A stretch of 64,000 nucleotides of DNA from a virus. Its lineage: Duplodnaviria > Heunggongvirae > Uroviricota > Caudoviricetes. How positions within the stretch are numbered: the stretch's first letter is position 1; each line of letters opens with the position of its first letter. The position numbers and the translations under genes are program-made. Location of the stretch: the IMG/VR virus record IMGVR_UViG_3300034072_002212, positions 30,417 to 94,416 of that record. One strand, given 5' to 3'. Positions 1 to 64,000 of the stretch are shown here, piece by piece. A model generated the notes under the pieces. It did no database searches, was not told where the DNA came from, and was given only the letters and a program-made list of their open reading frames with translations.

Positions 1-292
1 GGAGACTGGAGCCCTTGGCTCCAAACTTCACTCCTGGAACTTGCGGATGGCTAATGTTTACGGTCCAGGTCTGGTCATCTTCTGCCTTGATCCCAAAGAC
101 GCACCCATGTGACTTGAACTTACTCACAAGCTCATGAGCTGTCTTGGTATCAGTGGAATAAGGCGGAAGTGCGACAAACTTCTTGTTCTTCATGTCGCGA
201 AGTTGATAGGCGTCGGTCTCGGTATCATGGATAACCACAACACCGAGAACCTTACGCGCTATTTCAGCATCCAGATCAGGACCAGGACGCAT
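1..292 (-). CDS. Hypothetical protein, N-terminal ~97 aa only; gene continues past the window start
   Basis: Minus-strand ORF with ATG at 292-290 overlapping the S21 stop (TAATG). Translation MRPGPDLDAEIARKVLGVVVIHDTETDAYQLRDMKNKKFVALPPYST... No recognisable motif. Confidence 0.35.
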   Translation of the reverse strand, partial: MRPGPDLDAEIARKVLGVVVIHDTETDAYQLRDMKNKKFVALPPYSTDTKTAHELVSKFKSHGCVFGIKAEDDQTWTVNISHPQVPGVKFGAKGSSL

Positions 293-555
293 TAGGCCGG
301 CTGACGGCGCAATGCCTTCTTCTGGCGACGAATCGCCTCCTGACGCTTCTTGCGACGAATCTGCCCCTTGGTCTCAACATACTCCTTGCGGCGCATATCG
401 CGGATAAGGCCTTCCTGCACCGCACGACGCTTCAGCGTCCTCATCGCAGAATCCAGATTCTTCAGAGCCTGCTCGGGAGTATGAGCTGGCTTGACTTCGA
501 CCGCAAGACCACGCTTGTGGATGTCGCGACCGTTGCCATTGTAGTGCTGTCCCAC
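292..555 (-). CDS. rpsU: Ribosomal protein S21-like
   Basis: The ORF has no ATG/GTG near the conserved S21 core other than the GTG at 555, and its first codon at 615 is TTG. The segment ...LAVEVKPAHTPEQALKNLDSAMRTLKRRAVQEGLIRDMRRKEYVETKGQIRRKKRQEA... aligns to the bacterial S21 pattern (ALRRFKR..K.G.L.E.RRRE.YEKP..RKR). The likely start is GTG at 555-553, preceded by AGGAGA 7 nt upstream. Confidence 0.6.
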   Translation of the reverse strand: MGQHYNGNGRDIHKRGLAVEVKPAHTPEQALKNLDSAMRTLKRRAVQEGLIRDMRRKEYVETKGQIRRKKRQEAIRRQKKALRRQPA

Positions 556-673
556 TGTGGGATCTCCTGTTGGTGTTAACTTTATTACTCTACTTATATG
601 ACCCCAAGAACTCAATATTCTGGTTGACGTCGTGTGACACTCTCGTTACGGAATTGCCCTGAAAGGAGAACCT

Positions 674-1003
674 ATGAAGCGAATTCTGTTGATTGCCGGA
701 GCGGCACTTGCCCTCTCGGCCTGTGATCGGATCCCCCAGAAGGTGGGCGAAGAGGTCCGCGGTGTCGAAATCGCTGACGGTGGTCGCGTCGACGACATGG
801 CCGGTGAACTGCACGTTACGATCCGCGAGATCGAGTCGGGGCAGAGCTGGGACGTGAATCTCGGCGAAGAGTGCTCGCAGTATCCGCTTCCGATGGGGCA
901 GAAGTTCCTCGCCCGCTTCGACAAGATGGCGGCCAAGGCAACCCCACAGAACGTCTCGGTCGAGCCCAACCAGCAGATGCTCTGGAATTACCTGTGCGGC
1001 TGA
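674..1003 (+). CDS. Small secreted lipoprotein (signal peptide with lipobox LSAC)
   Basis: ATG preceded by AAAGGAGA. N-terminus MKRILLIAGAALALSAC is a classic type-II signal. Mature region has two Cys (EECSQY...NYLCG). Confidence 0.55.
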   Translation: MKRILLIAGAALALSACDRIPQKVGEEVRGVEIADGGRVDDMAGELHVTIREIESGQSWDVNLGEECSQYPLPMGQKFLARFDKMAAKATPQNVSVEPNQQMLWNYLCG

Positions 1004-1326
1004 TCACCGGCACCCTCGCGGCTTTGCTGCTTGCCGGCTGCGGGGGCAATTCCTACAACCTCATCGGTCATGAAGTCCGCCAGGTCGAGGTCGTGAGCCA
1101 CAAGCCGCCCAAGCGGTTCTACGTGACGCTCAAAGATGTCCAGAACGGGCACGTGGAGGAAGTCTACGTTGCCAAGCGTTGCTGGGGCTTCGAGGACAAG
1201 GTCAAGCCCGGTATGCGCTTCATGACTCGCGTGGACATCTATCGCATCTCGAACGAAAAGAACGAGACTGTGGGCGAATCCATGGAGTTCAATTCGAGGC
1301 AGTTGAGCGACTACTTCTGCAGCTGA
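994..1326 (+). CDS. Small secreted lipoprotein, paralog of 674..1003 (lipobox LAGC)
   Basis: ORF 871..1326; plausible GTG start at 994 gives MRLITGTLAALLLAGCGG. The mature part parallels the upstream gene (EVRQVEVV...RFYVTLKDVQNGHVEEVYVAKRCWGFEDKVKPGMRF versus EVRGVEIA...ELHVTIREIESGQSWDVNLGEECSQYPLPMGQKF). It overlaps the upstream stop. Confidence 0.45.
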   Translation: MRLITGTLAALLLAGCGGNSYNLIGHEVRQVEVVSHKPPKRFYVTLKDVQNGHVEEVYVAKRCWGFEDKVKPGMRFMTRVDIYRISNEKNETVGESMEFNSRQLSDYFCS

Positions 1327-1345
1327 TTCTCCGCGAATCTTAGGG

Positions 1346-1381
1346 CCGTTCTCCACGAACTGTGGGGAGCGGTTCTTTGCG
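1346..1381 (+). terminator. Rho-independent terminator after the lipoprotein pair
   Basis: CCGTTCTCCAC-gaact-GTGGGGAGCGG hairpin (9/11 bp paired) followed by TTCTTTGCG. Confidence 0.5.
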
Positions 1382-1893
1382 AATCTTTGAATCAATGGTC
1401 GAAGTGAACGAGCGCAAGCGAGTGAATGCGGACTTGCAGTAGGTAGGAAAGTCACACCTTTATTCCCCCTACGAGTGACACGCTCAATAGTGTCACCCGA
1501 AGAGGGAATTCAGTGCTTGCAGTTAGAGGTTGTCAGCACACCTTGAAACTAGAGCAGAGTGGACTCTGCGCCGGGGTCGCCCTGTCGGCTTTTCATCTAG
1601 GAATTCTGGAGTAGCGGCGGTAACCTGATCACACGTTTCAAGTCGCATGGCCAGGTCTGTGAGTTCGAGGGATATCGAGAGCTCACATCCATTGGCGCCT
1701 GTTGTTTATCCTGGCGGCAACCTACGCTCAAGAGCGCCGGGGAATCGCACCCCAGTCAAAGATAGCCAGTCGCTCCAGCGGCTCATCCATTCCGTCTTCT
1801 TCCGGACAAGGGTTATGGCAAGGCTGGTATGAGGTGCCGTATTTACGGCTCTGATACTTGGGATAACGTACAGGACAACCCAGAGTCAATTGC

Positions 1894-2673
1894 TCAGGTT
1901 GGATTCTCAGGAAAATCTGCTTGGTAGAAGATGTCCTGGAAACGCTCAGCATATTCGTCCCAGCACTCGATTTTGGACGTTGCGAATGTAATCCTCTTAC
2001 CCGCCAAGAGCCAGCGGAACGTGTAGAGGGCAATCTCATCCTCAATGCTCATTAGCCAGTTGAACAGCCGATTGAGACGCTCGAGGTAGAGGACATTGTC
2101 CTTGCCGTATTTCTCATAGAGAACAACAATATTCGCCACGGCTTCCTGTGCGAGCTGGAAGCGTTGGATGGTGTCCATTTCAGGAAGCGGCATGCCTGTG
2201 AGCAGCAAGTCCACGGGTGTCTGCTCGATGCCTTGCTCTTCCGCGAGACTCTCGAGACGTTCTTCGAAGGTCGTCCCGTCCAGATACTCCACGGGCCACG
2301 GCCGGTGATCGATCGACTGGAACGTGTCTGCGCTGTAGCCCTCGCCGCCATATTCGAAATGCGGTTCCATGAAGGCCAGTCGCGCTTCGGTCTTCTCGTC
2401 GGCGTCGAACTCGATCTTTTTGACGTTGAAGAGATATTGGCAGGCGTAAAGCTGAACATCCTTGTTCAGACTGCCGAGCCAGAGGAACAGATTGTTGGCC
2501 CGTTCGTCGATACTCTTGCCTTCTGCCATGCGCTCGGCCAGCTTGTCGCCGGCGGCGTTCACGATCTTGACCTGCTGATCAAGCGAGAAGAGTTTCTTGG
2601 GAAACTCGCCTTTGAGGATCTTGCTGGTCTTGCTCACGTGAACTCCATTGTTAGCTTTCACTCTAGCTAACAC
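1894..2673 (-). CDS. Hypothetical protein (259 aa)
   Basis: Long clean ORF. No recognisable motif. Confidence 0.5.
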   Translation of the reverse strand: MLARVKANNGVHVSKTSKILKGEFPKKLFSLDQQVKIVNAAGDKLAERMAEGKSIDERANNLFLWLGSLNKDVQLYACQYLFNVKKIEFDADEKTEARLAFMEPHFEYGGEGYSADTFQSIDHRPWPVEYLDGTTFEERLESLAEEQGIEQTPVDLLLTGMPLPEMDTIQRFQLAQEAVANIVVLYEKYGKDNVLYLERLNRLFNWLMSIEDEIALYTFRWLLAGKRITFATSKIECWDEYAERFQDIFYQADFPENPT

Positions 2674-2687
2674 AGGTGCTCAGTTTG

Positions 2688-2876
2688 TCAACCAGCAAAG
2701 CCCTCATCAAATCCCATGTTCCAGTAGAGGTATTCCTCTGAATCCCGCTCGTAGGGATTACGGCTCATTGAGCCACAACCTAGCCGCAGGGCAACCCCAG
2801 CAAGCCAACCCTTGTGATGGGCTTCTTTGAGCTTCTGTGGGCTTGTTTCAGCCGAAAGTTGTGAACTCGAGGCCAT
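2688..2876 (-). CDS. rmf: Ribosome modulation factor (RMF)-like small protein
   Basis: ORF 2688..2891, probably starting at the ATG at 2876. KEAHHKGWLAGVALRLGCGSMSRNPYERDSEEYLYWNMGFDEG parallels E. coli RMF ERAHQRGYQAGIAGRSKEMCPYQTLNQRSQWLGGWREA (AH..G..AG.A.R...C..PY......W..G). Confidence 0.5.
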   Translation of the reverse strand: MASSSQLSAETSPQKLKEAHHKGWLAGVALRLGCGSMSRNPYERDSEEYLYWNMGFDEGFAG

Positions 2877-3007
2877 GTCGACTTCCAACAAAGGGCCGAC
2901 GGGTATCGGTCCGGGTGAGATTCAAGACTATATCAGTCCCTCGGAGGGCGACTCGGATTGCCTTGTCGCTCCTCTTCAGGATATCAGCTTCTACGGTTTT
3001 GCCGGTC

Positions 3008-3424
3008 TCAGTCGAGACGACCGAGCAGGTCTCCAAAGAGCTCTTGCGTGTCACCTTTCAGGGGTTCCTCATACTTGAACAAATGCCGGAGGGTATCCAG
3101 CAAATAGCACCGATCTGAGGTCTTGCCCTTCGAGCGATCCAGCATACCCTGGATCAGGAAGGTGACAATCTTGTGGTCGCTGCGGATCTTCTCGTCGGAG
3201 AGGTCCACGCCATGAGCAATCAGAGCCGCTTCAACTTGGCGGAACACGGGGTTCGGCCCCACCCCATGTGCGATCTTGTTGTTGATCGGAAGGCTGAGCA
3301 CTTCAGCTGGGCCAGCAGTTTTGGCCTCTACTCCCCCATTGTCGTTCTGGCTGCTGATTGGCAGCTCAGTCGTCAGAACTCCCTGAGCGGCGACCGGCCG
3401 CTCAAACATACGCACAACACCCAT
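3008..3424 (-). CDS. Hypothetical protein (138 aa)
   Basis: ORF in the same orientation as its neighbours. No motif recognised. Confidence 0.4.
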   Translation of the reverse strand: MGVVRMFERPVAAQGVLTTELPISSQNDNGGVEAKTAGPAEVLSLPINNKIAHGVGPNPVFRQVEAALIAHGVDLSDEKIRSDHKIVTFLIQGMLDRSKGKTSDRCYLLDTLRHLFKYEEPLKGDTQELFGDLLGRLD

Positions 3425-3755
3425 AGAACCTCAGGCTCCATACTTTGATTTGGAACGAGGATTGCGAAGCTTGCGACCTAGCATCCTGCTGCTCGCCACC
3501 CCCTCGTGTCGTGCTGCGATATCAAGCTACGAAAAACACCAACGCCTTACAAGCGAAATTGTTGCTTGGTGTAAGATTTTTTGCGCCTTTATGTCTCCAG
3601 TTTCTGTGGATAACTGGCTTCGACCGCTGAAATCACAGGCTTTTTGACAAAGACAGGTGTTTAGAAATCTTTGAAAACGGTCGTTTCAGGACGCTAAGAA
3701 CGTCAAAGACAGGAGACCCTCACGCAACATTATGTTACATGAGGGTCAGCTTGCT

Positions 3756-4286
3756 TTAGCCTTGAGATGGCTTCTTAGGCGCCGGTGTGATAATCGTGAA
3801 CAACTGGCGTTCACTGCGGGCTACCGGACGCTCGAACTTGAACTCACCCACTTCTCTGAGAAAGTCCTGCATCACGGATGCGCCAACGTCCAAGTGGCTG
3901 ATTTCACGGCCCTTGAACTTGATGATCACCTTGACCTTGTTGCCTTCTTCCAGGAACCCCTGGGCGCGCTTGGCCTTGACTTTCAGGTCATTACTGTCTG
4001 TGGTCGGTCGCAGCTGGATCTCTTTGAGTTCCACGCGGTTTTCGCGATTCTTCTTCGCGTTCTCACGTTCCTTGCGACTCTGATCATACTTGAACTTGCC
4101 ATAGTCCAGGATCTTGCAGATCGGAATACCGTTGCTGATGTTGATCGCGACGAGGTCAAGTCCGGCCTCACGCGCACGGCGCTTGGCTTCGAGAGTTGGA
4201 ATAACACCTAGCTGCTCACCGGTGTCGGCAATGAGACGAACCTCCCTCGCTCGGATTTGGTCGTTCACCGCGTAGTTAGAATTCAC
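3756..4286 (-). CDS. infC: Translation initiation factor IF-3
   Basis: GTG start. IRAREVRLIADTGEQLGVIPTLEAKRRAREAGLDLVAI...ICKILDYGKFKY...VELKEIQLRP matches IF-3 N- and C-domain signatures over the full 176 aa. Confidence 0.85.
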   Translation of the reverse strand: MNSNYAVNDQIRAREVRLIADTGEQLGVIPTLEAKRRAREAGLDLVAINISNGIPICKILDYGKFKYDQSRKERENAKKNRENRVELKEIQLRPTTDSNDLKVKAKRAQGFLEEGNKVKVIIKFKGREISHLDVGASVMQDFLREVGEFKFERPVARSERQLFTIITPAPKKPSQG

Positions 4287-4311
4287 AGACAGTCTTTCCT
4301 TTCAAATATAC

Positions 4312-4338
4312 GAGGGAGCCTATACGTCAGGCTCCCTC
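4312..4338 (-). terminator. Hairpin terminator between clpX and infC
   Basis: GAGGGAGCC-(9 nt)-GGCTCCCTC; on the minus strand it is followed by GUAUAUUUG. Confidence 0.45.
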
Positions 4339-4345
4339 GGGTCAA

Positions 4346-5602
4346 TTACTCATTCACCGCCTTGGGGTCAAAAACGACCAGCGGCTCACTCTTTCCTTCG
4401 ATGACATCCTTGGTCACACGTACGGTAGTCGCTCCCTGCTCCTTGAGGTCAGGAAGTTCATACTGGACCTTGATCAGACGCTTCTCAATCACGCTGCGGA
4501 GACCGCGGGCGCCTGTCTTACGGGTGATGGCATCCTTGGCAACTGCGCGAAGAGCTTCTTCGTCAAACTCCAGTGTGACGTTCTCCATCTGGAACATCTT
4601 CTGGAACTGCTTGACGAGGCTGTTCTTGGGCTCGGTGAGAACCGTAACCAGCTGAGTTTCGTCGAGTTCTTCCAAGTGCGTGATGACCGGGAGACGACCA
4701 ACCAGCTCAGGAATCAGACCGAACTTGGTGAGATCTTCAGGCTCAACAGTGGCAAGAAGCTTGCTGTTGTCCTTCTTCTCAGCTTCGCTCATCACACTGG
4801 CACCAAAGCCCATGCTGCCCTTGCCCTTGTTCTGACGCTTTGCGATGATCTCGTCCAGACCAACGAATGCGCCACCAACAATGAACAGGATGTTCTTGGT
4901 ATTGACCACAGCCATCTCCGCGTTGGGATGCTTGCGGTTACCAGTGACTGGGACGCGGACTTCGCTACCCTCAATGATCTTCAGCAGAGCCTGCTGAACA
5001 CCTTCACCCGAGACGTCACGGGAAATGCTCGCCGAGTCGCCGCGCTTGGCCTTCTTATCTACCTCGTCGAGGTAGATGATACCACGCTCTGCCTTGGCAA
5101 CATCATTGTCGCAGACCTGCAGGAGGCGCGTGATGATGGTCTCCACGTCATCGCCCACATAACCCGCCTCAGTGAGGCTCGTAGCGTCAGCGATGGTGAA
5201 GGGAACGTCCAGCAGCTTTGCGATGCTGCGGGCCATCAGGGTCTTACCGGAGCCCGTAGGGCCCAGCAGGAGGATGTTGGACTTCTCGAGCTCAACATCA
5301 TCGACAACCGGATTGGCGAGACGCTTATAGTGATTGTGGACGGCCACACTCATGACCATCTTGGCTGCGTCCTGACCAATAACATACTGATCCAGGAACT
5401 CACGAATCTGTCGTGGGCTGGGAATACCACCATCCTTGAGAGACATCTTGGTCTCTGCGTTGGTGTCTTCCTTGAGAATGTCCGCGCAAAGCTGGACGCA
5501 ATCGTTACAGATGAAAACATCTGGACCGGCGATCAATTTCTGGACTGCTTCCTGTGGCTTTCCGCAGAAGCTGCAGGTCAGATTTTTCTTCTTGTCACTC
5601 AT
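4346..5602 (-). CDS. clpX: ATP-dependent Clp protease ATP-binding subunit ClpX
   Basis: N-terminal C4 zinc finger (CSFCGK...CNDCV), Walker A GPTGSGKT and 418 aa length are all typical of ClpX. Confidence 0.9.
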
Positions 5603-5635
5603 TTACTCGACCTCAGAGTTCTCGGATACATCCGA

Positions 5636-5642
5636 TATTTAG
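5636..5642 (-). promoter_or_regulatory. T4-like late-promoter-like motif (CTAAATAT on the minus strand) ~30 nt upstream of the clpX start
   Basis: Minus strand reads CACCCACTAAATATCGG...GAGGTCGAGTAAATG. The same CTAAATA core recurs upstream of at least 8 other minus-strand genes. Confidence 0.4.
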
Positions 5643-5715
5643 TGGGTGTCGATCGCTACTCTGAGGCTCGGAGGCCACACCATGATAGTATGACCTCCGG
5701 TTGTGAAATTCACTA

Positions 5716-7167
5716 TTAAAGTCCTGGGCGCGCATTCTGCATTGCGATTGCCACCTGAACGATGTCGTTGACGATATCTGGGTTCATTTCAAGAACTTCA
5801 ATGATCATCTCCTTGGGGGAACGTGGATCGTCATCCTGTGGTTTGGGCTCTGGCTTCCAAGCGTTGATAGCTTCCTGTTGCTGCTTCAACTGCTCTTCCC
5901 ACTGACCAAGAAGTTCGCGTTCGTCGTTCAGTCGGGCTTCCATGGTGAGAAGCTGACTATGGGCCTGTTCAAGAGCCTCACGGTCCTCCGCATTTTGCGT
6001 CCTCTGAGCTTCAACGTCCTGCAGTTCTGCCTCAATCTCACTGGCAATTTCAGCACGGATCGTATCACGGTCTAGCTTGGACTCTTCCTCACCAATGAGG
6101 TTCAGACTCTCCTGGTGGTCTTCAAGCAAGTTGATGCCTTCACCCTCGCCCTCGATGATCGTGACGCCAGTGTCATCACTGATGAAACGAGCAGCGCGAT
6201 CCTCTTCGGGTGCGATACTTGCGCCTTCGCCCTCAATAGGAGTCATCTCGTCCAAGACGGCATCAGCTGGCTTCTCAGAGAATAGGTGCTCAGCGTAGGC
6301 GGCTTCCTTTTCCTTGATATCCTCTTGTTCCATGAGCTTACGCACATGGTCAACCCATTCGGGCTTCATTGTGTCAAAGACGTTCTGAGGGATATTGTCG
6401 CCAGTGACCAGCGGCTCCTCAGCCTTGCGCTTACGAGCCTCCTGGTAATCCTTGAGCGAGATGCTGCCAGCGATGAACAAGCTAAGAGCAAGCGGGTCGA
6501 AGGCGATCATGATGATCACGATGATGATGCGAACTGCGGACTCAGGATCCCAGCCAAACAATTCCGCGACATACTTGACCGGACCCAGCTTGGCCTCGAC
6601 TTCAGCACCCTGCGTCTTCAGCGGCACCAGCTTGGTGTTTAGGTCATTGATCGCCTTATTATTCTCGTCAATACGAGCCTGAATTGCCGCAGCTTCACGC
6701 CTCTGGGAATTAGCTGCGCGGAGGCCCTGACGACCGGAAGTCTCGAGACTCTTGTCCGTGATCCTGCTGATCTGGTCCATGCGCTTCATCAGCTGGTCAT
6801 TCTCGGCTTGCTTCTGCTTTAGCTGGGTCTCCAACTGAGCACTCTGGATCTCAAGACCGGCCTTTGGTGCCGCCTGCTCAAGGTGTCCCTTGCTCAGATA
6901 GCCATAAATGCCAAGACTCGTGATTGTCATGAGGGCTGCGATGAACACGCAGAAGAGCCCGCGGAAATACCACGGTGCGCGAGGATTGCGCCAGTTGCTA
7001 TGAACCCACTTGGTGGCTACGATCTTGCCAACTTCAAGAGTGCCAGCCATGATGACCACACCCCAGAAGGTAGCAGCGAACAACGCACCCATACCAGCCA
7101 AGGAGAACCAAGCGGCAACCGTGCTGATTGCCGCTGCGACAAAGAATATGAAGATGATGAATGCCAT
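5716..7167 (-). CDS. Membrane protein with N-terminal TM helices, long coiled coil and acidic C-terminal region (483 aa)
   Basis: N-terminal hydrophobic segments (MAFIIFIFFVAAAISTVAAWFSLAGMGALFAATFWGVVIMAG), a second TM region mid-protein, Q/E/K-rich heptad-like stretches, then a D/E-rich tail. Confidence 0.5.
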   Translation of the reverse strand: MAFIIFIFFVAAAISTVAAWFSLAGMGALFAATFWGVVIMAGTLEVGKIVATKWVHSNWRNPRAPWYFRGLFCVFIAALMTITSLGIYGYLSKGHLEQAAPKAGLEIQSAQLETQLKQKQAENDQLMKRMDQISRITDKSLETSGRQGLRAANSQRREAAAIQARIDENNKAINDLNTKLVPLKTQGAEVEAKLGPVKYVAELFGWDPESAVRIIIVIIMIAFDPLALSLFIAGSISLKDYQEARKRKAEEPLVTGDNIPQNVFDTMKPEWVDHVRKLMEQEDIKEKEAAYAEHLFSEKPADAVLDEMTPIEGEGASIAPEEDRAARFISDDTGVTIIEGEGEGINLLEDHQESLNLIGEEESKLDRDTIRAEIASEIEAELQDVEAQRTQNAEDREALEQAHSQLLTMEARLNDERELLGQWEEQLKQQQEAINAWKPEPKPQDDDPRSPKEMIIEVLEMNPDIVNDIVQVAIAMQNARPGL

Positions 7168-7245
7168 AGTGTGCCTCTGAGATATCTGGTAGTGATAAAG
7201 ACCGCCTGGACGGACTGTCTACTTATCACTACCAGATTGAGGCAA

Positions 7246-7668
7246 TTAGGCGAAGAGTGCCTTCAGCTTCTGCCAGAAGGTCAGCTTGGGAGCCGGGGTG
7301 AGGTCCGTCAGCCCATTGTAGCGGTCCAGGAACTTGTAGGAGATGTTCTTGGCACCGAAGGCCTTCAGCTTCTCGAATGCCATCTCTGGATCGAGGTCGC
7401 TGCAGGTGTAGATGTCGAATTCGATGAAAGGCTGATCGCACTCATCCCAGGTGTGAAGCACCATGTGGGAGGTGGTGATCAGAACGTCGGCAGTCATACC
7501 GCGGTTGCCCTCTTGCTCGCAATAAGCCGCGCTGGCCTTGCGAAGGACTTCCATACCCATGCCGTGAACGATGTCAGTGAGCCACTGCTCGACAAATCGC
7601 TCATCCTTCTTCAGGGGAGGATTGTCGACAGCGGCGTGAACAATTAGGTGCTTGTGAAGCTTTGCCAT
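7246..7668 (-). CDS. speH: Pyruvoyl-dependent S-adenosylmethionine decarboxylase (SpeH / class 1 AdoMetDC)
   Basis: HLIVHAA...ADVLITTSHMVLHTWDECDQPFIEFDIYTCSD-LDPEMAFEKLKAFGA aligns with the SpeH self-cleavage region (ESHLTIHTWPE...DLFTCGD..DP..AF). Confidence 0.65.
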   Translation of the reverse strand: MAKLHKHLIVHAAVDNPPLKKDERFVEQWLTDIVHGMGMEVLRKASAAYCEQEGNRGMTADVLITTSHMVLHTWDECDQPFIEFDIYTCSDLDPEMAFEKLKAFGAKNISYKFLDRYNGLTDLTPAPKLTFWQKLKALFA

Positions 7669-7754
7669 TGGTTACTCCTAATCAAAAGATCGCGCCTTGC
7701 GATAAGCGTGTCTCGGGAAGATTAGGATAACCGCTTCTTCCTCCGTAGCACTGT

Positions 7755-8306
7755 TTAGAAAAACTTTGCCGTAGCGGTGATATTTATCGGACTTGGGATC
7801 TTCTCATAGCCCTGTTGAGCAATGAGATCATTGGACTTTACGGGCTTGAAACCCGCCTCGCGATCCAACGACCACGTGATGTGGAAGGTCTTACCATCCG
7901 GGCGAACGGTTGTGCCGTCCACCTCGACCACCAATGCCTCGATGCCTGCTTCATCACAAGCGTAGCCCACCACACGTAAAGTGGAAGCTTCGGGCAAAGG
8001 CTGATCACTCGACACACCAAACTTATATGTGATATGGTGTCCGATGAACTCAGGGAACTTGGGTGGGAACACCTCGGCCAGAGCTGAACGCGAAGCCGCA
8101 CTCACCTCGAACGCTTGGTATCCCGCACGGGGCTTTGGGCCCTGCTCCATGAACTCTTTCGCTCGCAATCTGTCCTCCAATTGAGCATCTGATATGCAAC
8201 CAGCTGCGGTGTCTGTCAACCTTTCTGATAAATCATTCTGTATCCAGTGTGAAAATTGACGCTCTGGGTTCCTAAACCATATTGTAACACAAAGAACAAG
8301 GGTCAA
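7755..8306 (-). CDS. Hypothetical protein (183 aa)
   Basis: ORF only. Confidence 0.4.
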   Translation of the reverse strand: MTLVLCVTIWFRNPERQFSHWIQNDLSERLTDTAAGCISDAQLEDRLRAKEFMEQGPKPRAGYQAFEVSAASRSALAEVFPPKFPEFIGHHITYKFGVSSDQPLPEASTLRVVGYACDEAGIEALVVEVDGTTVRPDGKTFHITWSLDREAGFKPVKSNDLIAQQGYEKIPSPINITATAKFF

Positions 8307-8308
8307 CC

Positions 8309-10180
8309 ATGTCCAACAAGATTAAGAAACTCACAGATTATCAGCACGCCAGGCTCCGAACTGAGATGTACCTGGGTAGCCGTGCTCCACACACTCAGAC
8401 GATTCTCCAGATTGTGGATGGAAAGCCACAGCCGGTTGAGATGACATGGGTGCCAGCTCTCTACACGGCCTTTCGTGAGGTGCTCGACAACGCCCTCGAC
8501 GAGGTTATCGGCCATGGACATGGCAGCAAGATTAAGGTAACCTACGACGCAACGACACGCGAAATGAGCGTTGAAGACGACGGTCGTGGTATTCCTATCG
8601 CGTATGACGACGCTCATAAGATGCACCTCGCTACACTCGTTATGACAGAGGCACGAGCTGGTCGTAACTTCGAGGATCGCGGTGAGGTCGCAGGCACTAA
8701 CGGTATCGGTGCGAGCGTTGTGAACTTCTGCTCCGAGTATTTCAAGCTGGACATTCAGAAGGATGGTGAGCGTTTCCAGCAAGAGTTCACGCAGGGCAAC
8801 GCGGTCTTTGGTGATGAGCTACAGTTTGGCAAGGTCAAGCTGACCAAGAAGCAGGGACCCAACGGCACCAAGGTCACGTTCAAGCTTTCCAGCGAAGTCT
8901 TCCCAGATCTCAATCTCCCAGAAGAGTTCATTCGCTCGCGTGTCACTGAGGTGGCAATCTGTAATCCGCTGATCAAGATCTTCTACAACGGTGAGCAGAT
9001 CAAGGTGAAGCCTCGCCCAGAGCAGACTCTCTTCCCCGGTCAGAAGCCAATGGCCCTAGAGATCAAGGACGAGAACTTCCGTAGCCGCTTCTGGATTGTT
9101 CCCAACTGGACCACAGGTGGCGATCACGTCCACACCATTGTGAATAACATTCCTGCTTTCAACGGCGGCGTTCACATCGACACTTTCCGTCGCCTGTTCT
9201 ATGGTAACCTGCTGACTGCGCTGGAGAAGGAGAGCAAGCGTCGCAAGCTCAGCCCGAACCGCTCGGACGTCACTGAGGGTGTTCTGATCTACAACATCAC
9301 GAACATGCACGGTCCTAACTTCGACAGCCAGAGTAAGACTCGACTGATTAACGAAGAAGTGGGCAAGATCCTCAAGAACGATCTCGAGAATCCAGAGCTC
9401 TACAAGGACTTCATCAAGAAGAATCGCGACTGGATTGAGGAAATCTACAAGCGTTGTGCTGAGCGCACGATGAAGAAGGATGCCGCTGACATTGCGAAGG
9501 CGGCCAAGAAGAACCTTCGCAACAAGGTTCCTCGCCTCATGGACGCAACTGGTGGTGATCGCAGCAAGTGCATTCTCTTCCTAGCAGAGGGTGAATCGGC
9601 CATCAGCGGCATGGGTTCGGTTCGTGATCCAGACCTCCACGGTGGTCTTGGCATGAAGGGTAAGGTTCTCAACGTCAACGGCGAAATGCCCAAGAAAGTC
9701 ATTGAGAACAAGGAGCTCGCAGACATCATGAATTGTCTGGGGCTTGTCATTGGTCAGAAGGCCAAGCTTGAGGACCTGCGCTATGGCAAGGTCTATATCG
9801 CGCACGACATGGACCCTGACGGTCTGAACATCGGTGCGCTCTTGATCAACTTCTTCCACACCTACTGGCCAGAGTTGTTCGAGAATCCCACCAAGCCATT
9901 CGTTCACATTTTCCGCACTCCGTTCATCATCGCTGAGCGTGGCAAGTCCAGAAAGTACTGGTATGCCCATAACTATGGTGAATTCAAGCCGGAGGATTAC
10001 AGCGGCTGGACGATTACCCGCGCTAAGGGTCTGGGTACGCTGACTCGTGAAGACTGGGAATATTCGCTTGCGAACCCTGAGGTCTATCCGGTTATCGACG
10101 ATGGTAAGATGGGTGAGACTCTCGACTTGATCTTCAACAGCAAGCGTTCTGATGACCGCAAGGAATGGATTGGTCTATGA
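8309..10180 (+). CDS. DNA topoisomerase II large subunit (T4 gp39/gp60 fused type; GyrB-like ATPase + TOPRIM)
   Basis: GHKL ATPase motifs (EVLDNALDE, TNGIGASVVN), TOPRIM LFLAEGESA, 623 aa. Confidence 0.85.
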   Translation: MSNKIKKLTDYQHARLRTEMYLGSRAPHTQTILQIVDGKPQPVEMTWVPALYTAFREVLDNALDEVIGHGHGSKIKVTYDATTREMSVEDDGRGIPIAYDDAHKMHLATLVMTEARAGRNFEDRGEVAGTNGIGASVVNFCSEYFKLDIQKDGERFQQEFTQGNAVFGDELQFGKVKLTKKQGPNGTKVTFKLSSEVFPDLNLPEEFIRSRVTEVAICNPLIKIFYNGEQIKVKPRPEQTLFPGQKPMALEIKDENFRSRFWIVPNWTTGGDHVHTIVNNIPAFNGGVHIDTFRRLFYGNLLTALEKESKRRKLSPNRSDVTEGVLIYNITNMHGPNFDSQSKTRLINEEVGKILKNDLENPELYKDFIKKNRDWIEEIYKRCAERTMKKDAADIAKAAKKNLRNKVPRLMDATGGDRSKCILFLAEGESAISGMGSVRDPDLHGGLGMKGKVLNVNGEMPKKVIENKELADIMNCLGLVIGQKAKLEDLRYGKVYIAHDMDPDGLNIGALLINFFHTYWPELFENPTKPFVHIFRTPFIIAERGKSRKYWYAHNYGEFKPEDYSGWTITRAKGLGTLTREDWEYSLANPEVYPVIDDGKMGETLDLIFNSKRSDDRKEWIGL

Positions 10181-10422
10181 TGGAAGAAATGTGGTTCTAC
10201 AGTGGACCAATTCATCTGAACTCGTTCAATGGAGACTTTGGAGAGTGGCATGCCACTCTCCAAACTGATGATCCAACTGCGGTAGTCCAATGGGTTACTG
10301 CCAATTCTACTGGACTCTGGTGTGTTCGCCAGTCTCCCAGTGAGGGTAGGTGGCTCATTGAAATCAAGATGAAGGAAGCTTCTGATCTGAACCTGTTCAA
10401 GCAGGTTTACAAGCTCACCTAA
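10177..10422 (+). CDS. FKLTWGG-family small protein, divergent member 1 of the tandem array
   Basis: Starts at ATGATGG overlapping the topoisomerase stop. Has the W-box (VQWVTANS) and a degenerate C-terminus (EASDLNLFKQVYKLT). Confidence 0.4.
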   Translation: MMEEMWFYSGPIHLNSFNGDFGEWHATLQTDDPTAVVQWVTANSTGLWCVRQSPSEGRWLIEIKMKEASDLNLFKQVYKLT

Positions 10423-10658
10423 TGACTGTTCGCATTGTGAACATTGGTTTGAATCGACTACCACCGCACGACCATGTGGTGGTAGTTCGAACCGATGAAC
10501 CCGAAGAGTTTATGGATTGGATCAAGGTTGCTTGTCCCAATTATAGCAATGTTCGCCATCCCGGTGGACGAGACGACCGCTATCCTGATCTCCAAACCTG
10601 CATCTGTCTCGATCTCAACGATCGAGATCTCATGCTTCTCAAGCTGAGGTGGAAGTGA
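10422..10658 (+). CDS. FKLTWGG-family small protein, member 2
   Basis: TAATG overlap with member 1. W-box FMDWIKVAC. C-terminus DRDLMLLKLRWK. Confidence 0.45.
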   Translation: MTVRIVNIGLNRLPPHDHVVVVRTDEPEEFMDWIKVACPNYSNVRHPGGRDDRYPDLQTCICLDLNDRDLMLLKLRWK

Positions 10659-10936
10659 CCTACAGCTGGTTTTCTATCTGGTACACACCAGAGGATGACG
10701 ACACAATCGCCTACATGACTCAGGACCGCATAGCTGAGATTGGCGGCCTAAAGCCTCATACCATCACAAGCGCAACCCTGATCGCACCCTATGTGAATAG
10801 CGGAATCGCTATCTTGAGTCGATGGTGCCGTCAAAATTGCAAATTGCCCGGCACACCAGTTAACGTCCGCGGACGCACTGGTTGGGCCTTCAAAAACTCT
10901 GAGGATGCCCTACTGTTCAAACTGACGTGGGGTTAA
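10649..10936 (+). CDS. FKLTWGG-family small protein, member 3
   Basis: W-box LSRWCRQNC. C-terminus WAFKNSEDALLFKLTWG. GTG start overlaps the previous stop. Confidence 0.6.
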   Translation: MEVTYSWFSIWYTPEDDDTIAYMTQDRIAEIGGLKPHTITSATLIAPYVNSGIAILSRWCRQNCKLPGTPVNVRGRTGWAFKNSEDALLFKLTWG

Positions 10937-10937
10937 G

Positions 10938-11408
10938 ATGTCCTTCAAAGTCACAAAGACAACTGTAAATGCGCCTTCGCGCAAGCTGAACGTCACGTGG
11001 AATCCTAGCGAGCTGAAGCCTCTTGAGATCACTGAAAAGGGTAGCGAATACCTGATCACCAATGCGCTCAAGCGTTGGATGCTTCAGCAGCATGGCACCC
11101 GAGTGGCTGTCTACACTCGTGATTTCGAAGCCATGACCGCTTGGTGCCAGGACAACATCAAGCAGCACTTTGACTGGTGCGAAGATGAGGTCCTAATGAC
11201 TAAGGAACGCCTCCAGAGCGACACTCTTTTCGCCAAGGAAGGCAAGATGTCGCAAGAATACATGGAGACATTATTCGTCAACAGCATCGCACGTCAGGTC
11301 AATCGGGAAGCCGCTGAGAGTGAAGGTCTGCCCTTTGCTCACGCGCACTTCTGGTTCGAAGACGCCAACGAAGCCATGATGTTCAAACTCACGTGGGGTG
11401 GCTGCTAA
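10938..11408 (+). CDS. FKLTWGG-family protein, member 4 (156 aa)
   Basis: W-box MTAWCQDNI. C-terminus HFWFEDANEAMMFKLTWGGC. ATG 2 nt after the previous TAA. Confidence 0.6.
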   Translation: MSFKVTKTTVNAPSRKLNVTWNPSELKPLEITEKGSEYLITNALKRWMLQQHGTRVAVYTRDFEAMTAWCQDNIKQHFDWCEDEVLMTKERLQSDTLFAKEGKMSQEYMETLFVNSIARQVNREAAESEGLPFAHAHFWFEDANEAMMFKLTWGGC

Positions 11409-11416
11409 GTAGGTGA

Positions 11417-11713
11417 ATGAATCTCACCTACACTGAACACAAAGACTGGACCCTCCCTCATTGGATGGACCTGCAGCTAGACCATAAAGACGACAACCTC
11501 ATGGCTATGATGGATGTCAATCAGTGGTGCGCCGATCAGCTGGGAGAGCTAGGCAAGCTCTGGGGTTATGAACGTCAGCAGCTCACTCTCCCGCATCCTC
11601 AGGGCCTCAACCCCGTGAGGATCAAACTCCATTACACCAAAATACAATACTCTTGGCGCTTCAAGAACAAGGAAGATGCCATGATGTTTAAGCTTCGTTG
11701 GGGTGGTGTGTGA
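11417..11713 (+). CDS. FKLTWGG-family small protein, member 5
   Basis: W-box VNQWCADQL. C-terminus SWRFKNKEDAMMFKLRWGGV. Confidence 0.6.
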   Translation: MNLTYTEHKDWTLPHWMDLQLDHKDDNLMAMMDVNQWCADQLGELGKLWGYERQQLTLPHPQGLNPVRIKLHYTKIQYSWRFKNKEDAMMFKLRWGGV

Positions 11714-11988
11714 TTCAATTCCGCTTCAACCGTGATGGCATCGGGCGACTCATGGTCGAGTTTGGTATGAAGTGGATCCTTCTAGACTATGACACCTACA
11801 ATCGTCGAGAGAAGGAGTGGGAGCTCAATCTCACCAGAGTTATTGACGAGCTGAACATTTGGTGTAAGGATCATGGCATAGCCAATTATGCCACTGGCTT
11901 CACTCAGATCGAACTTTGTATCACCTTTGGTGTTCGTGCCGAGGCGATGCTCTTTAAGCTGAGGTGGCATGATGCCTGCACCGCCTGA
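11698..11988 (+). CDS. FKLTWGG-family small protein, member 6
   Basis: W-box LNIWCKDHG. C-terminus FGVRAEAMLFKLRWHD. The start overlaps member 5 (TTG at 11698 or GTG at 11707). Confidence 0.5.
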   Translation: MGWCVIQFRFNRDGIGRLMVEFGMKWILLDYDTYNRREKEWELNLTRVIDELNIWCKDHGIANYATGFTQIELCITFGVRAEAMLFKLRWHDACTA

Positions 11989-12175
11989 AATGGGTCACCT
12001 GAAGTTTGATCCGCCTATCCGTCCCTATACTGAAGAGTATAAGAGGGCATGGTTTCTGCTGAAGGAAATGAACCTCACCAAAGAGGTCGTGTTCAGCTAC
12101 AAGGGCAACATGGATCTTCACGGTCTGACATTCCCTACCAAGGAGCAGGCCATGATGTTTAGATTGAGGTTGTAA
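11969..12175 (+). CDS. FKLTWGG-family small protein, member 7 (short)
   Basis: C-terminus TFPTKEQAMMFRLRL. Overlaps member 6. Confidence 0.4.
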   Translation: MMPAPPEMGHLKFDPPIRPYTEEYKRAWFLLKEMNLTKEVVFSYKGNMDLHGLTFPTKEQAMMFRLRL

Positions 12176-12426
12176 TGGGAACAGTTCACCGCAACGGCAC
12201 GCCGCCAAAGCGTCTACCTTTCAAGAAGGTCATGACGTTCAGCGACATGGACTTCAACGAGGATATCATCGCAAAATGGGCTCGAGAGCACCTCGAGAAC
12301 CACATGCAGTATGACTACATCGTGTTCAACGGCACCAAGGGCAAGCTCAACAGGTCGATTGAATTCACCGCGTGGTTCCAGACTCGTATTGATGCGGAAC
12401 GATTCGAGAGGGCTTGGTTTAAGTGA
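12175..12426 (+). CDS. FKLTWGG-family small protein, member 8 (degenerate C-terminus)
   Basis: TAATG overlap. C-terminus FQTRIDAERFERAWFK keeps the DA..F...W spacing. Confidence 0.45.
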   Translation: MGTVHRNGTPPKRLPFKKVMTFSDMDFNEDIIAKWAREHLENHMQYDYIVFNGTKGKLNRSIEFTAWFQTRIDAERFERAWFK

Positions 12427-12719
12427 ACCTCCGCATTTACATTGTTGATCGGGTGGATCAGGTTCGTTGGTATTTGGATCCAAAGACCTGCACCTCCTTC
12501 TGTCTCCAGCTCAAGGACAATCATCATGAGATTCGTTCCTGGCTAGAGCAGATGACCAAAGATGTCGTTGTGATAAGTGGCCAAGGTATCATGCCTCGCA
12601 TGGGTGTCAATGACCATCCCAACAACGTCTACCAGTCACTTTCGCGCGAACAGTTCAAGCTCTATTTTGCGAGCGAGGACGATGCTATGCTTTTCAAACT
12701 CACATGGGGTGGCCAATGA
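12423..12719 (+). CDS. FKLTWGG-family small protein, member 9
   Basis: W-box IRSWLEQMT. C-terminus LYFASEDDAMLFKLTWGGQ. Confidence 0.6.
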   Translation: MNLRIYIVDRVDQVRWYLDPKTCTSFCLQLKDNHHEIRSWLEQMTKDVVVISGQGIMPRMGVNDHPNNVYQSLSREQFKLYFASEDDAMLFKLTWGGQ

Positions 12720-12901
12720 GCTTTACCTGCAAGCTCTGGAAGATTGTTCTAGGGCACGACATGGCGGACGATAACACCGATCTAACTTTCTGGGGTTACC
12801 ACTTCAGCGAAGGCAAGGCGCGTGACGCTGCTCTCAATTGGGCAGAGGGTCAGAAACCAGGCAGCGTGATCACGATCAAAAGCGTTGACTTGATCAAGTA
12901 A
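12704..12901 (+). CDS. Small ORF at the array position with only weak family resemblance
   Basis: FSEGKARDAALNWAEG weakly echoes the motif but is not C-terminal. Overlaps member 9. May be spurious or a decayed copy. Confidence 0.3.
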   Translation: MGWPMSFTCKLWKIVLGHDMADDNTDLTFWGYHFSEGKARDAALNWAEGQKPGSVITIKSVDLIK

Positions 12902-12983
12902 GCTGCTATTCAGGACACATGACCAACCGTAAGGCCCTTCACAGCGAGCACTAGGAAGCAATCACGCTTCCTGGAGAATCGCT

Positions 12984-13229
12984 ATGTCAAATTGGACGCC
13001 GCCCCGCGGCTACAAGGGCCTTCGCACTGGCTACCGTCAGGCCGTGCGAGTCAAACTTCGGGTTCCTGAAGACTACCACGCTCGTGTGGCATTCTTCGCC
13101 CGTCGTTCCGAAATGGAAGATTGGTGCGAAGAAAATTGCCATCACTCTTGGAGTCACGTTGATGGCTTCTTTTGGTTTGACAAAACCAGCGAGGCTGTGC
13201 TCTTTAAGATGATCTTTGGAGGCCGCTAA
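12984..13229 (+). CDS. FKLTWGG-family small protein, member 11
   Basis: W-box MEDWCEENC. C-terminus WFDKTSEAVLFKMIFGGR. Preceded by a GGAAGC-aatcac-GCTTCC hairpin and a GGAGAA ribosome-binding site. Confidence 0.55.
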   Translation: MSNWTPPRGYKGLRTGYRQAVRVKLRVPEDYHARVAFFARRSEMEDWCEENCHHSWSHVDGFFWFDKTSEAVLFKMIFGGR

Positions 13230-13574
13230 TTGCTAGATCCCAACAATCCTCAGTTCCAAAGCTTCAAGATCACGCAGGGATTCAAAGTCACGATCCCAGC
13301 GCCCAAGCATCCAGGTAATGGACGAGTCAATGGCTTCTACAAGCATGGCTTTCCTCTTGAGGTCAAAGAGTGGCTTGATACCAATGTGGGTGAAACGTGT
13401 GGCAACCACCTTTGGGAACTAGAGGGCCAAGGGGACTGGCTTCACACGGGGGCCAAGCAAGGATCGTTTAAGAACGTCGAAGGTCACAATACCCGACGTT
13501 CCATGTTGGACTTCTATTTCCGAGACAAACGCAAAGCTGCCTTGTTTTTGGTGAGGTGGCACGGCTACCTCTAA
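13230..13574 (+). CDS. FKLTWGG-family protein, member 12
   Basis: Starts 1 nt after the previous stop. C-terminus FRDKRKAALFLVRWHGYL. Confidence 0.5.
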   Translation: MLDPNNPQFQSFKITQGFKVTIPAPKHPGNGRVNGFYKHGFPLEVKEWLDTNVGETCGNHLWELEGQGDWLHTGAKQGSFKNVEGHNTRRSMLDFYFRDKRKAALFLVRWHGYL

Positions 13575-13641
13575 ACAACCAGAAAGTTGACGCGGCTCTG
13601 GTGTGCTAAGTAAACTGCACACATAAACAGAGGCCAACTCA

Positions 13642-14994
13642 ATGACCCAAGAAAATAGCTCAAACTATATCCTAGACACTTCCCGCGAATATTCCATCTA
13701 CGTTTGTGAATCCCGCGCAATTCCCAAGGTCGCAGACGGCCTCAAGGACGCGCAGCGCAAGGCGCTTTGGCTTGTTAAGAGCCGATCGGACAAGATCAAG
13801 ACGGTGTCCCTCGCAGGCGAGATGATCTCCTCGGGACTCTATCTGCACGGTGACCAGTCAGCAGCTGGTGCTATCTCGATGCTGGCCGCTCCCTACGTCA
13901 ACAACGTGCCCTTGCTTGAGGGTATTGGTTCGTTCGGCACGCGCGTTGCGCCAGTCGACGGTATCGGTGCTCCTCGTTACACCTACGTCAAGCGCGGCAA
14001 AGCTGCTCAGGAACTCATGTTCCCCGACATGGACATTGTTCCGGTCAAGGAGAACTATGACGGGTCAACGATTGAGCCTCAGCACTTCCTCCCACTTATC
14101 CCTACGGTGCTCTTAAACGGCGTCTCAGGCATCGCAGTGGGTTGGAGCACCGAGATCCTACCTAGGTCCTTCAAGGCCCTCGTTGATGCCACGCTGAACG
14201 TCCTAGACGGCAAAAAGCTGAAGCGCATTGCTCCCAACTACGAGCTCTACAACGTGGGCGTCAGCCACCTCGAGGACAACTCGTGGGAGTTTCAGGGCAA
14301 GCTGGAAATCGTCGACACGTCGACCATTAAGATCACTGAGCTGCCACCCGAACTGACCCTCGAGAAGTTCAAGGAACGCCTGAACACGTTTGAAGACGAG
14401 AACAAGATCTCGACCTATATCGACCGTTCCACTGATACCATTGACATCACGATCAAGATGGCTCGTGGCTCGGTCAAGGGTTGGAGCGTCACTCGCGCCA
14501 TCGACTACTTCAAGCTCAAGCAGAAGAAGACCGAGCGCATCGTTGTCATCGACTGGAACGGCTCTTCGATCCGCCAGTATGAGAGCGCAGAGAAGCTTAT
14601 TGAGGACTTCGTTGCGTGGCGCTTGGGTTGGTATGAGACCCGCTACCAGAACAAGGTCAACAAGGACGACTACGAGCTAGGCTTCTGGAAGGGCGTCAAG
14701 CTTTGCTTCGACGACAAGCTGCCAGCACGCCTGGGCACAATCAAGAGTCGCACTGAACTGGATGCTGATGTCCAGGCTGTCACTGCCAAGCTCAAGCTGG
14801 ACGACAAGCGCGTTGATCGCATCGTGAACTTGCCGGCTCACCGTTGGACCAAGGATGCCTATGCTGATGTTCTCCAGAAGATCAAGGATCTGGAAGCAAA
14901 CATCAAGGAATACAAGGCCATCCTCAAGGATCCTGAAAGGCGAAAGGCCATCTACCGGGAAGAGGTAGAGGCCTTGAAGAAGGTTAAGTTCTAA
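13642..14994 (+). CDS. DNA topoisomerase II medium subunit (T4 gp52-like, GyrA-like breakage-reunion domain)
   Basis: IPKVADGLKDAQRKALW (compare IPDVRDGLKPVQRRILY), active-site tyrosine context APRYTYV, 450 aa. Confidence 0.85.
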   Translation: MTQENSSNYILDTSREYSIYVCESRAIPKVADGLKDAQRKALWLVKSRSDKIKTVSLAGEMISSGLYLHGDQSAAGAISMLAAPYVNNVPLLEGIGSFGTRVAPVDGIGAPRYTYVKRGKAAQELMFPDMDIVPVKENYDGSTIEPQHFLPLIPTVLLNGVSGIAVGWSTEILPRSFKALVDATLNVLDGKKLKRIAPNYELYNVGVSHLEDNSWEFQGKLEIVDTSTIKITELPPELTLEKFKERLNTFEDENKISTYIDRSTDTIDITIKMARGSVKGWSVTRAIDYFKLKQKKTERIVVIDWNGSSIRQYESAEKLIEDFVAWRLGWYETRYQNKVNKDDYELGFWKGVKLCFDDKLPARLGTIKSRTELDADVQAVTAKLKLDDKRVDRIVNLPAHRWTKDAYADVLQKIKDLEANIKEYKAILKDPERRKAIYREEVEALKKVKF

Positions 14995-15000
14995 GACAAT

Positions 15001-15022
15001 GGGGAGGGTCTAGACCCTCCCC
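15001..15022. terminator. Bidirectional terminator hairpin between convergent genes
   Basis: Perfect palindrome GGGGAGGGTC-TA-GACCCTCCCC, then ATTTCCTTT on the plus side. It sits between the gp52-like stop (14994) and the minus-strand stop (15030). Confidence 0.6.
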
Positions 15023-15029
15023 ATTTCCT

Positions 15030-16274
15030 TTACTCGTCGCCGTTGATCGGCACCTCACAATACTTGGTCTTGAGGGTCAGCAGGTATTGCGTGACCTTCT
15101 CGGGCATGTCCGTGTGGCTCTGCCGGTCAGGACCCGTGTTGTTGGACCCATAGTAGTAACCACGGCTCTGGGGCTGGGTGCTCACAAACTCCTTGTCGTT
15201 CTCGATTTTATCCTTGTCGTAGGAGTGAATCCAGACCTTATCGAAGCCGTTGCGGTTGTGCCGCACCGTGTCGTGATACTGCTTCATCGAGAACGCGCAC
15301 CAGCGACCATTCTGCCCCGGCATCTCACCGAAGAAGACACCCTCAGGACGCTTGCTTGCGACCGCGAAGTCTTCCTCGGTGATGGTGAGGATCAGGTCAC
15401 TTTTTTTTAGAGCCTCCGAGGAAACCGCGACCACGTAGCCGTCGGAATAGGCGTTCTCGTTCACGCACGAGCCATAGTTGCGGCCCTTGCGATACTTGAT
15501 GATCGCCTCATTGATCTCCTTCTCCGCAGCTTCCTGCGTGAGGGTACCGTCGCCCTGTTCGACTTCGGCAATCTTCGGGGTCGCGATCGAGCGCCACTCG
15601 CCCGCGCCATGGCCGCTGGTCACCTTGAACAGGAACCGCTTCTTGTCGCCGAAGTTCTGATTGATGCCGTTGTGGCCGTAGCGCGCATGGGCGAGGAAGA
15701 AGTAGCCGTAGAAGATGCCCTCGTCACCATTCTGCATGATGATCTTGTCGCCCAGCTTGACCTCGCTGGGCTTGACCTTCTTGGCGGCGCGCTCGGTGTT
15801 GGCCTGTGCCGCTCGGTAGGCGTCGCTGTCCACTGGGACCAGCACGTTCTCAGAGCCGAGCCGGCCCCAGATAAGCTGTTCCTGGATCTCGCCCTTCTCC
15901 ATGGTGCAGAGCATCAGGATCTGTGCGAAGTTGGAACTGCTGATCTCGAGCTCGAACCCACGCGGGTCCTCGATGCGCCACTTGACGTTGCCGTTGCCGA
16001 AGCTCGCATAGCGGCGAACTTCGCGCGACAGCTTGAAGCCGACCATGGGCTTGTTCTCATAGGTCACCGCAGGCGGCACGTCCTTGGTCTTGCCGTAGCC
16101 ATAACCCTGTGCCCACTGGTCCACCGTTGCCTTGCGCTTGACTGCCGCGGCATCGGTGCCATCCGGGGTCATGAAGCCCAGCGGCGTATTGTCCTGCGTG
16201 GGACGGCTCTGGAAACCCACGTAGTGGTGGGACGGGAACTTGATAGCCTTGTTGTCTGCTTCGATTTTGCTCAT
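15030..16274 (-). CDS. Hypothetical protein (414 aa)
   Basis: Long clean ORF. No motif recognised. Confidence 0.5.
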   Translation of the reverse strand: MSKIEADNKAIKFPSHHYVGFQSRPTQDNTPLGFMTPDGTDAAAVKRKATVDQWAQGYGYGKTKDVPPAVTYENKPMVGFKLSREVRRYASFGNGNVKWRIEDPRGFELEISSSNFAQILMLCTMEKGEIQEQLIWGRLGSENVLVPVDSDAYRAAQANTERAAKKVKPSEVKLGDKIIMQNGDEGIFYGYFFLAHARYGHNGINQNFGDKKRFLFKVTSGHGAGEWRSIATPKIAEVEQGDGTLTQEAAEKEINEAIIKYRKGRNYGSCVNENAYSDGYVVAVSSEALKKSDLILTITEEDFAVASKRPEGVFFGEMPGQNGRWCAFSMKQYHDTVRHNRNGFDKVWIHSYDKDKIENDKEFVSTQPQSRGYYYGSNNTGPDRQSHTDMPEKVTQYLLTLKTKYCEVPINGDE

Positions 16275-16286
16275 TCGATCGCCCCT

Positions 16287-16523
16287 TTATCGGCTTTGGA
16301 GTTTCAGATACATGGCATAGCGGCGCTCGATCTTTTCGATCGCCTCGAGGTAGGGCTTTGCCGCTTCCTCCGCCGCAGCCTTTTTGGCGGCGTTCATTTC
16401 CAGCTTGAGTGTCTGGATTTGATCCCACATGGCCGTGATGGCCGAACCCTCGCTCAGAATCTCCTGTTCGGTGGACTCTGTGCTCTTCATCAGTTGCTTG
16501 CGGATATCCGCCAGAATGCTCAT
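16287..16523 (-). CDS. Small coiled-coil protein (78 aa)
   Basis: Ala/Glu/Lys-rich helical sequence. Translationally coupled to its upstream gene. Confidence 0.4.
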   Translation of the reverse strand: MSILADIRKQLMKSTESTEQEILSEGSAITAMWDQIQTLKLEMNAAKKAAAEEAAKPYLEAIEKIERRYAMYLKLQSR

Positions 16524-16975
16524 GCGTAGTTGACCTCAAAGCCACACTGGCGCAAGAGATCGATGCCCTGCATCATCTTGCGTTCCCAGACCATGGGCTG
16601 TTCGTTGCGTTCAAATTGGGTGAGCTCGACCACTTGGGTCAAGAGTTCTGCGTCCTCGACCACCTTCTTGGCCTGCGCTAGGCCGAAACCGGTCATAGCA
16701 CGGACCTCCTTGATCGCTTTGATCTTGAAGGAGACGTCATTGGAGCCTGCGCGATAACGCTCGGGATCAACGAGGCGGAAGGAGATCTTGTTGGTGGTCT
16801 GGTAGGTGCCCGAGAGCTTGTGGAGGATTACTCTATCCTTCCACGCTTTGCCCATAGGGCCCTCGAGAGCAGCCATGACCTCGGCGGACTTGTCAGCACC
16901 CATGGATAGCTTGACGGCCCGCAGAAACTGCTGGCTGATCTCGTCAAGCAACTGGGTATCTGGTTCGCCGTTCAC
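16520..16975 (-). CDS. Protein with a ribosomal L7/L12 C-terminal-domain-like region
   Basis: KIKAIKEVRAMTGFGLAQAKKVVEDAELLTQVV...GFEVNYA matches the L7/L12 CTD ([35 protein letters not shown]...GAEVEVK). The N-terminal ~80 aa are unrelated. Confidence 0.5.
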   Translation of the reverse strand: MNGEPDTQLLDEISQQFLRAVKLSMGADKSAEVMAALEGPMGKAWKDRVILHKLSGTYQTTNKISFRLVDPERYRAGSNDVSFKIKAIKEVRAMTGFGLAQAKKVVEDAELLTQVVELTQFERNEQPMVWERKMMQGIDLLRQCGFEVNYA

Positions 16976-17075
16976 GCTGCCTCCTGTTACCCTGTCACAT
17001 CTATACTCTAGGTGTCACCTGTCAACCGTCCAGATAAGTATTGTATTGAAAAGGAGACTTTGCTAGACAGAACGA

Positions 17076-17672
17076 ATGCCTTGGACTTTTGAACAGAGGA
17101 TCCAAAGGGCGTGTAATGCGCTGGTAGATCGTAGCTTGCTAGAGGAGTCGCAGATCGAGACCCTCCGCAGACCGCTCTACTTTGGGCATTTTGCCTATGG
17201 CGTTGGCTTGTCGCTGAACCTGGCACATTGGGGTGATTGGATTCATGTAAAGGACATGATTCTCAAGGGCCTCGAGCGCATGGATGCGACCCTTCAGAGC
17301 AATCAACGCACCTATCAGTTCAATGCCTTTAGTAGTGATCCGGCGATGCTTCGCTGGTTTATTCAGCATCAGTCCATGTTCGCATTCAACCATGTCCGCA
17401 TCGTCGATCGATCGTGCTGGCACCTTGCCCTCCCTAAACCTCGCCCCAAGGCGAAGTTCTATGGAGAGTATGGCTGGCGCTTTGAGTTTAAGAATCCCAA
17501 GTGGGGTTTGGAAGCGGACAATGTTGCCGAGTTGGAGAAGCTATCTGGCCCAACCAAGTTGGTAACCTATCCTCGAACCTTTCTCTACTTGGATAAGCTC
17601 TCAGACGTCCTGATGTTCAAACTCATCGTGGGCGAGCAACTGTTGAGCTTGGATGACCGACACGAACTTTAG
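17076..17672 (+). CDS. FKLTWGG-family protein, long solo member (198 aa)
   Basis: C-terminal region YGWRFEFKNPKWG...YLDKLSDVLMFKLIVGEQ carries the family signature. AAAAGGAGA lies upstream of the ATG. Confidence 0.5.
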   Translation: MPWTFEQRIQRACNALVDRSLLEESQIETLRRPLYFGHFAYGVGLSLNLAHWGDWIHVKDMILKGLERMDATLQSNQRTYQFNAFSSDPAMLRWFIQHQSMFAFNHVRIVDRSCWHLALPKPRPKAKFYGEYGWRFEFKNPKWGLEADNVAELEKLSGPTKLVTYPRTFLYLDKLSDVLMFKLIVGEQLLSLDDRHEL

Positions 17673-17678
17673 GTTCGG

Positions 17679-17708
17679 TTGACATCTCACCTCTCTCCGA
17701 GGTATAAA
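17679..17708 (+). promoter_or_regulatory. Sigma70-like promoter TTGACA-N18-TATAAA(GG) upstream of the SleB-like hydrolase gene
   Basis: Hexamers read directly. The same TTGACA...TATAAAGG arrangement lies upstream of the tmRNA gene. Confidence 0.4.
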
Positions 17709-17741
17709 GGGAGATCGGATTAACAACTTATGAGGTGATGG

Positions 17742-18287
17742 TTGAAATTATTTGGAGCAGTAGTGCTCCTCTTGTCGCTCTTGCTAACGCCAGACCAAGC
17801 CGCAGCGGCGACACCTACGAGATACCAAAATCTGCATACTGCGGTTCGAAATCTGGGCACACTCATCCCTGAGGTCCAGAATGCCAATCGAACCGATCAA
17901 GACGAGATGTTGTGCTTGGCACTAAACATCTATCATGAGATTCGCGGGGGGAGTACGCGACACCAGTGGGCAGTGGCTTTTGTCACTATGAACAGGACGA
18001 AAAGGGCAGTCTTCAATGCCAAGACGATCTGCCAAGTAGTCTGGGCAAGGGGGCAATTTTCATGGACCGTATGGAATTTGAGGGCACAGTTACCGCGTGA
18101 ACGAGGCGCATGGGCAGAATCACAGAGAAAAGCTGCCTTGCTCGTTTCCGGTGAGAAGATGAATGACCCTACGAATGGCTCAACGCATTTCTACCAGGCA
18201 CGGTTGAATCCTGGTTGGGCCCGACGCCTCGTTTCGAGGATTCGTATTGAGAACCACACGTTCGCAAGGTTGCCTGGCAGCAACTAG
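17742..18287 (+). CDS. Secreted cell-wall hydrolase, SleB/CwlJ (Hydrolase_2) family; candidate lysin
   Basis: Signal peptide MKLFGAVVLLLSLLLTPDQAAA. MLCLALNIYHEIRGG...QWAVAFVTMNR...ICQVVWARGQFSW matches the SleB-family core. Confidence 0.7.
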   Translation: MKLFGAVVLLLSLLLTPDQAAAATPTRYQNLHTAVRNLGTLIPEVQNANRTDQDEMLCLALNIYHEIRGGSTRHQWAVAFVTMNRTKRAVFNAKTICQVVWARGQFSWTVWNLRAQLPRERGAWAESQRKAALLVSGEKMNDPTNGSTHFYQARLNPGWARRLVSRIRIENHTFARLPGSN

Positions 18288-18324
18288 GGTTTGCCCATTA
18301 ACTCAAGATAACCAAAGAAAGGAC

Positions 18325-18356
18325 GACCCCCGGCTTTGCCGGGGGTCTTTGTTTCT
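18325..18356. terminator. Bidirectional rho-independent terminator between the SleB-like gene and queD
   Basis: GACCCCCGGC-tttg-CCGGGGGTC followed by TTTGTTTCT on plus; T-rich on minus as well. Confidence 0.7.
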
Positions 18357-18372
18357 GCGCTACAGTGGAAGC

Positions 18373-18912
18373 TTAGCCGTAATAAACAGCCGAGTTCGCA
18401 CCATGCTCAAAGCACTCAACAGACACGAGGCGCACGTCTGGGTTCACATTGTAGCGACCCAGCTTGCCGGCCTTCATCTCTTCCAGCATCTCGACGCTCT
18501 TCTCGTAAACGAGCTTCGCGGTCAGCTCACAGCCAACGCCGGGAACGATGCGGAGATTACAGACGCGGCCTTCCTCATAGAGACCAACTTCCTTCTCAGT
18601 GGGCACGCCATTGAGTTCTGGGTTCAGCGAGAACGCTGCTAGGGTCTTGAAGGTTTCGAGTGCGGGATCATCCTCGGCCACCAGGATCGTGTGGTCGAAC
18701 ATATGGTCGAGGAAGTTCTTGATGGGCTTCATACCACCAAAGTCAAAGCACCAGTTCTTCTCGTCCAGAGTCTCAGACTCCCAGACAAACTTGAAACCCA
18801 GGCTATAGCCGTGGAGCGTTGAACAGTGCGAGTGATTGGCCTTCCACTGACGGAAGCAGCAAGAGAGACCACGGTCGGTGCCGTAGGTCTTGGTCGATTG
18901 GAATTTAGGCAT
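18373..18912 (-). CDS. queD: 6-pyruvoyl-tetrahydropterin synthase / QueD-family protein
   Basis: FRQWKANHSHCSTLHGYSLGF and DFGGMKPIKNFLDHMFDHTIL parallel the QueD zinc and catalytic motifs (AAHRL..C..LHGHS; DFAELK...LDHHYL). Confidence 0.6.
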   Translation of the reverse strand: MPKFQSTKTYGTDRGLSCCFRQWKANHSHCSTLHGYSLGFKFVWESETLDEKNWCFDFGGMKPIKNFLDHMFDHTILVAEDDPALETFKTLAAFSLNPELNGVPTEKEVGLYEEGRVCNLRIVPGVGCELTAKLVYEKSVEMLEEMKAGKLGRYNVNPDVRLVSVECFEHGANSAVYYG

Positions 18913-18969
18913 TTTCTGCTCTCATTCTTGCGACGCAGAATCTTTAGAGAGGGTTGAGTCGTTGTCCTC

Positions 18970-19419
18970 TTGCTATTTATCTACGATATTCTGGTTATTG
19001 CCCGCAATATAGACATCACCAGAATGTCACTCTATATGGATCACATGACCCGAGGACTCACTAAGGAGGATAGCGAGCTATGGACTCGCGTAACCAAGGA
19101 CGTTAGGCCCCTTGGCAAAGCCCCTGTGAGCTCCTCTGAGGGTCAGAGCTACCCGAGAGCACCCGAACCCCGTAGCGCACCCTATAACCCACGAGTGGAC
19201 CTCCACGGGGTAACAATCCATGAAGCATGGGGTGTGGTCAACGACCACATCTATCATGGGGTACAGAACGGCTATAAGAAGCTGCTCATTATCACTGGCC
19301 GCTCAGGCCAGATCAACCAAGAACTTCCGCGCTGGCTTGAGCGCAACCCGCACGTCAGATCGGTTACACAGATGCCAAACGGTGGTTCATGGGAAATAGC
19401 AATCAAGCCCGTTACGTAG
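18970..19419 (+). CDS. Smr (small MutS-related) domain protein
   Basis: VDLHGVTIHEAWGVVNDHIY...LLIITGRSGQ...LPRWLERNPHVRSV matches the Smr core. The true start may be an internal Met (about 19024). Confidence 0.55.
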   Translation: MLFIYDILVIARNIDITRMSLYMDHMTRGLTKEDSELWTRVTKDVRPLGKAPVSSSEGQSYPRAPEPRSAPYNPRVDLHGVTIHEAWGVVNDHIYHGVQNGYKKLLIITGRSGQINQELPRWLERNPHVRSVTQMPNGGSWEIAIKPVT

Positions 19420-19653
19420 ACGCTGACAAACTCAAGATGGCGCTTTATTCGCTCCATCCCGCAGTTGGAGCATCATATTCTAGCGGGCTGTTGGACCAGC
19501 AGGTCAATCAGCTGATTCTCAACGCTCTCACGAACTCCTTTGAGTCGTTCAAGCATCAGCTCATAAATGCCATTGATCAGGCGTCAGTGCCCTACGACAA
19601 GTGTATGCTTTGCGTCCAGCGAGACTCCTGCATCCCGCCTGATCCCCGACTGC

Positions 19654-20013
19654 CTAGTTGAGCCGGATCTCGATGTCACCACCCTCGGTCTTGAGATATT
19701 TCATAACCTCGAGGCCATAATCAGTGAACGTGTAGAGCTCACGCTTACCCGTGATGGTCGTTGAATCCCAGACATAATCCCAAGAGTATTCGATCAGACC
19801 CACGTCCTGAAGACGCTTGAGGTCTTTGACCTGGAAGCCCTTGCACAACTTCGCCACTTCACTGACAGTCAGAACCGTCTTCTCGCCCGGTTCAGCGGCC
19901 AGCTTCTTCATCACAAGCTTGGAGTTCATAGCCTTGAGGAAGGTGTGAGCCGGCGACCCTTCGCAGATCACCGCATAGTTGTGGCCGTCGATAACTTCGA
20001 TGTCGTACATCAC
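19654..20013 (-). CDS. Hypothetical protein (119 aa), last gene of the cca–family operon
   Basis: ORF only. No family motif. Confidence 0.4.
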   Translation of the reverse strand: MMYDIEVIDGHNYAVICEGSPAHTFLKAMNSKLVMKKLAAEPGEKTVLTVSEVAKLCKGFQVKDLKRLQDVGLIEYSWDYVWDSTTITGKRELYTFTDYGLEVMKYLKTEGGDIEIRLN

Positions 20014-20018
20014 CTACC

Positions 20019-20321
20019 TCAGAACTTCTGGTGCGCCTTACAAGCAAGTTCGCCACCGAAAGTCAACTTGAAACGCACCGCATCTGAACGGTTTTCAAAA
20101 GACAGGTTGTGTGGTGCCATGGTATAATCCACCGAATAGCAACCTGTGGTGTGGTTGTTCAGCCAGTCATAGTCAGCATCCGTGAGTGGACGCGTCAGTC
20201 CAACACGGTGGGTATAATACTTGAGGGACTGGCGATGCGGATGGCGAATGCTCTCGAGACGGGCCTTGTTCTTGCCCGTGAATTGGAGGATCTTGGCCTC
20301 GATCTGCTTGAGCTTCTTCAT
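20019..20321 (-). CDS. FKLTWGG-family small protein
   Basis: W-box DYDWLNNH. C-terminus FENRSDAVRFKLTFGGE. Confidence 0.55.
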   Translation of the reverse strand: MKKLKQIEAKILQFTGKNKARLESIRHPHRQSLKYYTHRVGLTRPLTDADYDWLNNHTTGCYSVDYTMAPHNLSFENRSDAVRFKLTFGGELACKAHQKF

Positions 20322-20581
20322 AGGAAAGACAGTTTGAACATTGCCGCATGGGCGGGATTGGAAAAGAAGATGCGTGTTCCTCTGTCCCTATTTACGCTAT
20401 GCCAGTTGTTGGCAATGATGTAATGGTCCTTGTCACCACTGTAGGGTTCGCTGTCGGGGTGGCGGAACTGCTGGATTCCCACAAAGGTCTCCAACCAACG
20501 CTCAGCTTCCTCGGTTAGCTTGACACTACCGCTCTGCTCCCAAACGCGATCGTTGAGTTGAGGAACCTCAATCGGTGTCAC
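20318..20581 (-). CDS. FKLTWGG-family small protein
   Basis: C-terminus FFSNPAHAAMFKLSFL. Overlapping start/stop with both neighbours. Confidence 0.5.
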   Translation of the reverse strand: MTPIEVPQLNDRVWEQSGSVKLTEEAERWLETFVGIQQFRHPDSEPYSGDKDHYIIANNWHSVNRDRGTRIFFSNPAHAAMFKLSFL

Positions 20582-20865
20582 GCAAAGGTCAGCTTGAACA
20601 GAGCCGCAAGGTCTGCGCGATCCTTGGGAAAGAAGAACGTTGTGATGTCCGGCTCGTCTGAACTGTTGCTCGACAACACAGTGAGACCGTGGCGCTTGTA
20701 GAAGTCCTCAATCTCGGGACCTGCGACCCACTGGAAAGTGTCCTCCCCAGTGGATCGCTTCGTGAAGTGCGCCTTGCCCTTGATGTCTACACCCATGGAC
20801 TCAGCTTGCTTCTGTTTGATGCTCTCCCAGAGAGCTTCATAGGCCGAATGGCGAGGATCGGTCAT
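20578..20865 (-). CDS. FKLTWGG-family small protein
   Basis: W-box DTFQWVAGP. C-terminus FFPKDRADLAALFKLTFA. ATG overlaps the cca stop (TAATG). Confidence 0.5.
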   Translation of the reverse strand: MTDPRHSAYEALWESIKQKQAESMGVDIKGKAHFTKRSTGEDTFQWVAGPEIEDFYKRHGLTVLSSNSSDEPDITTFFFPKDRADLAALFKLTFA

Positions 20866-21998
20866 TACTCGATCTCCAGCAGTTCTTCCTTGGTCTTCGT
20901 GAAGCGCGAGAACACCCAGGCATTCTCCAGCTTACGCAGACGCTGCCCCATAGCCGGCCCCGGCTTCATCCCCGAAGCCAGCAGGTCCTTCCCCGTTACC
21001 GGGAACGTCGGGACCACAAAGTTGCGGGCGTATTCAGCCAGCATCGGTTCCCCGGCGATCTCCAGCATGGACACGACATGATCCAGAGGGAACTTGTCGC
21101 GGGTCAGGTAGATCTCGACCTTCTCCTCGGTCCAGTTCACGCACCGGTTGCGGATCAGGTTGCGGACCTTGGCCTCTTCGGCCGAGCTCAGCTTCCAGAA
21201 CTGGAAGAACTTTTCCTCGTCGGTACTGGCCACCAGCGTCGACAGTGCCGCGACCGCATCATCCGAACGCGCCAGCTCAACAGGGTTGAACCGGAAGACT
21301 CCCAGCGAACGGTTGACGCGCGTCTTGAACATCGCGTCGACCACCCGAACCCGAGCCGGCATCGAGGGATCCAGCAGCTTTGACATTTCCAGCCAGAACC
21401 GCTCGACCGACACGACGTTCAGCTTGTCCAGGGTCTCGCCCACGCTGAACAGGTCCAGCGTGTCGTCGTCCATGGTCGCATCGAAGCGCGCCGCAAAGCG
21501 GAAGTAGCGCAGGATACGCAGGTAGTCCTCCTGGATTCGCAGCTCTGCGATCCCGACGAAACGGACGACCTTGTTCTTCAGGTCATCGCGTCCGCCAAAG
21601 TAATCGTAGACGTTGCCCTCGAAGTCCATCGACATTGCGTTGATGGTCAGGTCGCGCCGCTCTGCGTCCAGCTCGAAGGAGCGGGTGAACTCCACGGTCG
21701 CATGACGCCCGTCGGTCTCTGCGTCGATCCGCAGCGTGGTGACCTCGAACGGCTCCTTGTTGACCACGATGGTCGCCGTGCCGTGTGCGATGCCGGTTTC
21801 GATGAAGCCGAACTTGTTGGCCGTTGCGATCTCGCGCATCTCTTCCGGCGTTGCGTCGGTGCAGAAGTCCACGTCCTTGGGGACCACGCCCAGGATCGCG
21901 TCACGGACACAGCCACCCACGAAGCGGATCTCGAAGCCGGCGGCCTTGAAGGCATCGCCCAGCTTGCGCGTTTCCGTGGTCATCAGCTTGTCCAGCAC
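20865..21998 (-). CDS. cca: tRNA nucleotidyltransferase (CCA-adding enzyme) / poly(A) polymerase family
   Basis: Head-domain motifs GGCVRDAILG...DVDF and 377 aa length. Confidence 0.8.
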   Translation of the reverse strand: MLDKLMTTETRKLGDAFKAAGFEIRFVGGCVRDAILGVVPKDVDFCTDATPEEMREIATANKFGFIETGIAHGTATIVVNKEPFEVTTLRIDAETDGRHATVEFTRSFELDAERRDLTINAMSMDFEGNVYDYFGGRDDLKNKVVRFVGIAELRIQEDYLRILRYFRFAARFDATMDDDTLDLFSVGETLDKLNVVSVERFWLEMSKLLDPSMPARVRVVDAMFKTRVNRSLGVFRFNPVELARSDDAVAALSTLVASTDEEKFFQFWKLSSAEEAKVRNLIRNRCVNWTEEKVEIYLTRDKFPLDHVVSMLEIAGEPMLAEYARNFVVPTFPVTGKDLLASGMKPGPAMGQRLRKLENAWVFSRFTKTKEELLEIE

Positions 21999-22057
21999 GT
22001 CGATCTCCTCTTTGTTACAAGGCGAGATCTAACACCAATTTGGTGAGTGTCAACCAG

Positions 22058-22633
22058 TCAGGATAGATCTTCTGGGTCTATGGATGAGTTGGCCACCTTT
22101 TTGGCAAACCGCTCATCCTTTTTGCGTTGGATCTCAGCAAAATGCTCTCTGATCTCATTGACCACGACATTCCATTCAGGCTTCACATAGAGCAAAATGG
22201 CGATCTTCCAGATAAAGGCCGCACGAGCATCTGCTCGCTTCTCTTTGACTTTGACCTTGCGCTGCTGGAGTGAAGCCGCCTTCATCTTCACGTAGACCCG
22301 CCATGCCTCGGGATCACGCCGCAGCTTGAGGAACTTGTTGAACTTCATGTCCCCACGCAGGTTATTACACCCTGAGCAGCTCATGACGAGATTGCTCAGG
22401 TGGTCAGTGCCACCTTTGCCCTGACACAGAACATGCTCCAACGTGGCGCGACGATTGTTGGAAATTGGTGTGTCGCCGGGTAACCAAGTCTGCTTGCCAC
22501 AGAAATAGCAGAGACCGCCTTGCTTGTGGAACAGCTGAGTGGTCTTCTTGCGCCGGGCCAACGTGAACTTGGTGTACCACCACTCCTTGTCCTCAGGAGT
22601 GTGCCACTTCTTACGAACCGCGCGGCCTACCAC
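22058..22633 (-). CDS. HNH endonuclease
   Basis: CYFCGK...LEHVLCQGKGGTDHLSNLVMSCSGCNNLRG is an HNH motif with zinc-binding cysteines. The 277-aa ORF has a Ser-rich low-complexity N-terminus that looks non-coding. A GTG start at 22633 is proposed. Confidence 0.5.
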   Translation of the reverse strand: MVGRAVRKKWHTPEDKEWWYTKFTLARRKKTTQLFHKQGGLCYFCGKQTWLPGDTPISNNRRATLEHVLCQGKGGTDHLSNLVMSCSGCNNLRGDMKFNKFLKLRRDPEAWRVYVKMKAASLQQRKVKVKEKRADARAAFIWKIAILLYVKPEWNVVVNEIREHFAEIQRKKDERFAKKVANSSIDPEDLS

Positions 22634-22847
22634 CTTTGTGTAGCTGGTCCCATCCGAGGAACGACCAGGCCTTGCGCTTGGCACTGTGGCAAAGTCGAAG
22701 GGGAATGACAAAGATGAGAGCGAGGAGGAAACCGATGGTAGCGAGGATGCGACCAATGAAGCCACCGGTGCCCTTGACACTGAATATGACGATGAGCAGG
22801 ATGAAGAGGAGCAGATCCCCTCGCTTGCTTCGGTTACTTGACCACAT
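22611..22847 (-). CDS. Small two-TM membrane protein (78 aa)
   Basis: MWSSNRSKRGDLLLFILLIVIFSVKGTGGFIGRILATIGFLLALIFVIPL has two strongly hydrophobic helices. It lies in the frame overlapping the HNH ORF's Ser-rich extension. Confidence 0.4.
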   Translation of the reverse strand: MWSSNRSKRGDLLLFILLIVIFSVKGTGGFIGRILATIGFLLALIFVIPLRLCHSAKRKAWSFLGWDQLHKGGRPRGS

Positions 22848-22877
22848 TGCGGCGCCTCCATAATTTCGCGCAATAGG

Positions 22878-23096
22878 TTACTCGCCACCAAATGTCAACT
22901 TGAACAATAGGGCGTGCTGCTTTTCCCGGAAGGCGAATGGGATTTTGTCCTGGGTCTGCCCACCGAAGCGGAAGTCCAAACCAATCTTCAGCTTGTGGTC
23001 AGCCATCCATGTAAAGATGGCGTTGATCGAGTTGCGTGAGGAAACGTGGACCTCATGCCAGTTCAGGAGACTAACGATAGCCATCGAACAATCCAT
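22878..23096 (-). CDS. FKLTWGG-family small protein, solo copy
   Basis: W-box IFTWMADHK. C-terminus FAFREKQHALLFKLTFGGE. Confidence 0.5.
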   Translation of the reverse strand: MDCSMAIVSLLNWHEVHVSSRNSINAIFTWMADHKLKIGLDFRFGGQTQDKIPFAFREKQHALLFKLTFGGE

Positions 23097-23811
23097 CTAT
23101 CTCGTCGTCGCTGTAGCCCTCTTCGAACCACCGCGCTCTGGACTCTTCCTCACTGATGAGATCCTCAAGATCTTCATCATCCTCAGGATCATCATCTAAT
23201 GCCGGGTTATAAGCCCAGCGAGCGTCAGCAGCGTCAGTGAACTTGAAGTCACGCTCCAAGGCACTACAGGTCAAACGGTAGCATGTCTGACCCTGAGAAT
23301 CACTGTCATAGACCTGCTCAGTTGCGTAGATCCCATAGGACGCAAGGCCTAGAAGCAGGCAGTTGATGTTGAACCGGCCTTTGTTGGGATAGACCAGCAG
23401 TTCAAAGGTCCACCCATCCCCATCAACGTCCTCTTCCGTGTAGTCATCATGACGAAACTTGGTTGAGATGTTGGCTTCTGCGACCCGGTCGATTGTGACC
23501 TTTTCATAGGCCGTGGGAGTGCGGGTGTCTATGAGGATATTGAGAGGACAGGCATAGACCTCGAATTGCTCACTGTTGATCCACGTCATCAACTGCTCAA
23601 TGGACGTGAATGCCTGGACCTTGTCCCGATAGACTTGATATTGGGTAATCGCATGGCGGAGAACTCGATAGGCTCGGGCGCTCTTTCCCCACGAACCTAG
23701 GTTACGCATCTCCCAAAAGAGATTGCGATAGTATTCCCAGACAGGAGACTTCCCGACCTCTCCGGGCTGGAGAGGCGGGATTCTTTCATTGTTGATGAGG
23801 CTCCGGATCAA
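23071..23811 (-). CDS. Hypothetical protein with acidic C-terminus (246 aa)
   Basis: ORF with a D/E-rich tail. Confidence 0.45.
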   Translation of the reverse strand: MIRSLINNERIPPLQPGEVGKSPVWEYYRNLFWEMRNLGSWGKSARAYRVLRHAITQYQVYRDKVQAFTSIEQLMTWINSEQFEVYACPLNILIDTRTPTAYEKVTIDRVAEANISTKFRHDDYTEEDVDGDGWTFELLVYPNKGRFNINCLLLGLASYGIYATEQVYDSDSQGQTCYRLTCSALERDFKFTDAADARWAYNPALDDDPEDDEDLEDLISEEESRARWFEEGYSDDEIDGLFDGYR

Positions 23812-24953
23812 AGCACCTTGACCCGAGTGAGGGTGGTGGACTTCATGCCCTTGAACTCATTGTGGTCCTTGACCGTGCCACGGATCTTGACCGACTTGCC
23901 GAGGAAGGGACGGAGGACAGCCTTGCTGGCGAACCACGTGTAGCGGTTGCCATGCGCGTCGCGCATCTTGCACAAGTAGTTGAACTCGCGGTCCCTGACC
24001 TCATCAACGGTCACCTCGATCTCTAGCTTCTGCCCCTTGACGCCCTGGAACGTGCTGTTGGCGCTTCGCGGCTGATTCTTGGCATAATAGCTGCCCACGA
24101 TCGAAGCCGCAATGCCAATGCTGCGGGGCTCAATGGCCTCGCTCATCGCGATCACGTGGATGTTGTGCTCATAGTCGTTGAGCTCACCCTCGAGGCCCTG
24201 TGCCCAGTCGAGAGCAGCCGCAGCGAGGTTCTTTGCGTTGTCGCTGACCAACGGAAGCCGATCATGCATCCGCGACCACACGTCATCGGCCGTGCTATTC
24301 AGGCCAGTCTCGTTGGACTTCTTGCGCGAGGTCCAGCCGCGCTCCAGAATGCTCTCCGCACAAAGCTGGAGGAACATCTCCGTGCCGATCCAGCGATGAT
24401 CGATCAGTGCTGACCCGTCCTCGCCCTTGTTCCATGCGATGCGACGCAGTTCACCCAGGCTGGCGACCATCTCTGCCAGCTTGGCCCACTTGTCAGCATC
24501 ACCATGGCCCAGGAAGTCCTTGAGGCACGAGCTACCGACCTGCTTGAACTCGTTGAGTTCCTCGTTGAAGACCACGAACGTGTCGCGCCGACGACGCTTG
24601 TGACCGCAATGGTCACAAACAGGATCGCTGGTCCGATATGCTTCGGGAAGGTCGCGGGTATCCGTGGTGCGAACAATGTTCCCGGCTTCGTTAGCGTGGT
24701 CGATGCGAGCCACGAACTCCCACCCGGCCAGCTTGGGCTCGGGATAGGCCACGAAGACCTCCATGATCTTCTGGTTGAAGAACTTGCTGTCCTTGGACTC
24801 TTCGAAGTGGAAGCCGACCACGGTCATGAAGAGACGCTCACCGGTGAGCTTCTTGGCGCGCTTGCCCAGCCGCTCCATCTGAGCCTTGAACCAATCAAAG
24901 CCAGCTGCCGGAATGTCGAGCGTCTTACCTTCGGCCATTGTCGATCTCCTCAT
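23808..24953 (-). CDS. Hypothetical protein (381 aa) with an internal CxxC...basic patch
   Basis: CDHCGHKRRRRD lies mid-protein. Otherwise unrecognised. Confidence 0.45.
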   Translation of the reverse strand: MRRSTMAEGKTLDIPAAGFDWFKAQMERLGKRAKKLTGERLFMTVVGFHFEESKDSKFFNQKIMEVFVAYPEPKLAGWEFVARIDHANEAGNIVRTTDTRDLPEAYRTSDPVCDHCGHKRRRRDTFVVFNEELNEFKQVGSSCLKDFLGHGDADKWAKLAEMVASLGELRRIAWNKGEDGSALIDHRWIGTEMFLQLCAESILERGWTSRKKSNETGLNSTADDVWSRMHDRLPLVSDNAKNLAAAALDWAQGLEGELNDYEHNIHVIAMSEAIEPRSIGIAASIVGSYYAKNQPRSANSTFQGVKGQKLEIEVTVDEVRDREFNYLCKMRDAHGNRYTWFASKAVLRPFLGKSVKIRGTVKDHNEFKGMKSTTLTRVKVL

Positions 24954-25026
24954 CTGTTATCCTGTTTCTATAACCAGGTGAGAGGATGTCAACCAGAAAA
25001 GTGGCGCCGGTCTCCCAGCGCCACTT

Positions 25027-25371
25027 TTAGTCTACGATGCGGACCTTTGATCCCTTGAGCTTGACCAGCTTGTCATAGACCTCTGGGCTTACATTTACGC
25101 ACCCGTTGGTAATGAACTTGCGGTCTTCTGCGTTGGGGCTCTGAAGCCTTTCCCGCCTGCGCTCTCTGGGTCTCAGCGTCCAGACCCGGTGTATGGCATA
25201 GACATACTTGTCATCCTCGTGGAACTGAAGCACATCGCCGCCATACCCTTGGGCCAGGACCATCCTCTGCTGGATCGTGAACTCTCCCTTGGGAGTGTTC
25301 CCTCCAACAAGTGCCGGGTGACACTGTTGGAGGAAACAGATCAGAGCCAGCTTGAGGTGGACCGTGATCAC
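25027..25371 (-). CDS. L,D-transpeptidase (YkuD-like) catalytic domain protein
   Basis: YAIHRVW...ITNGCVNVSPEVYDKL resembles the YkuD (H/S)xGC(I/V)R catalytic region. Start overlaps the upstream stop. Confidence 0.5.
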   Translation of the reverse strand: MITVHLKLALICFLQQCHPALVGGNTPKGEFTIQQRMVLAQGYGGDVLQFHEDDKYVYAIHRVWTLRPRERRRERLQSPNAEDRKFITNGCVNVSPEVYDKLVKLKGSKVRIVD

Positions 25372-27017
25372 TGGCGGATCGGCTTGGCCGGGACCTCCAC
25401 GATAGTGGGCTGGGGAACCAGCGTTCCGACCTGGCAGCTCACCAGCTGGATGTTGGTCACCAGGCGGGTGTTGGACGAGCTGTTGCCGAAGCCGCCCTGA
25501 CCCCAGTCACCGTTGCCCGAACCGCCACCGATTGCGATGTTGCCACCGCCCGAGATGCCGACCACAGTCGTGAACATCACGACCTGGTGCCCGAAGAGCT
25601 GGATCGAACCATCCGGGAGAACGACCCGACGGTAGTCCAGGATATTGCCCGACGCGTCGAGGAACGGAGCCAGGTCATACGTGAAGCCCTGATCGACCTT
25701 GCTGCGGGTGAAGATGCCCGAGCGGGTGCCGATGATCGGGGTGCGGATCACGCTCTGGAGTGGACCGCAAGCCAGGGTCTCCTTGATGATGTTGCCGATA
25801 GCAACATGCGAGGGCGGAGTTGCAGGCACGACCGGCGGGATGAAGATCACGCGCGAATTGTCCGTGTAGGACGACGAGCTGCGGTCGCTTGCATCGACCA
25901 TCGTGGTGTTGCCCTGGGCCGCATTGGTGCTGTTGTTGCCAGCATTGCTCTGCGTCGAACGGCTGTTGTTGCCGGCATTGCTCTGCGAGGTGTTGCCGGT
26001 GGTCAGAGCCGTGTTCTGCGAGTTGCGGTTGTCGGAGTTGCCCGAACCATTGTTGCTCGCCGAATTGCGGTTCTGATTGGCGCTCGAAGCGTCGACATTG
26101 TTGCGCTGGTCCGCGCTGTTGCGCTGATCGGCCGTGGTGTTGTTGGACACGTTGGTCCGCTGATCACCACCGGTCATGGACTGGTTGCCGCCGGTCAGCG
26201 TCTGGTCGCCACCGGTCACGCGGGTATCACCGCCGTAGATCGACGAGTCCACGCTCAGCTTGTTGCCCGAGCCATTGCCGTTGCCGACGTCACCGATTGC
26301 CTGGCCCATGGTGTTGCCACCCGAATTGGAGCCGCTGATCGACTTGGAATCGTTGTTGAAGTCGTTGCCCGAACCGTTGCCGTTGCCGCTGTTCGCACCA
26401 GCGCCGGCACCTGCGAGAAGACCCGCACCAGCACCTGCTCCGGCGCCCGCATACTGACCCGCATTCGCACCAGCGCCTGCGCCAGCATACTGGCCTGCGT
26501 TCTGGCCCGCATGGGTGCCCACGTTGCCGACGGTCGAGGACGAAGCCGAATTGCCCGAATGGCCGACCGAACCACCAGCTGCATTGCCGCCCTGACCGTA
26601 GCCTACGCCGAGGCCCAGACCGGTGCCGCCCGTAGCATGTCCGCCGGAAGCGTTCGAGTTGGCGCCTGCGTTCGAGTTGGAGTTGGCCGTGCCGCCGCCG
26701 CCACCCTGACCTCCGTGACCGGTTCCACCGGAACCACCATAGCCGGTCCCGCCGTTGCCACCGTAGCCAGTGCCACCGTGACCACCTGCTCCGCCCTGGC
26801 CGCCGTTACCACCATTGCCACCATTGTTGCCGGTGGAAGGAGTCGGCGTGGGCGTCGGCGAAGGGGTCGGTGTGCCGCAGCCGTTGGTCTGTTGGCCTAC
26901 GCCACAACCACCGTTGCCGCCACCATTGTTGCCGTTATTGCTACCCTTGTTCGTCGCAAGGGCTGGCGACGCGATCACGCTGAGCGCAACGGCCGCCAAA
27001 AGAAGACTGCGATTCAT
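25368..27017 (-). CDS. Secreted Gly/Asn/Ser/Ala-rich low-complexity protein with a structured C-terminal domain (549 aa)
   Basis: Signal peptide MNRSLLLAAVALSVIASPALA, a TPTPSPTPTPTPS linker, GGxGGxGY and AGQYAGAGAG repeats, and a ~150-aa non-repetitive C-terminus. Confidence 0.55.
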   Translation of the reverse strand: MNRSLLLAAVALSVIASPALATNKGSNNGNNGGGNGGCGVGQQTNGCGTPTPSPTPTPTPSTGNNGGNGGNGGQGGAGGHGGTGYGGNGGTGYGGSGGTGHGGQGGGGGTANSNSNAGANSNASGGHATGGTGLGLGVGYGQGGNAAGGSVGHSGNSASSSTVGNVGTHAGQNAGQYAGAGAGANAGQYAGAGAGAGAGLLAGAGAGANSGNGNGSGNDFNNDSKSISGSNSGGNTMGQAIGDVGNGNGSGNKLSVDSSIYGGDTRVTGGDQTLTGGNQSMTGGDQRTNVSNNTTADQRNSADQRNNVDASSANQNRNSASNNGSGNSDNRNSQNTALTTGNTSQSNAGNNSRSTQSNAGNNSTNAAQGNTTMVDASDRSSSSYTDNSRVIFIPPVVPATPPSHVAIGNIIKETLACGPLQSVIRTPIIGTRSGIFTRSKVDQGFTYDLAPFLDASGNILDYRRVVLPDGSIQLFGHQVVMFTTVVGISGGGNIAIGGGSGNGDWGQGGFGNSSSNTRLVTNIQLVSCQVGTLVPQPTIVEVPAKPIRQ

Positions 27018-27150
27018 AAACGATCCTTATCCTGTGTTCTGGACAGGAACGTCTATGGCTAATCCTAAACAGGATGTCAATGCCAGAGTGTCAGAATATT
27101 TGACACAAGAATGGGGAGAGGTTGCCCTCTCCCCATTCTCATTAGAAAGC

Positions 27151-27555
27151 TTAGACGCCAGCGTCTGGATCGACTGGTGGCTCTTCCTCTTCCTCTTCGG
27201 TGACTTCTGCGTCAACGATCTGGACAGTGCCAGTGGTCGCTGGAGCAAACTTCCAAGCAACGCGCGAGTCGTCTGCGAGGACCGCGGTGTGGCCCTTGAT
27301 GACCTTGACGTTCTGCTTGTCGCCGTCTACGTCAACGCTCTGAATGACCATTTCGCCTGCGAGCAGGTCCGCGTCAGCCTTGTCGACCAGGTAGCAAACG
27401 CCAGTTTCCGAACCAGCCTTGACGATGAAACGCTTGGTGCCAGTCTGCTTCACGATCTCCGCGGTAGCAACTGCGCCGGAACCGATCTTAGCGAGAACGA
27501 CGAAATGGTCGCCTGCACCGGTGCCGAAGAACTTCTTGTTTAGTGGACGTCCCAT
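27151..27555 (-). CDS. Hypothetical protein (134 aa) with acidic tail
   Basis: ATG preceded by TAGGAGAA and a CTAAATAGG late-promoter-like motif. Confidence 0.45.
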   Translation of the reverse strand: MGRPLNKKFFGTGAGDHFVVLAKIGSGAVATAEIVKQTGTKRFIVKAGSETGVCYLVDKADADLLAGEMVIQSVDVDGDKQNVKVIKGHTAVLADDSRVAWKFAPATTGTVQIVDAEVTEEEEEEPPVDPDAGV

Positions 27556-27582
27556 GGATGTTCTCCTAACTAGGGGTTTAGC

Positions 27583-27590
27583 CTATTTAG
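27583..27590 (-). promoter_or_regulatory. Late-promoter-like CTAAATAG motif
   Basis: 22 nt upstream of the ribosome-binding site of gene 27151..27555. Confidence 0.4.
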
Positions 27591-27613
27591 CGGATCTTGG
27601 GAAGAATTAACTG

Positions 27614-28057
27614 TTAGGGGATCGCCAGACGCAGAAACATCGCCCGTTTGGGCGCCTTGGAAAGCGGTTCGTCAATCATAGTGCCAATCTGCTCCAGCAG
27701 ACCAGGAATGCCTTCCATGAGACTAGGTTGCTTGCTCAGAAGATCCATAGCGTTTTGGCGAAGATCAAACCAGTAGTTGGCACCTGGCTTGCTATATTCA
27801 CCTGGGCCGACTTTCAGGGCATCAACATACGCCACGAAGTAGAACACCATCTTCTCTTGCTTGTGAAGCAAGCAAAGGTCTTTGAGCGTCTGGCCCAAGC
27901 GAGTGCAGCTACGGGTTAGTCTTCCCCGTTCATAGGGAGTGACCTGATTACAGTCCACGAATTCATTTTGCGTGGCATCTTTATGACTGCGGGAGACGTT
28001 GCGGACCACCCGTAGATGCTTGATCACATCCTTGTAGAGGTCCGCTACATCGCTCAC
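27614..28057 (-). CDS. Hypothetical protein (147 aa)
   Basis: ORF only. Confidence 0.45.
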   Translation of the reverse strand: MSDVADLYKDVIKHLRVVRNVSRSHKDATQNEFVDCNQVTPYERGRLTRSCTRLGQTLKDLCLLHKQEKMVFYFVAYVDALKVGPGEYSKPGANYWFDLRQNAMDLLSKQPSLMEGIPGLLEQIGTMIDEPLSKAPKRAMFLRLAIP

Positions 28058-28620
28058 GCGGTGGGCAACCCGTCCGGGCCGATGCCGATGATCTCACCGC
28101 CCACAAACTTGACCCGGCCTAGCTTGTCCGTGCCAGCTTGTGCCCAGCGCATCCACCAGATGTCCTCACGAACTTGCGTGACAATTTCACCTAGCCAGTT
28201 GGTGCCCTGCCAGGTGTTGCGGTCCTGGGCCAGGGGATCGTTGGACGCGAGGCCAATACCCCAGATCTTGTCCCACGGGCTTGCTTCGACCAGCGTGGTG
28301 CCTCGGGTACCCATCAGCCATTTCATCGCCTCGTGGTTCTGCGTGAACTTGGCAAAGTTGGCGCGGTAGACATACACCTTGGCATTGGCTTCCCAGATCG
28401 CCTTGTCGAAGTTCTGAACCGTGCGACCGGCGGCTTTCTGAATCTTGGGATTGTCGGTCCCCATGATGATTGCCAGCGCGGCCTGGTCGTCGAACAGGAT
28501 AGCCTTCTGAGCCATCATATACTGCTCGGCGCAGTTATACTTCACCCCGTCGAGAATGAACTCGCTGGGAGCCCACTGGCTTGCCCAGCCGCCATAGAAG
28601 AACGTGAACTGCTCAGCCAT
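28054..28620 (-). CDS. NADAR domain protein (YbiA-like, DUF1768)
   Basis: FFYGGWASQW...AEQYMMAQKA...FAKFTQNHEAMKWLMGTRGTTLVEASPWDKIWGIG aligns along the length of E. coli YbiA (FYS...SEHYFQAQKF...LVEHTENDAYWGDG). Confidence 0.7.
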   Translation of the reverse strand: MAEQFTFFYGGWASQWAPSEFILDGVKYNCAEQYMMAQKAILFDDQAALAIIMGTDNPKIQKAAGRTVQNFDKAIWEANAKVYVYRANFAKFTQNHEAMKWLMGTRGTTLVEASPWDKIWGIGLASNDPLAQDRNTWQGTNWLGEIVTQVREDIWWMRWAQAGTDKLGRVKFVGGEIIGIGPDGLPTA

Positions 28621-29095
28621 TGGGGCACCATCCCTTGCGCGCGCCGCCCACGTAGGGTCGTGCGTAGCTTTGCATGATCAGGTCCTGCGCGAGGTTCCGA
28701 CCGTTGACGTAGACGTCTGCGTCCACGCGCCCGCCATACTTGTCCCATTTGAGATTGGTCAGGGTGACCTTGTTACCAGCCAGCCTGATCATGCGGGTTG
28801 TGTAGAGCTTGGCACCGGCAGCGTTGCGCTTCTCGAACTCGCACTTGCCGCGCATCTCAGGGGTGTCCACTCCACGCACCCGAACGCCAATGCGGCTCAA
28901 CTCGGGCGGCAGGCCATCCATGCGGATGTAGAAGGTGTCTCCATCATAGATATCCACTACATCGTAGGTATAGGAACGAGAAGTCTGGGCTTGTGCCTCA
29001 TAGTGGCAAGCCCCGAGGCTTAGGGCCGCTGCGGCCAGGAGAGTGGATAGAATCTTCATGTCCATATCGCTATAGGATAGGTGACCGGTTGTCAA
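28613..29095 (-). CDS. Secreted staphylococcal-nuclease (thermonuclease) family lipoprotein
   Basis: Lipobox LSLGAC. DGDTFYI...VRVRGVDTPE...DKYGGRVDADVYVNGRNLAQDL matches SNase catalytic motifs. Confidence 0.7.
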   Translation of the reverse strand: MTTGHLSYSDMDMKILSTLLAAAALSLGACHYEAQAQTSRSYTYDVVDIYDGDTFYIRMDGLPPELSRIGVRVRGVDTPEMRGKCEFEKRNAAGAKLYTTRMIRLAGNKVTLTNLKWDKYGGRVDADVYVNGRNLAQDLIMQSYARPYVGGARKGWCPNG

Positions 29096-29137
29096 CCAGT
29101 CATGGAAAAGGCCCCGGTTTCCCGAGGCCTTTCCAGT

Positions 29138-30343
29138 TTAGCGAGCTGCCAGCTGAGCCTGCCGGTTGGCTGCGCTGAGCAGCGTTTCCTTGAGCTTCTG
29201 CTCGGCGCCCTGGAGCGCCACTTCGGCCGCAGCGCGCTTGGCCTTGCCCTGCTCCGCGAGGTCGATGCTCTCGTTGATCGTCGAGATCAGGTATTCGTTG
29301 GCCTCGACCGCCGCCTCGACGTCGAAGATACCACGCTCCATTTCCGTCCGGGTGATCCGGTTGGTCTCGTTGATCTGCTTCGCGCTGGCGACCAGCAGTT
29401 CGTTGGTGAAGTCGGTCGCGGCCTTGCTGGCCTTGCCGGCTTCCGCCGCGCGCCATGCGGCGATCTGAACCGCCATCGTGCGCTTCCAGAGGGGAACGGC
29501 CGTCAGGATCTGCGTCTGGATCTTCTCGGCCATGCCCTTGTCGTTGGCCTGGACGATGCGGATGCTGGGCAGCGCCTGGATGGTCACGTTGCGGGTCAGC
29601 AGCAGGTCAGCGCGCTTGCGCTCCAGCGAATCGCGCGCTTCGATCATGTCGCGCACTTCCTGGGTGTCGGCCATGTCCTGCGTCTCGTTGGCCTTTGCCT
29701 GGAGCCGCGGGATCTCGACGGTGTTGACCTCGTTGAGCAGCCACTCGACCGCCGCGATCTGCTCGTCGAGCGAATCCAGCAGGCCCAGCGTGGCCTCGTA
29801 TTGCTTGTCCAGCGCAACGATGTCCTTGAGCATCTGAACGCGATGACCCTCGAGCACGTTGGTCGACTTGATGATCTGCGCTTCGACCGTCTGATACTTG
29901 TCCAGGAACTTCTGGAGAACCGACGCGCCGCCGAACAGCTTCTTCAGGAAGCCAGGCTTCTTGCCCGCTGCCAGCTCACCAAAGTCCAGACCCTTCATGT
30001 CGCGCACCATCAGATTCAGCGCATCGCCGGCCGGACCCGTGTCCTTGGTGCGGACTCCCTGAAGCATCTGCTCCGAGACCTGAGTGGTCGCCTTCTGAGC
30101 TTCGACGCCGAAGGTGATGATCGACTGGCTGTCCTTGAGGTTGATCTTGCTGGCGAGCTCCTTGGCGCGCTCCGGCGAGATCTTGCGCGGCGCGCGTCCG
30201 GCGGCATTGTTGAGCGAGACGATTTCCTGCGAGCCGATCTCCGGCACGATCAGGGCATTGTCCGCCTGTGGGGTCGGGAGGAGTTCGCCGGTCAGAGACG
30301 GGGTTGCCGTCGCCGTGCCGACCTTGGTAGGATCAGTCGCCAT
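29138..30343 (-). CDS. TelA-like (toxic anion resistance / KlaB family) protein
   Basis: 401 aa, helical throughout, with a TelA-like organisation. An XpaC-like gene is adjacent, as in the Bacillus yaaN–xpaC operon. Confidence 0.55.
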   Translation of the reverse strand: MATDPTKVGTATATPSLTGELLPTPQADNALIVPEIGSQEIVSLNNAAGRAPRKISPERAKELASKINLKDSQSIITFGVEAQKATTQVSEQMLQGVRTKDTGPAGDALNLMVRDMKGLDFGELAAGKKPGFLKKLFGGASVLQKFLDKYQTVEAQIIKSTNVLEGHRVQMLKDIVALDKQYEATLGLLDSLDEQIAAVEWLLNEVNTVEIPRLQAKANETQDMADTQEVRDMIEARDSLERKRADLLLTRNVTIQALPSIRIVQANDKGMAEKIQTQILTAVPLWKRTMAVQIAAWRAAEAGKASKAATDFTNELLVASAKQINETNRITRTEMERGIFDVEAAVEANEYLISTINESIDLAEQGKAKRAAAEVALQGAEQKLKETLLSAANRQAQLAAR

Positions 30344-30348
30344 AGTGT

Positions 30349-31008
30349 TCAGATTCCCTCGTTCTGGAGACGGTTGTTCATGACCGTCATGTTCACGTCA
30401 AAATCCATGACGTCGTTGGACAGAAGCTTGTCGAGCAGCTTCTGAAAGTTGATCTCGATGGTGTCGAGCATTTCGTCGAACTTGGCCATCTGCTTCTGCG
30501 CCTCGAGGCTGCGCGAACCAGTGCGGCTCAAATGCGCGTAACCCTTGACCAGCGTGATAGTCTCGTCCAGGTAGCTGTTGAGCCAGCTCTGTGCAAGGAC
30601 CACGTCCTTGGGGTCGACGTGGAAGTCTTCGATGATCTTGCGACCGATGGCATCAATGTGCTTGATGCGCCGAACCGTGTTGGGGCTCTTGATCTGGGCG
30701 GCTTCCATGAGGATGCGGTCCAGCTTGTCGCTGCCCATCTTGATTGCTTCGACGACCAGCTTGGTGTCAACACCCGAGGTGCCGGCCGCGATGTCGTCGA
30801 TATGCTTGTGAAGAGCGCGGATGTCGTCAGCCGTTACGGGCTTGCGACCAGGCCAGAAATACCAGATGCCCGATCCTGTGAGTAGCGCCAGCGGCGCGCT
30901 GATCAGGATATCACCGATGAAGCCCGTGGGCAGAGCGGCCATGCCGCCGATGAAAACACAAGCGGCTCCTCCCAGCGCAGCCGCCTTACTCACTAGACTA
31001 TTTGCCAT
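30349..31008 (-). CDS. XpaC-like membrane protein (tentative)
   Basis: N-terminal TM segments followed by a helical cytoplasmic domain. Positioned next to TelA as in the Bacillus yaaN–xpaC pair. Confidence 0.35.
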   Translation of the reverse strand: MANSLVSKAAALGGAACVFIGGMAALPTGFIGDILISAPLALLTGSGIWYFWPGRKPVTADDIRALHKHIDDIAAGTSGVDTKLVVEAIKMGSDKLDRILMEAAQIKSPNTVRRIKHIDAIGRKIIEDFHVDPKDVVLAQSWLNSYLDETITLVKGYAHLSRTGSRSLEAQKQMAKFDEMLDTIEINFQKLLDKLLSNDVMDFDVNMTVMNNRLQNEGI

Positions 31009-31129
31009 TGCTACCTCGTTGTTACAGAGCTCTGTATAGTCCTAATTGGACATCTGTCTACCACTCATTTGTTCAGAAAGGAAGGGCCACGGTTTCCCGC
31101 AGCCCTTCCCCTACGAAGCCCAGTGAGGG

Positions 31130-32869
31130 TTATTCAGCGTCGGGATGAATCCCTGCCAGCCGCTGAAGTTCCTCACGCTCGTCGGCCGGGAGAGGCTCGT
31201 CGCGCACCCGGCGGGGCTTGGGGGCCGGAACCGCCTTGGCCACCGGCGCATCACCGTTGCCGGTGATCGGAGCCGAAAGACCATCGACCACACCCGACAT
31301 GCCCTTGCTCAGGTCAATGCCAAGTTCCTTGGCCAGCTCGTCCACGAAGGGAGCCTGGAGCCGGTAGCCCAGCAGAGCGTCAGTCATCTGGCCGGGCAGA
31401 CCGTTACCGCCGTTTCCCGAGGTCTCGCCCTCCTCACCGCCGAAGGTGCGACCGCCACCGATGCCGCCGTTCATGTGAACAACGCGGAAGCTGTCAATCT
31501 TCTCGATGGGCTTGCCCATCTGCTCGAGGATCTCAGGCAGCTTGTCGATGAGCTTGAGGCGGATCTGCAGCGCAGCCTGCTCAGGGCTCATGAGGTTCGC
31601 AGCTTCGTTCAGCGCCCGCTGACCCTCGGCCTCAACCTCGTAACGACGTGCGTCTGCCTCGACTAGGCGCTCCTTGGCCTTGGCGCTGGCGTCAGCTGCC
31701 GCGAGCTCAGCTTCCGCACGGATGCGGATACCAGCGGCCTCTTCCTGTGCCTTGGTCTCGGCCGCGATGACCGCAACCTTCTGGTCACGCTGGGCGCGCG
31801 CTTCGGCCTCAACGGTCTTCACCGCTTCAGCAGCCGCGACCGCAGTCGCGCGGGCTTCGTCAGCCTTGGCACGAGCAGTCGACTCTTCCTCGGACTTCTG
31901 GGCGACCGCAATGCGCGATGCCTGTGCCGCAATCTCGAGAGCCTGTGCGGCCTCGGTCTCTGCGACCTGAATCCGGCGCTTCTGCTCGACACGCGCTGCC
32001 TCGGTGGCCTGGTTGGCCTCGATTTCAGCGATGTCAGCTTCGCGAGTGCGCTCAGCGCGGATCTTCGCAAGACTAGCAGCCTGCTCGGCGCGCTGGGTCT
32101 CGACCTGACGCTCCTGCTCCAGGGTTGCGAATTCGTCCTGCTGCTTGATTTCGAGCGAACGCTTGTTCGCCTCGAAGTTCTTCTGCTCGATGGCGACGCG
32201 GTTGTCGGCCTCGATTTCGTTGCGCTCCTTGCGGCGGGTCTCGGTCACGCTCGTGAGCTTAGCCAGACCTTCAGCGTCGAACGCATTGTTGGGGTTGAAG
32301 TGCTCGACCGACGTCTGGTCCAGACCGGTCAGCGAGACCGATTCCAGTTCCAGACCGTTCTTCTTCAGGTCTTCAGCCGCTGTGGTCTGGACCTGCTTCA
32401 CGAAGTCGGCCCGCTTCTCATGAAGGTCCTGCATGTCCATGCCCGCCGCAACAGCGCGCAGAACGTCGACGAACTTGCCTTCAATCAGCTCAGCGAGCTG
32501 CTGGGGGTTGGTCGTCCGCTTACCCAGGGTCTGCGCCGCTGCCGCGATGCTTTCCAGATCCGGCGACACACGAACGTAGAACTCAGCCTTCACGTCAACG
32601 CGCAGGCGGTCCTTGGTGATCAGCGAGTCCTTGGCCTTGCGATCGACGGTGAGGCGCAGGGTCTGCATATTGATGTCCACAGTCTCGTGGAACACCGGCA
32701 GAATCAGAGCACCGCCGTCCTTGACGACCTTCTGACCGCCCATACCCGTGCGGACGAATGCCATTTCCTTGGACGCTCGCTTATAAAGCTGCGTCATGAA
32801 GAAGACAATCACACCAAGGACGACAACCGCCCCCAGGATGATCGCCCCAATAAAGGTGAGATTATCCAA
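31130..32869 (-). CDS. Flotillin / band-7 (SPFH) protein, YqiK-like
   Basis: N-terminal TM, SPFH core (ILPVFHETVDINMQTLRLTVD...) and a very long A/E/K/R coiled coil. 579 aa. Confidence 0.75.
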   Translation of the reverse strand: MDNLTFIGAIILGAVVVLGVIVFFMTQLYKRASKEMAFVRTGMGGQKVVKDGGALILPVFHETVDINMQTLRLTVDRKAKDSLITKDRLRVDVKAEFYVRVSPDLESIAAAAQTLGKRTTNPQQLAELIEGKFVDVLRAVAAGMDMQDLHEKRADFVKQVQTTAAEDLKKNGLELESVSLTGLDQTSVEHFNPNNAFDAEGLAKLTSVTETRRKERNEIEADNRVAIEQKNFEANKRSLEIKQQDEFATLEQERQVETQRAEQAASLAKIRAERTREADIAEIEANQATEAARVEQKRRIQVAETEAAQALEIAAQASRIAVAQKSEEESTARAKADEARATAVAAAEAVKTVEAEARAQRDQKVAVIAAETKAQEEAAGIRIRAEAELAAADASAKAKERLVEADARRYEVEAEGQRALNEAANLMSPEQAALQIRLKLIDKLPEILEQMGKPIEKIDSFRVVHMNGGIGGGRTFGGEEGETSGNGGNGLPGQMTDALLGYRLQAPFVDELAKELGIDLSKGMSGVVDGLSAPITGNGDAPVAKAVPAPKPRRVRDEPLPADEREELQRLAGIHPDAE

Positions 32870-32891
32870 CTACTTTCTCCTGGTGATCTGT

Positions 32892-33551
32892 TTAGATCTT
32901 GCGAACGATGAATGCGTAAGCGCGTTCTCGGTGTGGACCGATTAGCACCACCTGTGAACCATTTGCAATACTTTCTTCTCCCTCCCCACAAACCATTACT
33001 GTGTGATCGGTTCCATGCGCGTCAGTAAAGCGCGCCATGCCAAAGTCCTCGCGGGCAATTGGACCAACAGTCACAACGCCGGCAGAACCCGTGAGACTCT
33101 CGAGGCTAACGGCATTCGACTCATCCTTGGGAAGGACGGGAGCGAGCCCCAGAGAACACAAACGAACGGTTGGAAGGGTGAGAGCGAGCACGATGGGCGC
33201 ACCAAAGAGCGCAGGCGCTAGGGAGCCCGTCAGTCCATCATAGATCCACTGAGCACTGTAGCCCAGGAGAGCAAAGCTGCCGCAGAATAGCGTGAGGAAG
33301 ATTGTGCTGGGCACATGGCCGGGATTGGCCCAACCGATGATACCAGCATGGCCGATTTCCAGATGATCTGGAATGCCGTTGCCGTTGAGGTCTAGGCTAA
33401 AATCAGCATGGCCATGGAGGGCATCAAAGCCAGCGCCCAGCGCCATTCCAATGATGCCGAAGAGGAGAAGGGCGAGAACCACACATCCTGAAATTAGGTA
33501 TGGGAGGTTGGGCCCGGCTGTAAGGAAATCCATGAGGCTCATAAGCCCCAC
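32892..33551 (-). CDS. NfeD/YqiJ-like membrane protein, partner of the flotillin gene
   Basis: Multiple TM helices plus a C-terminal OB-fold-like segment (GSAGVVTVGPIAR...ARFTDAHGTDHTVMV...GSQVVLIG). Lies immediately upstream of the flotillin gene. Confidence 0.55.
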   Translation of the reverse strand: MGLMSLMDFLTAGPNLPYLISGCVVLALLLFGIIGMALGAGFDALHGHADFSLDLNGNGIPDHLEIGHAGIIGWANPGHVPSTIFLTLFCGSFALLGYSAQWIYDGLTGSLAPALFGAPIVLALTLPTVRLCSLGLAPVLPKDESNAVSLESLTGSAGVVTVGPIAREDFGMARFTDAHGTDHTVMVCGEGEESIANGSQVVLIGPHRERAYAFIVRKI

Positions 33552-33588
33552 ATACAGGACTAGGAAGCCCTATGTCAAATGTATTGGA

Positions 33589-33891
33589 TCACTTTTCCTT
33601 GGGCTTTGATGCGTCTGCCAAACGAGCAAGGACCTGACCGTGGCAAGGAGCAGGGTGGCACCAGCAACCGAGGCGCTTTCCCTTGAGTTCGTGTAATGCT
33701 TCCATAAGGTGCTTTTGGTCCACGATCCATTCGGCAAATTGCTGAATGCATTCCTCGCGGGTGCCATCTTTACCAACTACGAAAGGATTGCCCCACTTGG
33801 TCTTGCGGTCAATACGAACGTCGTAGTGATCCTCTTTGAGGTTCACCACAGTGGTTCCAGGTGGGGGCCAGTGGAATAGATCGTCTGCCAT
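33589..33891 (-). CDS. Small Cys-rich protein (DUF4326-like, tentative)
   Basis: GNPF...LGCWCHPAPCHGQVL motif. The longer track ORF (to 34023) runs into the tRNA; an internal ATG at 33891 is proposed. Confidence 0.35.
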   Translation of the reverse strand: MADDLFHWPPPGTTVVNLKEDHYDVRIDRKTKWGNPFVVGKDGTREECIQQFAEWIVDQKHLMEALHELKGKRLGCWCHPAPCHGQVLARLADASKPKEK

Positions 33892-34103
33892 CGATCTACT
33901 TATCGGGCAGAACTTGCGGATGGGGGCTAGGCAGCTTGCGACCAATCCTAGCCCCCTACGTCCTGCAAAGAGGGGTAAGCACGACGCCTTCCACCGTTGT
34001 AAAGAACAATACGACGAAAGCAAGAGCTTTTGCGATGAGTTGTACTTTCACGTAGCCCCAGAACTCATGGAAACGGGTGGCAATCGGCCACCCGTTCGTC
34101 CTA

Positions 34104-34178
34104 TGGTGCTGTTGGGGAGGATTGAACTCCCGACTTCCTCATTACCAATGAGGTACTCTACCACTGAGTTACAACAGC
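34104..34178 (-). tRNA. tRNA-Thr (anticodon GGU), 75 nt with encoded CCA
   Basis: Folded by hand: acceptor GCTGTTG/CAACAGC, D-arm ACTC-AGTGGTA-GAGT, anticodon arm CCTCA-TTGGTAA-TGAGG, T-arm GGGAG-TTCAATC-CTCCC, discriminator A, CCA. Confidence 0.75.
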
Positions 34179-34194
34179 ATTGTGTTGTGCTCTC

Positions 34195-34222
34195 TGTATA
34201 GCACCAACACGCCTATTTATCA
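34195..34222 (-). promoter_or_regulatory. Sigma70-like promoter TTGATA-N16-TATACA upstream of tRNA-Thr
   Basis: -10 at 34200-34195 and -35 at 34222-34217 on the minus strand. Predicted start about 10 nt before the tRNA 5' end. Confidence 0.4.
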
Positions 34223-34582
34223 AAATAGATATACCATCTTTTTCAAATGGTCCTGCGCTTCCTGAGGGCGGTAGGGCTTCATGAGAACCTCCCAACCCGC
34301 ATAGCAATCATGAAGGGCATTGGAATCACTGCCTGAGCAAACGACTACATGGATGCCCATACCACGAAGCTTTTCAGCTACCGGCTGGCTAGTCCCGTCG
34401 TGAAGGTTCACGTCGAGGATCACCCCGGTGAGATTGGAACCATGCTTGTCGATAATCTCCAGGGCCTCACCGCTTGTCATTGCTATCCCTGCTATCTCGA
34501 TGTCAGCGAGGGCGCAAATGTCTTCCCATAGGAAGTGAAGCATCGGCTCGTCTTCTACGAGCAGGATTAGACCTTTGGTCAT
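34220..34582 (-). CDS. Single-domain response regulator (CheY-like receiver)
   Basis: LILLVEDEP...GVILDVNLHDG...KPY: the acidic pocket, phospho-acceptor Asp and conserved Lys are in their expected positions. Confidence 0.7.
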   Translation of the reverse strand: MTKGLILLVEDEPMLHFLWEDICALADIEIAGIAMTSGEALEIIDKHGSNLTGVILDVNLHDGTSQPVAEKLRGMGIHVVVCSGSDSNALHDCYAGWEVLMKPYRPQEAQDHLKKMVYLF

Positions 34583-34596
34583 ACTGGCCTCCGTGC

Positions 34597-35127
34597 TTAG
34601 AACGCGGCCAGTTTTGCAAGCATCACCTGATCGACAGTCCCCTTGTCGAGGATCATCGCGCTGGAGGGCTTACCAACACGAACCATTGCGTTCTTGATTT
34701 CATGGTTGCCCAAACCGCTCTTGAACAGTCGAGCGTAAATGGTGCCCTTGTCCGAGATCTTGCGAACAGTGCCCATGACCATGTCCACACGGGCGCCGTC
34801 AGTGCCACGGGGGAACAAAATCGTATGGCCGACCTCAATCGTGCGACCCATCAGGTCGTGATAGGCCGGAGTGGTCTTGTCCTCTGCGAAATGAGTACCG
34901 CCATGCCAGTCCACAAGATGCTCCAAATTCGAGCCCTTGACCCAAAAAGGACGTTTGCCCTTGACTGCGAGCTGGTATTCGTGGGCGCTGAAATACTTGG
35001 AGTTAACCTGCATTACGCGACCCACCGTGCCAGCACGGGGTCCAGTCGTTACGCGAACAAACTGTGGACCTTCTTCCATGGACTTCAGAAGACTCATAGC
35101 AGCATAATGGTTATTCAGGCTCATCAA
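34597..35127 (-). CDS. Hypothetical protein (176 aa)
   Basis: ORF only. Confidence 0.45.
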   Translation of the reverse strand: MMSLNNHYAAMSLLKSMEEGPQFVRVTTGPRAGTVGRVMQVNSKYFSAHEYQLAVKGKRPFWVKGSNLEHLVDWHGGTHFAEDKTTPAYHDLMGRTIEVGHTILFPRGTDGARVDMVMGTVRKISDKGTIYARLFKSGLGNHEIKNAMVRVGKPSSAMILDKGTVDQVMLAKLAAF

Positions 35128-35418
35128 ACGCTAACCCTTACAACTTTGGTTCGATCTTGCTGCTACGAGGCTCAGGAGGTCCTTAGTTCCCACCCCACAA
35201 AAATTAAGCACATTGTGCAACTAAACAGCGCGCTAGTGCGTTGTTTGCTGCCCATACAAGCTATGATAAAGCGCGCTGCCAGTCTAGCGGATAGTCAGGT
35301 GTCACCTGTAAAAATTACTGACATACGCACTTTTGAGACTTGACGTCCTCGCAAGTCACAGAAAAGCGCGGGCCTCGACACATAAGACCCGCGCTTACTC
35401 TGTGGATAACTCTGTGAA

Positions 35419-35607
35419 TTATCCTACGAGTTCTTCGTCAAATTGGAGACGGAAACGAAAGGCATCGTCAATGCTCAGAAAGTCAACCTGCACGGCATCA
35501 TTCGTGGGAATCAACACATAACCCTTGGTCGCTTCCTCGTCGAGCCAAGCTTCGACCTTTTCCTTCGACTCGGGTGCGACACGCAGAATCCAAGAACTTG
35601 CGACCAT
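35419..35607 (-). CDS. Possible short FKLTWGG-family member (62 aa)
   Basis: C-terminus LSIDDAFRFRLQFDEE resembles the family signature. Short, so low confidence. Confidence 0.3.
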   Translation of the reverse strand: MVASSWILRVAPESKEKVEAWLDEEATKGYVLIPTNDAVQVDFLSIDDAFRFRLQFDEELVG

Positions 35608-35676
35608 TACTCTTACCTCAACTGTCTTGCTAGGACCTGATTATTAACTGTTTAACCAGCTAGGAATCAATATGTT

Positions 35677-37428
35677 CTAGCCATTCTTGGATGCGAGTTC
35701 GTTCACAACCATGTGATTGAGGTCAGAGATCCTGTAGGGCTTGCCTAGCACCTTGATCTTATGACTGCGGTCTCGCTTGAGCTCCCTAAGGGCCACTTCA
35801 GCATGACCTGTGGTGAAGATCACGGGTAAATCCGGACGGATATTGCTGGCAGCTTTGGCAAGCTGGAAACCATCAATGCCATTGGGCATCACAACGTCGG
35901 TGAACAATAGGTCAATGGGAATGTCGAGATTCTGAATGATCTCCAGTGCGCTTTTGCCATCTTGTGCGCTCAGGACATTGTAGCCCATTTCCATCAAAGC
36001 CTGCGCTGCGAGCTCTCTGACGCCGGGCTCGTCATCTACCACAAGAATGCTGGCCTTGGTAGCGTCGTAGTTGAAGTCTTCCTCGTCCCGCGTTTCTTCG
36101 ACCGTTTCTCCGGCTGTGTAGGGGAAGAGCATCTCTACGGTTGTTCCCTTGCCCAACACGCTGTCAATGAAGACCTTGCCGTTGCTCTGCTGACAGAAGC
36201 CATAGACCATGGAGAGACCAAGCCCACTACCCTTGCCCACGTCCTTGGTCGTGTAGAATGGTTCAAAGGCCCGTTCTTTGGTTTCCTGAGTCATGCCTTC
36301 GCCAGTATCACTGACGCTGACACTCACAAAGCGCGTGTCGTCAATGGAACGGTTTTGTGTCTTAATACAGATCCGACCACCATTGGGCATTGCGTCTCTG
36401 GCGTTGATGCCAAGGTTGAGAATAGCACTCTCGAGCTGTGATTTGTCGCTCAAGCAAAGCCAGACGTCTTCCTGGAGATCAATCTCAACAGGAATACTAA
36501 CACCGACCGCCCGCTGGACCATTTCCTGGACGCCAACGACGACCTCGTTGACGTTCAGTCGCTCGGGATGGAGTCGCGATTTACGAGAGAACGCAAGCAA
36601 TTGGCTCGTGAGCTTTTCTGCCTTGAGGGCGGCCTCGATCGCCATGGAAGTCTGACGTTCAATACGCTTTGCCACGGAGTTGTCTGGCAAGTTGGCCAGA
36701 CTCATCTTCGAGAGCTCGAGGTTCCCGATGATCACTGTGAGCATGTTGTTGAAATCGTGCGCGATACCACCGGTCAACTGCCCAACGCTCTCCATCTTTT
36801 GTGCCTGGCGGAGAGCATCCTGTGTTTTCTGCCGCTCTTCAATCTCTTGAAGGAGGCGCTCATTTGCTTCCTCGAGCTCTTGAGTGCGTTCGCGGACTTT
36901 GGTCTCTAGCAGTTCGTGAGCGTGGATAGATTCTTCCTGAGCCATTTTGAGCTCATGAATTATTGAAGCAACACCCAGCCATTTTACGAGGTTTTCGTTA
37001 TCATCCTTGATGGCTCGAGTGGTTGCACGGAACCAGCGATATTCTCCGTCATGTCGACGAATGCGAAACTCGGCTTCGTATGCTAACCCCTTGACATAAT
37101 GCTCTTCCATTGCCAGACGAATTACTGCTATATCGTCGGGATGAATGCATGTCTTCCAAAGATAATCATCATCAAGGGAGTATTTTACTCCCGTGAATTC
37201 AAACCAAAAATTATTGAGATAGGTGAGATTTCCCTGATCGTCTCGGGTCCAGATAATTGTCGGCGCAAGATCTGTGAGCATCTTGATATTGATGTCAGAT
37301 TTGATCGCCTTATCCACAAAACCCTCATCGCCCACTCCGCAGACAAGAAGACCTTGGGGTAATGGCCTACCTCCGGTCTGTCGCTTTGGCATCGAGAACC
37401 CCTTTAGAAGCGTAACGAATAGAACCAA
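35677..37428 (-). CDS. Hybrid sensor histidine kinase (PAS – HisKA – HATPase – receiver)
   Basis: H-box IAHDFNNMLTVI; ATPase DTGEGM...GSGLGLSMV; C-terminal receiver ILVVDDEP...DLLFTDVVMP. Uses a TAG stop. Confidence 0.8.
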   Translation of the reverse strand: MVLFVTLLKGFSMPKRQTGGRPLPQGLLVCGVGDEGFVDKAIKSDINIKMLTDLAPTIIWTRDDQGNLTYLNNFWFEFTGVKYSLDDDYLWKTCIHPDDIAVIRLAMEEHYVKGLAYEAEFRIRRHDGEYRWFRATTRAIKDDNENLVKWLGVASIIHELKMAQEESIHAHELLETKVRERTQELEEANERLLQEIEERQKTQDALRQAQKMESVGQLTGGIAHDFNNMLTVIIGNLELSKMSLANLPDNSVAKRIERQTSMAIEAALKAEKLTSQLLAFSRKSRLHPERLNVNEVVVGVQEMVQRAVGVSIPVEIDLQEDVWLCLSDKSQLESAILNLGINARDAMPNGGRICIKTQNRSIDDTRFVSVSVSDTGEGMTQETKERAFEPFYTTKDVGKGSGLGLSMVYGFCQQSNGKVFIDSVLGKGTTVEMLFPYTAGETVEETRDEEDFNYDATKASILVVDDEPGVRELAAQALMEMGYNVLSAQDGKSALEIIQNLDIPIDLLFTDVVMPNGIDGFQLAKAASNIRPDLPVIFTTGHAEVALRELKRDRSHKIKVLGKPYRISDLNHMVVNELASKNG

Positions 37429-37564
37429 ACTGATCCTGTGTCACGCACAAAGTAGGCTTTCTCGAGATATCTATCGCGGGATTGGCGCTTCCCTATTAAT
37501 CCATCATTATCGCACTATACGACACGAGACCTTAACCGCGTATTGCGGTAAGGTTTTGATTCTG

Positions 37565-37768
37565 TAAAGAAAGCTAAAAGGCCCGTCCTGTTCCGCGGTG
37601 GAGCCCATACCGGTTTGGCAAACCCTAAGGGTTAAGCCGCAACTGCCATTGCTGGCTCGTTGTCGTTGACATTTCTGTCGTTGGCCTTTTCGGATCCGAA
37701 GATCCCAGGGAACCACCCCTCGTTGTCTCTCGCAGCCGTTCGCGCACACGTCGATCCTGGTTCGGCCC
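37565..37768 (-). ncRNA. ssrA: tmRNA coding piece (5' acceptor strand, tag reading frame, post-stop helix)
   Basis: 5' end GGGGCCGAACCAGGAUCGACG at 37768. Resume codon GCC at 37684-37682. Tag stop UAA at 37633-37631, followed by the AACCC-UUA-GGGUU hairpin. Confidence 0.6.
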
Positions 37769-37815
37769 CTTGCTTCAGGATTGCTCCCGATAAGGTTTCC
37801 AGTATTGCCACCTGG

Positions 37816-37880
37816 TTGGTGGAGCCGGCGGGTACTGCCCCCGCGTCCGCTGATTGCTATTGAGCTTTGGTCATCAACAA
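37816..37880 (-). ncRNA. ssrA: tmRNA acceptor piece (T-arm + 3' acceptor strand + CCA)
   Basis: The 3' end ...GCGGG-GGCAGUA-CCCGC-CGGCUCC-A-CCA lies at 37816. The last 12 nt (CCGGCUCCACCA) match the E. coli tmRNA 3' terminus. Confidence 0.6.
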
Positions 37881-37887
37881 CCCCGCC

Positions 37888-37916
37888 TTTATAGCGCGCT
37901 CGTAACCAAATGTCAA
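37888..37916 (-). promoter_or_regulatory. Sigma70-like promoter TTGACA-N17-TATAAA(GG) driving the tmRNA locus
   Basis: -35 at 37916-37911 and -10 at 37893-37888 on the minus strand, immediately after the PAAR stop codon. Confidence 0.5.
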
Positions 37917-37919
37917 CAG

Positions 37920-38195
37920 CTATCCTACAAAAACGTCGCTGCTGCCTTGTGCAACCTTGCTACCACAGGCCACGGGGTCAGATAACCTGCCCTGTCCGCG
38001 TCCATTGACGAAGACTGTGGATGATCCCCTAGCCAAAACACTTGGATGACCACTATGTGGTGCCCATTTATCGCCTTGCCTGTGAGCCGGCTTGCCGTTG
38101 ATAAAGACGTCAGGGCTTCCCTGAACGTTTGGACGTGGAGGAGCGCCGGGATGGCCCGTGCATTTGTCTCCCATACGGGCCGCTGGCTTACCCAC
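37920..38195 (-). CDS. PAAR-repeat protein (spike-tip, T4 gp5.4-like)
   Basis: N-terminus (M)GKPAARMGDKC...HPG...VFINGKPAHRQGD...VFVNG are PAAR repeats. GTG start overlaps the upstream stop. Confidence 0.75.
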   Translation of the reverse strand: MGKPAARMGDKCTGHPGAPPRPNVQGSPDVFINGKPAHRQGDKWAPHSGHPSVLARGSSTVFVNGRGQGRLSDPVACGSKVAQGSSDVFVG

Positions 38196-39042
38196 CTAGC
38201 ACCGCCGCCGCAGCACCAGTTGCCACGCTACCTAGGAGACCACGCAGGCAAGGATCCTGTGGCAGATTAGCCATTAGGTCAGCCAAACCCTGACGGATCT
38301 GTGCCAGCATTGCCTTGGCAAACTTCATGACTTCTTCTTTGGCCTTTGCGATCATCTGTGCGATCGCAGCTTTTGCCTGAGCAATGCCCGCCTTGATCTG
38401 GTCGATGATAGGGCCAATGGCTTCGTTGACCGCATTCTTAACCTGCGAGATCATATCAGAAATCTTGGCCCTGATCTGATTTAGCAAAGCTTTTCCAGAA
38501 TCCATGATGCTGCCAAGGAAGCCATCCAGACCAAGGCAGGGATTGCTGAGCAAGTTCATCACCGTAGCGAGCGCCATTGCTCCCTGGGCGATACCTGCTA
38601 GGCTTGGTAGGTTGTTGGTCAGGCGATCCGTGTGATCTTCAATCTGATCCAGATCTTCGTTGATGTCCTGACAGTCAGCATCGAACTCAGGCTTATAGGC
38701 CGCCCAAGTGCCATTGTCGCTGAAACGACCAATGAGGTAGATGCTGAAGTCCTGAAGATCTGTGCGAATCGGAGAGATCAAACATTCAGTGGGATTGACA
38801 ATCACTCCCTGGTAAGGATTGAACAGGGAGAGATTATTGAAAGAGTCAACGTGGGCCTGAAGGCTGACGTCAACTTCCCCTGGAGTCACAAGCGGAGGAC
38901 GACGCGGAGTGGTCCTCGTGTCCACAATGGGCGTGCTCTCCATAATCTCCTGGAGCATCAAGACCTTGGGATCCAGAGGTGGATTGTAGAGGCTGCTCTC
39001 TAGCGCCTCGGTGTTCACCAGCTTCGACATGGATTGCATCAC
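38188..39042 (-). CDS. Hypothetical virion-associated protein (284 aa)
   Basis: ORF directly upstream of PAAR. Helical A/I/Q-rich C-terminal half. Confidence 0.45.
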   Translation of the reverse strand: MMQSMSKLVNTEALESSLYNPPLDPKVLMLQEIMESTPIVDTRTTPRRPPLVTPGEVDVSLQAHVDSFNNLSLFNPYQGVIVNPTECLISPIRTDLQDFSIYLIGRFSDNGTWAAYKPEFDADCQDINEDLDQIEDHTDRLTNNLPSLAGIAQGAMALATVMNLLSNPCLGLDGFLGSIMDSGKALLNQIRAKISDMISQVKNAVNEAIGPIIDQIKAGIAQAKAAIAQMIAKAKEEVMKFAKAMLAQIRQGLADLMANLPQDPCLRGLLGSVATGAAAAVLGG

Positions 39043-39343
39043 TATCCTCCAAATCGGGATTCAAATGGATCCCGTGAGTATATTGGTCACCGTCGTTGCC
39101 GCTACGGACAACCACGTGCTGATCGGAGGTCAGGTAGAGGTTGCCTGATGCGCGAATCTCGAAATCGCCTTCTATGACCAAACGACGGTTGACCGGGTCA
39201 TAGGAAATCAGCTGGCCCGAATGTGCTGCCACGACGTGGCTTGGAGCCACAAGCACATTACAGGCCAGCTTGACTCTCTGGAACAAGTCCAGAAACACTT
39301 TAGCCAGCGATGGCGTGCTCATACTGATCCGCAGCGTCATCAC
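38870..39343 (-). CDS. Small beta-rich protein, possible spike/baseplate component; 3' boundary uncertain
   Basis: First ~100 aa look protein-like (LVIEGDFEIRASGNLYLTSDQHVVVRSGNDGD). The last ~55 codons overlap 38188..39042 in another frame and look non-coding. Confidence 0.3.
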   Translation of the reverse strand: MMTLRISMSTPSLAKVFLDLFQRVKLACNVLVAPSHVVAAHSGQLISYDPVNRRLVIEGDFEIRASGNLYLTSDQHVVVRSGNDGDQYTHGIHLNPDLEDSDAIHVEAGEHRGAREQPLQSTSGSQGLDAPGDYGEHAHCGHEDHSASSSACDSRGS

Positions 39344-39596
39344 GAGCAGGAGTCACAGCAACCACGTGGGCGTTCTTGATCGTCACAACTTCCTTGCCCG
39401 AAGCCACCATCCAAGGCGTGAACATCACACGAGTCTGGGTTGGGTTATCGGGATTCTCAGCCATGACCATAGCCAGTGGACGGCTAACAATGATGTGCTG
39501 ATCGTCATCGCTGATCTTACGAGCAATAACTTCCTCACCAGTTACCAACTTGATGGCAACCACGACGGAATCTTGGGTTTTCTTTTCAACTAGCAT
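39300..39596 (-). CDS. Hypothetical small protein (98 aa)
   Basis: ORF only. Confidence 0.4.
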   Translation of the reverse strand: MLVEKKTQDSVVVAIKLVTGEEVIARKISDDDQHIIVSRPLAMVMAENPDNPTQTRVMFTPWMVASGKEVVTIKNAHVVAVTPARDDAADQYEHAIAG

Positions 39597-39617
39597 GTTG
39601 GTATTTATCCATGTAGT

Positions 39618-40136
39618 TTATACAATTGGGTGCTTTTTGTTCAAAAGCGCGCGATGAAAGCCTTTGTAGTTCTCTAGCGTCATATAACCCACAAGCCTGC
39701 TACTCTGCATGAGAGGATAACGGTCAAAGGCTCCAATGGCCACCACACTATCCCCAAAGCGCACAAACTCATCATCAACAATCATGAAGCTGTCCTGATA
39801 GTCGATTTGAATCTGCCAATCCCTATCACCTTTGTTGGTGCCTAGGAAAGTCTCCCCACCATCCCAGAGGCGAACCTCATAAGTGGGCTTGGGCATTGCT
39901 CGGGCCTTAGCATCAGCTTCATCTGCTGCTCTGACGATGTCCTGAAGTCTTTCCTTTTGGCCTTTGCCGCCGGAGAGTTTCAGGATTTTTAGTGCCTCTC
40001 TTACCCAGAGAGCTTCACTGAGGGCATCTATGTCCGCTTCAGTCATCTGGGCTACACTGTCGATTAGAGCCTGCAGGCGGGGCTTTTTCTTGGCCGCCGC
40101 CAGCAGCATCTCATCCTTGGTATAGGACGAACGCAT
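39618..40136 (-). CDS. Hypothetical protein (172 aa)
   Basis: ATG overlaps the glutaredoxin stop (TAACATG). Confidence 0.45.
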   Translation of the reverse strand: MRSSYTKDEMLLAAAKKKPRLQALIDSVAQMTEADIDALSEALWVREALKILKLSGGKGQKERLQDIVRAADEADAKARAMPKPTYEVRLWDGGETFLGTNKGDRDWQIQIDYQDSFMIVDDEFVRFGDSVVAIGAFDRYPLMQSSRLVGYMTLENYKGFHRALLNKKHPIV

Positions 40137-40137
40137 G

Positions 40138-40494
40138 TTAGCCCTTGAAGTGGGCTTCCAGCTCAGTGTAGCCGCCGACGTACTTGCCGTCGAGCCAGAT
40201 CTGAGGGACAGTCCTTGGTGCCGCGCCGGTCTCCTTGGTCACTTCCTCGATGAGCTGGTCACGATGATCAACTGCGCTGATCTCAGTGATCTCGACACCC
40301 TTGCTCTGGAGGAGCATCTTGGCGCGAACGCAGAATGGGCAGTTGGGCTTGCTGTAAATCGTTGCCTGCATTGTATTTCTCCTAGTGTTTTCTTCAAGCC
40401 AAGGAATGGTCTTGCGACCGGCCGCGGTGCTGGGCTCTTCATTCAAAAGAGCTTCTTTGACCGCGGCCCAATTGGCTTCAAATAGGTTGCTCAT
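40138..40494 (-). CDS. Glutaredoxin (NrdH/Grx-like) for RNR
   Basis: CPFC active site in TIYSKPNCPFCVRAKMLL. Its start overlaps the nrdB stop by 1 nt. Confidence 0.75.
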   Translation of the reverse strand: MSNLFEANWAAVKEALLNEEPSTAAGRKTIPWLEENTRRNTMQATIYSKPNCPFCVRAKMLLQSKGVEITEISAVDHRDQLIEEVTKETGAAPRTVPQIWLDGKYVGGYTELEAHFKG

Positions 40495-41624
40495 TAGAGC
40501 TTGAAGGTGTTGAAATCGTCTGCGCTTGCGTCCTGCTTAACGCCGCCCACGACGTAGCTGGAGATCTCAGTCTCCTGTGGGGCGACCTGAACCGACTTCG
40601 AGGCAATCCACGAAGAAGTCCATGGGAGCGGGTTGCGAGCTGGAACGGGGAACGGTGGCTTGAGACCAACGCCGCGCATACGGGTGCCGGCAATGTAGTC
40701 CACGTATTCGTTCAGCAGAGCCTCATTGAGACCGATGATCGAACCGTCCTTGAACAGGTAACGTGCCCACTGCTTCTCCTGGCGGATAGCCGACAGATAC
40801 ATCTCGATGGCCAGATCCTCAGTTTCTTCAGCAATCTTGATGAAGTCTGGGTCGTCCATCTTGAGGATGTTGCGGATCAGGTTCTGCGTGCCTGCGAGAT
40901 GAAGGTTCTCGTCGCGAGCAATGAACTTGATGATCTTCGCGTTGCCTTCCATGCGCTTGTTCTCGGCAAACGCCCAGGAGCAAGCGAACGAAACGTAGAA
41001 ACGAACACCCTCAAGGATGTTCACTGACATCAAGCAGAGCCACAGCTTCTTCTTGAGATCATAGAGATCAACAGTGATCTTCTTGCCGTTGACAGTGTGG
41101 GTGCCTTCGCCCAAGAGCTCATACCACTTGGAAGCCTCGATTAGTTCGTCGTAGTTGGCGCTGATATCCTTAGCGCAATCGACGATTTCCTGGATCTCCT
41201 TCATGGTATCGAAAACCTCGCCTGGGTTTGGATACACATTACGGATGATGTGTGTGTAGGAACGGCTATGGATCGTCTCAATGAACGCCCAAGTCTGTGC
41301 CCACGTCTCCATCTCTGGCAGCGACGTGATGTTGCCGAACGCCTGTGTGGGCGAACGACCCTGCACCGAGTCCAGCAGGATCTGACGCTTCAGATTGCTG
41401 GTGAAGATGTGCTTTTCATGATCGGTCAGCTTCATGAAGTCGCCACGATCGGTGTTGAGATCGACCTCTTCAGGACGCCAGAAAAAGCCCAGCTGTTGAT
41501 TGGTTAGGTGTTCTAGTTCAGGATACTTGACCTGGTCAAAACGCTGGATGTCAACGGGTCCCGAGGGATCGAAGAACATCTTAGCGGTCAGATGGTCAAC
41601 CTTGTTCAGGTTAAAAACGGACAT
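40494..41624 (-). CDS. nrdB: Ribonucleotide reductase small (beta) subunit
   Basis: Ferritin-like di-iron motifs (FACSWAFAENKRMEGNAKIIKFIARDENLH), 376 aa. Confidence 0.85.
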   Translation of the reverse strand: MSVFNLNKVDHLTAKMFFDPSGPVDIQRFDQVKYPELEHLTNQQLGFFWRPEEVDLNTDRGDFMKLTDHEKHIFTSNLKRQILLDSVQGRSPTQAFGNITSLPEMETWAQTWAFIETIHSRSYTHIIRNVYPNPGEVFDTMKEIQEIVDCAKDISANYDELIEASKWYELLGEGTHTVNGKKITVDLYDLKKKLWLCLMSVNILEGVRFYVSFACSWAFAENKRMEGNAKIIKFIARDENLHLAGTQNLIRNILKMDDPDFIKIAEETEDLAIEMYLSAIRQEKQWARYLFKDGSIIGLNEALLNEYVDYIAGTRMRGVGLKPPFPVPARNPLPWTSSWIASKSVQVAPQETEISSYVVGGVKQDASADDFNTFKL

Positions 41625-41728
41625 GATCTGCCTCTTGTTCTATTTGTGTAAGAATACTGGATCCTCACCAGTTTTGTCTATTTGTGACAGGTGGGGCCAT
41701 GGGAGATAAACCCATGGCCCTGAACACC

Positions 41729-44056
41729 TTAGAGCTTGCAGGAGTCGCAGTCGTCTTCTGGTAGCTCTTCCATTGCTTCTTCAGCCTGGGCGTTCAGATC
41801 AGCCTTGTCAGCGGCCAAGGTAGCAATCGCTGCGGCGTCTTCCTGACCGTCATAGGTGTTGAAGTAATAGAGGTTCTTGCCGCCATACTTGTAGAACGTC
41901 AGCAGGTCCGTGATCATTTCCTTCATCGAGATCTCACGATCAGGATAGTGGTCAGGGTTGTAGCTGGTGTTCACCGATGCGCTCTGATCCAGATACTTCA
42001 AGAGCACGCAAGCAATCTTGAGGTAACCACGTGGGCTCTTCTGGTCCCACAGGAGCTCATACTTGTTCTTGAGCTTCTGAATCTCAGGCACAACCTGCTT
42101 GAGCACGCCGTGCTTAGACACCTTCTCCGACACGAGCGCGCGAACTGGCTCGATACCGTTGGTCGAGTTCGAGAGCTGCGCCGAGGTCTCTGCTGGCATG
42201 AGAGCCGTCAGGGTCGAGTTGCGGATACCAACCTTGAGCATCTTCTCACGGAGTTCACCCCATGGCATACGCTCCTGATGTGGAACCAGCTCATCCAGAT
42301 CACGCTTGTAGGTGTCGATGGGCAGGATACCGCGGCTATACTTGGTCTTGCTGACCTCTAGGCAAGCGCCCTTTTCTTCAGCGAGATCAACCGAAGCCTT
42401 GGTCAGGTAGTAGGAGAACGCTTCCGCGTATTCGTCCACCAGAGCCAGAGCAGAGTCATCATACTTGAGTCCATTCTTGGCCAGGAAGTAGGCCAGGTTG
42501 ATGATGCCAACACCAAGAGGACGGAACTCCTTGGTAGCGATTTCAGCGGCCTTCACAGGATAGTTCTGGTAGGTCAGGATTTCATCGAGGAAACGCACAA
42601 CCAGCTTGGCTGGCTTCTCGAAATCATGAGGCGTCTTAACGCGACCCCAGTTGAGTGCGCTGAGCGTGCAGAGCGAAATGCGACCCTCTGGATCGTCATA
42701 ATACTGCATTGGCACCGTTGGCAGCGTGATCTCCTGGCAGAGGTTGCTCTGAGTGATTGGAGCATATTCTGGGAGGTAGGAGCCGTGGGTGTTCGCGTGG
42801 TCGATGTTCATCAAGTAGATGCGACCAGTTTCCTTGCGCTCGGTCATAAAGGCGACGAAAACGTCGAGTGCCTTCATGGAGTGCTTACGGATTGAAGGAT
42901 CGTTCTCATACTTGACGTAGAGCTCGTCAAACTTGTCCTGGTCAGCGTAGAAAGCATCGAGGAGACCTGGAACGTCCTTGGGCGAGAAGAACGTGATGTC
43001 GCCACCGGTGACAAGACGCTGATACATCATGCGGTTAAACAGGAAGCTGTAGTCCAACTGACGAATGCGGTTGAACTCAGTGCCCTTGTTGTTCTTGAGC
43101 ACGATCAGCTCAGGGAACTCATAGTGCCACAGTGGGAAGTGGACGGTAGCAGCACCACCACGAACACCGCCCTGCGAGCAGCTCTTGACCGCAGTCTGGA
43201 ACCAACGAATGAATGGCAGAAGACCAGTGTGTTCTGCGTCACCCTTGCGAATCTTGGAACCAAGCGCACGGATGCGCCCCATGTCGATACCGAGACCAGC
43301 TTTCTGGCTGATATACTTGACGATCGCACCGTTGGTGGCGACAAGCGAATCCAAGGAGTCATCAGTGGAAATGGTAACGCACGAGCTGAACTGCTTCTGT
43401 GGCGTCCTCAGACCTGCCATGATGGGCGTGGGCAGGCTGATGTCGAACTGGCTGACCGCATCATAGAAATCCTTGATGTAGTCCATGCGCGTTTCCTTGG
43501 GATACGCCATGAAGCCAATCGCGCTGATCAGAACCAGAGCAATCTGTGGGGTCTCGAAGAACTGGTTGGTGACACGGTCCTTGACGAGGTACTTGCCGCG
43601 CCACTGTTCCATACCTGCGTAGGCAATTAGGTCGTCGCGCGAATGCTTGACGATCTTCTCAATCTTCTTCCAGTCTTCATCGTCGAAGTTGTCGAGCAAC
43701 TCCTGGGTGTAGTGACCAAGAGCAACGTTCTTCTCAACAACCTGCTTGACGGTCCAAGGCTCATAACGGCCATAGACTTCCTTGCGAAGCTGATAGCTTG
43801 CAAGACGCGAAGCAACGAACTGGTAATTGGGAGTGTCTTCGCTGATCAGTTCAGCGGCACTCTTGACCAGCAGTTCGTGGATCTTGGTAGAAAGGGTGCC
43901 GTCTTCAAGCTGAAGCTGAGCACGCAATTCGATTTCCGAGGGCGACACACCAGTGAGGTCTTCGCACGCCCAGAACACAACCTTATGGATTTTCTCGAGG
44001 TCCAAAGCCTCCTTGCGGCCGTCACGCTTGACGACCATAATCGGTGTGTTGCCCAT
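41729..44056 (-). CDS. nrdA: Ribonucleotide reductase large (alpha) subunit, class Ia with ATP cone
   Basis: ATP-cone VVKRDGRKEALDLEKIHKVV plus the catalytic core. The track ORF extends to 44104, but the ATG at 44056 has an AAGGA ribosome-binding site and follows a CTAAATAT motif. Confidence 0.9.
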   Translation of the reverse strand: MGNTPIMVVKRDGRKEALDLEKIHKVVFWACEDLTGVSPSEIELRAQLQLEDGTLSTKIHELLVKSAAELISEDTPNYQFVASRLASYQLRKEVYGRYEPWTVKQVVEKNVALGHYTQELLDNFDDEDWKKIEKIVKHSRDDLIAYAGMEQWRGKYLVKDRVTNQFFETPQIALVLISAIGFMAYPKETRMDYIKDFYDAVSQFDISLPTPIMAGLRTPQKQFSSCVTISTDDSLDSLVATNGAIVKYISQKAGLGIDMGRIRALGSKIRKGDAEHTGLLPFIRWFQTAVKSCSQGGVRGGAATVHFPLWHYEFPELIVLKNNKGTEFNRIRQLDYSFLFNRMMYQRLVTGGDITFFSPKDVPGLLDAFYADQDKFDELYVKYENDPSIRKHSMKALDVFVAFMTERKETGRIYLMNIDHANTHGSYLPEYAPITQSNLCQEITLPTVPMQYYDDPEGRISLCTLSALNWGRVKTPHDFEKPAKLVVRFLDEILTYQNYPVKAAEIATKEFRPLGVGIINLAYFLAKNGLKYDDSALALVDEYAEAFSYYLTKASVDLAEEKGACLEVSKTKYSRGILPIDTYKRDLDELVPHQERMPWGELREKMLKVGIRNSTLTALMPAETSAQLSNSTNGIEPVRALVSEKVSKHGVLKQVVPEIQKLKNKYELLWDQKSPRGYLKIACVLLKYLDQSASVNTSYNPDHYPDREISMKEMITDLLTFYKYGGKNLYYFNTYDGQEDAAAIATLAADKADLNAQAEEAMEELPEDDCDSCKL

Positions 44057-44087
44057 GTTTTTCCTTGTTCTCTTTATCGTAGGGCAG

Positions 44088-44095
44088 ATATTTAG
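44088..44095 (-). promoter_or_regulatory. Late-promoter-like CTAAATAT motif upstream of nrdA
   Basis: Minus strand reads GGACTCACTAAATATCTGCC...AAGGAAAAACATG. Confidence 0.4.
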
Positions 44096-44147
44096 TGAGT
44101 CCAATTTGGCATTCTCCAGGGCGTTAGAAGGCCCTGGTAGGTGCTAA

Positions 44148-44600
44148 TTAGACTTCCACGTGTCCCTGTTCGGGATCTACCTGGTAGCTAACCAAATATG
44201 CACAATCTGCCCGCTCAATGTCAAAATTCAGGACCTCTGCGTGAAGATAATTCAGGGCCCATTTGTTATCCACGAGCAACACCATGGTTTCCATGCTGGC
44301 ACTCTGGTTCCTCACATAGTGGAGGCGGAAACGCTGAGGAGCCCAACCCGCCATGATCAGGGTCTGCTCCATCAAGTAAGCCTTGGCGGTGTCATCAAAG
44401 TCACCCACGTTGAGCAACTCCCATGGACCAGGCCAGGAGGCGGTGTCATTATAATCCAAAACGTAGTTTGATGTTGGAGCCTGAGCGACCCAACGAGCTA
44501 CCATCTTGAGCTGTTCCATCTCCTCAAAAGCAGGCAGAGCGAGTCGGAACGTCCTCCACTCAGCGAGACGCTCGCTGGGAGGGAGTAGGAATGGATTCAT
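44148..44600 (-). CDS. Hypothetical protein (150 aa)
   Basis: ORF only. Confidence 0.45.
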   Translation of the reverse strand: MNPFLLPPSERLAEWRTFRLALPAFEEMEQLKMVARWVAQAPTSNYVLDYNDTASWPGPWELLNVGDFDDTAKAYLMEQTLIMAGWAPQRFRLHYVRNQSASMETMVLLVDNKWALNYLHAEVLNFDIERADCAYLVSYQVDPEQGHVEV

Positions 44601-44623
44601 GGAATTCTCCTAAGAGAAGATTA

Positions 44624-45262
44624 TCAGACTGAGGGGTTGGACCATTCACGTCCAGAGACGCTGAGGATAAACTCAGAACCGGCTGGGACGTCATTGAGGA
44701 ATGACAACCACGTTACACCGCTATCCAAGCCTTCATTGTCGAAACGAGTTAGCTTGAACTTGCCTGGACGAGAAGCATCACCGACGATGGTATCGAGGTA
44801 ATCCCTAGTCTCAGACCAACCCATAACGCTATGAGTCTTAACGGTTACAATACTCTGATCGGGATCAGTGGGATGAACACAAACCGACAGAGTACCAACA
44901 ACCTTAGTGGAACGGTTGTTCGCTGATAGCGCGAAATCATAAGTAGCAAAATCGCGCGAACTATGAGCGAAGAGAGGCACCACAGAAGACCACACACCAT
45001 TGCGTGGACAGCGTGCGCCCACAAGTGCACCATGGTAATAGACGTCACCCTTAATACCGCGCTGAACATCTAGTTCAGTGAGAATCTTGATGTTCTGATA
45101 GGGATAGGACTTACGGCCTGAAACCGCTGGATGATCCGATGCGCCGATGAAGACCTCACCGGTATCAGTCGTCATACCAATCTCGCCGTCAGCGAGTGCG
45201 TCAGGAAGCTCACCGCTAGTGCCCCTGCGATGCTGAATCCTGGAGATTTGATATACCGCCAT
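44624..45262 (-). CDS. Hypothetical protein (~212 aa)
   Basis: Track ORF begins with TTG at 45274. The ATG at 45262 follows GGAGGGCAGA and a CTAAATATAGG motif (45282-45290). Confidence 0.45.
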   Translation of the reverse strand: MAVYQISRIQHRRGTSGELPDALADGEIGMTTDTGEVFIGASDHPAVSGRKSYPYQNIKILTELDVQRGIKGDVYYHGALVGARCPRNGVWSSVVPLFAHSSRDFATYDFALSANNRSTKVVGTLSVCVHPTDPDQSIVTVKTHSVMGWSETRDYLDTIVGDASRPGKFKLTRFDNEGLDSGVTWLSFLNDVPAGSEFILSVSGREWSNPSV

Positions 45263-45281
45263 TCTGCCCTCCAAATTACCC

Positions 45282-45290
45282 TATATTTAG
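45282..45290 (-). promoter_or_regulatory. Late-promoter-like CTAAATATAG motif
   Basis: About 22 nt upstream of the ribosome-binding site of gene 44624..45262. Confidence 0.4.
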
Positions 45291-45334
45291 TGCTCAACTG
45301 TTGACTTTGGCGACAGACTTGCTACGTTAGTCCT

Positions 45335-45754
45335 ATGAGCGAGATCGAAGTTCCTCCGCGCGGCACGCGGGTAGAAGTCCTGACCCGTTATTCCCTCGAG
45401 TGGATGAACCAGTATCGGCGTCCAACCGTTGGTATTGTGGCCCACAGCAACCCCTGGGACAAACCAGGCACGTTCCGCCTAATTGGCGTCGACAACTGCT
45501 TGGGCGAGAGCGTCATCAACCTTGAGAACGTTGAATACCTCAAGGTTCTTGGCACTTCCAATGAGCCCAACAACCCAGAAGCCGCCAATATCCCAGATCC
45601 CAAGAAGGCCGAAACCTTCGAGATCAAGGGCAGCAAGGACAACGTCTATATCGTCACACTCGACGGAGATAAGTCGTCCTGTACCTGCCCCGCCGGCACC
45701 CATGGGCGCCAGTGTAAGCACGTCAAAGCTGCTCGGGAGATGCAGGCTTCGTGA
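45335..45754 (+). CDS. SWIM zinc-finger protein
   Basis: C-terminal CTCPAGTHGRQCKHV fits the SWIM CxC...CxH pattern. Confidence 0.45.
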   Translation: MSEIEVPPRGTRVEVLTRYSLEWMNQYRRPTVGIVAHSNPWDKPGTFRLIGVDNCLGESVINLENVEYLKVLGTSNEPNNPEAANIPDPKKAETFEIKGSKDNVYIVTLDGDKSSCTCPAGTHGRQCKHVKAAREMQAS

Positions 45755-46418
45755 AGAACTGATCCAGTCGGTCCATCCATTCTTGGACCGCCTTTTCAAA
45801 CTCTTCACCCTCGAATACATACTCCTGGAAGCTCAAGTCACGAGCAACCATAAAGATCACGCCCTTCTTGATGTTGGTGCCGAAGAGCTCGTTGTGAGCG
45901 AGCGCATAAGCGGCCAACTGACAAGCATAGTTGTTGATCTTGTCCTTGCTCTTCATCTTGTTTGTGGTCTTATAGTCCATGATCGCCGGCTCGCCCTTAT
46001 GGAGGCCAATCAAGTCGGCGGTGCCAGCATATAGACCTGGGAAGTAGAGCATCTCTTCCATGGCCCAGACTTCACTGACATTCACGAGACCGCGCTCGAT
46101 GATCGTGTCAGCCATGTTGCGCGCCATCTGACGAACAACATTGTTGCCACCAGGACGGTCGATGCCTTCCATCCAGTTTTCCAGATGAGTGTGCATCAGT
46201 GAGCCAAGACCAGTGGCTTCGTCGCGAATCTGATCCGCTTTCTTATCACCAACCCAAGCTCGCCACTCCAAGAGGCCAGTCTTGTCCTCTGTGGCTGAAA
46301 GAATCGTGGTTACGCTGGCATGAGGGATCTGCTGATCGCAGATATAGTGACGGGTTCCGTCCTCTTGCGTCACGCGCTCGAGGGTCGGATAGGTGAATTG
46401 TTTGTTGATTGGGATCAT
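45723..46418 (-). CDS. PD-(D/E)xK nuclease (RecB/YqaJ-like exonuclease fold)
   Basis: GTADLIGLH...EPAIMDYKTT (D...D/ExK) plus QLAAYALAH (QhxxY) motifs. Confidence 0.55.
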   Translation of the reverse strand: MIPINKQFTYPTLERVTQEDGTRHYICDQQIPHASVTTILSATEDKTGLLEWRAWVGDKKADQIRDEATGLGSLMHTHLENWMEGIDRPGGNNVVRQMARNMADTIIERGLVNVSEVWAMEEMLYFPGLYAGTADLIGLHKGEPAIMDYKTTNKMKSKDKINNYACQLAAYALAHNELFGTNIKKGVIFMVARDLSFQEYVFEGEEFEKAVQEWMDRLDQFFTKPASPEQL

Positions 46419-46487
46419 GTCTTTTTCTTTCAGCTATACGGATTCTGGGTACGTTTTGTCTATATCCGATCTAGCCCTGACATGGCT

Positions 46488-46512
46488 GGAGCGGGGATTA
46501 CCTCCCCGCTCC
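46488..46512 (-). terminator. Stable hairpin just downstream of the 546-aa gene (no U-tract)
   Basis: GGAGCGGGGA-ttacc-TCCCCGCTCC, 10-bp perfect stem. Lies 10 nt after the stop at 46522. Confidence 0.4.
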
Positions 46513-46521
46513 ATATTTACC

Positions 46522-48162
46522 TCAATTCATGTACTTGGTCTTGACGATCGTTTTTGGACGAGCAACCCTTTCACCACGAGCATCAGCGTTGAACTCATCA
46601 AGCGAGCCATACTCGAACTCGGCCTGTGCTTCCACTTCCTCGCTCAGGCTAACATCACCGTGAAGCTTGTGGCAAACTGCCTTGATAGCCTGGCGAACCG
46701 AAGCTTGTGGGTTCTGCTTGAGGGTCTCCTTGACTACGCGGAGAGTGTGAGCCAGCTGGCCCTGCGAAAGACGGGTTTCGGTAATCGTCTGTGCTTCTTC
46801 CTCAACTGCTTCCATGTAGGACTGAGTTAGGGCTTCTAGGCGGGCGCGGGTCTCATGAACGCTTGGGGTGCCCTTGTTCTCGTAGGTACCATGCCTTATG
46901 CCTGCGAGCTTGTCCATTTCCATGACCTGCTGCTGGAAGAATACCTCCTCAGTGGTTTCCTCTTCAACTACGTCTTCTTCCTCGACAGCTTCATAGAACT
47001 GACGATACTCACCAGTTGGCATGACATCGATACCCAGGACGTATGCGCCCTCAGCGATCTCAACTTCATGCTCACCAGCCGCGACCTTAGCTGCCAGAGC
47101 GCGTGCCTCACCATAGTTGGTGAAACCTTCTTGAACCAGCTGAACCTTGGTGCCAGCCGTTGCCCAGCTGGGGTTTTCAGCCGAGCCAATGTTTTCCATC
47201 ATCTGGGTGTGAACCACCACAGCAAAGTTGTTGGCCTCCATCACGGGCTCCTCTTCTAGTTCTTCTTGTTCAACAAAGGCGTGATCGTCAGATGCCACAT
47301 CACAAACATCAGACAAACCACCATCAAGTCCAAGCTCTTCCTCAAGATCTTCACAGAAGTTATCCTCCACATCGGTGAGGAGAGCGTCAGTCTCCATGAT
47401 ATAGTTTAGCGCACGGCTGCGGAACTCATCCTCATCCAGCTTACCCAGAGTGTGCATGTAGCTGGTGTTCAGATAGTGACCATATGCGCGGTTGAGAACG
47501 GTCTCAATGGGGAAACCCTCGTCCATTCCGCCCCACTCGAGGCACTCTAGGAGGTCACCCTTATCCAGGCTACCGGCAATATCGGAAAGGCCCTCAGACA
47601 AGCTCTCTGACACTCTACGAGCAACCATGAGGGGCGACTTAATACCCTGGGTGATCAAACCCTTCTTCTTGAATTCCTGATAGGTCTTCTCGTCGGTGAG
47701 CATCGCGTGACTCTTGCTGGCACTGTAAGCCGCGAGCTGGAAATGCTCCATGTCAAACTCAGTGCAGCCACCATACATCAGGTTAGGCTTGAAGGTGTAT
47801 TTCTTGAACGCCTTGATGGCTTCATGCTTGCTGGAATAGCCAAGCATAACCTTGTCCTCGTCAAAACGAGAACCATCAACGGTCAGCTGGTGCATGACGT
47901 AAACTTTGGCGTTGTGCTTGGGAGCCTTCCTCAGATAGCAATCGAGGTGCTCACCGTCTGGGCTATGCGTGCCCCTGATGTAGCCATAGTTGTCATCAAT
48001 CTTGTGAGACCACTCCTCGCCGGTCTTCTTGTTCTTGCCACGACGGTAACCGCCGGCAGGAACCTCGACACTGATGTCGAGACCTTCGAAGTGCATGCGA
48101 GAGTGGAGTTTGGCTTCGTTTAGCATCTTGAGGAAGTCCATTGTCACCAGAGAATCTCCCAA
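46522..48162 (-). CDS. Hypothetical protein (546 aa), acidic central region
   Basis: Long ORF. E/D-rich middle segment. No recognised domain. Confidence 0.5.
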   Translation of the reverse strand: MGDSLVTMDFLKMLNEAKLHSRMHFEGLDISVEVPAGGYRRGKNKKTGEEWSHKIDDNYGYIRGTHSPDGEHLDCYLRKAPKHNAKVYVMHQLTVDGSRFDEDKVMLGYSSKHEAIKAFKKYTFKPNLMYGGCTEFDMEHFQLAAYSASKSHAMLTDEKTYQEFKKKGLITQGIKSPLMVARRVSESLSEGLSDIAGSLDKGDLLECLEWGGMDEGFPIETVLNRAYGHYLNTSYMHTLGKLDEDEFRSRALNYIMETDALLTDVEDNFCEDLEEELGLDGGLSDVCDVASDDHAFVEQEELEEEPVMEANNFAVVVHTQMMENIGSAENPSWATAGTKVQLVQEGFTNYGEARALAAKVAAGEHEVEIAEGAYVLGIDVMPTGEYRQFYEAVEEEDVVEEETTEEVFFQQQVMEMDKLAGIRHGTYENKGTPSVHETRARLEALTQSYMEAVEEEAQTITETRLSQGQLAHTLRVVKETLKQNPQASVRQAIKAVCHKLHGDVSLSEEVEAQAEFEYGSLDEFNADARGERVARPKTIVKTKYMN

Positions 48163-48473
48163 AGGAAGGTGTTGCCCGTGCTGGTATTCTTCAGTGGCGT
48201 GACCTGATAGCCAAGATCCACGAAGTTCTTCTGCACGATATCGATCTGTTCCTTGAGAGAACGGTCATTGAAGTCCTCAAAGAGAACTTTGTAATAAGCA
48301 TGACTGCCCATGGCTAGAGGATTGGTCATCGGGCTGTTGGTAATGCGAACACTCAGGGCACCATCAGCGATCGCCGTGTAGATGGATTGCTCAATGGAGC
48401 GAATCTCGGCATGAATCGTTAGATTGTTACGTGAGCCGGCGCGGGCTTCTGCTGCGGTGGGGAAGGTGCTCAT
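48144..48473 (-). CDS. Hypothetical protein (109 aa)
   Basis: ORF only. Confidence 0.4.
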   Translation of the reverse strand: MSTFPTAAEARAGSRNNLTIHAEIRSIEQSIYTAIADGALSVRITNSPMTNPLAMGSHAYYKVLFEDFNDRSLKEQIDIVQKNFVDLGYQVTPLKNTSTGNTFLWEILW

Positions 48474-48835
48474 TCGGCGTTGTTCCTCTCTACGGAACGC
48501 AGGGCTGCGCTACGGATCGCCTTGTCATCCTTCTCAGCCTGCTTCTGGTCAACCTGACGTCCAGCCGTTGGATTATCCCAGAACACCGTCATCTGGCCAG
48601 TCTCAGGATCGGGCTCAATCTTTATGCCCTTGACGCCCTGTAGAGCCTGGTTAACAAGATCCCCCTCAACATTGGTGCCGTCGAAGTCTGGGCTCTTGGA
48701 GATCTGATCAACAATCTGCTGAACTGTGATGCTGTCCATACCCTGAGCTTTGAGGGGAGCAATGATGTCCATAGCATAGCTCTTGGCTAGTTGGACAACG
48801 CTAATTTCCTCAGTGACGATTTCGTTCCAGCGCAT
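48470..48835 (-). CDS. Hypothetical protein (~121 aa)
   Basis: Track ORF 48470..49063. The first 76 codons lie in the alternate frame of the upstream gene's acidic tail; an ATG at 48835 is proposed. Confidence 0.4.
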   Translation of the reverse strand: MRWNEIVTEEISVVQLAKSYAMDIIAPLKAQGMDSITVQQIVDQISKSPDFDGTNVEGDLVNQALQGVKGIKIEPDPETGQMTVFWDNPTAGRQVDQKQAEKDDKAIRSAALRSVERNNAE

Positions 48836-48917
48836 GGGCGGCCTCCTAATTTCAGTGTATTTACCGCTTTCGCTCAGAGACGGCGATGCCCGGAGTTTCC
48901 TCCGGGCACCTTCGTTC

Positions 48918-51032
48918 TTACTTCTCGGAGTCGTCGCTGTCGGACTCTTCCTTGGGCTCTTCAGCCTTTGGCTCTTCCGACTTCTTCTCCCAGGGCTTAC
49001 CACCCTCTGGAGCCTTAGAACCAGCAACCTCGTCGGCCTTTGGCTCAGCAGCCTTCTCACCACCTTCGGTCTTTGCGGCCTTTGGTGCGGTCAGTGGCTT
49101 CAGCTTCTGGTAATCGGTCTGGAAAGGCTCACCCTTATACTGGCCCGCGGAATCAATTGGCCAGTGGGCAGCATTGATGTTCTCGTCTAGGCTTTCATCG
49201 ACATTATCACGAGTTCCGTGGACTTCGACATTGCCTTCATTACGTTCCAACCAAGCCATGAAAGAACGACCATCCTTGAAAGTCTTACGCCAAGGGCGGC
49301 TCTTTAGACCAGCCACACCATAAGCCTCAACTTTGCCAGTCCAGCCACCGTTTGGATCTTCCTCTCCAAAGGATTCATTGGTTTCATCACCAACCATTGC
49401 TGCCGCCTTCTGTGCGAACTCACCTGCGTTCTTTGGGTTCTCACCGTCCTGCTTCATCTTGTTCAGCATCTTGTTTGCTGCGCTACGCTCTGCGCCGTCC
49501 ATGCCGGCCATTGCGCTCTGAACACTCTTGGTACCTGCGTTCTTGTCAGCACCCATAACGCCGCTCATCTTGGCTAGAGCAGCATTACCGTTCTTCTTGT
49601 CCTGGCTGTTGAGCTCCAGGAACTCACGTAGCTTGCGGACTGAGAAAGCAGCTGGCTTCATGCCATACTCTGCGTGGAATGCTTCGAGAACCAGAGCCTC
49701 AACGTCAGTGTCACCTTCAACGAGGTTCTGACCAGCGAGGTAAGCAACCGCTTCCTTGACCGCCTTAGCAGCATTACCCTTGCCTTCGCGTGCGATCGAA
49801 GCTTCGATCAGCTGGGCAACGGCACGAGCAGCGAGAACGGTCTCATCAACCTTCTCTTCGCCCTTGCGCTTGCGTGCGTCCTTGCGAGCAATGTCCTTGC
49901 CCTTCTTGGACCAGTTGTCATCGTCTTCGTCGTTGGCCTTGTAGGACTTGCCTTCGTCAACCTTTTCGTCGTGCTTGCGCTTGCGAGCATCCTTGCGAGC
50001 GACGTCCTTGGACTTCTTATCTTCATATTCGTCGGCGTCATCGCCACGACGGAAAGTCTTGCCTTCGTCAACCTTCTCTTCCTTTTCACGGCGAGCAGAC
50101 TTACGAGCGATGTCCTTGCCCTTCTTCTCTTCATAGTCCTCGTCGCCCTTACGGAAGGTCTTACCCTCCTCGAGGTCAACAACCGAGAGATCAGGAGTTG
50201 CGGTATAGGTTGGTTCAGCGAGCTGAGCCATTGCTGCCATACCGTGCTTCTTCTTACCAATCCAGCCAGCGAGCTTCACTGGATCCTTTGCTGCCTTCTG
50301 AGCAACGCTGGTAGCAAAAGTGCGGAAGTGCTCTTCTGGCATACCTGCGGCTGCTTCTGCGAGCACCCAGGAGATCAGCGAATCAAGACCTTCGGTCTCA
50401 ATCAACTTCTGACCAGCTGCTTCGAGGATGATGGACTCGTTAAGAGCCTTACCGCCTTCACGCGATTCCTTACGTGCGCGACCCAGTGGTTCTGCGTCAG
50501 GTCCAGCGGCGGCATCAGCACCACCGAAGTCATCCATAGCAGCATCTAGATCAGCGCCGGCATCAGCTGACATCTCAGGAGCAGCGGCGGCCATATCAGT
50601 TGGCTCCGGAGCAGGAGAAGCACCAGCTGCCATATCATTGGCTGGCATCTTGCCTTCGAGGCGCAGGATGGCGTTGCCCATCTCGTCCTTGGCATGACGA
50701 ACAGTGTTCATTGCCTGGGTGATAACTTCCTGTGCGGAAGCCTCAAATGCGTGAGCGCCTTCCTGGCCGAACGAAGCCTTCATCTTGTCGACGAGTGGGA
50801 AGAGGTCCTGAGCGTTCATCTTGGCGAGATCTTCCGCCATGTTCTGAAGCTTATGCATCATGTCCTGGGCAGCGAGGATCAGCTCAGCCTGGTCCAGGTC
50901 GTTTTCGAGAAGGGTTGCCATGCCAGCTGGCTGGGCGGACTCTTCAAGCTTACGGACTTCCGCGAGACGAGCCTGCGTGCGAGCAAACTCCTCCTTGATA
51001 GCCTTAAGCCTTTCAATCTTGGTCTGTGTCAT
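48918..51032 (-). CDS. Large coiled-coil protein with three tandem 36-aa basic/acidic repeats and acidic C-terminus (704 aa)
   Basis: Repeats GKTFRKGDEDYEEKKGKDIARKSARREKEEKVDE / GKTFRRGDDADEYEDKKSKDVARKDARKRKHDEKVDE / GKSYKANDEDDDNWSKKGKDIARKDARKRKGEEKVDE. Tail EEPKAEEPKEESDSDDSEK. Confidence 0.55.
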   Translation of the reverse strand: MTQTKIERLKAIKEEFARTQARLAEVRKLEESAQPAGMATLLENDLDQAELILAAQDMMHKLQNMAEDLAKMNAQDLFPLVDKMKASFGQEGAHAFEASAQEVITQAMNTVRHAKDEMGNAILRLEGKMPANDMAAGASPAPEPTDMAAAAPEMSADAGADLDAAMDDFGGADAAAGPDAEPLGRARKESREGGKALNESIILEAAGQKLIETEGLDSLISWVLAEAAAGMPEEHFRTFATSVAQKAAKDPVKLAGWIGKKKHGMAAMAQLAEPTYTATPDLSVVDLEEGKTFRKGDEDYEEKKGKDIARKSARREKEEKVDEGKTFRRGDDADEYEDKKSKDVARKDARKRKHDEKVDEGKSYKANDEDDDNWSKKGKDIARKDARKRKGEEKVDETVLAARAVAQLIEASIAREGKGNAAKAVKEAVAYLAGQNLVEGDTDVEALVLEAFHAEYGMKPAAFSVRKLREFLELNSQDKKNGNAALAKMSGVMGADKNAGTKSVQSAMAGMDGAERSAANKMLNKMKQDGENPKNAGEFAQKAAAMVGDETNESFGEEDPNGGWTGKVEAYGVAGLKSRPWRKTFKDGRSFMAWLERNEGNVEVHGTRDNVDESLDENINAAHWPIDSAGQYKGEPFQTDYQKLKPLTAPKAAKTEGGEKAAEPKADEVAGSKAPEGGKPWEKKSEEPKAEEPKEESDSDDSEK
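49830..50180. repeat. Three ~108-bp direct tandem repeats (coding)
   Basis: Repeated DNA blocks (gccttcgtcaacctt... cgcttgcg...gcgatgtccttg...) correspond to the 36-aa protein repeats. Bounds are approximate. Confidence 0.5.
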
Positions 51033-51044
51033 GTGGTTTGCTCC

Positions 51045-51344
51045 TTAAGCGGAAGTCTTCTTGGTTCGCTTGATACGCTTGGGCGCAACTTCGCTGAGGA
51101 AGATATGGATAGCTTCCTGGATCAGGACAGCCTTGGTGTAAGCAGGATCATTGTTATAGGAGTTGTGTGACGACTCCTTGATAATCTTGCTGCGCTCAAG
51201 TCCATACATCTCATAGATGCTCTGGAGTTGAGCCAGGCTCTCGGCAGCATCAAAGTCAATCGTCAATCCGTAGAGTGACTCGAGAAGATTCAGAACCTTC
51301 GAAAGACGATAGCTTGCGCTGGTGTTGAGTTCACTAATGACCAT
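51045..51344 (-). CDS. Hypothetical protein (99 aa)
   Basis: ATG preceded by GGAAGGA and a CTAAATATG motif (51381-51387). Confidence 0.4.
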   Translation of the reverse strand: MVISELNTSASYRLSKVLNLLESLYGLTIDFDAAESLAQLQSIYEMYGLERSKIIKESSHNSYNNDPAYTKAVLIQEAIHIFLSEVAPKRIKRTKKTSA

Positions 51345-51380
51345 GGCATCCTTCCAGAATCATGCGCTGCGATAGTCTCA

Positions 51381-51387
51381 TATTTAG
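51381..51387 (-). promoter_or_regulatory. Late-promoter-like CTAAATA motif
   Basis: 37 nt upstream of the start of gene 51045..51344. Confidence 0.4.
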
Positions 51388-51449
51388 CGCGGACGTCATT
51401 CACTCAGCAGATAACGACTGGTAGTTAATTCTACCAGTCGTTTATCCTT

Positions 51450-52184
51450 TTAGCGGATGGATTCGAGGATGCTCTTAATCTGGTCCTGAGCGGCCAGAGC
51501 GTTTGCCTTGGCTACATTGAAGCGAGTCTTGAACACTTCAGCAGCCGCAGTTTCACCAAGTTCCATGGAACGCTGGTAGCGCGACTTGTGGCTAACGGTT
51601 TCCTTGCGGTAACGGCTGAACTCTTCCTCGAGCTCAACAACTTCCTGAACACGCGAGCTCTCAAAGGCCAGACCCTTGTTCATGAGCTTCATGATCGCCT
51701 GTGCCGACTCCTGTAGCTTGAGATCGCTGACAAGATCACGACGCTGATTGTCGACCACGTTGTAGGAACGAAATTCCTTGCCATTGCTCTCACGGAGCGA
51801 GATCAGAACCTCATATGGTGCGCCACCGGCAATTGGAACGTTCTGGTGGAAGTGGTTGCTCTCAACGAGAGCCTGAGGCTGACGCTGTGGCGCAGACGAT
51901 TCGCCGCCGTCCAGTGCGTTCAGCTTATTGAGAATGTTCTTCATTGCGTCCACTTCTTCGCGGCTAGTGCCGAAAGAAGGCATGTAGGCAGGAGCAGCTG
52001 GTGCGCGGCTCTCATGAAGAGGACGCTGGGTGCCTGCGTAACCGCCTGAGTAGTGGGCCTGCTGTGGCTGCTGAACTGCGGGAACAGAACCACCGCCTTC
52101 GCCACCGTTCATGATCTTGAGCAGACGAGCCATTTCAGCCTTGTCCGCGTTGCTTGGGCCCATAGGGATGAGAGAGTTCGACAT
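51450..52184 (-). CDS. Hypothetical protein (244 aa)
   Basis: ORF only. Confidence 0.45.
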   Translation of the reverse strand: MSNSLIPMGPSNADKAEMARLLKIMNGGEGGGSVPAVQQPQQAHYSGGYAGTQRPLHESRAPAAPAYMPSFGTSREEVDAMKNILNKLNALDGGESSAPQRQPQALVESNHFHQNVPIAGGAPYEVLISLRESNGKEFRSYNVVDNQRRDLVSDLKLQESAQAIMKLMNKGLAFESSRVQEVVELEEEFSRYRKETVSHKSRYQRSMELGETAAAEVFKTRFNVAKANALAAQDQIKSILESIR

Positions 52185-52185
52185 A

Positions 52186-52416
52186 TTATCTCCAAAGGTC
52201 GTCTAGCTTGCTTACCACATAGTAGAGAGATCCATCACGCTGGGTCCTTTCCAGGACACCTCGGCTGACCATCTTGCGGGCAACTTCACGCTGACGTTCA
52301 TCAAGTTCACTGCGCTTGATGAAGTTTCCCTCCTGAGATTCAATCAAGTCGATCAGACCCTGTTCCTCATTGGAAACAGGGATCTGAATACCACCTCGAA
52401 TCTCACGAAAGCGCAT
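52186..52416 (-). CDS. Hypothetical small protein (76 aa)
   Basis: Translationally coupled ORF. Confidence 0.4.
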   Translation of the reverse strand: MRFREIRGGIQIPVSNEEQGLIDLIESQEGNFIKRSELDERQREVARKMVSRGVLERTQRDGSLYYVVSKLDDLWR

Positions 52417-52417
52417 C

Positions 52418-53809
52418 TTACTTCTTCAGACGACGCTGTTCGCCAAGGTAATCACGGCCCATCATCTGGGCCTGGTTGGTGAGATCCTGAAGTTTCTGGA
52501 TCAGACTCTTGTATTCCGAGAGACGAATGTCTGCCAGCATGGACTGAATGCCATTAAGGCTGTCTTCAATCTGCGCCATTGCTTCGCTCTGGGTTGGCGC
52601 AGCCGGAGCCATGCCAGGAACTGGTTCAACTGGGTCAGTGCCAAGAGCACCAGGAACACCAGCATCAGCAGGAATGTCCATAGCGTCATCACCTGGGAGA
52701 GCCATGTCGTCTGCTGGGGCGTCCATACCGCCGTCCATGTCAGCCATTGGCTCTTCGACAGGATCAGCACCCATGCCATCAATGTCCATGTCAGCGGGGA
52801 CTTCTTCACCGCCAACTGGACCAGCAGCTAGGACACCCTCTGGGTCAATCTCTGGAGCATCAGCAACTTCGATACCTTCGAAGTCATCTTCTGCCATATT
52901 GCGTGGAAGACCTGCGAGTTCGCGCAGGCGGAAAAGTGGATTCACTGGCTGCATGCCCATCACTCCCTCGTTCAAGTGGCTAACTTCGGTTTCGCTGACC
53001 ATTTCCAGCTGACCGTTCATGATGACACCAATGGTGCCGTTTGGACCGCGAGGGATCTTGACCTGGCCTGCAATATCGCCGACCATGACGTCCTCGCCAA
53101 TTGCGAAATCGATCTCCTCGTCGAAACGAGGCTTGTGCTTGGCGCCACGGCCAAACTTGTCCTGCTTGCGGGGATCCTTGCCGTTATCATGATAACCAGC
53201 ACCGCTGCGAACCTTTACGGCAGCAACCATTGGATTACGGGGTTTCATGTCGGCAATTTTTTCACGAGCTTCACGCTCGCGCTTCTTGGAATTCTTGCTC
53301 ATCTTTTCCTCAATTTCAACGGAGTCACGCACCGTTGGCTTCCTGAGGATCTCAGACAGAGCACGGCCGGTGCGATAAGCCACATCACGGTCACCACATT
53401 CGATGCGGTAAGCCATTGGGCTGGTAGCCTGATACTCTACCTGATTTTCATCCAGCCAGTCAAGAACTCGGTCACGAGTCTGCTCAGAGACTTCAACGGC
53501 GTAGCTGAAGCCTTCATTGAGCTTGGTCATGACACCAAAGGTTTCATCAAGAGCCTGACCAGAGCGGACGCTCTCATACTTGGCACCTAGATAGTTGTCA
53601 CCCATGTTGTTTCTCCCTAGCTTGATACCATATTTACCAAGGATTTTCTCGGCTTCGATCTGACCACGAGCGGGCCTATCATTCCTATTGAGTGCGTTGA
53701 CGAGGTTCATGAGATCGTTACCGTCGATCTCACCCTTGAGGCGGTCAGCGGCTTCCTGGCTAACGCCACGACGCACGAGCTCAGCAGAGATGTCCATCTG
53801 ATCAACCAT
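52418..53809 (-). CDS. Hypothetical protein with acidic Met/Asp/Pro/Ala-rich segment (463 aa)
   Basis: Long ORF. Its start overlaps the upstream small ORF by 8 nt. Confidence 0.5.
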   Translation of the reverse strand: MVDQMDISAELVRRGVSQEAADRLKGEIDGNDLMNLVNALNRNDRPARGQIEAEKILGKYGIKLGRNNMGDNYLGAKYESVRSGQALDETFGVMTKLNEGFSYAVEVSEQTRDRVLDWLDENQVEYQATSPMAYRIECGDRDVAYRTGRALSEILRKPTVRDSVEIEEKMSKNSKKREREAREKIADMKPRNPMVAAVKVRSGAGYHDNGKDPRKQDKFGRGAKHKPRFDEEIDFAIGEDVMVGDIAGQVKIPRGPNGTIGVIMNGQLEMVSETEVSHLNEGVMGMQPVNPLFRLRELAGLPRNMAEDDFEGIEVADAPEIDPEGVLAAGPVGGEEVPADMDIDGMGADPVEEPMADMDGGMDAPADDMALPGDDAMDIPADAGVPGALGTDPVEPVPGMAPAAPTQSEAMAQIEDSLNGIQSMLADIRLSEYKSLIQKLQDLTNQAQMMGRDYLGEQRRLKK

Positions 53810-53978
53810 TCTTCTTAGCCTTCTTTACCACAATACGGGTCTTGACCTTTGGCCCACGATTCTCGCGAATGATTTGATCGAACTGACGCGCCCACAGATT
53901 CTTGGCATGTTCCAAGAACTTGCGTTCTTCGGCAGTCATTGACAGGGGTTCATCACCCAAGAGCTCAGAAAGAGTCAT
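53802..53978 (-). CDS. Small basic protein (58 aa), not in the supplied track
   Basis: MTLSELLGDEPLSMTAEERKFLEHAKNLWARQFDQIIRENRGPKVKTRIVVKKAKKNG. Its stop overlaps the next start (ATGGTTGA). Preceded by CTAAATACC. Confidence 0.3.
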   Translation of the reverse strand: MTLSELLGDEPLSMTAEERKFLEHAKNLWARQFDQIIRENRGPKVKTRIVVKKAKKNG

Positions 53979-54007
53979 CACTTACTCACTATTAGGATAT
54001 CCGCAGG

Positions 54008-54014
54008 TATTTAG
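54008..54014 (-). promoter_or_regulatory. Late-promoter-like CTAAATA motif, minus-strand member of a divergent pair
   Basis: 30 nt upstream of the small ORF start at 53978. Confidence 0.4.
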
Positions 54015-54080
54015 CGTATCACCAATGTTGCGAGCCCAATATGGGTAGTTAAAGCGGGACAACCCAGACAGCACTTTGCG

Positions 54081-54089
54081 GTAAATACC
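54081..54089 (+). promoter_or_regulatory. Late-promoter-like GTAAATACC motif, plus-strand member of the divergent pair
   Basis: About 34 nt upstream of the ATG at 54123, with an AGGAGA ribosome-binding site at 54106. Confidence 0.35.
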
Positions 54090-54122
54090 ATAGCAATTCC
54101 GCGAGCTAGGAGACGGCTGTTC

Positions 54123-54368
54123 ATGGGTGACATCTTTAAGAGCCTGGTCGAAATGCTCGCTAAGGGCGACGGCGGTGCCTTGACGGCACTACTGCTTGGT
54201 ATCATCGGTATTCTGGGCTGGTATGTCTGGCGCCTGACTAAGCAGTTGGAAAAGAAAGACGAAAAGATCTACAAGATCATCGACGACTATTCCAAGAACA
54301 ACATCACCATCACCGAAGCAATGAACGGTTTGAAGATGGTGCTCATCGAGATCAAGGCGAAACTGTAA
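54123..54368 (+). CDS. Small single-TM membrane protein (81 aa)
   Basis: GGALTALLLGIIGILGWYVW transmembrane helix followed by a charged tail. Confidence 0.4.
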   Translation: MGDIFKSLVEMLAKGDGGALTALLLGIIGILGWYVWRLTKQLEKKDEKIYKIIDDYSKNNITITEAMNGLKMVLIEIKAKL

Positions 54369-54369
54369 A

Positions 54370-56040
54370 ATGTTGAAGTGGATCTTTGAGAACAAAGCCG
54401 CAGCCGAAAAGAAGAAGCAACGCGAGGATGTTCTCAAGGCTGCTCTTGAATCTGGTGAGGCACTGGAGCGGGCCGCTAAGGGCACAATGAACCTGGCTCA
54501 GGATGTTACTGAGACTCTCCAGGCGAAGATTGATGACTACGCCGCGCAGATCGACCAAACCTCCCGCCTCCTAAGTGACGCACTCATGCTGGTCAGCGTC
54601 GATGGTGAGATTCAGAGCTTTAACCCAGCTGCTGAAACCATGTTTGGTTGGAAAAAGCGCGAGGTCATTGGCAAGAAGATCTCCACCATCTTCCAGTTCT
54701 CCCAAGAAACTGTTGTGAACAGTGAGTTCATGGAAAATCTCGTTGGCAAGGTCAACGACGATGATGAGTTCACGTCAGTCCACCATGAAGAGTTCATGGG
54801 CCTCTGCAAGGATGGTACCACGATCTACATTGACGTAGGCGCCAGCAAGTTCGTTCGCAGTGACAAGAAGATCTATTACATCATGCTTGTCCGCAACGTC
54901 ACACAACGCGTCAACAATAGCAAGATGATCCGAGAACTTGCTGAACGCAACCAGGAACTCCTGACTACTATTGATGCGTCCTCAACTGGTTTCATGATCC
55001 TGACCCCCGATGGTTCAGATTTCAACATCAGCTTCGTCAATGAGGGTTTTGCCAAGCTCACTGGTATGAAGCGTGCTCAGATCCGCAAAATGAGTATCAG
55101 GGATCTCTTTGGAGTTGAGTCCACATTCTGGGCTATCCGTCGAACCCTCATCGAGGGCACTGAAGGCCGTCACGAGGTTCAGTTTGAAATCGGTATGAGC
55201 CAGACCACTTGGTTTGAAGTCCACATCACCCCAGTGAAGAAGGGCATGCAACCAGTTCAGTGGATTTTGGTCTTCTATGATACGACTGAGCTCAAGAAAG
55301 CCTATCATGCGCTCAGCAAGAGTGAAGCGCACTTCCGAGCATTCTCGGATGCCAGCTCTGAAAGCATGATCATTCACGATTACAAGACCCTCATGGATTG
55401 GAACGATCGCGTAGCTCTGCTGACTGGCTACAATGACGCAGAGATCGAGAAGATGAACTTCTTCGACTTCCTACATCCTCTTCAGAGGGAAGAGGCCATG
55501 TCGAAGCAAGACCTCAGTATCGATGGCAGCTACGAAACCTTGTTCATGACCAAGACTGGTGATGTCAAGGAAGTCGCAGTGAACAGTCGTGCGATTGAGT
55601 GGGACAACGCTGAGGCACAGATCGCTATCGTGCGCGACATCACCGAGTTCAAGGACATCGAGACTCAGCTGAAGAACTCGAGGGAGCGTTACAAGACGGT
55701 CATCGAGAACACTATTGACATGGTGATCTGCTTCAACAGCAACTTTGAGATCACGTTCAGCAATCAGACGTTCCGAGACTACTTTGATGTGGAACTCGAG
55801 GATATCAATGGCTTCTCGCTCCTGGAAATCATCCCAGAGAGTGACCACAAGAAGTTCAAGGAGTATATGCTGAGTATCACTCCTGAACAGGATATTCGTC
55901 GCGGCGTTCACCGCGTTCAGCGTCATGATGAGACCCGTTGGCAGGATTGGATCGATCGTGGCATCTTTGATGAAGAGGGTAATCTGATCGAGATCCAGAG
56001 TGTGGCCCGAGACATTCAGCACCTGATGCCCAGCCAATAA
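54370..56040 (+). CDS. Multi-PAS domain protein (four PAS/PAC modules, no output domain)
   Basis: Four repeats of the PAS core pattern (for example VSVDGEIQSFNPAAETMFGWKKREVIGKKI and ILTPDGSDFNISFVNEGFAKLTGMKRAQIRKMSI). Confidence 0.65.
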   Translation: MLKWIFENKAAAEKKKQREDVLKAALESGEALERAAKGTMNLAQDVTETLQAKIDDYAAQIDQTSRLLSDALMLVSVDGEIQSFNPAAETMFGWKKREVIGKKISTIFQFSQETVVNSEFMENLVGKVNDDDEFTSVHHEEFMGLCKDGTTIYIDVGASKFVRSDKKIYYIMLVRNVTQRVNNSKMIRELAERNQELLTTIDASSTGFMILTPDGSDFNISFVNEGFAKLTGMKRAQIRKMSIRDLFGVESTFWAIRRTLIEGTEGRHEVQFEIGMSQTTWFEVHITPVKKGMQPVQWILVFYDTTELKKAYHALSKSEAHFRAFSDASSESMIIHDYKTLMDWNDRVALLTGYNDAEIEKMNFFDFLHPLQREEAMSKQDLSIDGSYETLFMTKTGDVKEVAVNSRAIEWDNAEAQIAIVRDITEFKDIETQLKNSRERYKTVIENTIDMVICFNSNFEITFSNQTFRDYFDVELEDINGFSLLEIIPESDHKKFKEYMLSITPEQDIRRGVHRVQRHDETRWQDWIDRGIFDEEGNLIEIQSVARDIQHLMPSQ

Positions 56041-56099
56041 GCGGTTGACGTTCTGATTTGTGGTGTTAGCCTCCAAACATCAAAAGGAGGTTACACCAA

Positions 56100-56357
56100 A
56101 TGCTCAACGGCAATTTCCGACTCAATATGTATCGTGGTACCGCTCGGTTCGGTGACGACACCGCCCGCAAGCGCATCTACGACTACCTGACCAAGCTTCC
56201 GGGCAGCGTCTTCGCCTATGACAACAAGGAAGTCACCGGATCGATCGTCGCCGACTTCGCAACCCGCGAAGAGCGTGATGAATTCCTCGCCCGCTTCGGC
56301 CGCGGCACCATCGTCCAGACCGCCAAGACCGCCGGCCATCTCGCCGTCGCGGCCTAA
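56100..56357 (+). CDS. Hypothetical small protein (85 aa)
   Basis: ORF followed by a strong terminator. Confidence 0.4.
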   Translation: MLNGNFRLNMYRGTARFGDDTARKRIYDYLTKLPGSVFAYDNKEVTGSIVADFATREERDEFLARFGRGTIVQTAKTAGHLAVAA

Positions 56358-56369
56358 GCCAGACACGGA

Positions 56370-56408
56370 GAAGCCCCGGACGTTGCCGTCCGGGGCTTCT
56401 TTGTCTCT
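56370..56408 (+). terminator. Rho-independent terminator
   Basis: GAAGCCCCGGACG-ttgc-CGTCCGGGGCTTC followed by TTTGTCTCT. Confidence 0.7.
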
Positions 56409-56423
56409 AGTTCTAATCTAGGA

Positions 56424-56786
56424 TTAGAACTCGAAAGCTGCGATAGCAACAGTCACCGTGTTATCGTTCAGCGCAGCGCGGAGGCCAGCCTGAACCTTAG
56501 CAGCGAAGCCCGAGAGAGTCTCGTTGTCGCCAGCTGCGTCGGTGCCGAAGATGTCGTTGTGCTCAACAGCGAAACGGAAGCCGGTTGCCGAAACCTTACC
56601 GATAACAACTGGCTGTGCGCGAACCGAGATGAGCTCGATCAGCTTGTCGAGAGCAACCGAGTGTGCCTCTTCAGTGCCAGTGGTTGCAGTCAGGTCGACG
56701 TTAGCAACAGTGACGGTGAACATTGGAAGACCGCCCGACAGGAACTGATCGGGAGCCTTTGCGAAGCCGTGAACCTTCTGAGTCAT
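56424..56786 (-). CDS. Hypothetical protein (120 aa)
   Basis: ORF only. Confidence 0.45.
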   Translation of the reverse strand: MTQKVHGFAKAPDQFLSGGLPMFTVTVANVDLTATTGTEEAHSVALDKLIELISVRAQPVVIGKVSATGFRFAVEHNDIFGTDAAGDNETLSGFAAKVQAGLRAALNDNTVTVAIAAFEF

Positions 56787-56861
56787 TGTGAATTCTCCTA
56801 AAAGAGAGTTTCTGTTCGTTTATTTATCAACCAGCTTGAAAACTGGTGTTATAAGCGTAGC

Positions 56862-57302
56862 ATGTCAATCACCAAGATCTACAAGTCTGAATACGGCGCT
56901 TGGGTCAACATGCGTCATCGCTGCTAGAACTCTAAGCATCCACAATACAAAGATTATGGAGGCAGGGGTATATCAATCTGTCCCTCCTGGGGCACATTTG
57001 ATCAGTTCTTTCAAGACGTTGGACCAAAACCTAGTCCTGAGCTAACCCTTGAGCGTCTTGACAACAATGGCAACTATGAGCCAGGAAATGTAGCTTGGCG
57101 ATCTCGATCAGAACAGCAAAAGAATCGGAGAAAACATAGCAAGTCCACTGATCGTCTAATCACGTTCAACAACCGGACTCAAACCCTAGAAGATTGGGCA
57201 AAGGAAACCGGAATCAAACGCTCAACTCTACAGATGAGGCTTGACTCCGGTTGGTCTGTTTCTGATGCTCTGACGAAGCCGGTCAGAAGCTATGGCTTTT
57301 AG
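56862..57302 (+). pseudogene. HNH-like homing-endonuclease gene interrupted by a single in-frame TAG (56925-56927)
   Basis: MSITKIYKSEYGAWVNMRHRC * NSKHPQYKDYGGRGISICPSWGTFDQFFQDVGPKP...LERLDNNGNYEPGNVAWRSRSEQQKNRR...TLEDWAKETGIKRSTLQMRLDSGWSVSDAL is continuous apart from one amber codon. The pattern matches what I recall of a phage HNH-type homing-endonuclease family (WxNMxxRC, YGGRGI, LDRIDNNGNYEPGN). Confidence 0.5.
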
Positions 57303-57523
57303 CGGCGGATTACAGGCGCAGCCTCGCTGGTCTTCTTGCGCTTCTTCTTGCGTTCAGCAGCATCATAGATGCCCTTGTGACCGTTGGGATCAAAGCCAGC
57401 ACCAATAGCGCCGCCTCCGGCTTTGCCACCATTACCAACCACAGTCGCAATGTTGCCCGATGCTGTGGCACCCGAAGATGCCGTTTCGTTTACCTTCTGT
57501 CCAACAATCTCGCTCCAGCGCAT
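57299..57523 (-). CDS. Hypothetical small protein (74 aa), Gly/Ala-rich
   Basis: ORF only. Low confidence. Confidence 0.3.
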   Translation of the reverse strand: MRWSEIVGQKVNETASSGATASGNIATVVGNGGKAGGGAIGAGFDPNGHKGIYDAAERKKKRKKTSEAAPVIRR

Positions 57524-58431
57524 TACTTCACCTTGATACCATAGCTCTTGAATATGTCGGTCGGAATATCCGCCTTCAGGCTATTTAAGCGTTCAAGATA
57601 GATATCGCAGATCTTCTTCCAATCGGCCGCATTGTAGTTATAGCGGGTAGTCACGGCAATCTGCTCAAAGGTGTTCAAACCTTCGGGATGATGATGTTCA
57701 CCCATGATCATCTCAGTGACGACCTTTGGGTCCTTGACCACGCTGGCACGCGCCTTGACTGCGCTGGGAAATTCCTTGAGGAACTCTTCCTCAGTGACTT
57801 CCTTGAGCTCCTTAACACGAGCCTTGCCATCCTTTCGCATGGGCCGATAGCGGTAGCGCCACACGCAACCCTTATCGTGGAAGAACGTGGGACCCACGCG
57901 GGCAATCATCTCACCGTTTTCTTCCAAGACCCAATCACTGTTGAAAGCAACCAGAGCCTTGATGAACTCAGTGCGGTAGAGACCCTTGAGGGCCGAGGTG
58001 TCAGCCTGCTGTCGCCAATAGCATCGTGAATACTGGACATTTTGGTCAATCTTGGCCGAATAGTAGCTGAACTTCTGCCACTCGTAGTCACCAAACATGA
58101 AGTCAACCTGAACATAGCCAAGTGCCGGATCACCCTTGATAGGCACGGCCGTGAAGATCTGATTGTTGCCGAGGCGTGGCTTCACATGGTCTTCGCCCAG
58201 CAGCTCAATCAGCGCCTTCGCTACTTCTTCCTGATTGTAGAGTTCAATGTTCAGGTTGAGATCAAGATCGCCAGAGTCGGGATTCTTACCCGCCGATCCA
58301 AGGAGGTGCTCCATATAGTTTCCACCCTGGATCTTGGATCCAGACCAGTTACTGGTGAGCCAGTTCAGAGTAGGCTCAATCTCCTCAAGCCGAATCCTGC
58401 GAGTGATTCCCTCGAATGCTTTACCGCCCAT
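57523..58431 (-). CDS. Pol-beta-superfamily nucleotidyltransferase fold protein (function unknown), adjacent to RNA ligase
   Basis: LLGSAGKNPDSGDLDLNL fits the hG[GS]x(9-13)DhD nucleotidyltransferase signature. 302 aa. Confidence 0.4.
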   Translation of the reverse strand: MGGKAFEGITRRIRLEEIEPTLNWLTSNWSGSKIQGGNYMEHLLGSAGKNPDSGDLDLNLNIELYNQEEVAKALIELLGEDHVKPRLGNNQIFTAVPIKGDPALGYVQVDFMFGDYEWQKFSYYSAKIDQNVQYSRCYWRQQADTSALKGLYRTEFIKALVAFNSDWVLEENGEMIARVGPTFFHDKGCVWRYRYRPMRKDGKARVKELKEVTEEEFLKEFPSAVKARASVVKDPKVVTEMIMGEHHHPEGLNTFEQIAVTTRYNYNAADWKKICDIYLERLNSLKADIPTDIFKSYGIKVK

Positions 58432-59590
58432 CTTCGATTCTCTTTCTTGTGTCTCGGAACATATTCAGGGTGCGCTGAGCCAGCTGTCCTGAGTAACTGT
58501 AGAGGTGGGACTTGTCACCATACGACATCAGGTAGTGGAGGGGATGACGTCCGCTCTCGAACCGGTCCAGAAGCTGCCGTAGACGAGCTAGTCTCTTATC
58601 AATCGGCCAATCCTTGGTCCTACTGAGGAAGCTGGGACGTGCCGGACGACGTCCACCCACAATCATATATTTGATCCGGTGAGTAAACTGGTTTGCCACA
58701 CTGAATTGCTGGCGATCCACAATCTTGAATACACCATTATCAGTGGCGACCACTACACCTTCCTTGAAGGATCCAGCACCAATAACACTAGGCGTCTCAT
58801 GGATAAGAACCCTCTGCGCGATGTCCTTGAACAAGAGCACAATAGAGGAGAACACTTCTCGGAGTTCCTCCCGCTCCTTCATGAGTTCCTTCTTCAGTTC
58901 GTTCCAGTTGCGATCGCCACAGTTGGGATGCTTCTTTGACAAGCTGATATCAAGGACCTCGAGGATCGTGAAACCCTTGACATTGGACTCAGTAGGGAAC
59001 CAGCGATCCAGGACCTTCTTGAGTTTCTGAGCGTGTGGTCCAAGTCGTGACTGAACCCATGGCATAGAATGCGGCGGGTTGATCTTCACAAGCCAGTTCT
59101 GATTCTGGACCTTGCGCTCAATGTCCCAACCGTTATTGCTCAATAGGGTTTCGTGCTGGAAAGAGCACTGAAACTTCTCCATAACCTTGAAGAAGCTGTC
59201 ATTGACATCATAGTCGATGGTGGTGATTACCAGCATACCATTGAGGTGTATAGGCATCTGGTAAGGGACAGTGTTGGGGAGGCATCCCTGTAGGATCTCT
59301 GCTCCCATACCTTGACCTGGACCAATGAGACCTTCCTTGCGGAGACCTTCAACTACCATACCAGCAACCGTGTGGCCAATCTTGTAGGTATCGGCCCAGC
59401 ACTCTTCAGGAAACTCCTCGAGGGTGTAGGTCTTGGAACCGCCTTTGCGCTGGGTGTAGAAGAAGCCTTCATCATCAAGGCCAAACTTGAGGTAGGATCC
59501 ATCAAGCTTTTCGCTCACCCACCACTGGAGGTCCAACGAATCATAGATCCGCTGGGCACTCAAATCTTCGAAGTGTGGAATACTGACCAT
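58421..59590 (-). CDS. ATP-dependent RNA ligase, T4 Rnl1-like
   Basis: Motif I SEKLDGSY (compare T4 Rnl1 KEDGSL), a later EGVVVATDNGVFKIVD block, 389 aa. Confidence 0.6.
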   Translation of the reverse strand: MVSIPHFEDLSAQRIYDSLDLQWWVSEKLDGSYLKFGLDDEGFFYTQRKGGSKTYTLEEFPEECWADTYKIGHTVAGMVVEGLRKEGLIGPGQGMGAEILQGCLPNTVPYQMPIHLNGMLVITTIDYDVNDSFFKVMEKFQCSFQHETLLSNNGWDIERKVQNQNWLVKINPPHSMPWVQSRLGPHAQKLKKVLDRWFPTESNVKGFTILEVLDISLSKKHPNCGDRNWNELKKELMKEREELREVFSSIVLLFKDIAQRVLIHETPSVIGAGSFKEGVVVATDNGVFKIVDRQQFSVANQFTHRIKYMIVGGRRPARPSFLSRTKDWPIDKRLARLRQLLDRFESGRHPLHYLMSYGDKSHLYSYSGQLAQRTLNMFRDTRKRIEDGR

Positions 59591-59621
59591 GCCCTGCGTT
59601 TAGCACGCTAGGGGCATGGTC
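59585..59621 (-). promoter_or_regulatory. 10-bp inverted repeat sequestering the RNA-ligase start codon
   Basis: GACCATGCCC-(17 nt)-GGGCATGGTC. The ATG at 59590-59588 lies inside the stem. A CTAAATAA late motif sits at 59627-59633. Confidence 0.45.
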
Positions 59622-59629
59622 CGCATTAT

Positions 59630-60643
59630 TTAGGTGCGTGCGCGGAGGAATGCGAACGCAATGAGGCCAAGATCCTGCATATCAGAATCGGTCATCTTGC
59701 TGATGCTGTCAACGTTCTTGACCTTGCGAGTCAAGCTCTCCAGCCATGGCTTGGTCTTTTGGAAATCGTTACGCAGAATTGCCCACATCTCTTCGGCATC
59801 ATACTGACCAGAAGGCTTGCTACCACCGGTGTTTGGGCTCAAGCGTCCGGTCTTACCACCCATCTGCTGGGCAGCGTCAGCGGTTGCTGCGGCCTGGTCA
59901 TTTCTTGGGCCATTGAGCAGGTATTCGTCGTTGATGCGAGCCGCGCTGCGATCCATGATCGCGCTAATGGTCTCACGATCTAGGATATCAGTTTCCTCGG
60001 CCTCGTTAATGGACTCAACGGCTTCTGGTTTCTCCACGTCACCCTTACTACGGTAGAAGGTCGAAGTGCCAAGAGTCAGCTTGTCACCAAATGGCATCTT
60101 ATCCAGCTTGGCCGTGATCTTCTTGCGATCCCATTCGCCGTTGGACTGACGATACTTCCTTGGGTCGTCACGGACCTCACCAGGTTCATTCTTCTTGTCA
60201 TCAACCTCAACAGCAACGCCAAGCTTTGCGAAGTCAGAGAGCTTGGTATTTAGATCCTTGGGGATAGGAACGCCTTCTTCTGGATCCCACTCATCACCCT
60301 TGGTCTCATTGCCAGTCTTGATCTTCTTCTCGACCTCTGGTTCTGTTCCATCTTCGTCATTGGCGTTATCCTCGTATGGGATGACTTCATCCAAGACTAC
60401 GTTGATGTCTTCGGGCGTGAAACCAATGCGAACAGCCATGAAGCGTTCTAGGTCTTCAATGGTGCCCTGACGGCCCGCTTGACCCAGCCACTTATAGTAT
60501 TCCTTCTTGAGGCGATCTGCCATTTCGGCACGTTCCTGGTTGCCCAGGCGCTGAGCCTTCTTGGCACCAAGCTTGTCACGCAGGTTCTGAACCCAGCCTT
60601 CGTTGAGGATCTGAGGCTTGGAGTTACCCTCGAGAAGATCCAT
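59630..60643 (-). CDS. Hypothetical protein (~338 aa); 5' end uncertain
   Basis: Track ORF runs to 60805, but its first 54 codons overlap the next gene and look non-native. The ATG at 60643 is proposed. Confidence 0.4.
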   Translation of the reverse strand: MDLLEGNSKPQILNEGWVQNLRDKLGAKKAQRLGNQERAEMADRLKKEYYKWLGQAGRQGTIEDLERFMAVRIGFTPEDINVVLDEVIPYEDNANDEDGTEPEVEKKIKTGNETKGDEWDPEEGVPIPKDLNTKLSDFAKLGVAVEVDDKKNEPGEVRDDPRKYRQSNGEWDRKKITAKLDKMPFGDKLTLGTSTFYRSKGDVEKPEAVESINEAEETDILDRETISAIMDRSAARINDEYLLNGPRNDQAAATADAAQQMGGKTGRLSPNTGGSKPSGQYDAEEMWAILRNDFQKTKPWLESLTRKVKNVDSISKMTDSDMQDLGLIAFAFLRART

Positions 60644-60665
60644 CAGTTGACGGATTCGTTCGCTT

Positions 60666-60935
60666 TCACTTGCCACGCTTGCTCTCCTCAATCTTGCGAT
60701 ATTCACGGATCTTGCGGTTGAACTTGTCAGGATCGCGATTCTTGATCGCACCCAAGAGGCGACGCTGAAGTTCATCAGCTTCATCCTCAGTAAAGCTCTC
60801 GGCAATGAGATTCATAAGGTTCACAGCACTAGCGATGACGTTAGTGGCACGAGCCTCAACAATTTGATGCTTGTCCCTCTGTGGGACAAAAAGATCGAGT
60901 TCCTCGATCAAACTTTTGACGCGACCGTCTTTCAT
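60666..60935 (-). CDS. Hypothetical small protein (~89 aa)
   Basis: Internal ATG of track ORF 60666..61034 (MKDGRVKSLIEELD...). Confidence 0.35.
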   Translation of the reverse strand: MKDGRVKSLIEELDLFVPQRDKHQIVEARATNVIASAVNLMNLIAESFTEDEADELQRRLLGAIKNRDPDKFNRKIREYRKIEESKRGK

Positions 60936-60945
60936 CTCTGACCCC

Positions 60946-61227
60946 TTACTTGCTGGAGTTACCAGAATGGCGTTCCAACAGCCTTTCGAGCATGTTGGCG
61001 GCAAGTGCCAATCCTTCTTCGACGCCGCGTGCATAGTCCAGGTTGTCGTCAGACTCGCTGTAACTGCGAAGCTTGAAAATCATATCATTGACATCTTCAA
61101 GAAGTAGGAAAGAGACATCCAGGTCAGGGACCCGGATGCTCTCTAGAATCATGTCCTCGTCATCCGACGAGGCGGTATTTTCAGTTAGCCTGATATACCT
61201 CCTAATGTCGTCGGGTTGACGGTCCAT
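60946..61227 (-). CDS. Hypothetical acidic small protein (93 aa)
   Basis: ATG preceded by AAGGAGAG and CTAAATAG (61257-61264). Confidence 0.4.
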   Translation of the reverse strand: MDRQPDDIRRYIRLTENTASSDDEDMILESIRVPDLDVSFLLLEDVNDMIFKLRSYSESDDNLDYARGVEEGLALAANMLERLLERHSGNSSK

Positions 61228-61256
61228 TCATGACTCTCCTTACTGGCGCGCTTCCA

Positions 61257-61264
61257 CTATTTAG
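61257..61264 (-). promoter_or_regulatory. Late-promoter-like CTAAATAG motif
   Basis: About 20 nt upstream of the ribosome-binding site of gene 60946..61227. Confidence 0.4.
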
Positions 61265-61274
61265 TAAAAGGAGA

Positions 61275-62777
61275 TTAGTCCTTAAACCTATTCGCTAGAG
61301 CGCGTAGTTGGGACCCGCTGGCTTGCGCCTTAGAGGCTTCTCCCGGCGTCGGGCGTGCCAGTATAGGATTCTGTGCTGCGGGCCCTGTAGGCCCCTTGTC
61401 GGGCGAAAATGACGTGCCAATGCTCTTGGGCACGACTGTCTGAACTTTGTTCAGCAAGCCTGCCTGCATTGCGCCGACACCTGAGCCTCGGCCCTCAATC
61501 ATCTCCTGCGGAGCATCTTCAATCCTCAGTGTGTTGGGATCAATCTTCAAGAAGATCTTCTGACCAACACCAGACGAAGAACGCGTCTTGAGGAACTGGA
61601 TCTGATATTCACCACGATCCTTCATGGCCGCAGTGGTCAGAATGGCCAGCACGTTATCTGCCGTGTTGATCTTCGAGATACCACCTGCGATGTGGCTTGC
61701 GTCGAAGTCCTGCTCCTGGATCGATGCTCGGTTGAGCTGCGATGCCGTAGCGCAGAGGATGTTCCATTCCACCGCAAGCGCGCGAAGTTCTTCCGACGTG
61801 AACTTGTCCTTGATGAACTGGTCACTGACGTTGATCTTGCCCGAGTTTGGATGCATAAGGTCGAGGTAGTCGACCACGATGGCGTCAGGACGCGCACCGG
61901 TCTGGATCTCAAACTCCTGAAGATAAGCACGAATATCGTTGGCCGTGGTGCCTGCCATTGGCAGCTTCTTGATCTGAAGCTTGCCCCACTTGTGAGCCTT
62001 ACCACCAGACTTCCTCATCATACCCAGTCGCATTGCGACGTCGTTGATGTCCTTGAAGATCATCTTAGTTGGCGTTTCAGTGATCATGGCGTCAAAGCGC
62101 AGACCAACGAGTTCCTCACTGAGCTCCATTGTGATGTAGATCACGCTGAGACCCATCTGGACCCAATTGAGAGCCAGGTTCTGAAGGAACAGTGACTTAC
62201 CAGTACCTGGACCACCGCAGAAGAAGGTGATTTCGCCGCGGTTTAGACCACCATAAAGCTTGCTGTCGATATCACGCCAGCCGGTCGATGTGGTGTCAGT
62301 CTTGTCCCTCATACGCTCAAGGCGTTCCTGAGGATTCGCGAAGTAATCGGTGCCCAATTCAGTCTGAAGACTGATGAGCATGTTCTCCTTGGAGCGACGC
62401 TCTAGTTCCGCGTAGTCACCCTTGGCAATGAGAGTCGGACCCTCATAGACCAGAGCTTCCATGGCCTTGTGGCGACAGAAGCCAGCAATCTCATCCAGGA
62501 ACCAATCAATGTGCTGGCTCTGAATGTTTGGGATCAGAGGAGTATCAATCCCCGTTTCCGCACGCACCTGCTCAGGAGTGGGCAGGGCACGATATTCTTC
62601 AGTGAACTTCTTGATATAGCGAACCGCAGGGCGGAGCCGCTCATTCCAATACTCTGGCTTAACGATGTTCTGACAACGCACATAGGCGCTGTTGTCGGTA
62701 AGCATGAACTGAATGAGGACCTTCTGTACGTCCTCGCTGTATTCCTTGAGCTCTTGTTGTTCTTTTTTCTGGCTCAC
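61275..62777 (-). CDS. Replicative DNA helicase (DnaB family, T4 gp41-like)
   Basis: Walker A GGPGTGKSLF and a RecA-like core. 500 aa. Confidence 0.85.
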   Translation of the reverse strand: MSQKKEQQELKEYSEDVQKVLIQFMLTDNSAYVRCQNIVKPEYWNERLRPAVRYIKKFTEEYRALPTPEQVRAETGIDTPLIPNIQSQHIDWFLDEIAGFCRHKAMEALVYEGPTLIAKGDYAELERRSKENMLISLQTELGTDYFANPQERLERMRDKTDTTSTGWRDIDSKLYGGLNRGEITFFCGGPGTGKSLFLQNLALNWVQMGLSVIYITMELSEELVGLRFDAMITETPTKMIFKDINDVAMRLGMMRKSGGKAHKWGKLQIKKLPMAGTTANDIRAYLQEFEIQTGARPDAIVVDYLDLMHPNSGKINVSDQFIKDKFTSEELRALAVEWNILCATASQLNRASIQEQDFDASHIAGGISKINTADNVLAILTTAAMKDRGEYQIQFLKTRSSSGVGQKIFLKIDPNTLRIEDAPQEMIEGRGSGVGAMQAGLLNKVQTVVPKSIGTSFSPDKGPTGPAAQNPILARPTPGEASKAQASGSQLRALANRFKD

Positions 62778-62793
62778 AGGACCTCCTGGTCTC

Positions 62794-63831
62794 TTATCTT
62801 AGGCGTTGCCGCTTTACACCTATTTCTAGCCTATTCTTGGTTCTGGCGTCAATAATGGACCAAATCGTGTAGAGTTTACCGTAGGCTCGCACGGCATCTG
62901 CGGCATCCTTGATGCCATCGTCCCAGCGGGGAAACGAAACATGCCAGCCTTCAGTGAGGGCGGTATCAACCAGCTTTCCGCCCTGGTTTACGCGGTCAGG
63001 CACCACAATGGGTGTCTTGCCCGATCTGTTGATCCAGGCAATCTGTTCCGCAGTTGATTTATCACCGAGCATACCAGCGCCATTGATTGAAATGGCGTCA
63101 AAGGGTCCTTCAGTGATGAACAGGTATTGCCAGTCTTCTTTGATCTTCTCAGTGTTGAAGATGTAGTGGGGCTGGGTGTCGCTCATATAGCGCCGTCCTG
63201 CTCCACCATTCACCAGACGACCCGTATAGCCCACGATGTCACCGTTCCAGTAGAATGGAATGATGATCCGATGGTTCCATCCCATCGTAGTGTCAGGCGT
63301 CCAATAGTATTCATTGCCCAACAGGATGTCGTCGCCGCGACTAGCCAAATAACTGATGGCTTCCACGAATGCTGGGTCTTCACAACCCTCATCCAACCAC
63401 ATGCTTACCGGCATTACCCCCTTGGGAAGCGGACGCTCTTCAAAGGTAGGCATGGGGTTGGTCTGAGGAATAGCGGCTTCGATATTGAGCGTACCGTTGT
63501 TGAGCATCTCCTTTCGCAGTTCAGCAACTGTGAAATGGAGACGCATCAACTTCTCGGCAGGCATACCTAGCCACTTGAAGTAGTCTTCCCACTTGCGTGA
63601 GAATGGAGAGCCAGGGGACCAGCTTAGACGCAAGCCACAGTTGAAGCACGATACCGAGGTTCGACCGTCATGGTCAAACAGGATACCACTGCGCTTCTTT
63701 GTGTCAGGCCTCATCTGTCCGCGATGTAGGCAACATGGCCCATTGTATGTGGTCCATCGACTGGGGGTCATTTTGCCCCCAGGGATGTTCCGCATTAGCG
63801 CGTCATAGATGAGAGTGCGTCCGTCAATCAT
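62794..63831 (-). CDS. DNA primase (T4 gp61-like: zinc ribbon + TOPRIM)
   Basis: CCLHRGQ...CFNCG zinc ribbon and ITEGPFDAISI TOPRIM. Lies immediately upstream of the helicase gene. Confidence 0.8.
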   Translation of the reverse strand: MIDGRTLIYDALMRNIPGGKMTPSRWTTYNGPCCLHRGQMRPDTKKRSGILFDHDGRTSVSCFNCGLRLSWSPGSPFSRKWEDYFKWLGMPAEKLMRLHFTVAELRKEMLNNGTLNIEAAIPQTNPMPTFEERPLPKGVMPVSMWLDEGCEDPAFVEAISYLASRGDDILLGNEYYWTPDTTMGWNHRIIIPFYWNGDIVGYTGRLVNGGAGRRYMSDTQPHYIFNTEKIKEDWQYLFITEGPFDAISINGAGMLGDKSTAEQIAWINRSGKTPIVVPDRVNQGGKLVDTALTEGWHVSFPRWDDGIKDAADAVRAYGKLYTIWSIIDARTKNRLEIGVKRQRLR

Positions 63832-63837
63832 AGTCCG

Positions 63838-64000
63838 TCAAACAGGCTCTTGTCAGCTACTTCCAGTTCTGGCTTTGCTTCTGCGAGGATCTCCTTGTCG
63901 AGGTTCCTCTTCTGCTTAACCAGATTGTTGTGGACCTTGATGTCAGGCATCTCGAAATCCACAAGGACCTGCGTGCCGCGCGACGCATTGTCGCTGGCCA
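63838..64000 (-). CDS. C-terminal fragment of a gene that starts beyond the window end
   Basis: Open minus-strand frame running to the window edge, stop near 63838. Too short to identify. Confidence 0.25.

What the first reader, a model, noticed from the sequence alone, without database searches (positions are those of the whole stretch)
292..555. Phage-encoded ribosomal protein S21
The conserved S21 core (...AMRTLKRRAVQEGLIRDMRRKEYVETKGQIRRKKRQEA...) is present, with a GTG start and a good ribosome-binding site. S21 sits at the mRNA-binding platform of the 30S subunit. It is one of the few ribosomal proteins I recall being reported in some phages, where it is proposed to bias initiation. Here it accompanies IF-3, an RMF-like protein, an L7/L12-CTD-like protein, a tmRNA and ClpX. 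That is a dense translation-takeover kit.
Basis: partly seen in the sequence, partly recalled or inferred. Interest (0 to 1): 0.65.

Follow-up and report, generated by a model that had tools for sequence, protein, structure and literature searches.

The report
Jumbo-phage ribosomal protein S21 gene
This is a real, conserved copy of ribosomal protein S21 carried by a giant phage next to other translation genes, but phage S21 genes of this type, including the extra N-terminal tail, are already published, so the finding is correct and ordinary.

Summary
Window 292..555 (minus strand) is an 87-aa ORF with a GTG start and an AGGAGA ribosome-binding site. It passes the curated cut-offs of Pfam PF01165 and TIGR00030 (S21) and matches the PHROG phage-S21 family. 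It is under strong purifying selection (dN/dS 0.05-0.13).

The window is phage DNA. It is syntenic with the ~470-490 kb Rhizobiaceae jumbo phages Phosso and Atu_ph07, and with 390-465 kb metagenomic contigs whose S21 is 83-92% identical.

IF-3, ClpX, a partial L7/L12 C-terminal-domain protein, an alpha-type two-piece tmRNA, tRNA-Thr and a CCA-adding enzyme are all present. The "RMF-like" ORF is a conserved gene but only a sub-threshold RMF match.

The protein has a conserved 16-residue basic/aromatic N-terminal extension. Phage S21, this kind of extension and the same gene kit are already described (Mizuno 2019, Al-Shayeb 2020, Chen 2022, the AP-J-162 paper). This is a new member of a known kind, and interest is low.

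The more unusual thing is next door. Window ~1432..1832 (minus), between the IF-3 block and S21, holds a ~400-470 nt structured RNA. Covariation support is strong and there is no Rfam match.

The parts
292..555 (-). bS21 (rpsU-like) CDS, 87 aa, GTG start, pI 11.5. Residues 1-16 are the phage-type N-terminal extension, ~17-22 a beta-strand-like LAVEVK, and 27-84 the helical S21 core.
563..568 (-). Shine-Dalgarno AGGAGA, 7 nt from the GTG. AGGAGATCCC is invariant in the close orthologues.
587..628 (-). Conserved upstream element. The 17-mer GTCAACCAGAATATTGA (612..628) is conserved with at most a few changes in all 8 orthologous loci. TTGAGT (610..615) is followed after 17 nt by TAGAGT (587..592), a sigma70-like promoter candidate. 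The 17-mer also contains TTGAC reading towards the divergent lipoprotein gene. The promoter reading is inferred only.
2..292 (-). Downstream gene overlapping the S21 stop (TAATG). It is cut by the window end and is 117 aa in relatives. It gives a sub-threshold PF18066 Phage_ABA_S match and is probably translationally coupled to S21.
2688..2891 (-). Its motif HxGWLAG...NPY...W..GF.EG resembles RMF, but the match is below threshold.
3756..4286 (-). Translation initiation factor IF-3 (both domains).
4346..5602 (-). ClpX ATPase with zinc finger.
16520..16975 (-). 151-aa protein with a partial L7/L12 C-terminal-domain match (residues 84-110).
20865..21998 (-). tRNA nucleotidyltransferase (CCA-adding) homologue.
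34104..34178 (-). tRNA-Thr (GGT).
37577..37920 (-). Two-piece (permuted) alphaproteobacterial-type tmRNA.

Best explanation
The gene encodes a functional homologue of bacterial small-subunit protein bS21, carried by a ~400-470 kb jumbo phage. That phage is related to the Rhizobiaceae phages Atu_ph07, Phosso and AP-J-162, so the host is probably an alphaproteobacterium.

Shown here: it is an S21-family protein. It has been kept intact under purifying selection across a phage clade. It has a strong SD and a conserved promoter-like element. It sits in a conserved block with IF-3 and ClpX.

Inferred: during infection the protein is made and occupies the bS21 site on the 30S platform, beside the 3' end of 16S rRNA. 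bS21 is a loosely bound, exchangeable protein needed for mRNA/anti-SD pairing at initiation. The conserved 16-residue basic/aromatic N-terminal extension (MGxHYNGNGRDIHKRG) and the diverged first helix lie where the mRNA/SD-anti-SD duplex passes. Ribosomes carrying the phage protein, helped by phage IF-3, would therefore keep initiating, or initiate preferentially, on the phage's SD-led (AGGAG) mRNAs.
For: Family membership:
- Profile matches above curated cut-offs.
- Alignment to solved bS21 chains over residues 33-85.
- pI 11.5 and 25 K+R in 87 aa.
- AF2 model with helices 27-47, 50-61 and 63-84.

Selection and expression signals:
- dN/dS 0.03-0.13.
- Start codon, SD and spacer are conserved, as is the TAATG coupling to the next gene.
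- A conserved upstream element is present.

Phage origin and synteny.

The extension:
- It is conserved in the clade, with H4, R10, K14 and G16 invariant.
- About 18 further 50%-identity clusters match the profile at E<=1e-10, most of them across the extension.
- One of the extended homologues checked (P0079) sits in a phage-like contig.

SD use: phage genes are enriched in SD motifs (30% with a 5-mer versus 5% background). There is no aromatic residue after Y59, so this is not the anti-SD-sequestering Bacteroidetes type.

Literature:
- A pelagiphage bS21 is incorporated into E. coli 70S ribosomes (PMC6375957).
- Huge-phage S21s have N-terminal basic/aromatic extensions, proposed to aid competitive binding or preferential initiation (PMC7162821).
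- The N-terminal helix of bS21 lies over the anti-SD, where mRNA binds (PMC9723584).
Against: There is no expression or ribosome-association data for this protein or for any member of this clade.

The only in-vitro test of a phage S21 gave nearly inactive heterologous ribosomes (~5% activity). That result fits inhibition or incompatibility as well as selectivity.

The host is not identified. The ClpX-based genome scan was uninformative. No genome of the 185,579 species representatives encodes this S21 type.

The extension is predicted with low confidence (pLDDT 45-64), and the fold search gave nothing.
Confidence: 0.7

Rival explanations
1. Plain supplementation. The phage S21 simply keeps the pool of this weakly bound, sub-stoichiometric protein full when host gene expression is shut down. 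This sustains bulk translation with no preference for phage mRNAs.
For: The phage uses ordinary AGGAG-type SDs. It also carries general-purpose factors that point to maintenance rather than selectivity: IF-3, tmRNA, a CCA-adding enzyme, and RRF and ThrRS in Phosso.
Against: A conserved phage-specific N-terminal extension and a diverged first helix and turn (ETKGQ instead of EKPS) are maintained across many clusters. That is not expected for a mere spare copy. The nearest cellular-type S21 checked (P0097, Magnetococcus) is only 37% identical over the 43-residue core.
Confidence: 0.2
2. Inhibitor or decoy. The phage S21 binds host 30S subunits and shuts down translation of host (or competitor) mRNAs rather than promoting phage translation.
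For: E. coli ribosomes carrying pelagiphage S21 had ~5% activity in vitro (PMC6375957).
Against: That assay was heterologous and its authors attribute the loss to incompatibility. The phage itself depends on the same ribosomes and carries initiation and rescue factors. No toxin-like context is seen.
Confidence: 0.07
3. Extra-ribosomal RNA-binding role. The extended S21 binds a phage RNA, possibly the large structured RNA lying just upstream (window ~1432..1832, minus strand), forming an RNP. bS21 has been reported to associate with OLE RNA.
For: The RNA and S21 are syntenic on the same strand in every close relative, and only ~280-800 nt apart in L009, L010 and L011. A paper title and abstract report bS21 as an OLE RNP component (PMC12054373).
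Against: The RNA also occurs in a second phage context with no S21 within the fragments. S21-encoding relatives Phosso, Atu_ph07 and L012 have no detectable copy near S21. There is no direct evidence of binding.
Confidence: 0.05
4. Not a phage gene: a bacterial rpsU on a bacterial or mis-assembled contig.
For: One 1.9 kb homologue-bearing contig is labelled 'Hymenobacter sp.' MAG in NCBI.
Against: The window contains phage structural and replication genes. Synteny with complete phage genomes is conserved. No species-representative bacterial genome encodes this S21 type. There is no rpsU-dnaG-rpoD-type bacterial context.
Confidence: 0.01

Closest known systems
S21 of Sinorhizobium phages Phosso (PV764938, annotated '30S ribosomal protein S21') and AP-J-162 (gp532), and Agrobacterium phage Atu_ph07 (AUZ95452, 'hypothetical protein')
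   Same: The same extended S21 type (48-54% identity by alignment and tblastn, N-terminal H/K/G motif, ETKGQ turn). In Phosso, the same gene neighbourhood (topoisomerase, ClpX, IF-3 ... S21). The same kit is described for AP-J-162: S21, L7/L12, IF-3, ClpX, tmRNA.
   Different: About half the residues differ. The window phage has 54% GC versus 37-47%. The window clade has a 6-residue insertion after the first strand. It also has a large structured RNA upstream of S21 that was not detected near S21 in Phosso or Atu_ph07.
Huge-phage rpS21 with N-terminal extensions (Al-Shayeb et al. 2020, Nature 578:425)
   Same: [quoted passage not shown] The same proposed mechanism. A 90%-identical orthologue lies on a 389 kb NCBI contig, GCA_902726455.1.
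   Different: Nothing essential. This is another sequence of that class.
Pelagibacter phage HTVC008M bS21 (Mizuno et al. 2019)
   Same: A phage bS21 of an alphaproteobacterial host. It is the only phage S21 shown experimentally to enter 70S ribosomes.
   Different: The pelagiphage protein is 67 aa and host-like (54% identity to the Pelagibacter protein), with no long N-terminal extension. The window protein is 87 aa and belongs to a distinct, extension-bearing lineage.
Bacteroidetes-phage bS21 (Chen et al. 2022) and Flavobacterium bS21
   Same: A phage S21 proposed to substitute into host ribosomes. Its divergence is concentrated in the N-terminal helix.
   Different: Those proteins keep the Tyr54-type aromatic residue that sequesters the anti-SD, sit among capsid genes and serve SD-less hosts. 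The window protein has no aromatic residue after Y59, sits among translation and replication genes, and the phage uses SDs.
Cellular bS21 (E. coli, P. aeruginosa and A. baumannii chains in the PDB; Magnetococcus S21)
   Same: The core from residue 33 to 85 aligns without gaps to residues 11-63 of solved bS21. It is 37% identical to a Magnetococcus S21 over 43 residues.
   Different: A 22-residue offset at the N-terminus (16-aa extension plus ~6-aa insertion). ETKGQ replaces the near-universal EKPS/T turn.

Membership tests
bS21 (Pfam PF01165 / TIGR00030 S21p) | Profile match above the curated gathering/trusted cut-off | tested here: met
   PF01165 39.4 bits vs 27. TIGR00030 43.9 bits vs 28.95.
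bS21 (Pfam PF01165 / TIGR00030 S21p) | Small (about 55-90 aa), very basic protein | tested here: met
   87 aa, pI 11.5, 25 K+R vs 9 D+E.
bS21 (Pfam PF01165 / TIGR00030 S21p) | Helical S21 architecture comparable to solved bS21 | tested here: inconclusive
   The AF2 model gives helices 27-47, 50-61 and 63-84, mean pLDDT 77.5. The sequence aligns to solved chains. Foldseek against the PDB found nothing significant, as expected for an extended rRNA-dependent fold.
bS21 (Pfam PF01165 / TIGR00030 S21p) | Physical component of the 30S subunit platform | not testable with these tools
   Needs ribosome purification with mass spectrometry, or cryo-EM.
Phage-encoded S21 with N-terminal extension (Al-Shayeb 2020) | Encoded in a phage genome | tested here: met
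   Phage hallmark genes in the window. Synteny with Phosso and with 390-465 kb viral contigs.
Phage-encoded S21 with N-terminal extension (Al-Shayeb 2020) | [quoted passage not shown] | tested here: met
   16 residues, MGQHYNGNGRDIHKRG, with 5 K/R/H and Y5. H4, R10, K14 and G16 are invariant. There is a 22-residue offset to solved bS21.
Anti-SD-sequestering bS21 of Bacteroidia | Aromatic residue at the Tyr54-equivalent position in the C-terminal helix | tested here: not met
   No F/Y/W after Y59 in the sequence. Position 76, equivalent to residue 54 of the 71-aa bS21 chains by the HMMER offset, is an invariant Arg. No direct alignment to the F. johnsoniae protein was made.
Ribosome modulation factor (PF04957), for ORF 2688..2891 | Profile match above the cut-off | tested here: inconclusive
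   No hit for the window protein at E<=0.1. 3 of 6 orthologues hit PF04957 at best E 0.037. The profile search of the PDB found no RMF. phmmer with E. coli RMF (sequence recalled from memory) gave E 0.035.
Ribosomal protein L7/L12 (PF00542 CTD), for ORF 16520..16975 | Full C-terminal domain, plus the N-terminal dimerisation/L10-binding domain | tested here: not met
   33 bits (cut-off 25.9), but only profile positions 12-38 of 67, at residues 84-110 of 151. No N-terminal domain match. It is L12-CTD-like, not a full bL12.

The most novel reading that the evidence does not exclude
The extended phage S21 may not be just a ribosome substitute. It could work together with the neighbouring, previously unclassified ~400-470 nt structured RNA (window ~1432..1832, minus strand) that sits between the IF-3 block and S21 throughout this phage clade. 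The RNA might be a scaffold or sponge that loads or sequesters S21, or part of a phage RNP acting on host ribosomes.
Probability: 0.06. Interest if true: 0.75.

Novelty: new member of a known kind. Interest (0 to 1): 0.2.

Why it matters
The finding confirms that this giant-phage lineage keeps its own copy of an initiation-critical ribosomal protein, together with IF-3, tmRNA and other translation parts. This fits the established picture that huge phages remodel host translation. It adds no new principle, because the gene class, its N-terminal extension and the gene kit are already published.

There are two points of practical value. First, cultured relatives (Phosso, Atu_ph07, AP-J-162) carry the same extended S21 type, so the long-standing hypothesis of selective initiation could be tested genetically there. 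Second, the inspection exposed an unclassified large structured RNA beside the gene, which deserves its own study.

Tried and rejected
- Megablast of window 1-8000 against GenBank phages found no match. Only protein-level relatives exist.
- An exact look-up of the 99%-identical JGI protein P0002 was not on record.
- A scan of 185,579 species-representative genomes for this S21 type found none. The one extra scan, spent on ClpX to guess the host, returned only pattern-limited distant hits (Desulfobulbaceae, Leptotrichia, planctomycete at 53-58%) and says nothing about the host.
- Foldseek of the AF2 model against the PDB was uninformative.
- I tested whether the conserved 17-mer upstream of S21 is a general phage promoter motif. 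It is not: it is effectively unique in the window.
- RMF identity of ORF 2688..2891 was tested three ways and stayed sub-threshold.
- For the neighbouring RNA:
  - There was no Rfam 15 match even at E<=10.
  - There was no blastn match in GenBank phages.
  - The covariance model found no copy near S21 in Phosso, Atu_ph07 or L012.
  - The ORFs preceding the RNA in the two genomic contexts are not homologous (hhalign probability 0.1%). A fixed protein partner immediately upstream is therefore not supported.
- A first hhalign run failed because of my own frame error and was repeated.

Full report
**1. The observation**

Window 292..555 is an ORF on the minus strand. GTG is at 555..553 and TAA at 294..292, giving 87 codons.

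An AGGAGA Shine-Dalgarno lies at 568..563, 7 nt before the GTG. A longer reading from a TTG at 615 is possible mechanically, but comparison rejects it:
- All 58 database homologues are 86-91 aa and start at the same MG.HYNG.
- One orthologue has ATG at exactly this codon.
- AGGAGATCCC upstream is invariant in the close orthologous loci, while the flanks diverge.

**2. Is it S21?**

The profile evidence is clear:
- Pfam PF01165 scores 39.4 bits against a gathering score of 27.
- The TIGR00030 equivalog scores 43.9 bits against 28.95.
- PHROG 21469, 'ribosomal protein S21', matches at E 3.4e-7.
- phmmer against the PDB returns 24 distinct bS21/bS21m chains. Residues 33-85 align without gaps to residues 11-63 of 71-aa bacterial bS21.

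The protein has pI 11.5. AlphaFold predicts helices at 27-47, 50-61 and 63-84. Foldseek found nothing, which is unsurprising for a small extended protein whose shape depends on rRNA.

The gene is under strong purifying selection. Nei-Gojobori dN/dS is 0.03-0.13 against seven orthologues, at dS 0.7-1.6.

**3. Is it phage?**

The window (54% GC) encodes:
- both subunits of a T4-type topoisomerase II, RNR large and small subunits, DnaB and a primase;
- a CCA-adding enzyme;
- virion structural proteins.

There is no nucleotide-level match in GenBank phages. By tblastn, however, the S21 matches only three records: Sinorhizobium phage Phosso (469 kb) and two records of Agrobacterium phage Atu_ph07 (490 kb).

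In Phosso the gene order is topoisomerase subunits, ClpX, IF-3, a few small genes, then S21. This is the order in the window.

Closer relatives have S21 at 83-92% identity. They lie on a 389 kb NCBI contig and on IMG/VR contigs of 416-465 kb with the same order. The window therefore comes from an uncultivated jumbo phage of the Atu_ph07/Phosso group.

An alphaproteobacterial host is inferred from two things. The hosts of the cultured relatives are Rhizobiaceae, and the phage carries an alpha-type two-piece tmRNA. The host was not shown directly, and my attempt via ClpX was uninformative.

**4. The accompanying 'kit'**

| Feature | Coordinates (minus strand) | Result |
|---|---|---|
| IF-3 | 3756..4286 | Confirmed |
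| ClpX | 4346..5602 | Confirmed |
| tmRNA | 37577..37920 | Passes Rfam gathering scores for RF01849 and RF04321; ARAGORN missed it |
| tRNA-Thr | 34104..34178 | Present |
| CCA-adding enzyme | 20865..21998 | Present |
| L7/L12-like protein | 16520..16975 | Above the Pfam cut-off, but only 27 residues of the C-terminal domain and no N-terminal domain |
| 'RMF-like' ORF | 2688..2891 | Real conserved gene (57-73% identity in relatives); only a sub-threshold PF04957 match in 3 of 6 orthologues; no RMF match in the PDB |

The L7/L12-like protein should not be called a ribosomal protein L7/L12.

**5. What is special about the protein**

Relative to solved bS21 there is a 22-residue N-terminal offset. 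Comparison with intermediate homologues shows this is two separate changes:
- a 16-residue extension, MGQHYNGNGRDIHKRG, placed before the first strand (LAVEVK);
- a ~6-residue insertion after that strand.

In the clade, H4, R10, K14 and G16 are invariant.

An exhaustive HMMER search of 1.84 billion representatives found 601 relatives at E<=1e-3. About 18 clusters at E<=1e-10 mostly match the profile across the extension. They share the motif M-x-x-(K)-H-x(5-9)-[KR]-[KR]-G-[LM]-[ST]-V and an E[TS]KGQ turn in place of the cellular EKPS. One extended homologue that I looked up (P0079) lies in a phage-like contig.

The highest-ranked hits without the extension look like NNVD-type S21s. One of these, P0097, is annotated as Magnetococcus S21 and is 37% identical over 43 residues.

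There is no aromatic residue after Y59. The protein therefore lacks the Tyr54-type residue with which Bacteroidia bS21 sequesters the anti-SD. Consistent with this, the phage's own genes are enriched in AGGAG-type SDs.

**6. Regulation signals (inferred)**

The S21 stop overlaps the start of the next gene (TAATG). That gene is a 117-aa protein with a sub-threshold PF18066 match. The arrangement is conserved in most close relatives.

Upstream, a 17-mer (GTCAACCAGAATATTGA, 612..628) is conserved with at most a few changes in all eight loci compared. It is effectively unique in the window. It carries TTGA/TTGAC boxes facing both ways. On the S21 side, TAGAGT follows 17 nt later. I read this as a divergent sigma70-like promoter region, but this is a consensus resemblance only.

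**7. Mechanism**

Shown: this is a conserved, selected phage S21 homologue with expression signals, sitting in a translation-gene block.

Established knowledge:
- bS21 sits on the 30S platform at the 3' end of 16S rRNA and is needed for initiation on natural mRNAs.
- Its N-terminal helix lies over the anti-SD (PMC9723584).
- A pelagiphage bS21 enters E. coli 70S ribosomes (PMC6375957).

Inferred: the window protein replaces or complements host bS21. Its basic/aromatic extension contacts the mRNA or the SD duplex and favours, or sustains, phage initiation together with phage IF-3. This is exactly the hypothesis of Al-Shayeb et al. (PMC7162821).

The rivals cannot be excluded computationally. 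They are ranked in the report sections: non-selective supplementation, an inhibitory decoy, and an extra-ribosomal RNA-binding role.

**8. Comparison with the literature and novelty**

- Phage bS21 was reported in 2019.
- Huge-phage S21s with N-terminal basic/aromatic extensions, alongside IF-3, L7/L12 and tmRNA, were reported in 2020.
- 900 bS21-encoding phage genomes had been surveyed by 2022.
- The AP-J-162 paper lists S21, L7/L12, IF-3, ClpX next to topoisomerase, and a tmRNA in a cultured relative.
- A 99%-identical protein is already labelled 'ribosomal protein S21' in JGI.

The finding is therefore correct but ordinary: a new member of a known kind.

**9. Noticed while checking: an unclassified structured RNA**

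The ~570-nt ORF-free stretch between the 259-aa ORF (1894..2673, minus) and the convergent lipoprotein genes is conserved at 68-84% identity in all close relatives.

Evidence that it is a structured RNA:
- Alignments show invariant blocks separated by stems that change sequence but keep pairing.
- RNAalifold on nine sequences predicts 66 pairs, 30 of them with double compensatory changes.
- 93.7% of cells are paired, against 39-46% when partners are slid by 1-3 columns.
- The covariation score is 0.43 against ~0.09, and 0 of 500 shuffles reach the observed values.
- Invariant G-U pairs place the RNA on the window's minus strand.
- The minimum-free-energy z-score is -3.1.

The RNA is not classified by the resources I could query. 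No Rfam 15 family matches even at E<=10, and GenBank phages give no blastn match.

A covariance model of the 3' 184 nt (R1) gives the following:
- It finds the RNA at 141-178 bits for full-length matches in this clade.
- It also finds it in a second group of viral contigs, where it follows an unrelated 275-aa ORF and precedes an RNase H-like gene.
- It does not find it within the fetched stretches around S21: 20 kb either side in Phosso, ~15 kb on one side in Atu_ph07, and 5 kb either side in L012.

Pattern scans of IMG/VR and JGI metagenomes give only about 15 distinct contigs.

In L009, L010 and L011 the RNA lies directly upstream of S21 on the same strand. Its function is unknown. A link to S21 is speculative.

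It may already be among the unnamed candidates of large-scale viral RNA screens (for example PMC10690425). I could not check this.

Noticed in passing
window ~1432..1832 (core; conserved from ~1400 to ~1895), minus strand. Orthologous copies include L003 8255-8692, L006 3264-3730, L008 3954-4394, L009 4215-4671, L010 3621-4017 and L011 3749-4146. A second context is seen at L024 469-945(-), L025 433-889, L027 ~4950-5530 and L032 ~8400-8961.: A large (~400-470 nt) conserved structured RNA with strong covariation. 30 of 66 predicted pairs show double compensatory changes in 9 sequences. 93.7% of cells are paired versus ~40-46% in slid controls, and 0 of 500 shuffles reach the observed values. 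There is no Rfam 15 match even at E<=10 and no match in GenBank phages. Invariant blocks include CCGGAAGAAGACGGRATGG, CGACA..GACCCCG, CCTCTAACWGCAAG, GGGGGATAAAGGTGTG and CCTACWGCAAG. A loop, ACUUGAAA, may pair with one of the CAAG blocks to form a pseudoknot. The RNA lies between the IF-3 block and S21 in every close relative. It also occurs in another phage context without S21 nearby. Function unknown; this looks like a candidate new RNA class.
   Followed up: yes
window 587..628, minus strand: A 17-mer, GTCAACCAGAATATTGA, is conserved with at most a few changes upstream of S21 in all 8 orthologous loci, while the flanks diverge. It is essentially unique in the window. It contains back-to-back TTGAC/TTGA boxes, with TAGAGT 17 nt downstream on the S21 side. 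This is a candidate divergent promoter or operator for S21 and the opposite-strand lipoprotein gene.
   Followed up: partly
window 2..294, minus strand: The S21 stop and the next gene's start overlap (TAATG), conserved in most close relatives. The downstream 117-aa protein has a just-sub-threshold PF18066 (Phage ABA sandwich) match. This suggests translational coupling of S21 to a gene of unknown function.
   Followed up: partly
window 2688..2891, minus strand: A small ORF with an RMF-like motif (HxGWLAG...NPY...W..GF.EG) is conserved at 57-73% identity in several relatives. No tblastn match was found in L003, L006 or L007. It reaches PF04957 only at E>=0.037.
   Followed up: partly
window 37577..37920, minus strand: A two-piece alpha-type tmRNA is detected by Rfam (84-85 bits) but missed by ARAGORN. 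A mechanical 80-aa ORF (37507..37749) overlaps it and is probably spurious. A PAAR-motif protein gene (37920..38195) abuts it.
   Followed up: no
window 1894..2673, minus strand: A 259-aa ORF with no Pfam or PHROG match ends exactly where the structured RNA begins. It is conserved (31-51% identity) in all close relatives. The ORF preceding the RNA in the second context (275 aa, L027 4050-4880; L032 7465-8292) is unrelated to it.
   Followed up: partly
window 7246..7668, minus strand: An S-adenosylmethionine decarboxylase-family gene (PF02675, 59.7 bits) sits in the interval between ClpX and the topoisomerase genes. It is also present in the 389 kb relative.
   Followed up: no
window 1342..1376: A perfect 15-bp hairpin (GGGCCGUUCUCCACG...UGGGGAGCGGUUC) lies just after the lipoprotein genes, followed by UUCUUUG on the plus strand. 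It is likely the terminator of the plus-strand lipoprotein operon, facing the 3' end of the structured RNA.
   Followed up: no
window 674..1326, plus strand: Two small predicted lipoprotein genes (signal peptide plus Cys lipobox) are inserted on the opposite strand between the RNA and S21. They are present in some relatives (L003, L006, L007, L008), while no match was found in L009, L010 or L011. This spot is therefore a variable insertion point.
   Followed up: partly

Follow-up and report, generated by a model that had tools for sequence, protein, structure and literature searches.

The 64,000-nt stretch of DNA analysed here (the window) contains a 62-aa minus-strand open reading frame (ORF) at 2688..2876, which raises the question of whether a huge phage encodes its own ribosome modulation factor (RMF). 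RMF binds the 30S subunit and, together with HPF, turns 70S ribosomes into 100S dimers. A sequence-only reading had proposed that the ORF, said to lie in an empty gap and to be easily missed by gene callers, is a phage copy of RMF that could park host ribosomes. The ORF is present as quoted, with an ATG start and a TGA stop within the coordinates, and both its coordinates and its translation (MASSSQLSAETSPQKLKEAHHKGWLAGVALRLGCGSMSRNPYERDSEEYLYWNMGFDEGFAG) agree; the E. coli RMF sequence used for that comparison was also correct and is identical to PDB 6h4n_v. The assignment of the window to a phage rests on its IMG/VR relatives and its gene content.

The ORF is a real gene. Among 5.8 billion proteins searched, 13 close homologues were recovered at 57–100% identity (contigs up to 468 kb), one of them identical to the query, and a profile search run exhaustively over 1.84 billion representatives returned 16 proteins at E ≤ 1e-3, one of which (667 aa, repetitive) was excluded from later alignments. 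About 25 relatives were found on metagenomic huge-phage contigs of 416–481 kb. The 13-member family has 17 invariant positions, identity across many contigs is 39–74%, and codon alignments of seven loci gave pairwise dN/dS values of 0.14–0.54, with synonymous sites close to saturation. The earlier reading had held that a lack of conservation in related phages would count against it; the ORF is conserved there. Its expectation about gene calling held only in part: JGI called the gene as a 'hypothetical protein' and most related assemblies carry a call (among them L001–L009), but an intact ORF was left uncalled in a 481-kb scaffold (L020; 5200..5379) and in a short contig (L021; about 1084..1263), in both of which it has a TTG start within the stop region of the upstream gene. 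The family is known only from huge-phage-like metagenomic contigs and IMG/VR genomes, unlike RMF, a search for which returned chromosomal genes, almost all from Gammaproteobacteria. A scan of 185,579 species genomes revealed no relative of the family, tblastn against isolated phages and plasmids gave no close relatives and only weak motif-level matches, and the sole PHROGs match of the 62-aa protein was phrog_38831 (E 0.19, function unknown).

The surroundings of the ORF are not an empty gap, since it overlaps a conserved 68-aa gene upstream by 29 nt and the next gene begins 50 nt after its stop. A GGAAG sequence (2882..2886, minus strand), located 5 nt 5' of the ATG and inside the end of the 68-aa gene, is a putative Shine-Dalgarno site, and GGAAG or GGAAC occurs at the same place in two related loci (L005 and L004). 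An alternative TTG start at 2891 would yield 67 aa, and a Shine-Dalgarno sequence is absent there. The ATG is preferred because of the GGAAG at 5-nt spacing and because the MASSS/MAxNS N-terminus is kept among relatives of the 62-aa protein.

The resemblance to RMF was real but remote. No match passed a curated threshold of the RMF family, the check that the earlier reading had suggested: the Pfam scan of the 62-aa protein gave no match, and NCBIfam RMF (NF011162) gave 14.8 bits (E 0.019) against a cut-off of 40. Five of the 13 members matched Pfam RMF (PF04957) and five matched NCBIfam RMF, all below cut-off, with best E-values of 0.013 and 0.0083, respectively. RMF was nevertheless the only family that recurred among the weak HMM matches of the 13 members, and likewise in most of the distant relatives. 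No RMF was found among PDB sequences, whether the query was the 62-aa protein alone or the profile of its family. Profile-profile comparison with an alignment of 18 bona fide RMFs (hhalign) gave a probability of 59% (E 9e-5) for the 13-sequence family alignment and 77.5% (E 1.9e-5) for a 24-sequence alignment. The hhalign score was 28.2, compared with 9.5±2.1 (maximum 15.1) for 200 column-shuffled RMF alignments, about 9 standard deviations above these controls, and a reversed RMF alignment scored 5.7. When the window was translated in all six frames, a regular expression for the motif matched once; it never matched in 50 shuffles. The AlphaFold2 model of the 62-aa protein (pLDDT 83) places helices at residues 13–32 and 47–61, a predicted helix-loop-helix architecture, and a Foldseek comparison with 350,542 PDB chains ranked three RMF structures first (2jrm, 9iot_y and 6h4n_v; probability 0.90–0.99, TM 0.57–0.70), with all remaining matches at a probability of at most 0.12. 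The Foldseek E-values of the RMF matches were only 0.3–1, as expected of a 60-residue hairpin. The protein therefore has the helix-linker-helix fold of about 55 aa with the conserved packing core that characterizes RMF proper, and falls below every curated cut-off.

The likeness to RMF exceeds chance. Because no curated threshold was reached, the case depends on profile-profile and structural comparison, with a fold that is very small and simple, and homology to RMF at the level of a superfamily is probable. The contrary view, in which an orphan family of helix hairpins came to look like RMF by convergence or coincidence, would account for every HMM match being sub-threshold and for the absence of RMF from the profile search of PDB sequences, and two-helix hairpins are common. 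We nevertheless consider it unlikely, given the distance of the hhalign score from the column-shuffled controls, the top rank of three RMF structures among all chains compared, the recurrence of RMF alone among the weak matches of many members, and the fact that the matched positions are the core positions invariant in both families.

The comparison at the level of residues shows what was kept and what was lost. RMF (E. coli P0AFW2; PDB 6H4N chain v and 2JRM) and the 62-aa protein are alike in length (~55–62 aa) and in their helix-linker-helix organization, and have in common (RMF residue first) A12/A19, H13/H20-21, G16/G23, Y17/W24, A19/A26, G20/G27 and R24/R31 in helix 1, followed by P30-Y31/P41-Y42, W40/W52, G43/G55 and W44/F56. 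The kept core thus reads A-H-x-x-G-[WY]-x-A-G in helix 1, an Arg that ends this helix, an [NC]-P-Y turn, and W-x-x-G-[FW] in helix 2. Helix 1 is strikingly alike (AHHKGWLAG in the 62-aa protein, AHQRGYQAG in RMF), and is followed in the 62-aa protein by a four-residue insertion (LGCG) relative to RMF.

The charge of the two families, in contrast, is different: net charge is −6 to 0 (pI 4.6–6.8) in the 13 phage-family members, with −2 and a pI of 5.5 for the 62-aa protein itself, versus +5 to +8 (pI 9.8–10.9) in the 18 RMFs. In the E. coli 100S ribosome, helix 1 of RMF inserts between h28 and h37/h40 of the 16S rRNA; Arg3, Lys5, Arg8, Arg11 and Arg15 bond to the 16S phosphate backbone; and the N-terminus intertwines with S7, the pocket being ringed by S2, S7, S9 and S21 (Beckert et al. 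2018, bioRxiv 10.1101/382572). The N-terminal M-K-R-Q-K-R-D segment, invariant in the 18 RMFs, is replaced in the phage family by an uncharged or acidic tail, and the N-terminus of the 62-aa protein (MASSSQLSAETSPQ) contains no basic residues. The strongly basic character and the set of five contact residues are likewise missing from the 62-aa protein: Arg3 and Lys5 have no counterpart in the phage family, the position of Arg8 is Lys in 5 of 13 members, that of Arg11 is Glu in 11 of 13, and that of Arg15 is Lys or Arg in 10 of 13. Two further positions invariant in RMF have also changed, Lys26 to Pro, Ala, Leu, Val or Met, and Arg45 to Asp or Glu (12 of 13). The phage family conserves a basic patch of its own (His21, Lys22, Arg31, Arg39 and Arg44), so that contact with RNA or another nucleic acid is still possible. 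The 62-aa protein is not an RMF orthologue.

Comparisons beyond RMF revealed closer kin among other small phage proteins. Among annotated proteins, the nearest is gp45 of Agrobacterium phage OLIVR4, a 'ribosome modulation factor domain protein' (hhalign probability 95–97%, E 1e-10 to 3e-8) with homologues in phages Milano and 7-7-1; gp45 itself falls short of the cut-offs of both the Rmf/CrpP model NF041886 (20 bits) and RMF (19.6 bits). The Agrobacterium phage proteins have the motif NPYERxxEEYxxWxxG[FY]xxG in common with the 62-aa family and, like it, are phage-borne and near-neutral or acidic. They differ in being 46 aa long and without the long first helix that bears AHHKGWLAG, and their phages are ~68 kb in size, where the RMF-domain genes sit amid early/DNA-processing genes. 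Another relative, of 55 aa (P0027), lies in a T4-like context with endonuclease VII and RNA ligase 1. The family profile aligns at two distinct places in each of two larger metagenomic proteins, P0020 (155 aa), also among the nearest relatives, and P0026 (199 aa), which suggests that each may carry two copies of the RMF-fold motif; P0020 reaches 27.7 bits on Pfam RMF, just under the gathering score of 27.9.

The Rmf/CrpP family (NF041886) of plasmids and integrative conjugative elements (ICEs) takes in CrpP of Pseudomonas aeruginosa, for which a ciprofloxacin-modifying activity was once suggested but is now disputed. Its members are small, are found on mobile elements and have P-Y-x-x-x-[ST]-E-x-x-x-x-W-x-x-G-[FY] in common with the 62-aa family. 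The window protein reached the curated cut-off of neither this model, which it did not match and which only one of the 13 family members matched (E 0.062), nor NF041887 (Rmf_like_phage), which it also did not match and to which P0020 gave a weak match (E 0.12). Two Rmf/CrpP proteins of Methylobacterium plasmids aligned with the 62-aa family at a probability of 3–19% (13-sequence alignment) or up to 70% (24-sequence alignment), and both are nearer to RMF (probability 89–90%) than to the 62-aa family. The broad superfamily core, G-x-x-A-G ... [CN]-P-Y ... W-x-x-G-[FYW], is present in the 62-aa protein along with the profile kinship, and we place the protein in the Rmf/CrpP-fold superfamily as a divergent member. 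This superfamily therefore comprises at least three branches: RMF, the plasmid and ICE Rmf/CrpP proteins, and small phage proteins. The 62-aa protein belongs to the last of these, yet has the most RMF-like first helix there. RMF-domain annotations in phage records were already known, as were the NCBI models for the Rmf/CrpP family and fold, one of which is named for phages. A search of 50,697 phage records with E. coli RMF gave no match and no true RMF. To our knowledge, no firmly established function exists for superfamily members other than RMF, and literature searches on phage RMF, RMF-like phage proteins, hibernation in huge phages and CrpP/RMF returned nothing relevant on function.

The RMF-fold gene belongs to a block of four minus-strand genes spanning 3424..1894, in the order 138 aa (3008..3424), 68 aa (2848..3054), 62 aa and 247 aa (1894..2637). 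The 138-aa gene overlaps the 68-aa gene by 47 nt and is syntenic in all relatives. The 247-aa gene has a GTG start at 2637 with GGAG upstream; its protein has an apparent internal duplication (NNLFLWLGSLNKDVQLYACQYL... and NRLFNWLMSIEDEIALYTFRWL...), and its relatives (238–257 aa) are kept in all related loci, including those without the RMF-fold gene. None of these three neighbours matched a family in Pfam, PHROGs or NCBIfam. The 68-aa protein is basic (net +4, pI 10), with 18 homologues at 68–94% identity and a net charge of +2 to +5 across the family; its AlphaFold2 model is a six-strand small β-barrel (pLDDT 88), for which Foldseek found only generic small β-barrels of the Sm/Tudor/KOW/PilZ type. 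The 68-aa gene is frameshifted in one relative (L004).

The 68-aa and RMF-fold genes overlap by 29 nt in the window and by 8 nt in both L001 and L020; in L007 a 1-nt gap lies between them. Even in a distant locus with a different downstream gene (L010), the 68-aa gene is found upstream of the RMF-fold gene. Because the RMF-fold start always overlaps or abuts the 68-aa stop, and because of the pairing in this distant locus, the arrangement suggests that the two genes may be translationally coupled. Production of a fusion protein by frameshifting is unlikely, since the spacing is not constant (a 1-nt gap at one extreme, a 29-nt overlap at the other) and every relative has a start codon of its own. 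Upstream of the block, a consensus scan, the only basis for these features, predicted a terminator-like hairpin with a 15-bp stem (3715..3747, minus strand) directly after the IF3 gene and another strong one after ClpX; because of these hairpins, the four genes probably form a transcription unit of their own, separate from IF3. An operon with IF3 is unlikely on account of the 15-bp hairpin.

The same gene order (ClpX, IF3, ~130 aa, 68 aa, RMF-fold, ~250 aa, a variable gene, bS21 and Phage_ABA_S, with ClpS beyond) recurs in metagenomic contigs of 416–481 kb and in fragments, several of which are IMG/VR viral genomes. Two sister IMG/VR genomes of 465 kb (L022) and 462 kb (L024) have no RMF-fold gene at the corresponding position: 46–48 nt lie between the 68-aa gene and the ~250-aa gene (L022, 3001..4008; L024, 2995..4009), and no RMF-fold ORF was found in either 6-kb locus. 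The gene is thus dispensable, and its pairing with the 68-aa gene is not obligate; a module in which the 68-aa and RMF-fold proteins would always require each other was rejected on this ground. We conclude that the RMF-fold gene is a conserved but dispensable accessory gene in a clade of uncultivated huge phages (about 416–481 kb).

Genes related to translation and proteolysis lie nearby on the minus strand. They include bS21 (292..615; 38 bits on the Pfam model and 44 bits on TIGR00030), full-length IF3 with both its N and C domains (3756..4286) and ClpX (4346..5602), the latter two assigned with Pfam/TIGRFAM models; ClpS is found farther along in related contigs. A permuted, two-piece alpha-type tmRNA is located at 37577..37920 (minus strand; Rfam RF01849, 84.3 bits, and RF04321, 84.7 bits, both above gathering), a feature that ARAGORN did not report; a phage tmRNA of this kind may indicate an alphaproteobacterial host. 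Further genes in the window are those for GyrA, GyrB (by synteny), ribonucleotide reductase, a DnaB-like helicase and tRNA-Thr. Three genes, at 31130..32869 (minus), 35677..37428 (minus) and 54370..56040 (plus), are unusual phage cargo: their products are a flotillin/SPFH protein, a hybrid histidine kinase that combines PAS, HisKA, HATPase and receiver domains, and a protein in which several PAS domains occur. Next to ClpX, the gene at 5716..7167 (minus) encodes a protein of 483 aa for which membrane segments are predicted at the N-terminal end, followed by a long, acidic stretch that resembles a coiled coil; it is kept beside ClpX in relatives (421–473 aa) and matches no family above threshold.

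The explanation that we favour, with reasonable though not strong confidence, is that the 62-aa protein is a divergent Rmf/CrpP-fold accessory factor of the phage, a protein-binding protein of the host-takeover type and not a hibernation factor. With its rRNA-binding surface partly inverted in charge, the protein would most likely not insert into the h28/h37/h40 cleft and would not form 100S dimers in the manner of RMF. It would more likely serve as a small protein-binding module, for which candidate partners might be a basic protein, such as the co-translated 68-aa neighbour, or a host factor. Persistence of the 68-aa gene in the sister genomes without the RMF-fold gene speaks against an obligate partnership. 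Such a role would fit the small phage host-takeover proteins, among which the closest relatives fall.

Among the competing explanations, an action on translation unlike that of RMF, for example by binding the basic bS21 of host or phage or by blocking host hibernation, has a low probability. A translation-related target, given the IF3, bS21, ClpX and tmRNA encoded nearby, is possible but unproven. An acidic surface on an RMF-derived scaffold would suit such an action, the clade encodes its own bS21, IF3 and tmRNA, and the natural pocket of RMF is lined by S2, S7, S9 and S21 (bioRxiv 10.1101/382572). This evidence is purely circumstantial, and since synteny extends across the clade, proximity to translation genes carries little independent weight; moreover, the distant relatives occur in contexts without translation genes, and sister phages dispense with the RMF-fold gene while keeping the 68-aa and flanking genes over the 6 kb examined. 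The fuller version of this idea, that an RMF-derived, charge-inverted protein acts on the ribosome or on hibernation factors (at bS21/S7 near the RMF pocket, or against hibernation) as part of a takeover kit with IF3, bS21 and tmRNA, appears slightly less probable still.

A functional phage RMF, one that attaches to the 30S subunit close to the anti-Shine-Dalgarno region and causes or modulates 100S hibernation, is improbable. It would draw on the remote homology and common fold, on the first helix, on the location of IF3 0.9 kb and bS21 2 kb away with a tmRNA in the same window, and on the presence of S21 among the proteins lining the RMF pocket on the ribosome (bioRxiv 10.1101/382572). The proposal that a phage copy of RMF parks host ribosomes fares poorly against the rest of the evidence: the protein fails all curated cut-offs and is acidic instead of basic, most of the 16S-binding Arg/Lys residues are lost (of the five that contact rRNA, three are absent or inverted), the two invariant arginines Arg11 and Arg45 have become Asp or Glu, and there is no KRQKRD N-terminus of the kind that in RMF intertwines with S7. 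The gene is also absent from sister phages that retain the neighbouring genes, its closest relatives are small phage proteins in non-translational contexts, and a terminator-like hairpin separates the block from IF3. In addition, an alpha-type tmRNA would suit a host that is not one of the Gammaproteobacteria, the group in which the literature consulted describes RMF, and the phage records searched contain no true RMF. Ribosome hibernation by the 62-aa protein, as judged from its sequence, appears unsupported. Finally, a chance ORF lying between real genes, to which the short length, the two uncalled assemblies and the absence of a curated family match might point, has a negligible probability and is already refuted by the pattern of conservation, with dN/dS far under 1, a confident predicted fold, an SD-like site, and start codons tied to the stop of the gene upstream.

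The divergent accessory factor that we favour has consequences for how such genes are named and studied. The 62-aa family forms a divergent branch of the Rmf/CrpP-fold superfamily that is specific to huge phages, and the fold-derived name 'RMF domain protein' should not be taken to imply ribosome hibernation, from which the sequence evidence for this protein appears to point away. Should the protein nevertheless act on ribosomes, it would be the first phage-encoded RMF relative with a demonstrated role, and ribosome hibernation would, if this were true, join the steps of translation that huge phages manipulate. The inversion of charge on a conserved scaffold provides a clear and testable contrast for the role of this fold on mobile elements.

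Follow-up and report, generated by a model that had tools for sequence, protein, structure and literature searches.

We analyzed two adjacent genes on a 64,000-nt stretch of phage DNA, referred to here as the window. ORF calling placed clpX, which codes for a 418-aa protein from an ATG start, next to infC, which codes for a 176-aa protein from a GTG start. Both genes are on the minus strand, so clpX comes first in transcription and is followed by a 59-nt spacer and then infC. An earlier, sequence-only reading had described IF-3 as followed by ClpX, an order that holds in plus-strand coordinates but is reversed in transcription. The features discussed here are:

295..555, minus strand: gene for ribosomal protein S21, co-oriented with infC and 3.2 kb beyond it in the downstream direction
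3715..3747, minus strand: terminator-like hairpin of 15 pairs, then TCCTGTCTTT, directly after the infC stop codon
3756..4286, minus strand: infC, complete IF-3 (TIGR00168, match to E. coli IF3, conserved start)
4294..4302, minus strand: AAAGGAAAG, Shine-Dalgarno-like element ahead of the infC GTG (gaaagga kept in relatives)
4311..4339, minus strand: hairpin CGAGGGAGCC-loop-GGCTCCCTCG, then TATATTTG; 12 pairs, 8 of them G-C
4319..4324, minus strand: TATAGG, candidate -10-like hexamer, 15 nt after TTGACC
4340..4345, minus strand: TTGACC, candidate sigma-70-type -35 box for infC, directly after the clpX stop codon
4346..5602, minus strand: clpX, AAA+ unfoldase (NF003745, match to E. coli ClpX, motif alignment)
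5635..5642, minus strand: CTAAATAT, T4-late-type promoter-like motif (recurrence, enrichment, conservation)
37577..37920, minus strand: permuted two-piece tmRNA of the alphaproteobacterial type (Rfam covariance models)

The neighbors of infC in the window are clpX and hypothetical genes. Topoisomerase II genes that are divergent from clpX lie close upstream of it in every relative, and in the subclade of the window a 183-aa ORF, an AdoMet decarboxylase gene and a gene for a 483-aa membrane protein lie between clpX and the topoisomerase gene. When 50,697 phage records were searched with the locus by megablast, none matched, and relatives were seen at the protein level only. The gene order matches that of isolated jumbo phages and of 416-465 kb IMG/VR contigs, and this synteny supports a phage origin of the window. 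The source is a jumbo phage that has Agrobacterium phage Atu_ph07 and Sinorhizobium phage Phosso among its relatives, and its clpX-infC block belongs to alphaproteobacteria-infecting jumbo phages of ~420-490 kb, namely the Atu_ph07/Phosso/AP-J-162 group and its metagenomic relatives. The claim of the sequence-only reading that a phage encodes full-length, canonical IF-3 and ClpX is borne out by the ORFs, by this synteny and by the equivalog scores given below.

In all, 14 members of the clade carry clpX and infC in tandem with a spacer of 57-66 nt: Phosso, Atu_ph07, nine distinct contigs from IMG/VR and three from ENA/Logan. Their ClpX identities range from 55 to 100%. Other huge-phage IF-3 loci (L018-L024) have no ClpX within 6 kb. 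The tandem is specific to the Atu_ph07-related clade, in which clpP is unlinked; in Bacillus phage G, by contrast, clpP lies directly upstream of clpX. For both genes, dN/dS was 0.05-0.14 against close relatives (amino acid identity of at least 75%) and ~0.2 against the more distant Phosso, values that are rough because dS is saturated (1 or more). As judged from these ratios, clpX and infC are both under purifying selection.

By profile and motif comparison, the phage ClpX is intact, full length and canonical. It scored 608.6 bits against the NCBIfam equivalog NF003745 (cut-off 359), 572 bits against TIGR00382 over residues 1-412 (cut-off 370.75) and 505 bits against E. coli ClpX (PDB 8e91). 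Its Pfam domains are zf-C4_ClpX (1e-18), AAA_2 (2e-31) and ClpB_D2-small. The four cysteines of the N-terminal C4 zinc finger (CSFC...CNDC) are kept in all relatives. The motifs that define ClpX membership are also present, namely Walker A (GPTGSGKT), Walker B, the pore-1 GYVG, the pore-2 loop and the sensor-2 Arg (GARGLR), and in the alignment all of the ClpX motifs are kept in the window and in 10-12 relatives. A search for close relatives in 185,579 species-representative genomes returned just ordinary bacterial ClpX at no more than 58% identity.

Two loops bear on the function of the protein. The RKH loop, which E. coli ClpX requires to degrade ssrA substrates (PMC7112951), is intact in the window (GNRKHPNA) and across the tmRNA-bearing subclade; Phosso and Atu_ph07 have RKN instead. 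The ClpP-docking loop, whose absence the sequence-only reading had named as a refuting condition, is present as MGFGASV. It has the right length and keeps the equivalents of F270 and V274, but its tripeptide is MGF rather than the IGF found in most relatives, including the nearest. The neutrality of this change is not guaranteed, since an I268L substitution leaves E. coli ClpX severely defective in ClpP binding (PMC7112951). Of 13 genomes, 12 keep the (I/M)GF...V loop, a sign that ClpX works with ClpP; the divergent loop, FGFTGHP, is that of Atu_ph07. Searching the 64-kb window by tblastn with E. coli ClpP, SspB and SmpB queries found none of the three (the ClpP query was 100% identical to an E. 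coli fragment). Atu_ph07 and Phosso each encode a ClpP orthologue with 64% identity to E. coli ClpP. An IMG/VR scan for ClpP gave at least 600 matches, and the closest relatives, of ~460 kb, were not among the 80 matches listed.

The phage IF-3 scored 173 bits against the infC equivalog TIGR00168 (cut-off 60) and 125 bits against E. coli IF3 (PDB 8jsg). Its IF3_N (PF05198, 1e-27) and IF3_C (PF00707, 2e-25) domains are joined by a Lys/Arg-rich linker, SRKERENAKKNRENR. In E. coli numbering, R25, Q33, Y75, R99, D106, R133, E134, H137 and R168 are kept, Lys replaces R66, R112, R129 and R131, and Gly occupies the position of R116. From E. coli mutagenesis, we take R99, R112, R116, R131, R133, R168, Y75 and D106 to be the residues that face the 30S subunit or tRNA. 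Judged by this alignment, the phage IF-3 keeps both domains and most of the 30S-binding residues. An IF-3 search returned ~68 phage-clade clusters at 49-100% identity, many of them on 315-480 kb contigs, followed by bacterial IF-3 proteins at no more than 51% identity, the named ones being non-alphaproteobacterial. In these comparisons a clear gap divides the phage IF-3 clade from its bacterial counterparts.

Conservation backs the GTG start proposed for infC. At the homologous position, 11 of 13 relatives have GTG and 2 have TTG, with L011, the 13th, ambiguous. In the window, an in-frame TGA precedes the GTG by 18 nt. No AUU, AUA or AUC start was found ahead of the conserved domain of the window infC, and across the clade the start is GTG or TTG, never of the AUU type. 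In E. coli, the AUU start codon of infC serves autoregulation. Phage infC thus shows neither the AUU-type start nor the thrS-infC-rpmI-rplT operon, which are gene-level traits of bacterial loci and not criteria for the IF-3 family.

The sequence upstream of clpX resembles a T4-type late promoter, whose hallmarks are a -10 element like TATAAATA that lacks a -35 box and recurs upstream of genes, and gp55/gp33 homologues in the genome. CTAAATAT sits 33 nt upstream of the clpX ATG. The window contains four exact copies of it, where 0.35 would be expected; all four are on the minus strand, and every one precedes a start codon by 10-40 nt. Among upstream 6-mers, TAAATA shows the strongest enrichment (12 against 1.4 expected, p 4e-8), and it precedes clpX in 13 of 13 genomes examined. 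The (C)TAAATA(T) motif is therefore recurrent, strand-specific and conserved in the clade, and Phosso carries the exact T4 TATAAATA. CTAAATA serves as the late promoter in Aeh1, a T4-like phage (PMC1524935), and among the genes of Atu_ph07 is one for a gp55-like late sigma factor (PMC6102473). A TAAATA-type motif also precedes the gene for the ribonucleotide reductase large subunit (nrdA), which makes late timing uncertain. The late-type motif that had been proposed upstream of clpX is thus real as a conserved element, and the word late describes what it looks like in sequence.

The clpX-infC spacer suggests that infC may have its own sigma-70-type promoter. TTGAC is found at the matching position in 10 of the 12 genomes with a long spacer, and a k-mer count showed GTTGAC and TTGACA to be enriched upstream of genes. 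In relatives, TATAGG, TATAGA, TATATT, TAATCT or TGTAGT follows TTGAC by 15-17 nt. A consensus sigma-70 scan of the window called no promoter in the spacer, owing to the 15-nt spacing and a -10 box that does not end in T, and the proposed infC promoter is accordingly drawn entirely from cross-genome conservation and k-mer enrichment. The spacer also has a predicted fold of -23.8 kcal/mol. In 8 of 13 relatives, strong hairpins of differing sequence are found at the corresponding position, and one compensatory change, A:T to T:A, distinguishes the window from L237. This hairpin is a candidate terminator or attenuator of the clpX transcript, or it may serve in RNA processing or in forming an RNA 3' end. 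Some relatives, namely Atu_ph07, L006, L010 and L008, lack the hairpin and TTGAC or have weak versions of them. Downstream of infC, the window hairpin has a predicted energy of -32.9 kcal/mol, and the corresponding folds in relatives range from -13 to -33 kcal/mol. These downstream folds are clearest where the long stem begins within ~20 nt of the stop codon.

The candidate tmRNA of the sequence-only reading proved genuine. It scored 84.3 bits against Rfam alpha_tmRNA (RF01849, gathering 50) and 84.7 bits against tmRNA_permuted (RF04321, gathering 47), and its in-frame tag, VNDNEPAMAVAA, ends ...AMAVAA. ARAGORN had reported no tmRNA in the window, a false negative given the Rfam result. The gene is ~33 kb from clpX and is preceded by TTGACA-N17-TATAAA. 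A blastn search with the tmRNA against phages gave just 32-nt matches, in Erythrobacter phages. A generic alpha-tmRNA pattern matched at least 119 mostly small IMG/VR contigs, with none in the jumbo clade among the matches listed. Through the neighboring histidine-kinase gene, the tmRNA was found in three relatives with tags that end LAA, and two of these share a contig with clpX-infC. The S21 of the window is 99% identical to that of L238, whose product carries Pfam Ribosomal_S21.

We compared the locus with known systems. In Atu_ph07, gp2 (ClpX, AUZ94814) and gp1 (IF-3, AUZ94813) form the same tandem in the same orientation with a 59-nt spacer, divergent topoisomerase II genes lie upstream and TAAATA stands ahead of clpX; the genome also encodes ClpP, as well as the gp55-like factor (PMC6102473). 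Atu_ph07 is 55% (ClpX) and 43% (IF-3) identical to the window and has a G+C content of 37% against ~54%. It differs in the docking loop and in having RKN for RKH, its spacer contains neither TTGAC nor a hairpin, and no tmRNA is annotated (PMC11242549). Phosso (CDS 520/521) and AP-J-162 (clpX adjoining IF-3 gp547) share the tandem, a spacer with TTGACA and a hairpin, the GTG start of infC, S21 a few kb downstream and a ClpP gene elsewhere in the genome. AP-J-162 also has a tmRNA, and the adjacency of its clpX, IF-3 and topoisomerase genes has been remarked upon (PMC11242549). These two phages are 64% (ClpX) and 50% (IF-3) identical to the window. They differ from it in having the exact T4 TATAAATA for CTAAATAT, RKN for RKH, and two small ORFs between clpX and topoisomerase where the window subclade has three larger genes. 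E. coli ClpX and IF-3 (8e91 and 8jsg) have the full domain architecture and the catalytic and recognition motifs in common with the phage proteins; unlike in E. coli, the phage genes stand in tandem, infC starts with GTG for AUU, IGF is changed to MGF and R116 to G.

We favor, at a probability of about 0.6, a model in which the clpX-infC block is a conserved unit that encodes a ClpP-docked ClpX and a supplementary IF-3, kept adjacent by inheritance rather than strict co-expression. The ClpX hexamer would dock through its (I/M)GF loops on ClpP, which the isolated relatives encode themselves and which would come from the host in other cases, and would degrade or remodel chosen proteins. Its candidate substrates include chains tagged by the phage tmRNA, whose tag ends in a ClpX-type degron, VAA or LAA. 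The phage IF-3 would bind the host 30S subunit and supplement or replace host IF-3. Because infC begins with GTG instead of an AUU-type codon, the route of bacterial infC autorepression, phage IF-3 synthesis should escape feedback. Surplus IF-3 should in turn repress the infC of the host and make start-codon selection stricter. Acting alongside the phage S21, whose gene is 3 kb downstream, it would bias initiation during infection. In this model clpX would be expressed from the T4-late-type TAAATA promoter and followed by a hairpin, and infC would be transcribed from a separate sigma-70-type promoter within the spacer, with a terminator hairpin at its end.

A functional link among ClpX, IF-3 and the tmRNA is for now an inference. 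In the coupled model of the sequence-only reading, the three would make up one system that rewires initiation and rescue, with ClpX dedicated to degrading proteins that carry the ...AMAVAA tag. Their co-occurrence in the window genome and on two or more contigs of relatives, tags that end in the VAA or LAA of the ClpX C-terminal degron class, the intact RKH loop of the tmRNA-bearing subclade and the nearby S21 are all consistent with such coupling. However, the tmRNA is 33 kb away behind a promoter of a different, sigma-70 type, the promoter types of clpX and infC also appear to differ, with a hairpin between the genes, and host ClpXP would recognize such a tag anyway. SmpB and SspB were not found in the window by tblastn, and nothing ties IF-3 mechanistically to ClpX. 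Atu_ph07 has the tandem and no annotated tmRNA (PMC11242549, Table 1), a weak point because that annotation used ARAGORN, which missed the window tmRNA too. We regard full coupling as unlikely.

ClpX could instead be a remodeling chaperone for phage DNA replication or virion assembly, possibly acting without ClpP, with the adjacency of infC incidental. ClpX remodels lambda O and Mu transposase. The constant proximity of clpX to the divergent topoisomerase II genes fits a replication role, and this interpretation was given for Atu_ph07 (PMC6102473) and AP-J-162 (PMC11242549); participation in assembly or translocation has been put forward as well (PMC7824862). The divergent docking loop of Atu_ph07 points the same way, but the (I/M)GF...V form is kept in the other 12 genomes. 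The invariant immediate neighbor of clpX is infC, not a replication gene, and in the window subclade the topoisomerase gene is set apart from clpX by three genes of unrelated function. A chaperone role of this kind seems unlikely to us.

A third model, which we judge quite improbable, is a takeover by IF-3 through host infC feedback and 30S complexes containing S21, accompanied by a late-switched quality-control arm of ClpX, ClpP and the tmRNA degron. On that reading, the sigma-70-type promoter of the phage IF-3 would be early and its synthesis exempt from autorepression, and host infC, with its AUU-type start, would be shut off.

Bacterial clpX and infC sit in separate operons (tig-clpP-clpX-lon and thrS-infC-rpmI-rplT). 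Another reading, that the two genes were recently captured from a host or are assembly contamination and do nothing specific to the phage, draws on the near-universality of both genes in bacteria and on several 'phage' records with ClpX or IF-3 matches that are evidently bacterial fragments, but it is effectively refuted by those separate operons, by retention of the tandem in isolated phages and 416-480 kb viral contigs, by an IF-3 clade at most 51% identical to any bacterial IF-3 found, by the lack of a close ClpX relative in the species-representative genomes and by dN/dS far below 1.

Huge-phage genomes are widely listed as carrying initiation factors, S21, tmRNA and Clp components. Genes for IF1, IF3, S21, S1, tmRNA and SmpB are a common theme among them (Al-Shayeb et al. 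2020), and their initiation factors, S21 and tmRNA have been proposed to intercept host translation (PMC7162821). The idea of rewired initiation and rescue put forward in the sequence-only reading is this generic hypothesis, already published (PMC7162821, PMC7824862, PMC11242549), and the clpX-infC adjacency is likewise not new, having been annotated or remarked on in two papers (PMC6102473, PMC11242549). What appears new is the clade-wide TAAATA upstream of clpX, the spacer with its TTGAC, -10-like box and hairpin, and the GTG or TTG start of infC. Specific predictions for the block are separate promoters for the two genes, escape of the GTG-initiated infC from autoregulation, a cognate ClpP and a tag that ends in VAA or LAA. 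Because two members of the clade, Atu_ph07 (host Agrobacterium C58) and Phosso (host Sinorhizobium), are isolated and culturable, these ideas are experimentally testable.

Two minus-strand ORFs exactly fill the interval 3756..5602, where the sequence-only reading had placed genes for IF-3 and ClpX side by side. clpX comes first in the order of transcription and is separated from infC by a spacer of 59 nt.

Features of the window (coordinates, strand where assigned, description)
295..555, minus strand, ribosomal protein S21 gene, 3.2 kb downstream of infC on the same strand
3715..3747, terminator-like hairpin after infC
3756..4286, minus strand, infC, 176 aa, GTG start
4311..4339, spacer hairpin of 12 bp, overlapping the candidate infC promoter region
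4346..5602, minus strand, clpX, 418 aa, ATG start
7246..7668, minus strand, AdoMet decarboxylase gene (speD-like)
8309..10180, topoisomerase large subunit gene
13642..14994, topoisomerase subunit A gene
20865..21998, minus strand, CCA-adding tRNA nucleotidyltransferase gene

The clpX product matches the Pfam domains ClpX C4 zinc finger, AAA_2 and ClpB_D2-small, and the infC product matches IF3_N and IF3_C. ClpX scored 608.6 bits against the NCBI equivalog NF003745 (cut-off 359), and IF-3 scored 173 bits against TIGR00168 (infC; cut-off 60). The top solved structures were E. coli ClpX (505 bits) and E. coli IF-3 (125 bits). Equivalog scores so far beyond their cut-offs, together with the structure matches, exclude chance resemblance and bear out the adjacent pair on a phage.

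We found no nucleotide-level match to the locus in 50,697 phage records. The best protein-level matches were two isolated Rhizobiales jumbo phages, Sinorhizobium phage Phosso (469 kb; ClpX 64% and IF-3 50% identical) and Agrobacterium phage Atu_ph07 (490 kb; 55% and 43%). Both carry infC directly after clpX with divergent topoisomerase II genes upstream, and the window is laid out alike. Nearer relatives came from IMG/VR, as contigs of 416-465 kb whose ClpX is 83-88% identical, and from ENA/Logan, where one contig has 480,938 bp. The exact window ClpX has a single public copy, on an identical 5.9-kb Logan contig (SRR10854512), and no close relative turned up when species-representative bacterial genomes were scanned. 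Jumbo-phage-like genes in the window encode a ribonucleotide reductase, a DnaB-like helicase, the CCA-adding enzyme, an Mtd_N tail-fibre protein and the AdoMet decarboxylase.

By tblastn of fetched loci, infC follows clpX across a spacer of 57-66 nt in both Phosso and Atu_ph07, in L004-L010 (seven IMG/VR contigs) and in the Logan/ENA loci L003, L237 and L238. Loci L011-L013 have the same tandem with a shorter spacer. No ClpX was found within 6 kb of IF-3 in huge phages of other lineages (loci L018-L024). On these comparisons the tandem is a hallmark of the clade around Atu_ph07, Phosso and AP-J-162. Its adjacency is already published, and the expression signals described below are the new part. 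ClpX of Atu_ph07 (gp2) was reported to adjoin topoisomerases, along with six more Clp-family proteins including ClpP gp676 (PMC6102473). In AP-J-162, clpX lies directly beside IF-3 (gp547) and a topoisomerase, and a tmRNA and S21 were also reported (PMC11242549). Both IF3 (AUZ94813) and ClpX (AUZ94814) from these phages are noted by Iyer et al. (PMC7824862). In the window's subclade, the gene immediately upstream of clpX always encodes a 483-aa protein (5716..7167, minus strand) with a hydrophobic N-terminus, a long charged coiled-coil-like region and no Pfam match; its N-terminal ~85 residues are kept even in the distant L011-L013 (52%).

The ClpX sequence keeps all four zinc-finger cysteines and the AAA+ motifs: Walker A (GPTGSGKT), the second Walker motif, pore-1 (GYVG), pore-2 and sensor-2 (GARGLR). 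The ClpP-docking loop, whose absence would have argued against the sequence-only reading, is present as MGFGASV. The docking tripeptide is IGF in 10 of 12 relatives checked, including the closest (92% identity), and FGF in Atu_ph07; the Ile-to-Met change is private to the window phage among these 12. Its neutrality should not be assumed, because even I268L severely weakens ClpP binding by E. coli ClpX (PMC7112951). No ClpP was found within the 64-kb window; both Atu_ph07 and Phosso encode, elsewhere in the genome, ClpP orthologues 64% identical to the E. coli protein. ClpX could instead be a replication or assembly chaperone, a rival that we rank below its probable action with ClpP.

IF-3 aligned identically with the E. 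coli protein at R25, Q33, Y75, R99, D106, R133, E134, H137 and R168, with Lys replacing R66, R112, R129 and R131 and Gly replacing R116. An IF-3 database search returned about 68 clusters at identities between 100% and ~49%, many on contigs of 315-480 kb. Bacterial IF-3s came next (at most 51%), and the named matches were non-alphaproteobacterial. By these comparisons the phage IF-3 looks like an old phage lineage and not a recent host capture. dN/dS for clpX and infC was 0.05-0.14 against close relatives and ~0.2 against the more distant Phosso, values that are rough since dS is at least 1. For one phage-type IF-3 entry (P0008), the longest contig is tabulated as 958,096 bp and the contig retrieved (L237) has 480,938 bp; the larger figure may reflect a two-copy concatemer assembly of a ~480 kb genome.

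In E. coli, the AUU start of infC is the basis of its self-repression. Among 13 relatives, 11 start infC with GTG and 2 with TTG (the start of L011 was not assigned). An in-frame TGA lies 18 nt upstream of the window's GTG, and no AUU, AUA or AUC start candidate was found ahead of the conserved IF-3 domain. Having no AUU-type start, phage infC should escape the autorepression loop. The S21 gene likewise lies downstream of infC in relatives, and the window S21 is 99% identical to that of L238. A Phage_ABA_S-like ORF (2..292) follows it at the window edge.

The proposed tmRNA proved genuine (37577..37920, minus strand). It was missed by ARAGORN and found by Rfam as the permuted, two-piece alphaproteobacterial type, which points to an alphaproteobacterial host. 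In three relatives a tmRNA likewise precedes a hybrid histidine-kinase gene, in the same position as in the window, and two of the three share a contig with clpX-infC. The resume codon is GTC (Val) in the window and GCA (Ala) in the relatives; the tags are VNDNEPAMAVAA in the window and ANDNTVVEARLAA and ANDNTVEVALAA in relatives. Huge-phage IF1, IF3, S21 and tmRNA genes have been proposed to intercept host translation (Al-Shayeb et al., PMC7162821), and the sequence-only reading suggested that the phage rewires both initiation and ribosome rescue. The tags end in VAA or LAA, endings that belong to the ClpX degron class. With the RKH loop of the window ClpX intact, recognition by the phage enzyme is plausible; host ClpXP would recognise such tags too. 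The components of that reading (genes, motif and tmRNA) hold up, but the tmRNA and clpX-infC loci are tied by co-occurrence alone, and a coupled initiation-and-rescue system is a rival that we likewise rank below the main explanation.

Directly downstream of the tmRNA, the window's hybrid sensor histidine kinase (PAS, HisKA, HATPase_c, receiver; 35677..37428, minus strand) is conserved in relatives at 64-67%. A separate 556-aa protein has several PAS domains (54370..56040, plus strand). Two-component signalling proteins are unusual on a phage. A flotillin/SPFH protein (Band_7 and Flot) beside a YqiJ/NfeD-like membrane protein (31130..33551, minus strand) forms a membrane-microdomain gene pair in a stretch of raised G+C (0.59-0.61 at 24-32 kb vs ~0.53 elsewhere). 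Phosso encodes glutathionylspermidine synthase and an ornithine/lysine decarboxylase, which, with the window's AdoMet decarboxylase, suggests polyamine metabolism as a clade theme.

The late-type motif noted upstream of clpX, CTAAATAT, is real: it has four exact matches in the window where 0.35 would be expected, and every one lies on the minus strand, 10-40 nt ahead of a start codon. Its TAAATA core is present in 21 copies, 20 of them on the minus strand, and 12 of the 21 are wholly intergenic (8% of the window is intergenic). Within the 100 nt preceding genes, no 6-mer is more enriched than TAAATA (12 vs 1.4 expected, p = 4e-8). It lies upstream of clpX in 13 of 13 genomes examined, 31-42 nt from the ATG in 12. 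In Phosso this element matches the T4 late consensus TATAAATA exactly. The T4-like phage Aeh1 uses CTAAATA as its late promoter (PMC1524935), and a gp55-like late sigma factor is encoded by Atu_ph07 (PMC6102473). As a description of sequence, "late-type" is thus fair; late timing is at most putative, and the same motif precedes the ribonucleotide reductase large-subunit gene. The mechanical start of that ORF (41729..44104, minus strand) is 44104, which puts CTAAATAT inside the first codons. A good RBS and ATG ~32 nt downstream of the motif indicate that the true start is probably near 44056.

TTGAC directly follows the clpX stop in 10 of 12 genomes with the long spacer, and a -10-like hexamer (TATAGG, TATAGA, TATATT, TAATCT or TGTAGT) lies 15-17 nt past it. 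GTTGAC, TTGACA and TAATCT are also enriched upstream of window genes, and the tmRNA promoter is a textbook TTGACA-N17-TATAAA. Judging from conservation, we propose a second, sigma-70-type promoter class that would give infC its own promoter in the spacer. The candidate was not picked up by a consensus scanner, as its spacing is 15 nt and its -10 box ends in a base other than T. A fold of -23.8 kcal/mol was computed for the spacer; 8 of 13 relatives have strong hairpins in the equivalent position, unrelated in sequence, and comparison with L237 revealed one compensatory A:T to T:A change. Most relatives have a comparable hairpin soon past the infC stop.

The best explanation of these sequence data is that clpX and infC form a conserved, functional block in a jumbo phage related to Atu_ph07. 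ClpX probably acts with ClpP; IF-3, aided by S21, probably adds to the host factor or takes its place, without being subject to autoregulation; and the two genes appear to be under separate control. Two promoter-like motif classes appear window-wide, for example at 27584, 44089, 45284, 51381, 54008, 59627 and 61258 (minus strand). One is (C)TAAATA(T), ~30 nt upstream of many starts (20/21 copies on the minus strand), and the other is (G)TTGAC(A) followed after N14-17 by TATAGA, TAGATC or TATAAA. Combined, both classes could yield a transcription map of the window phage.
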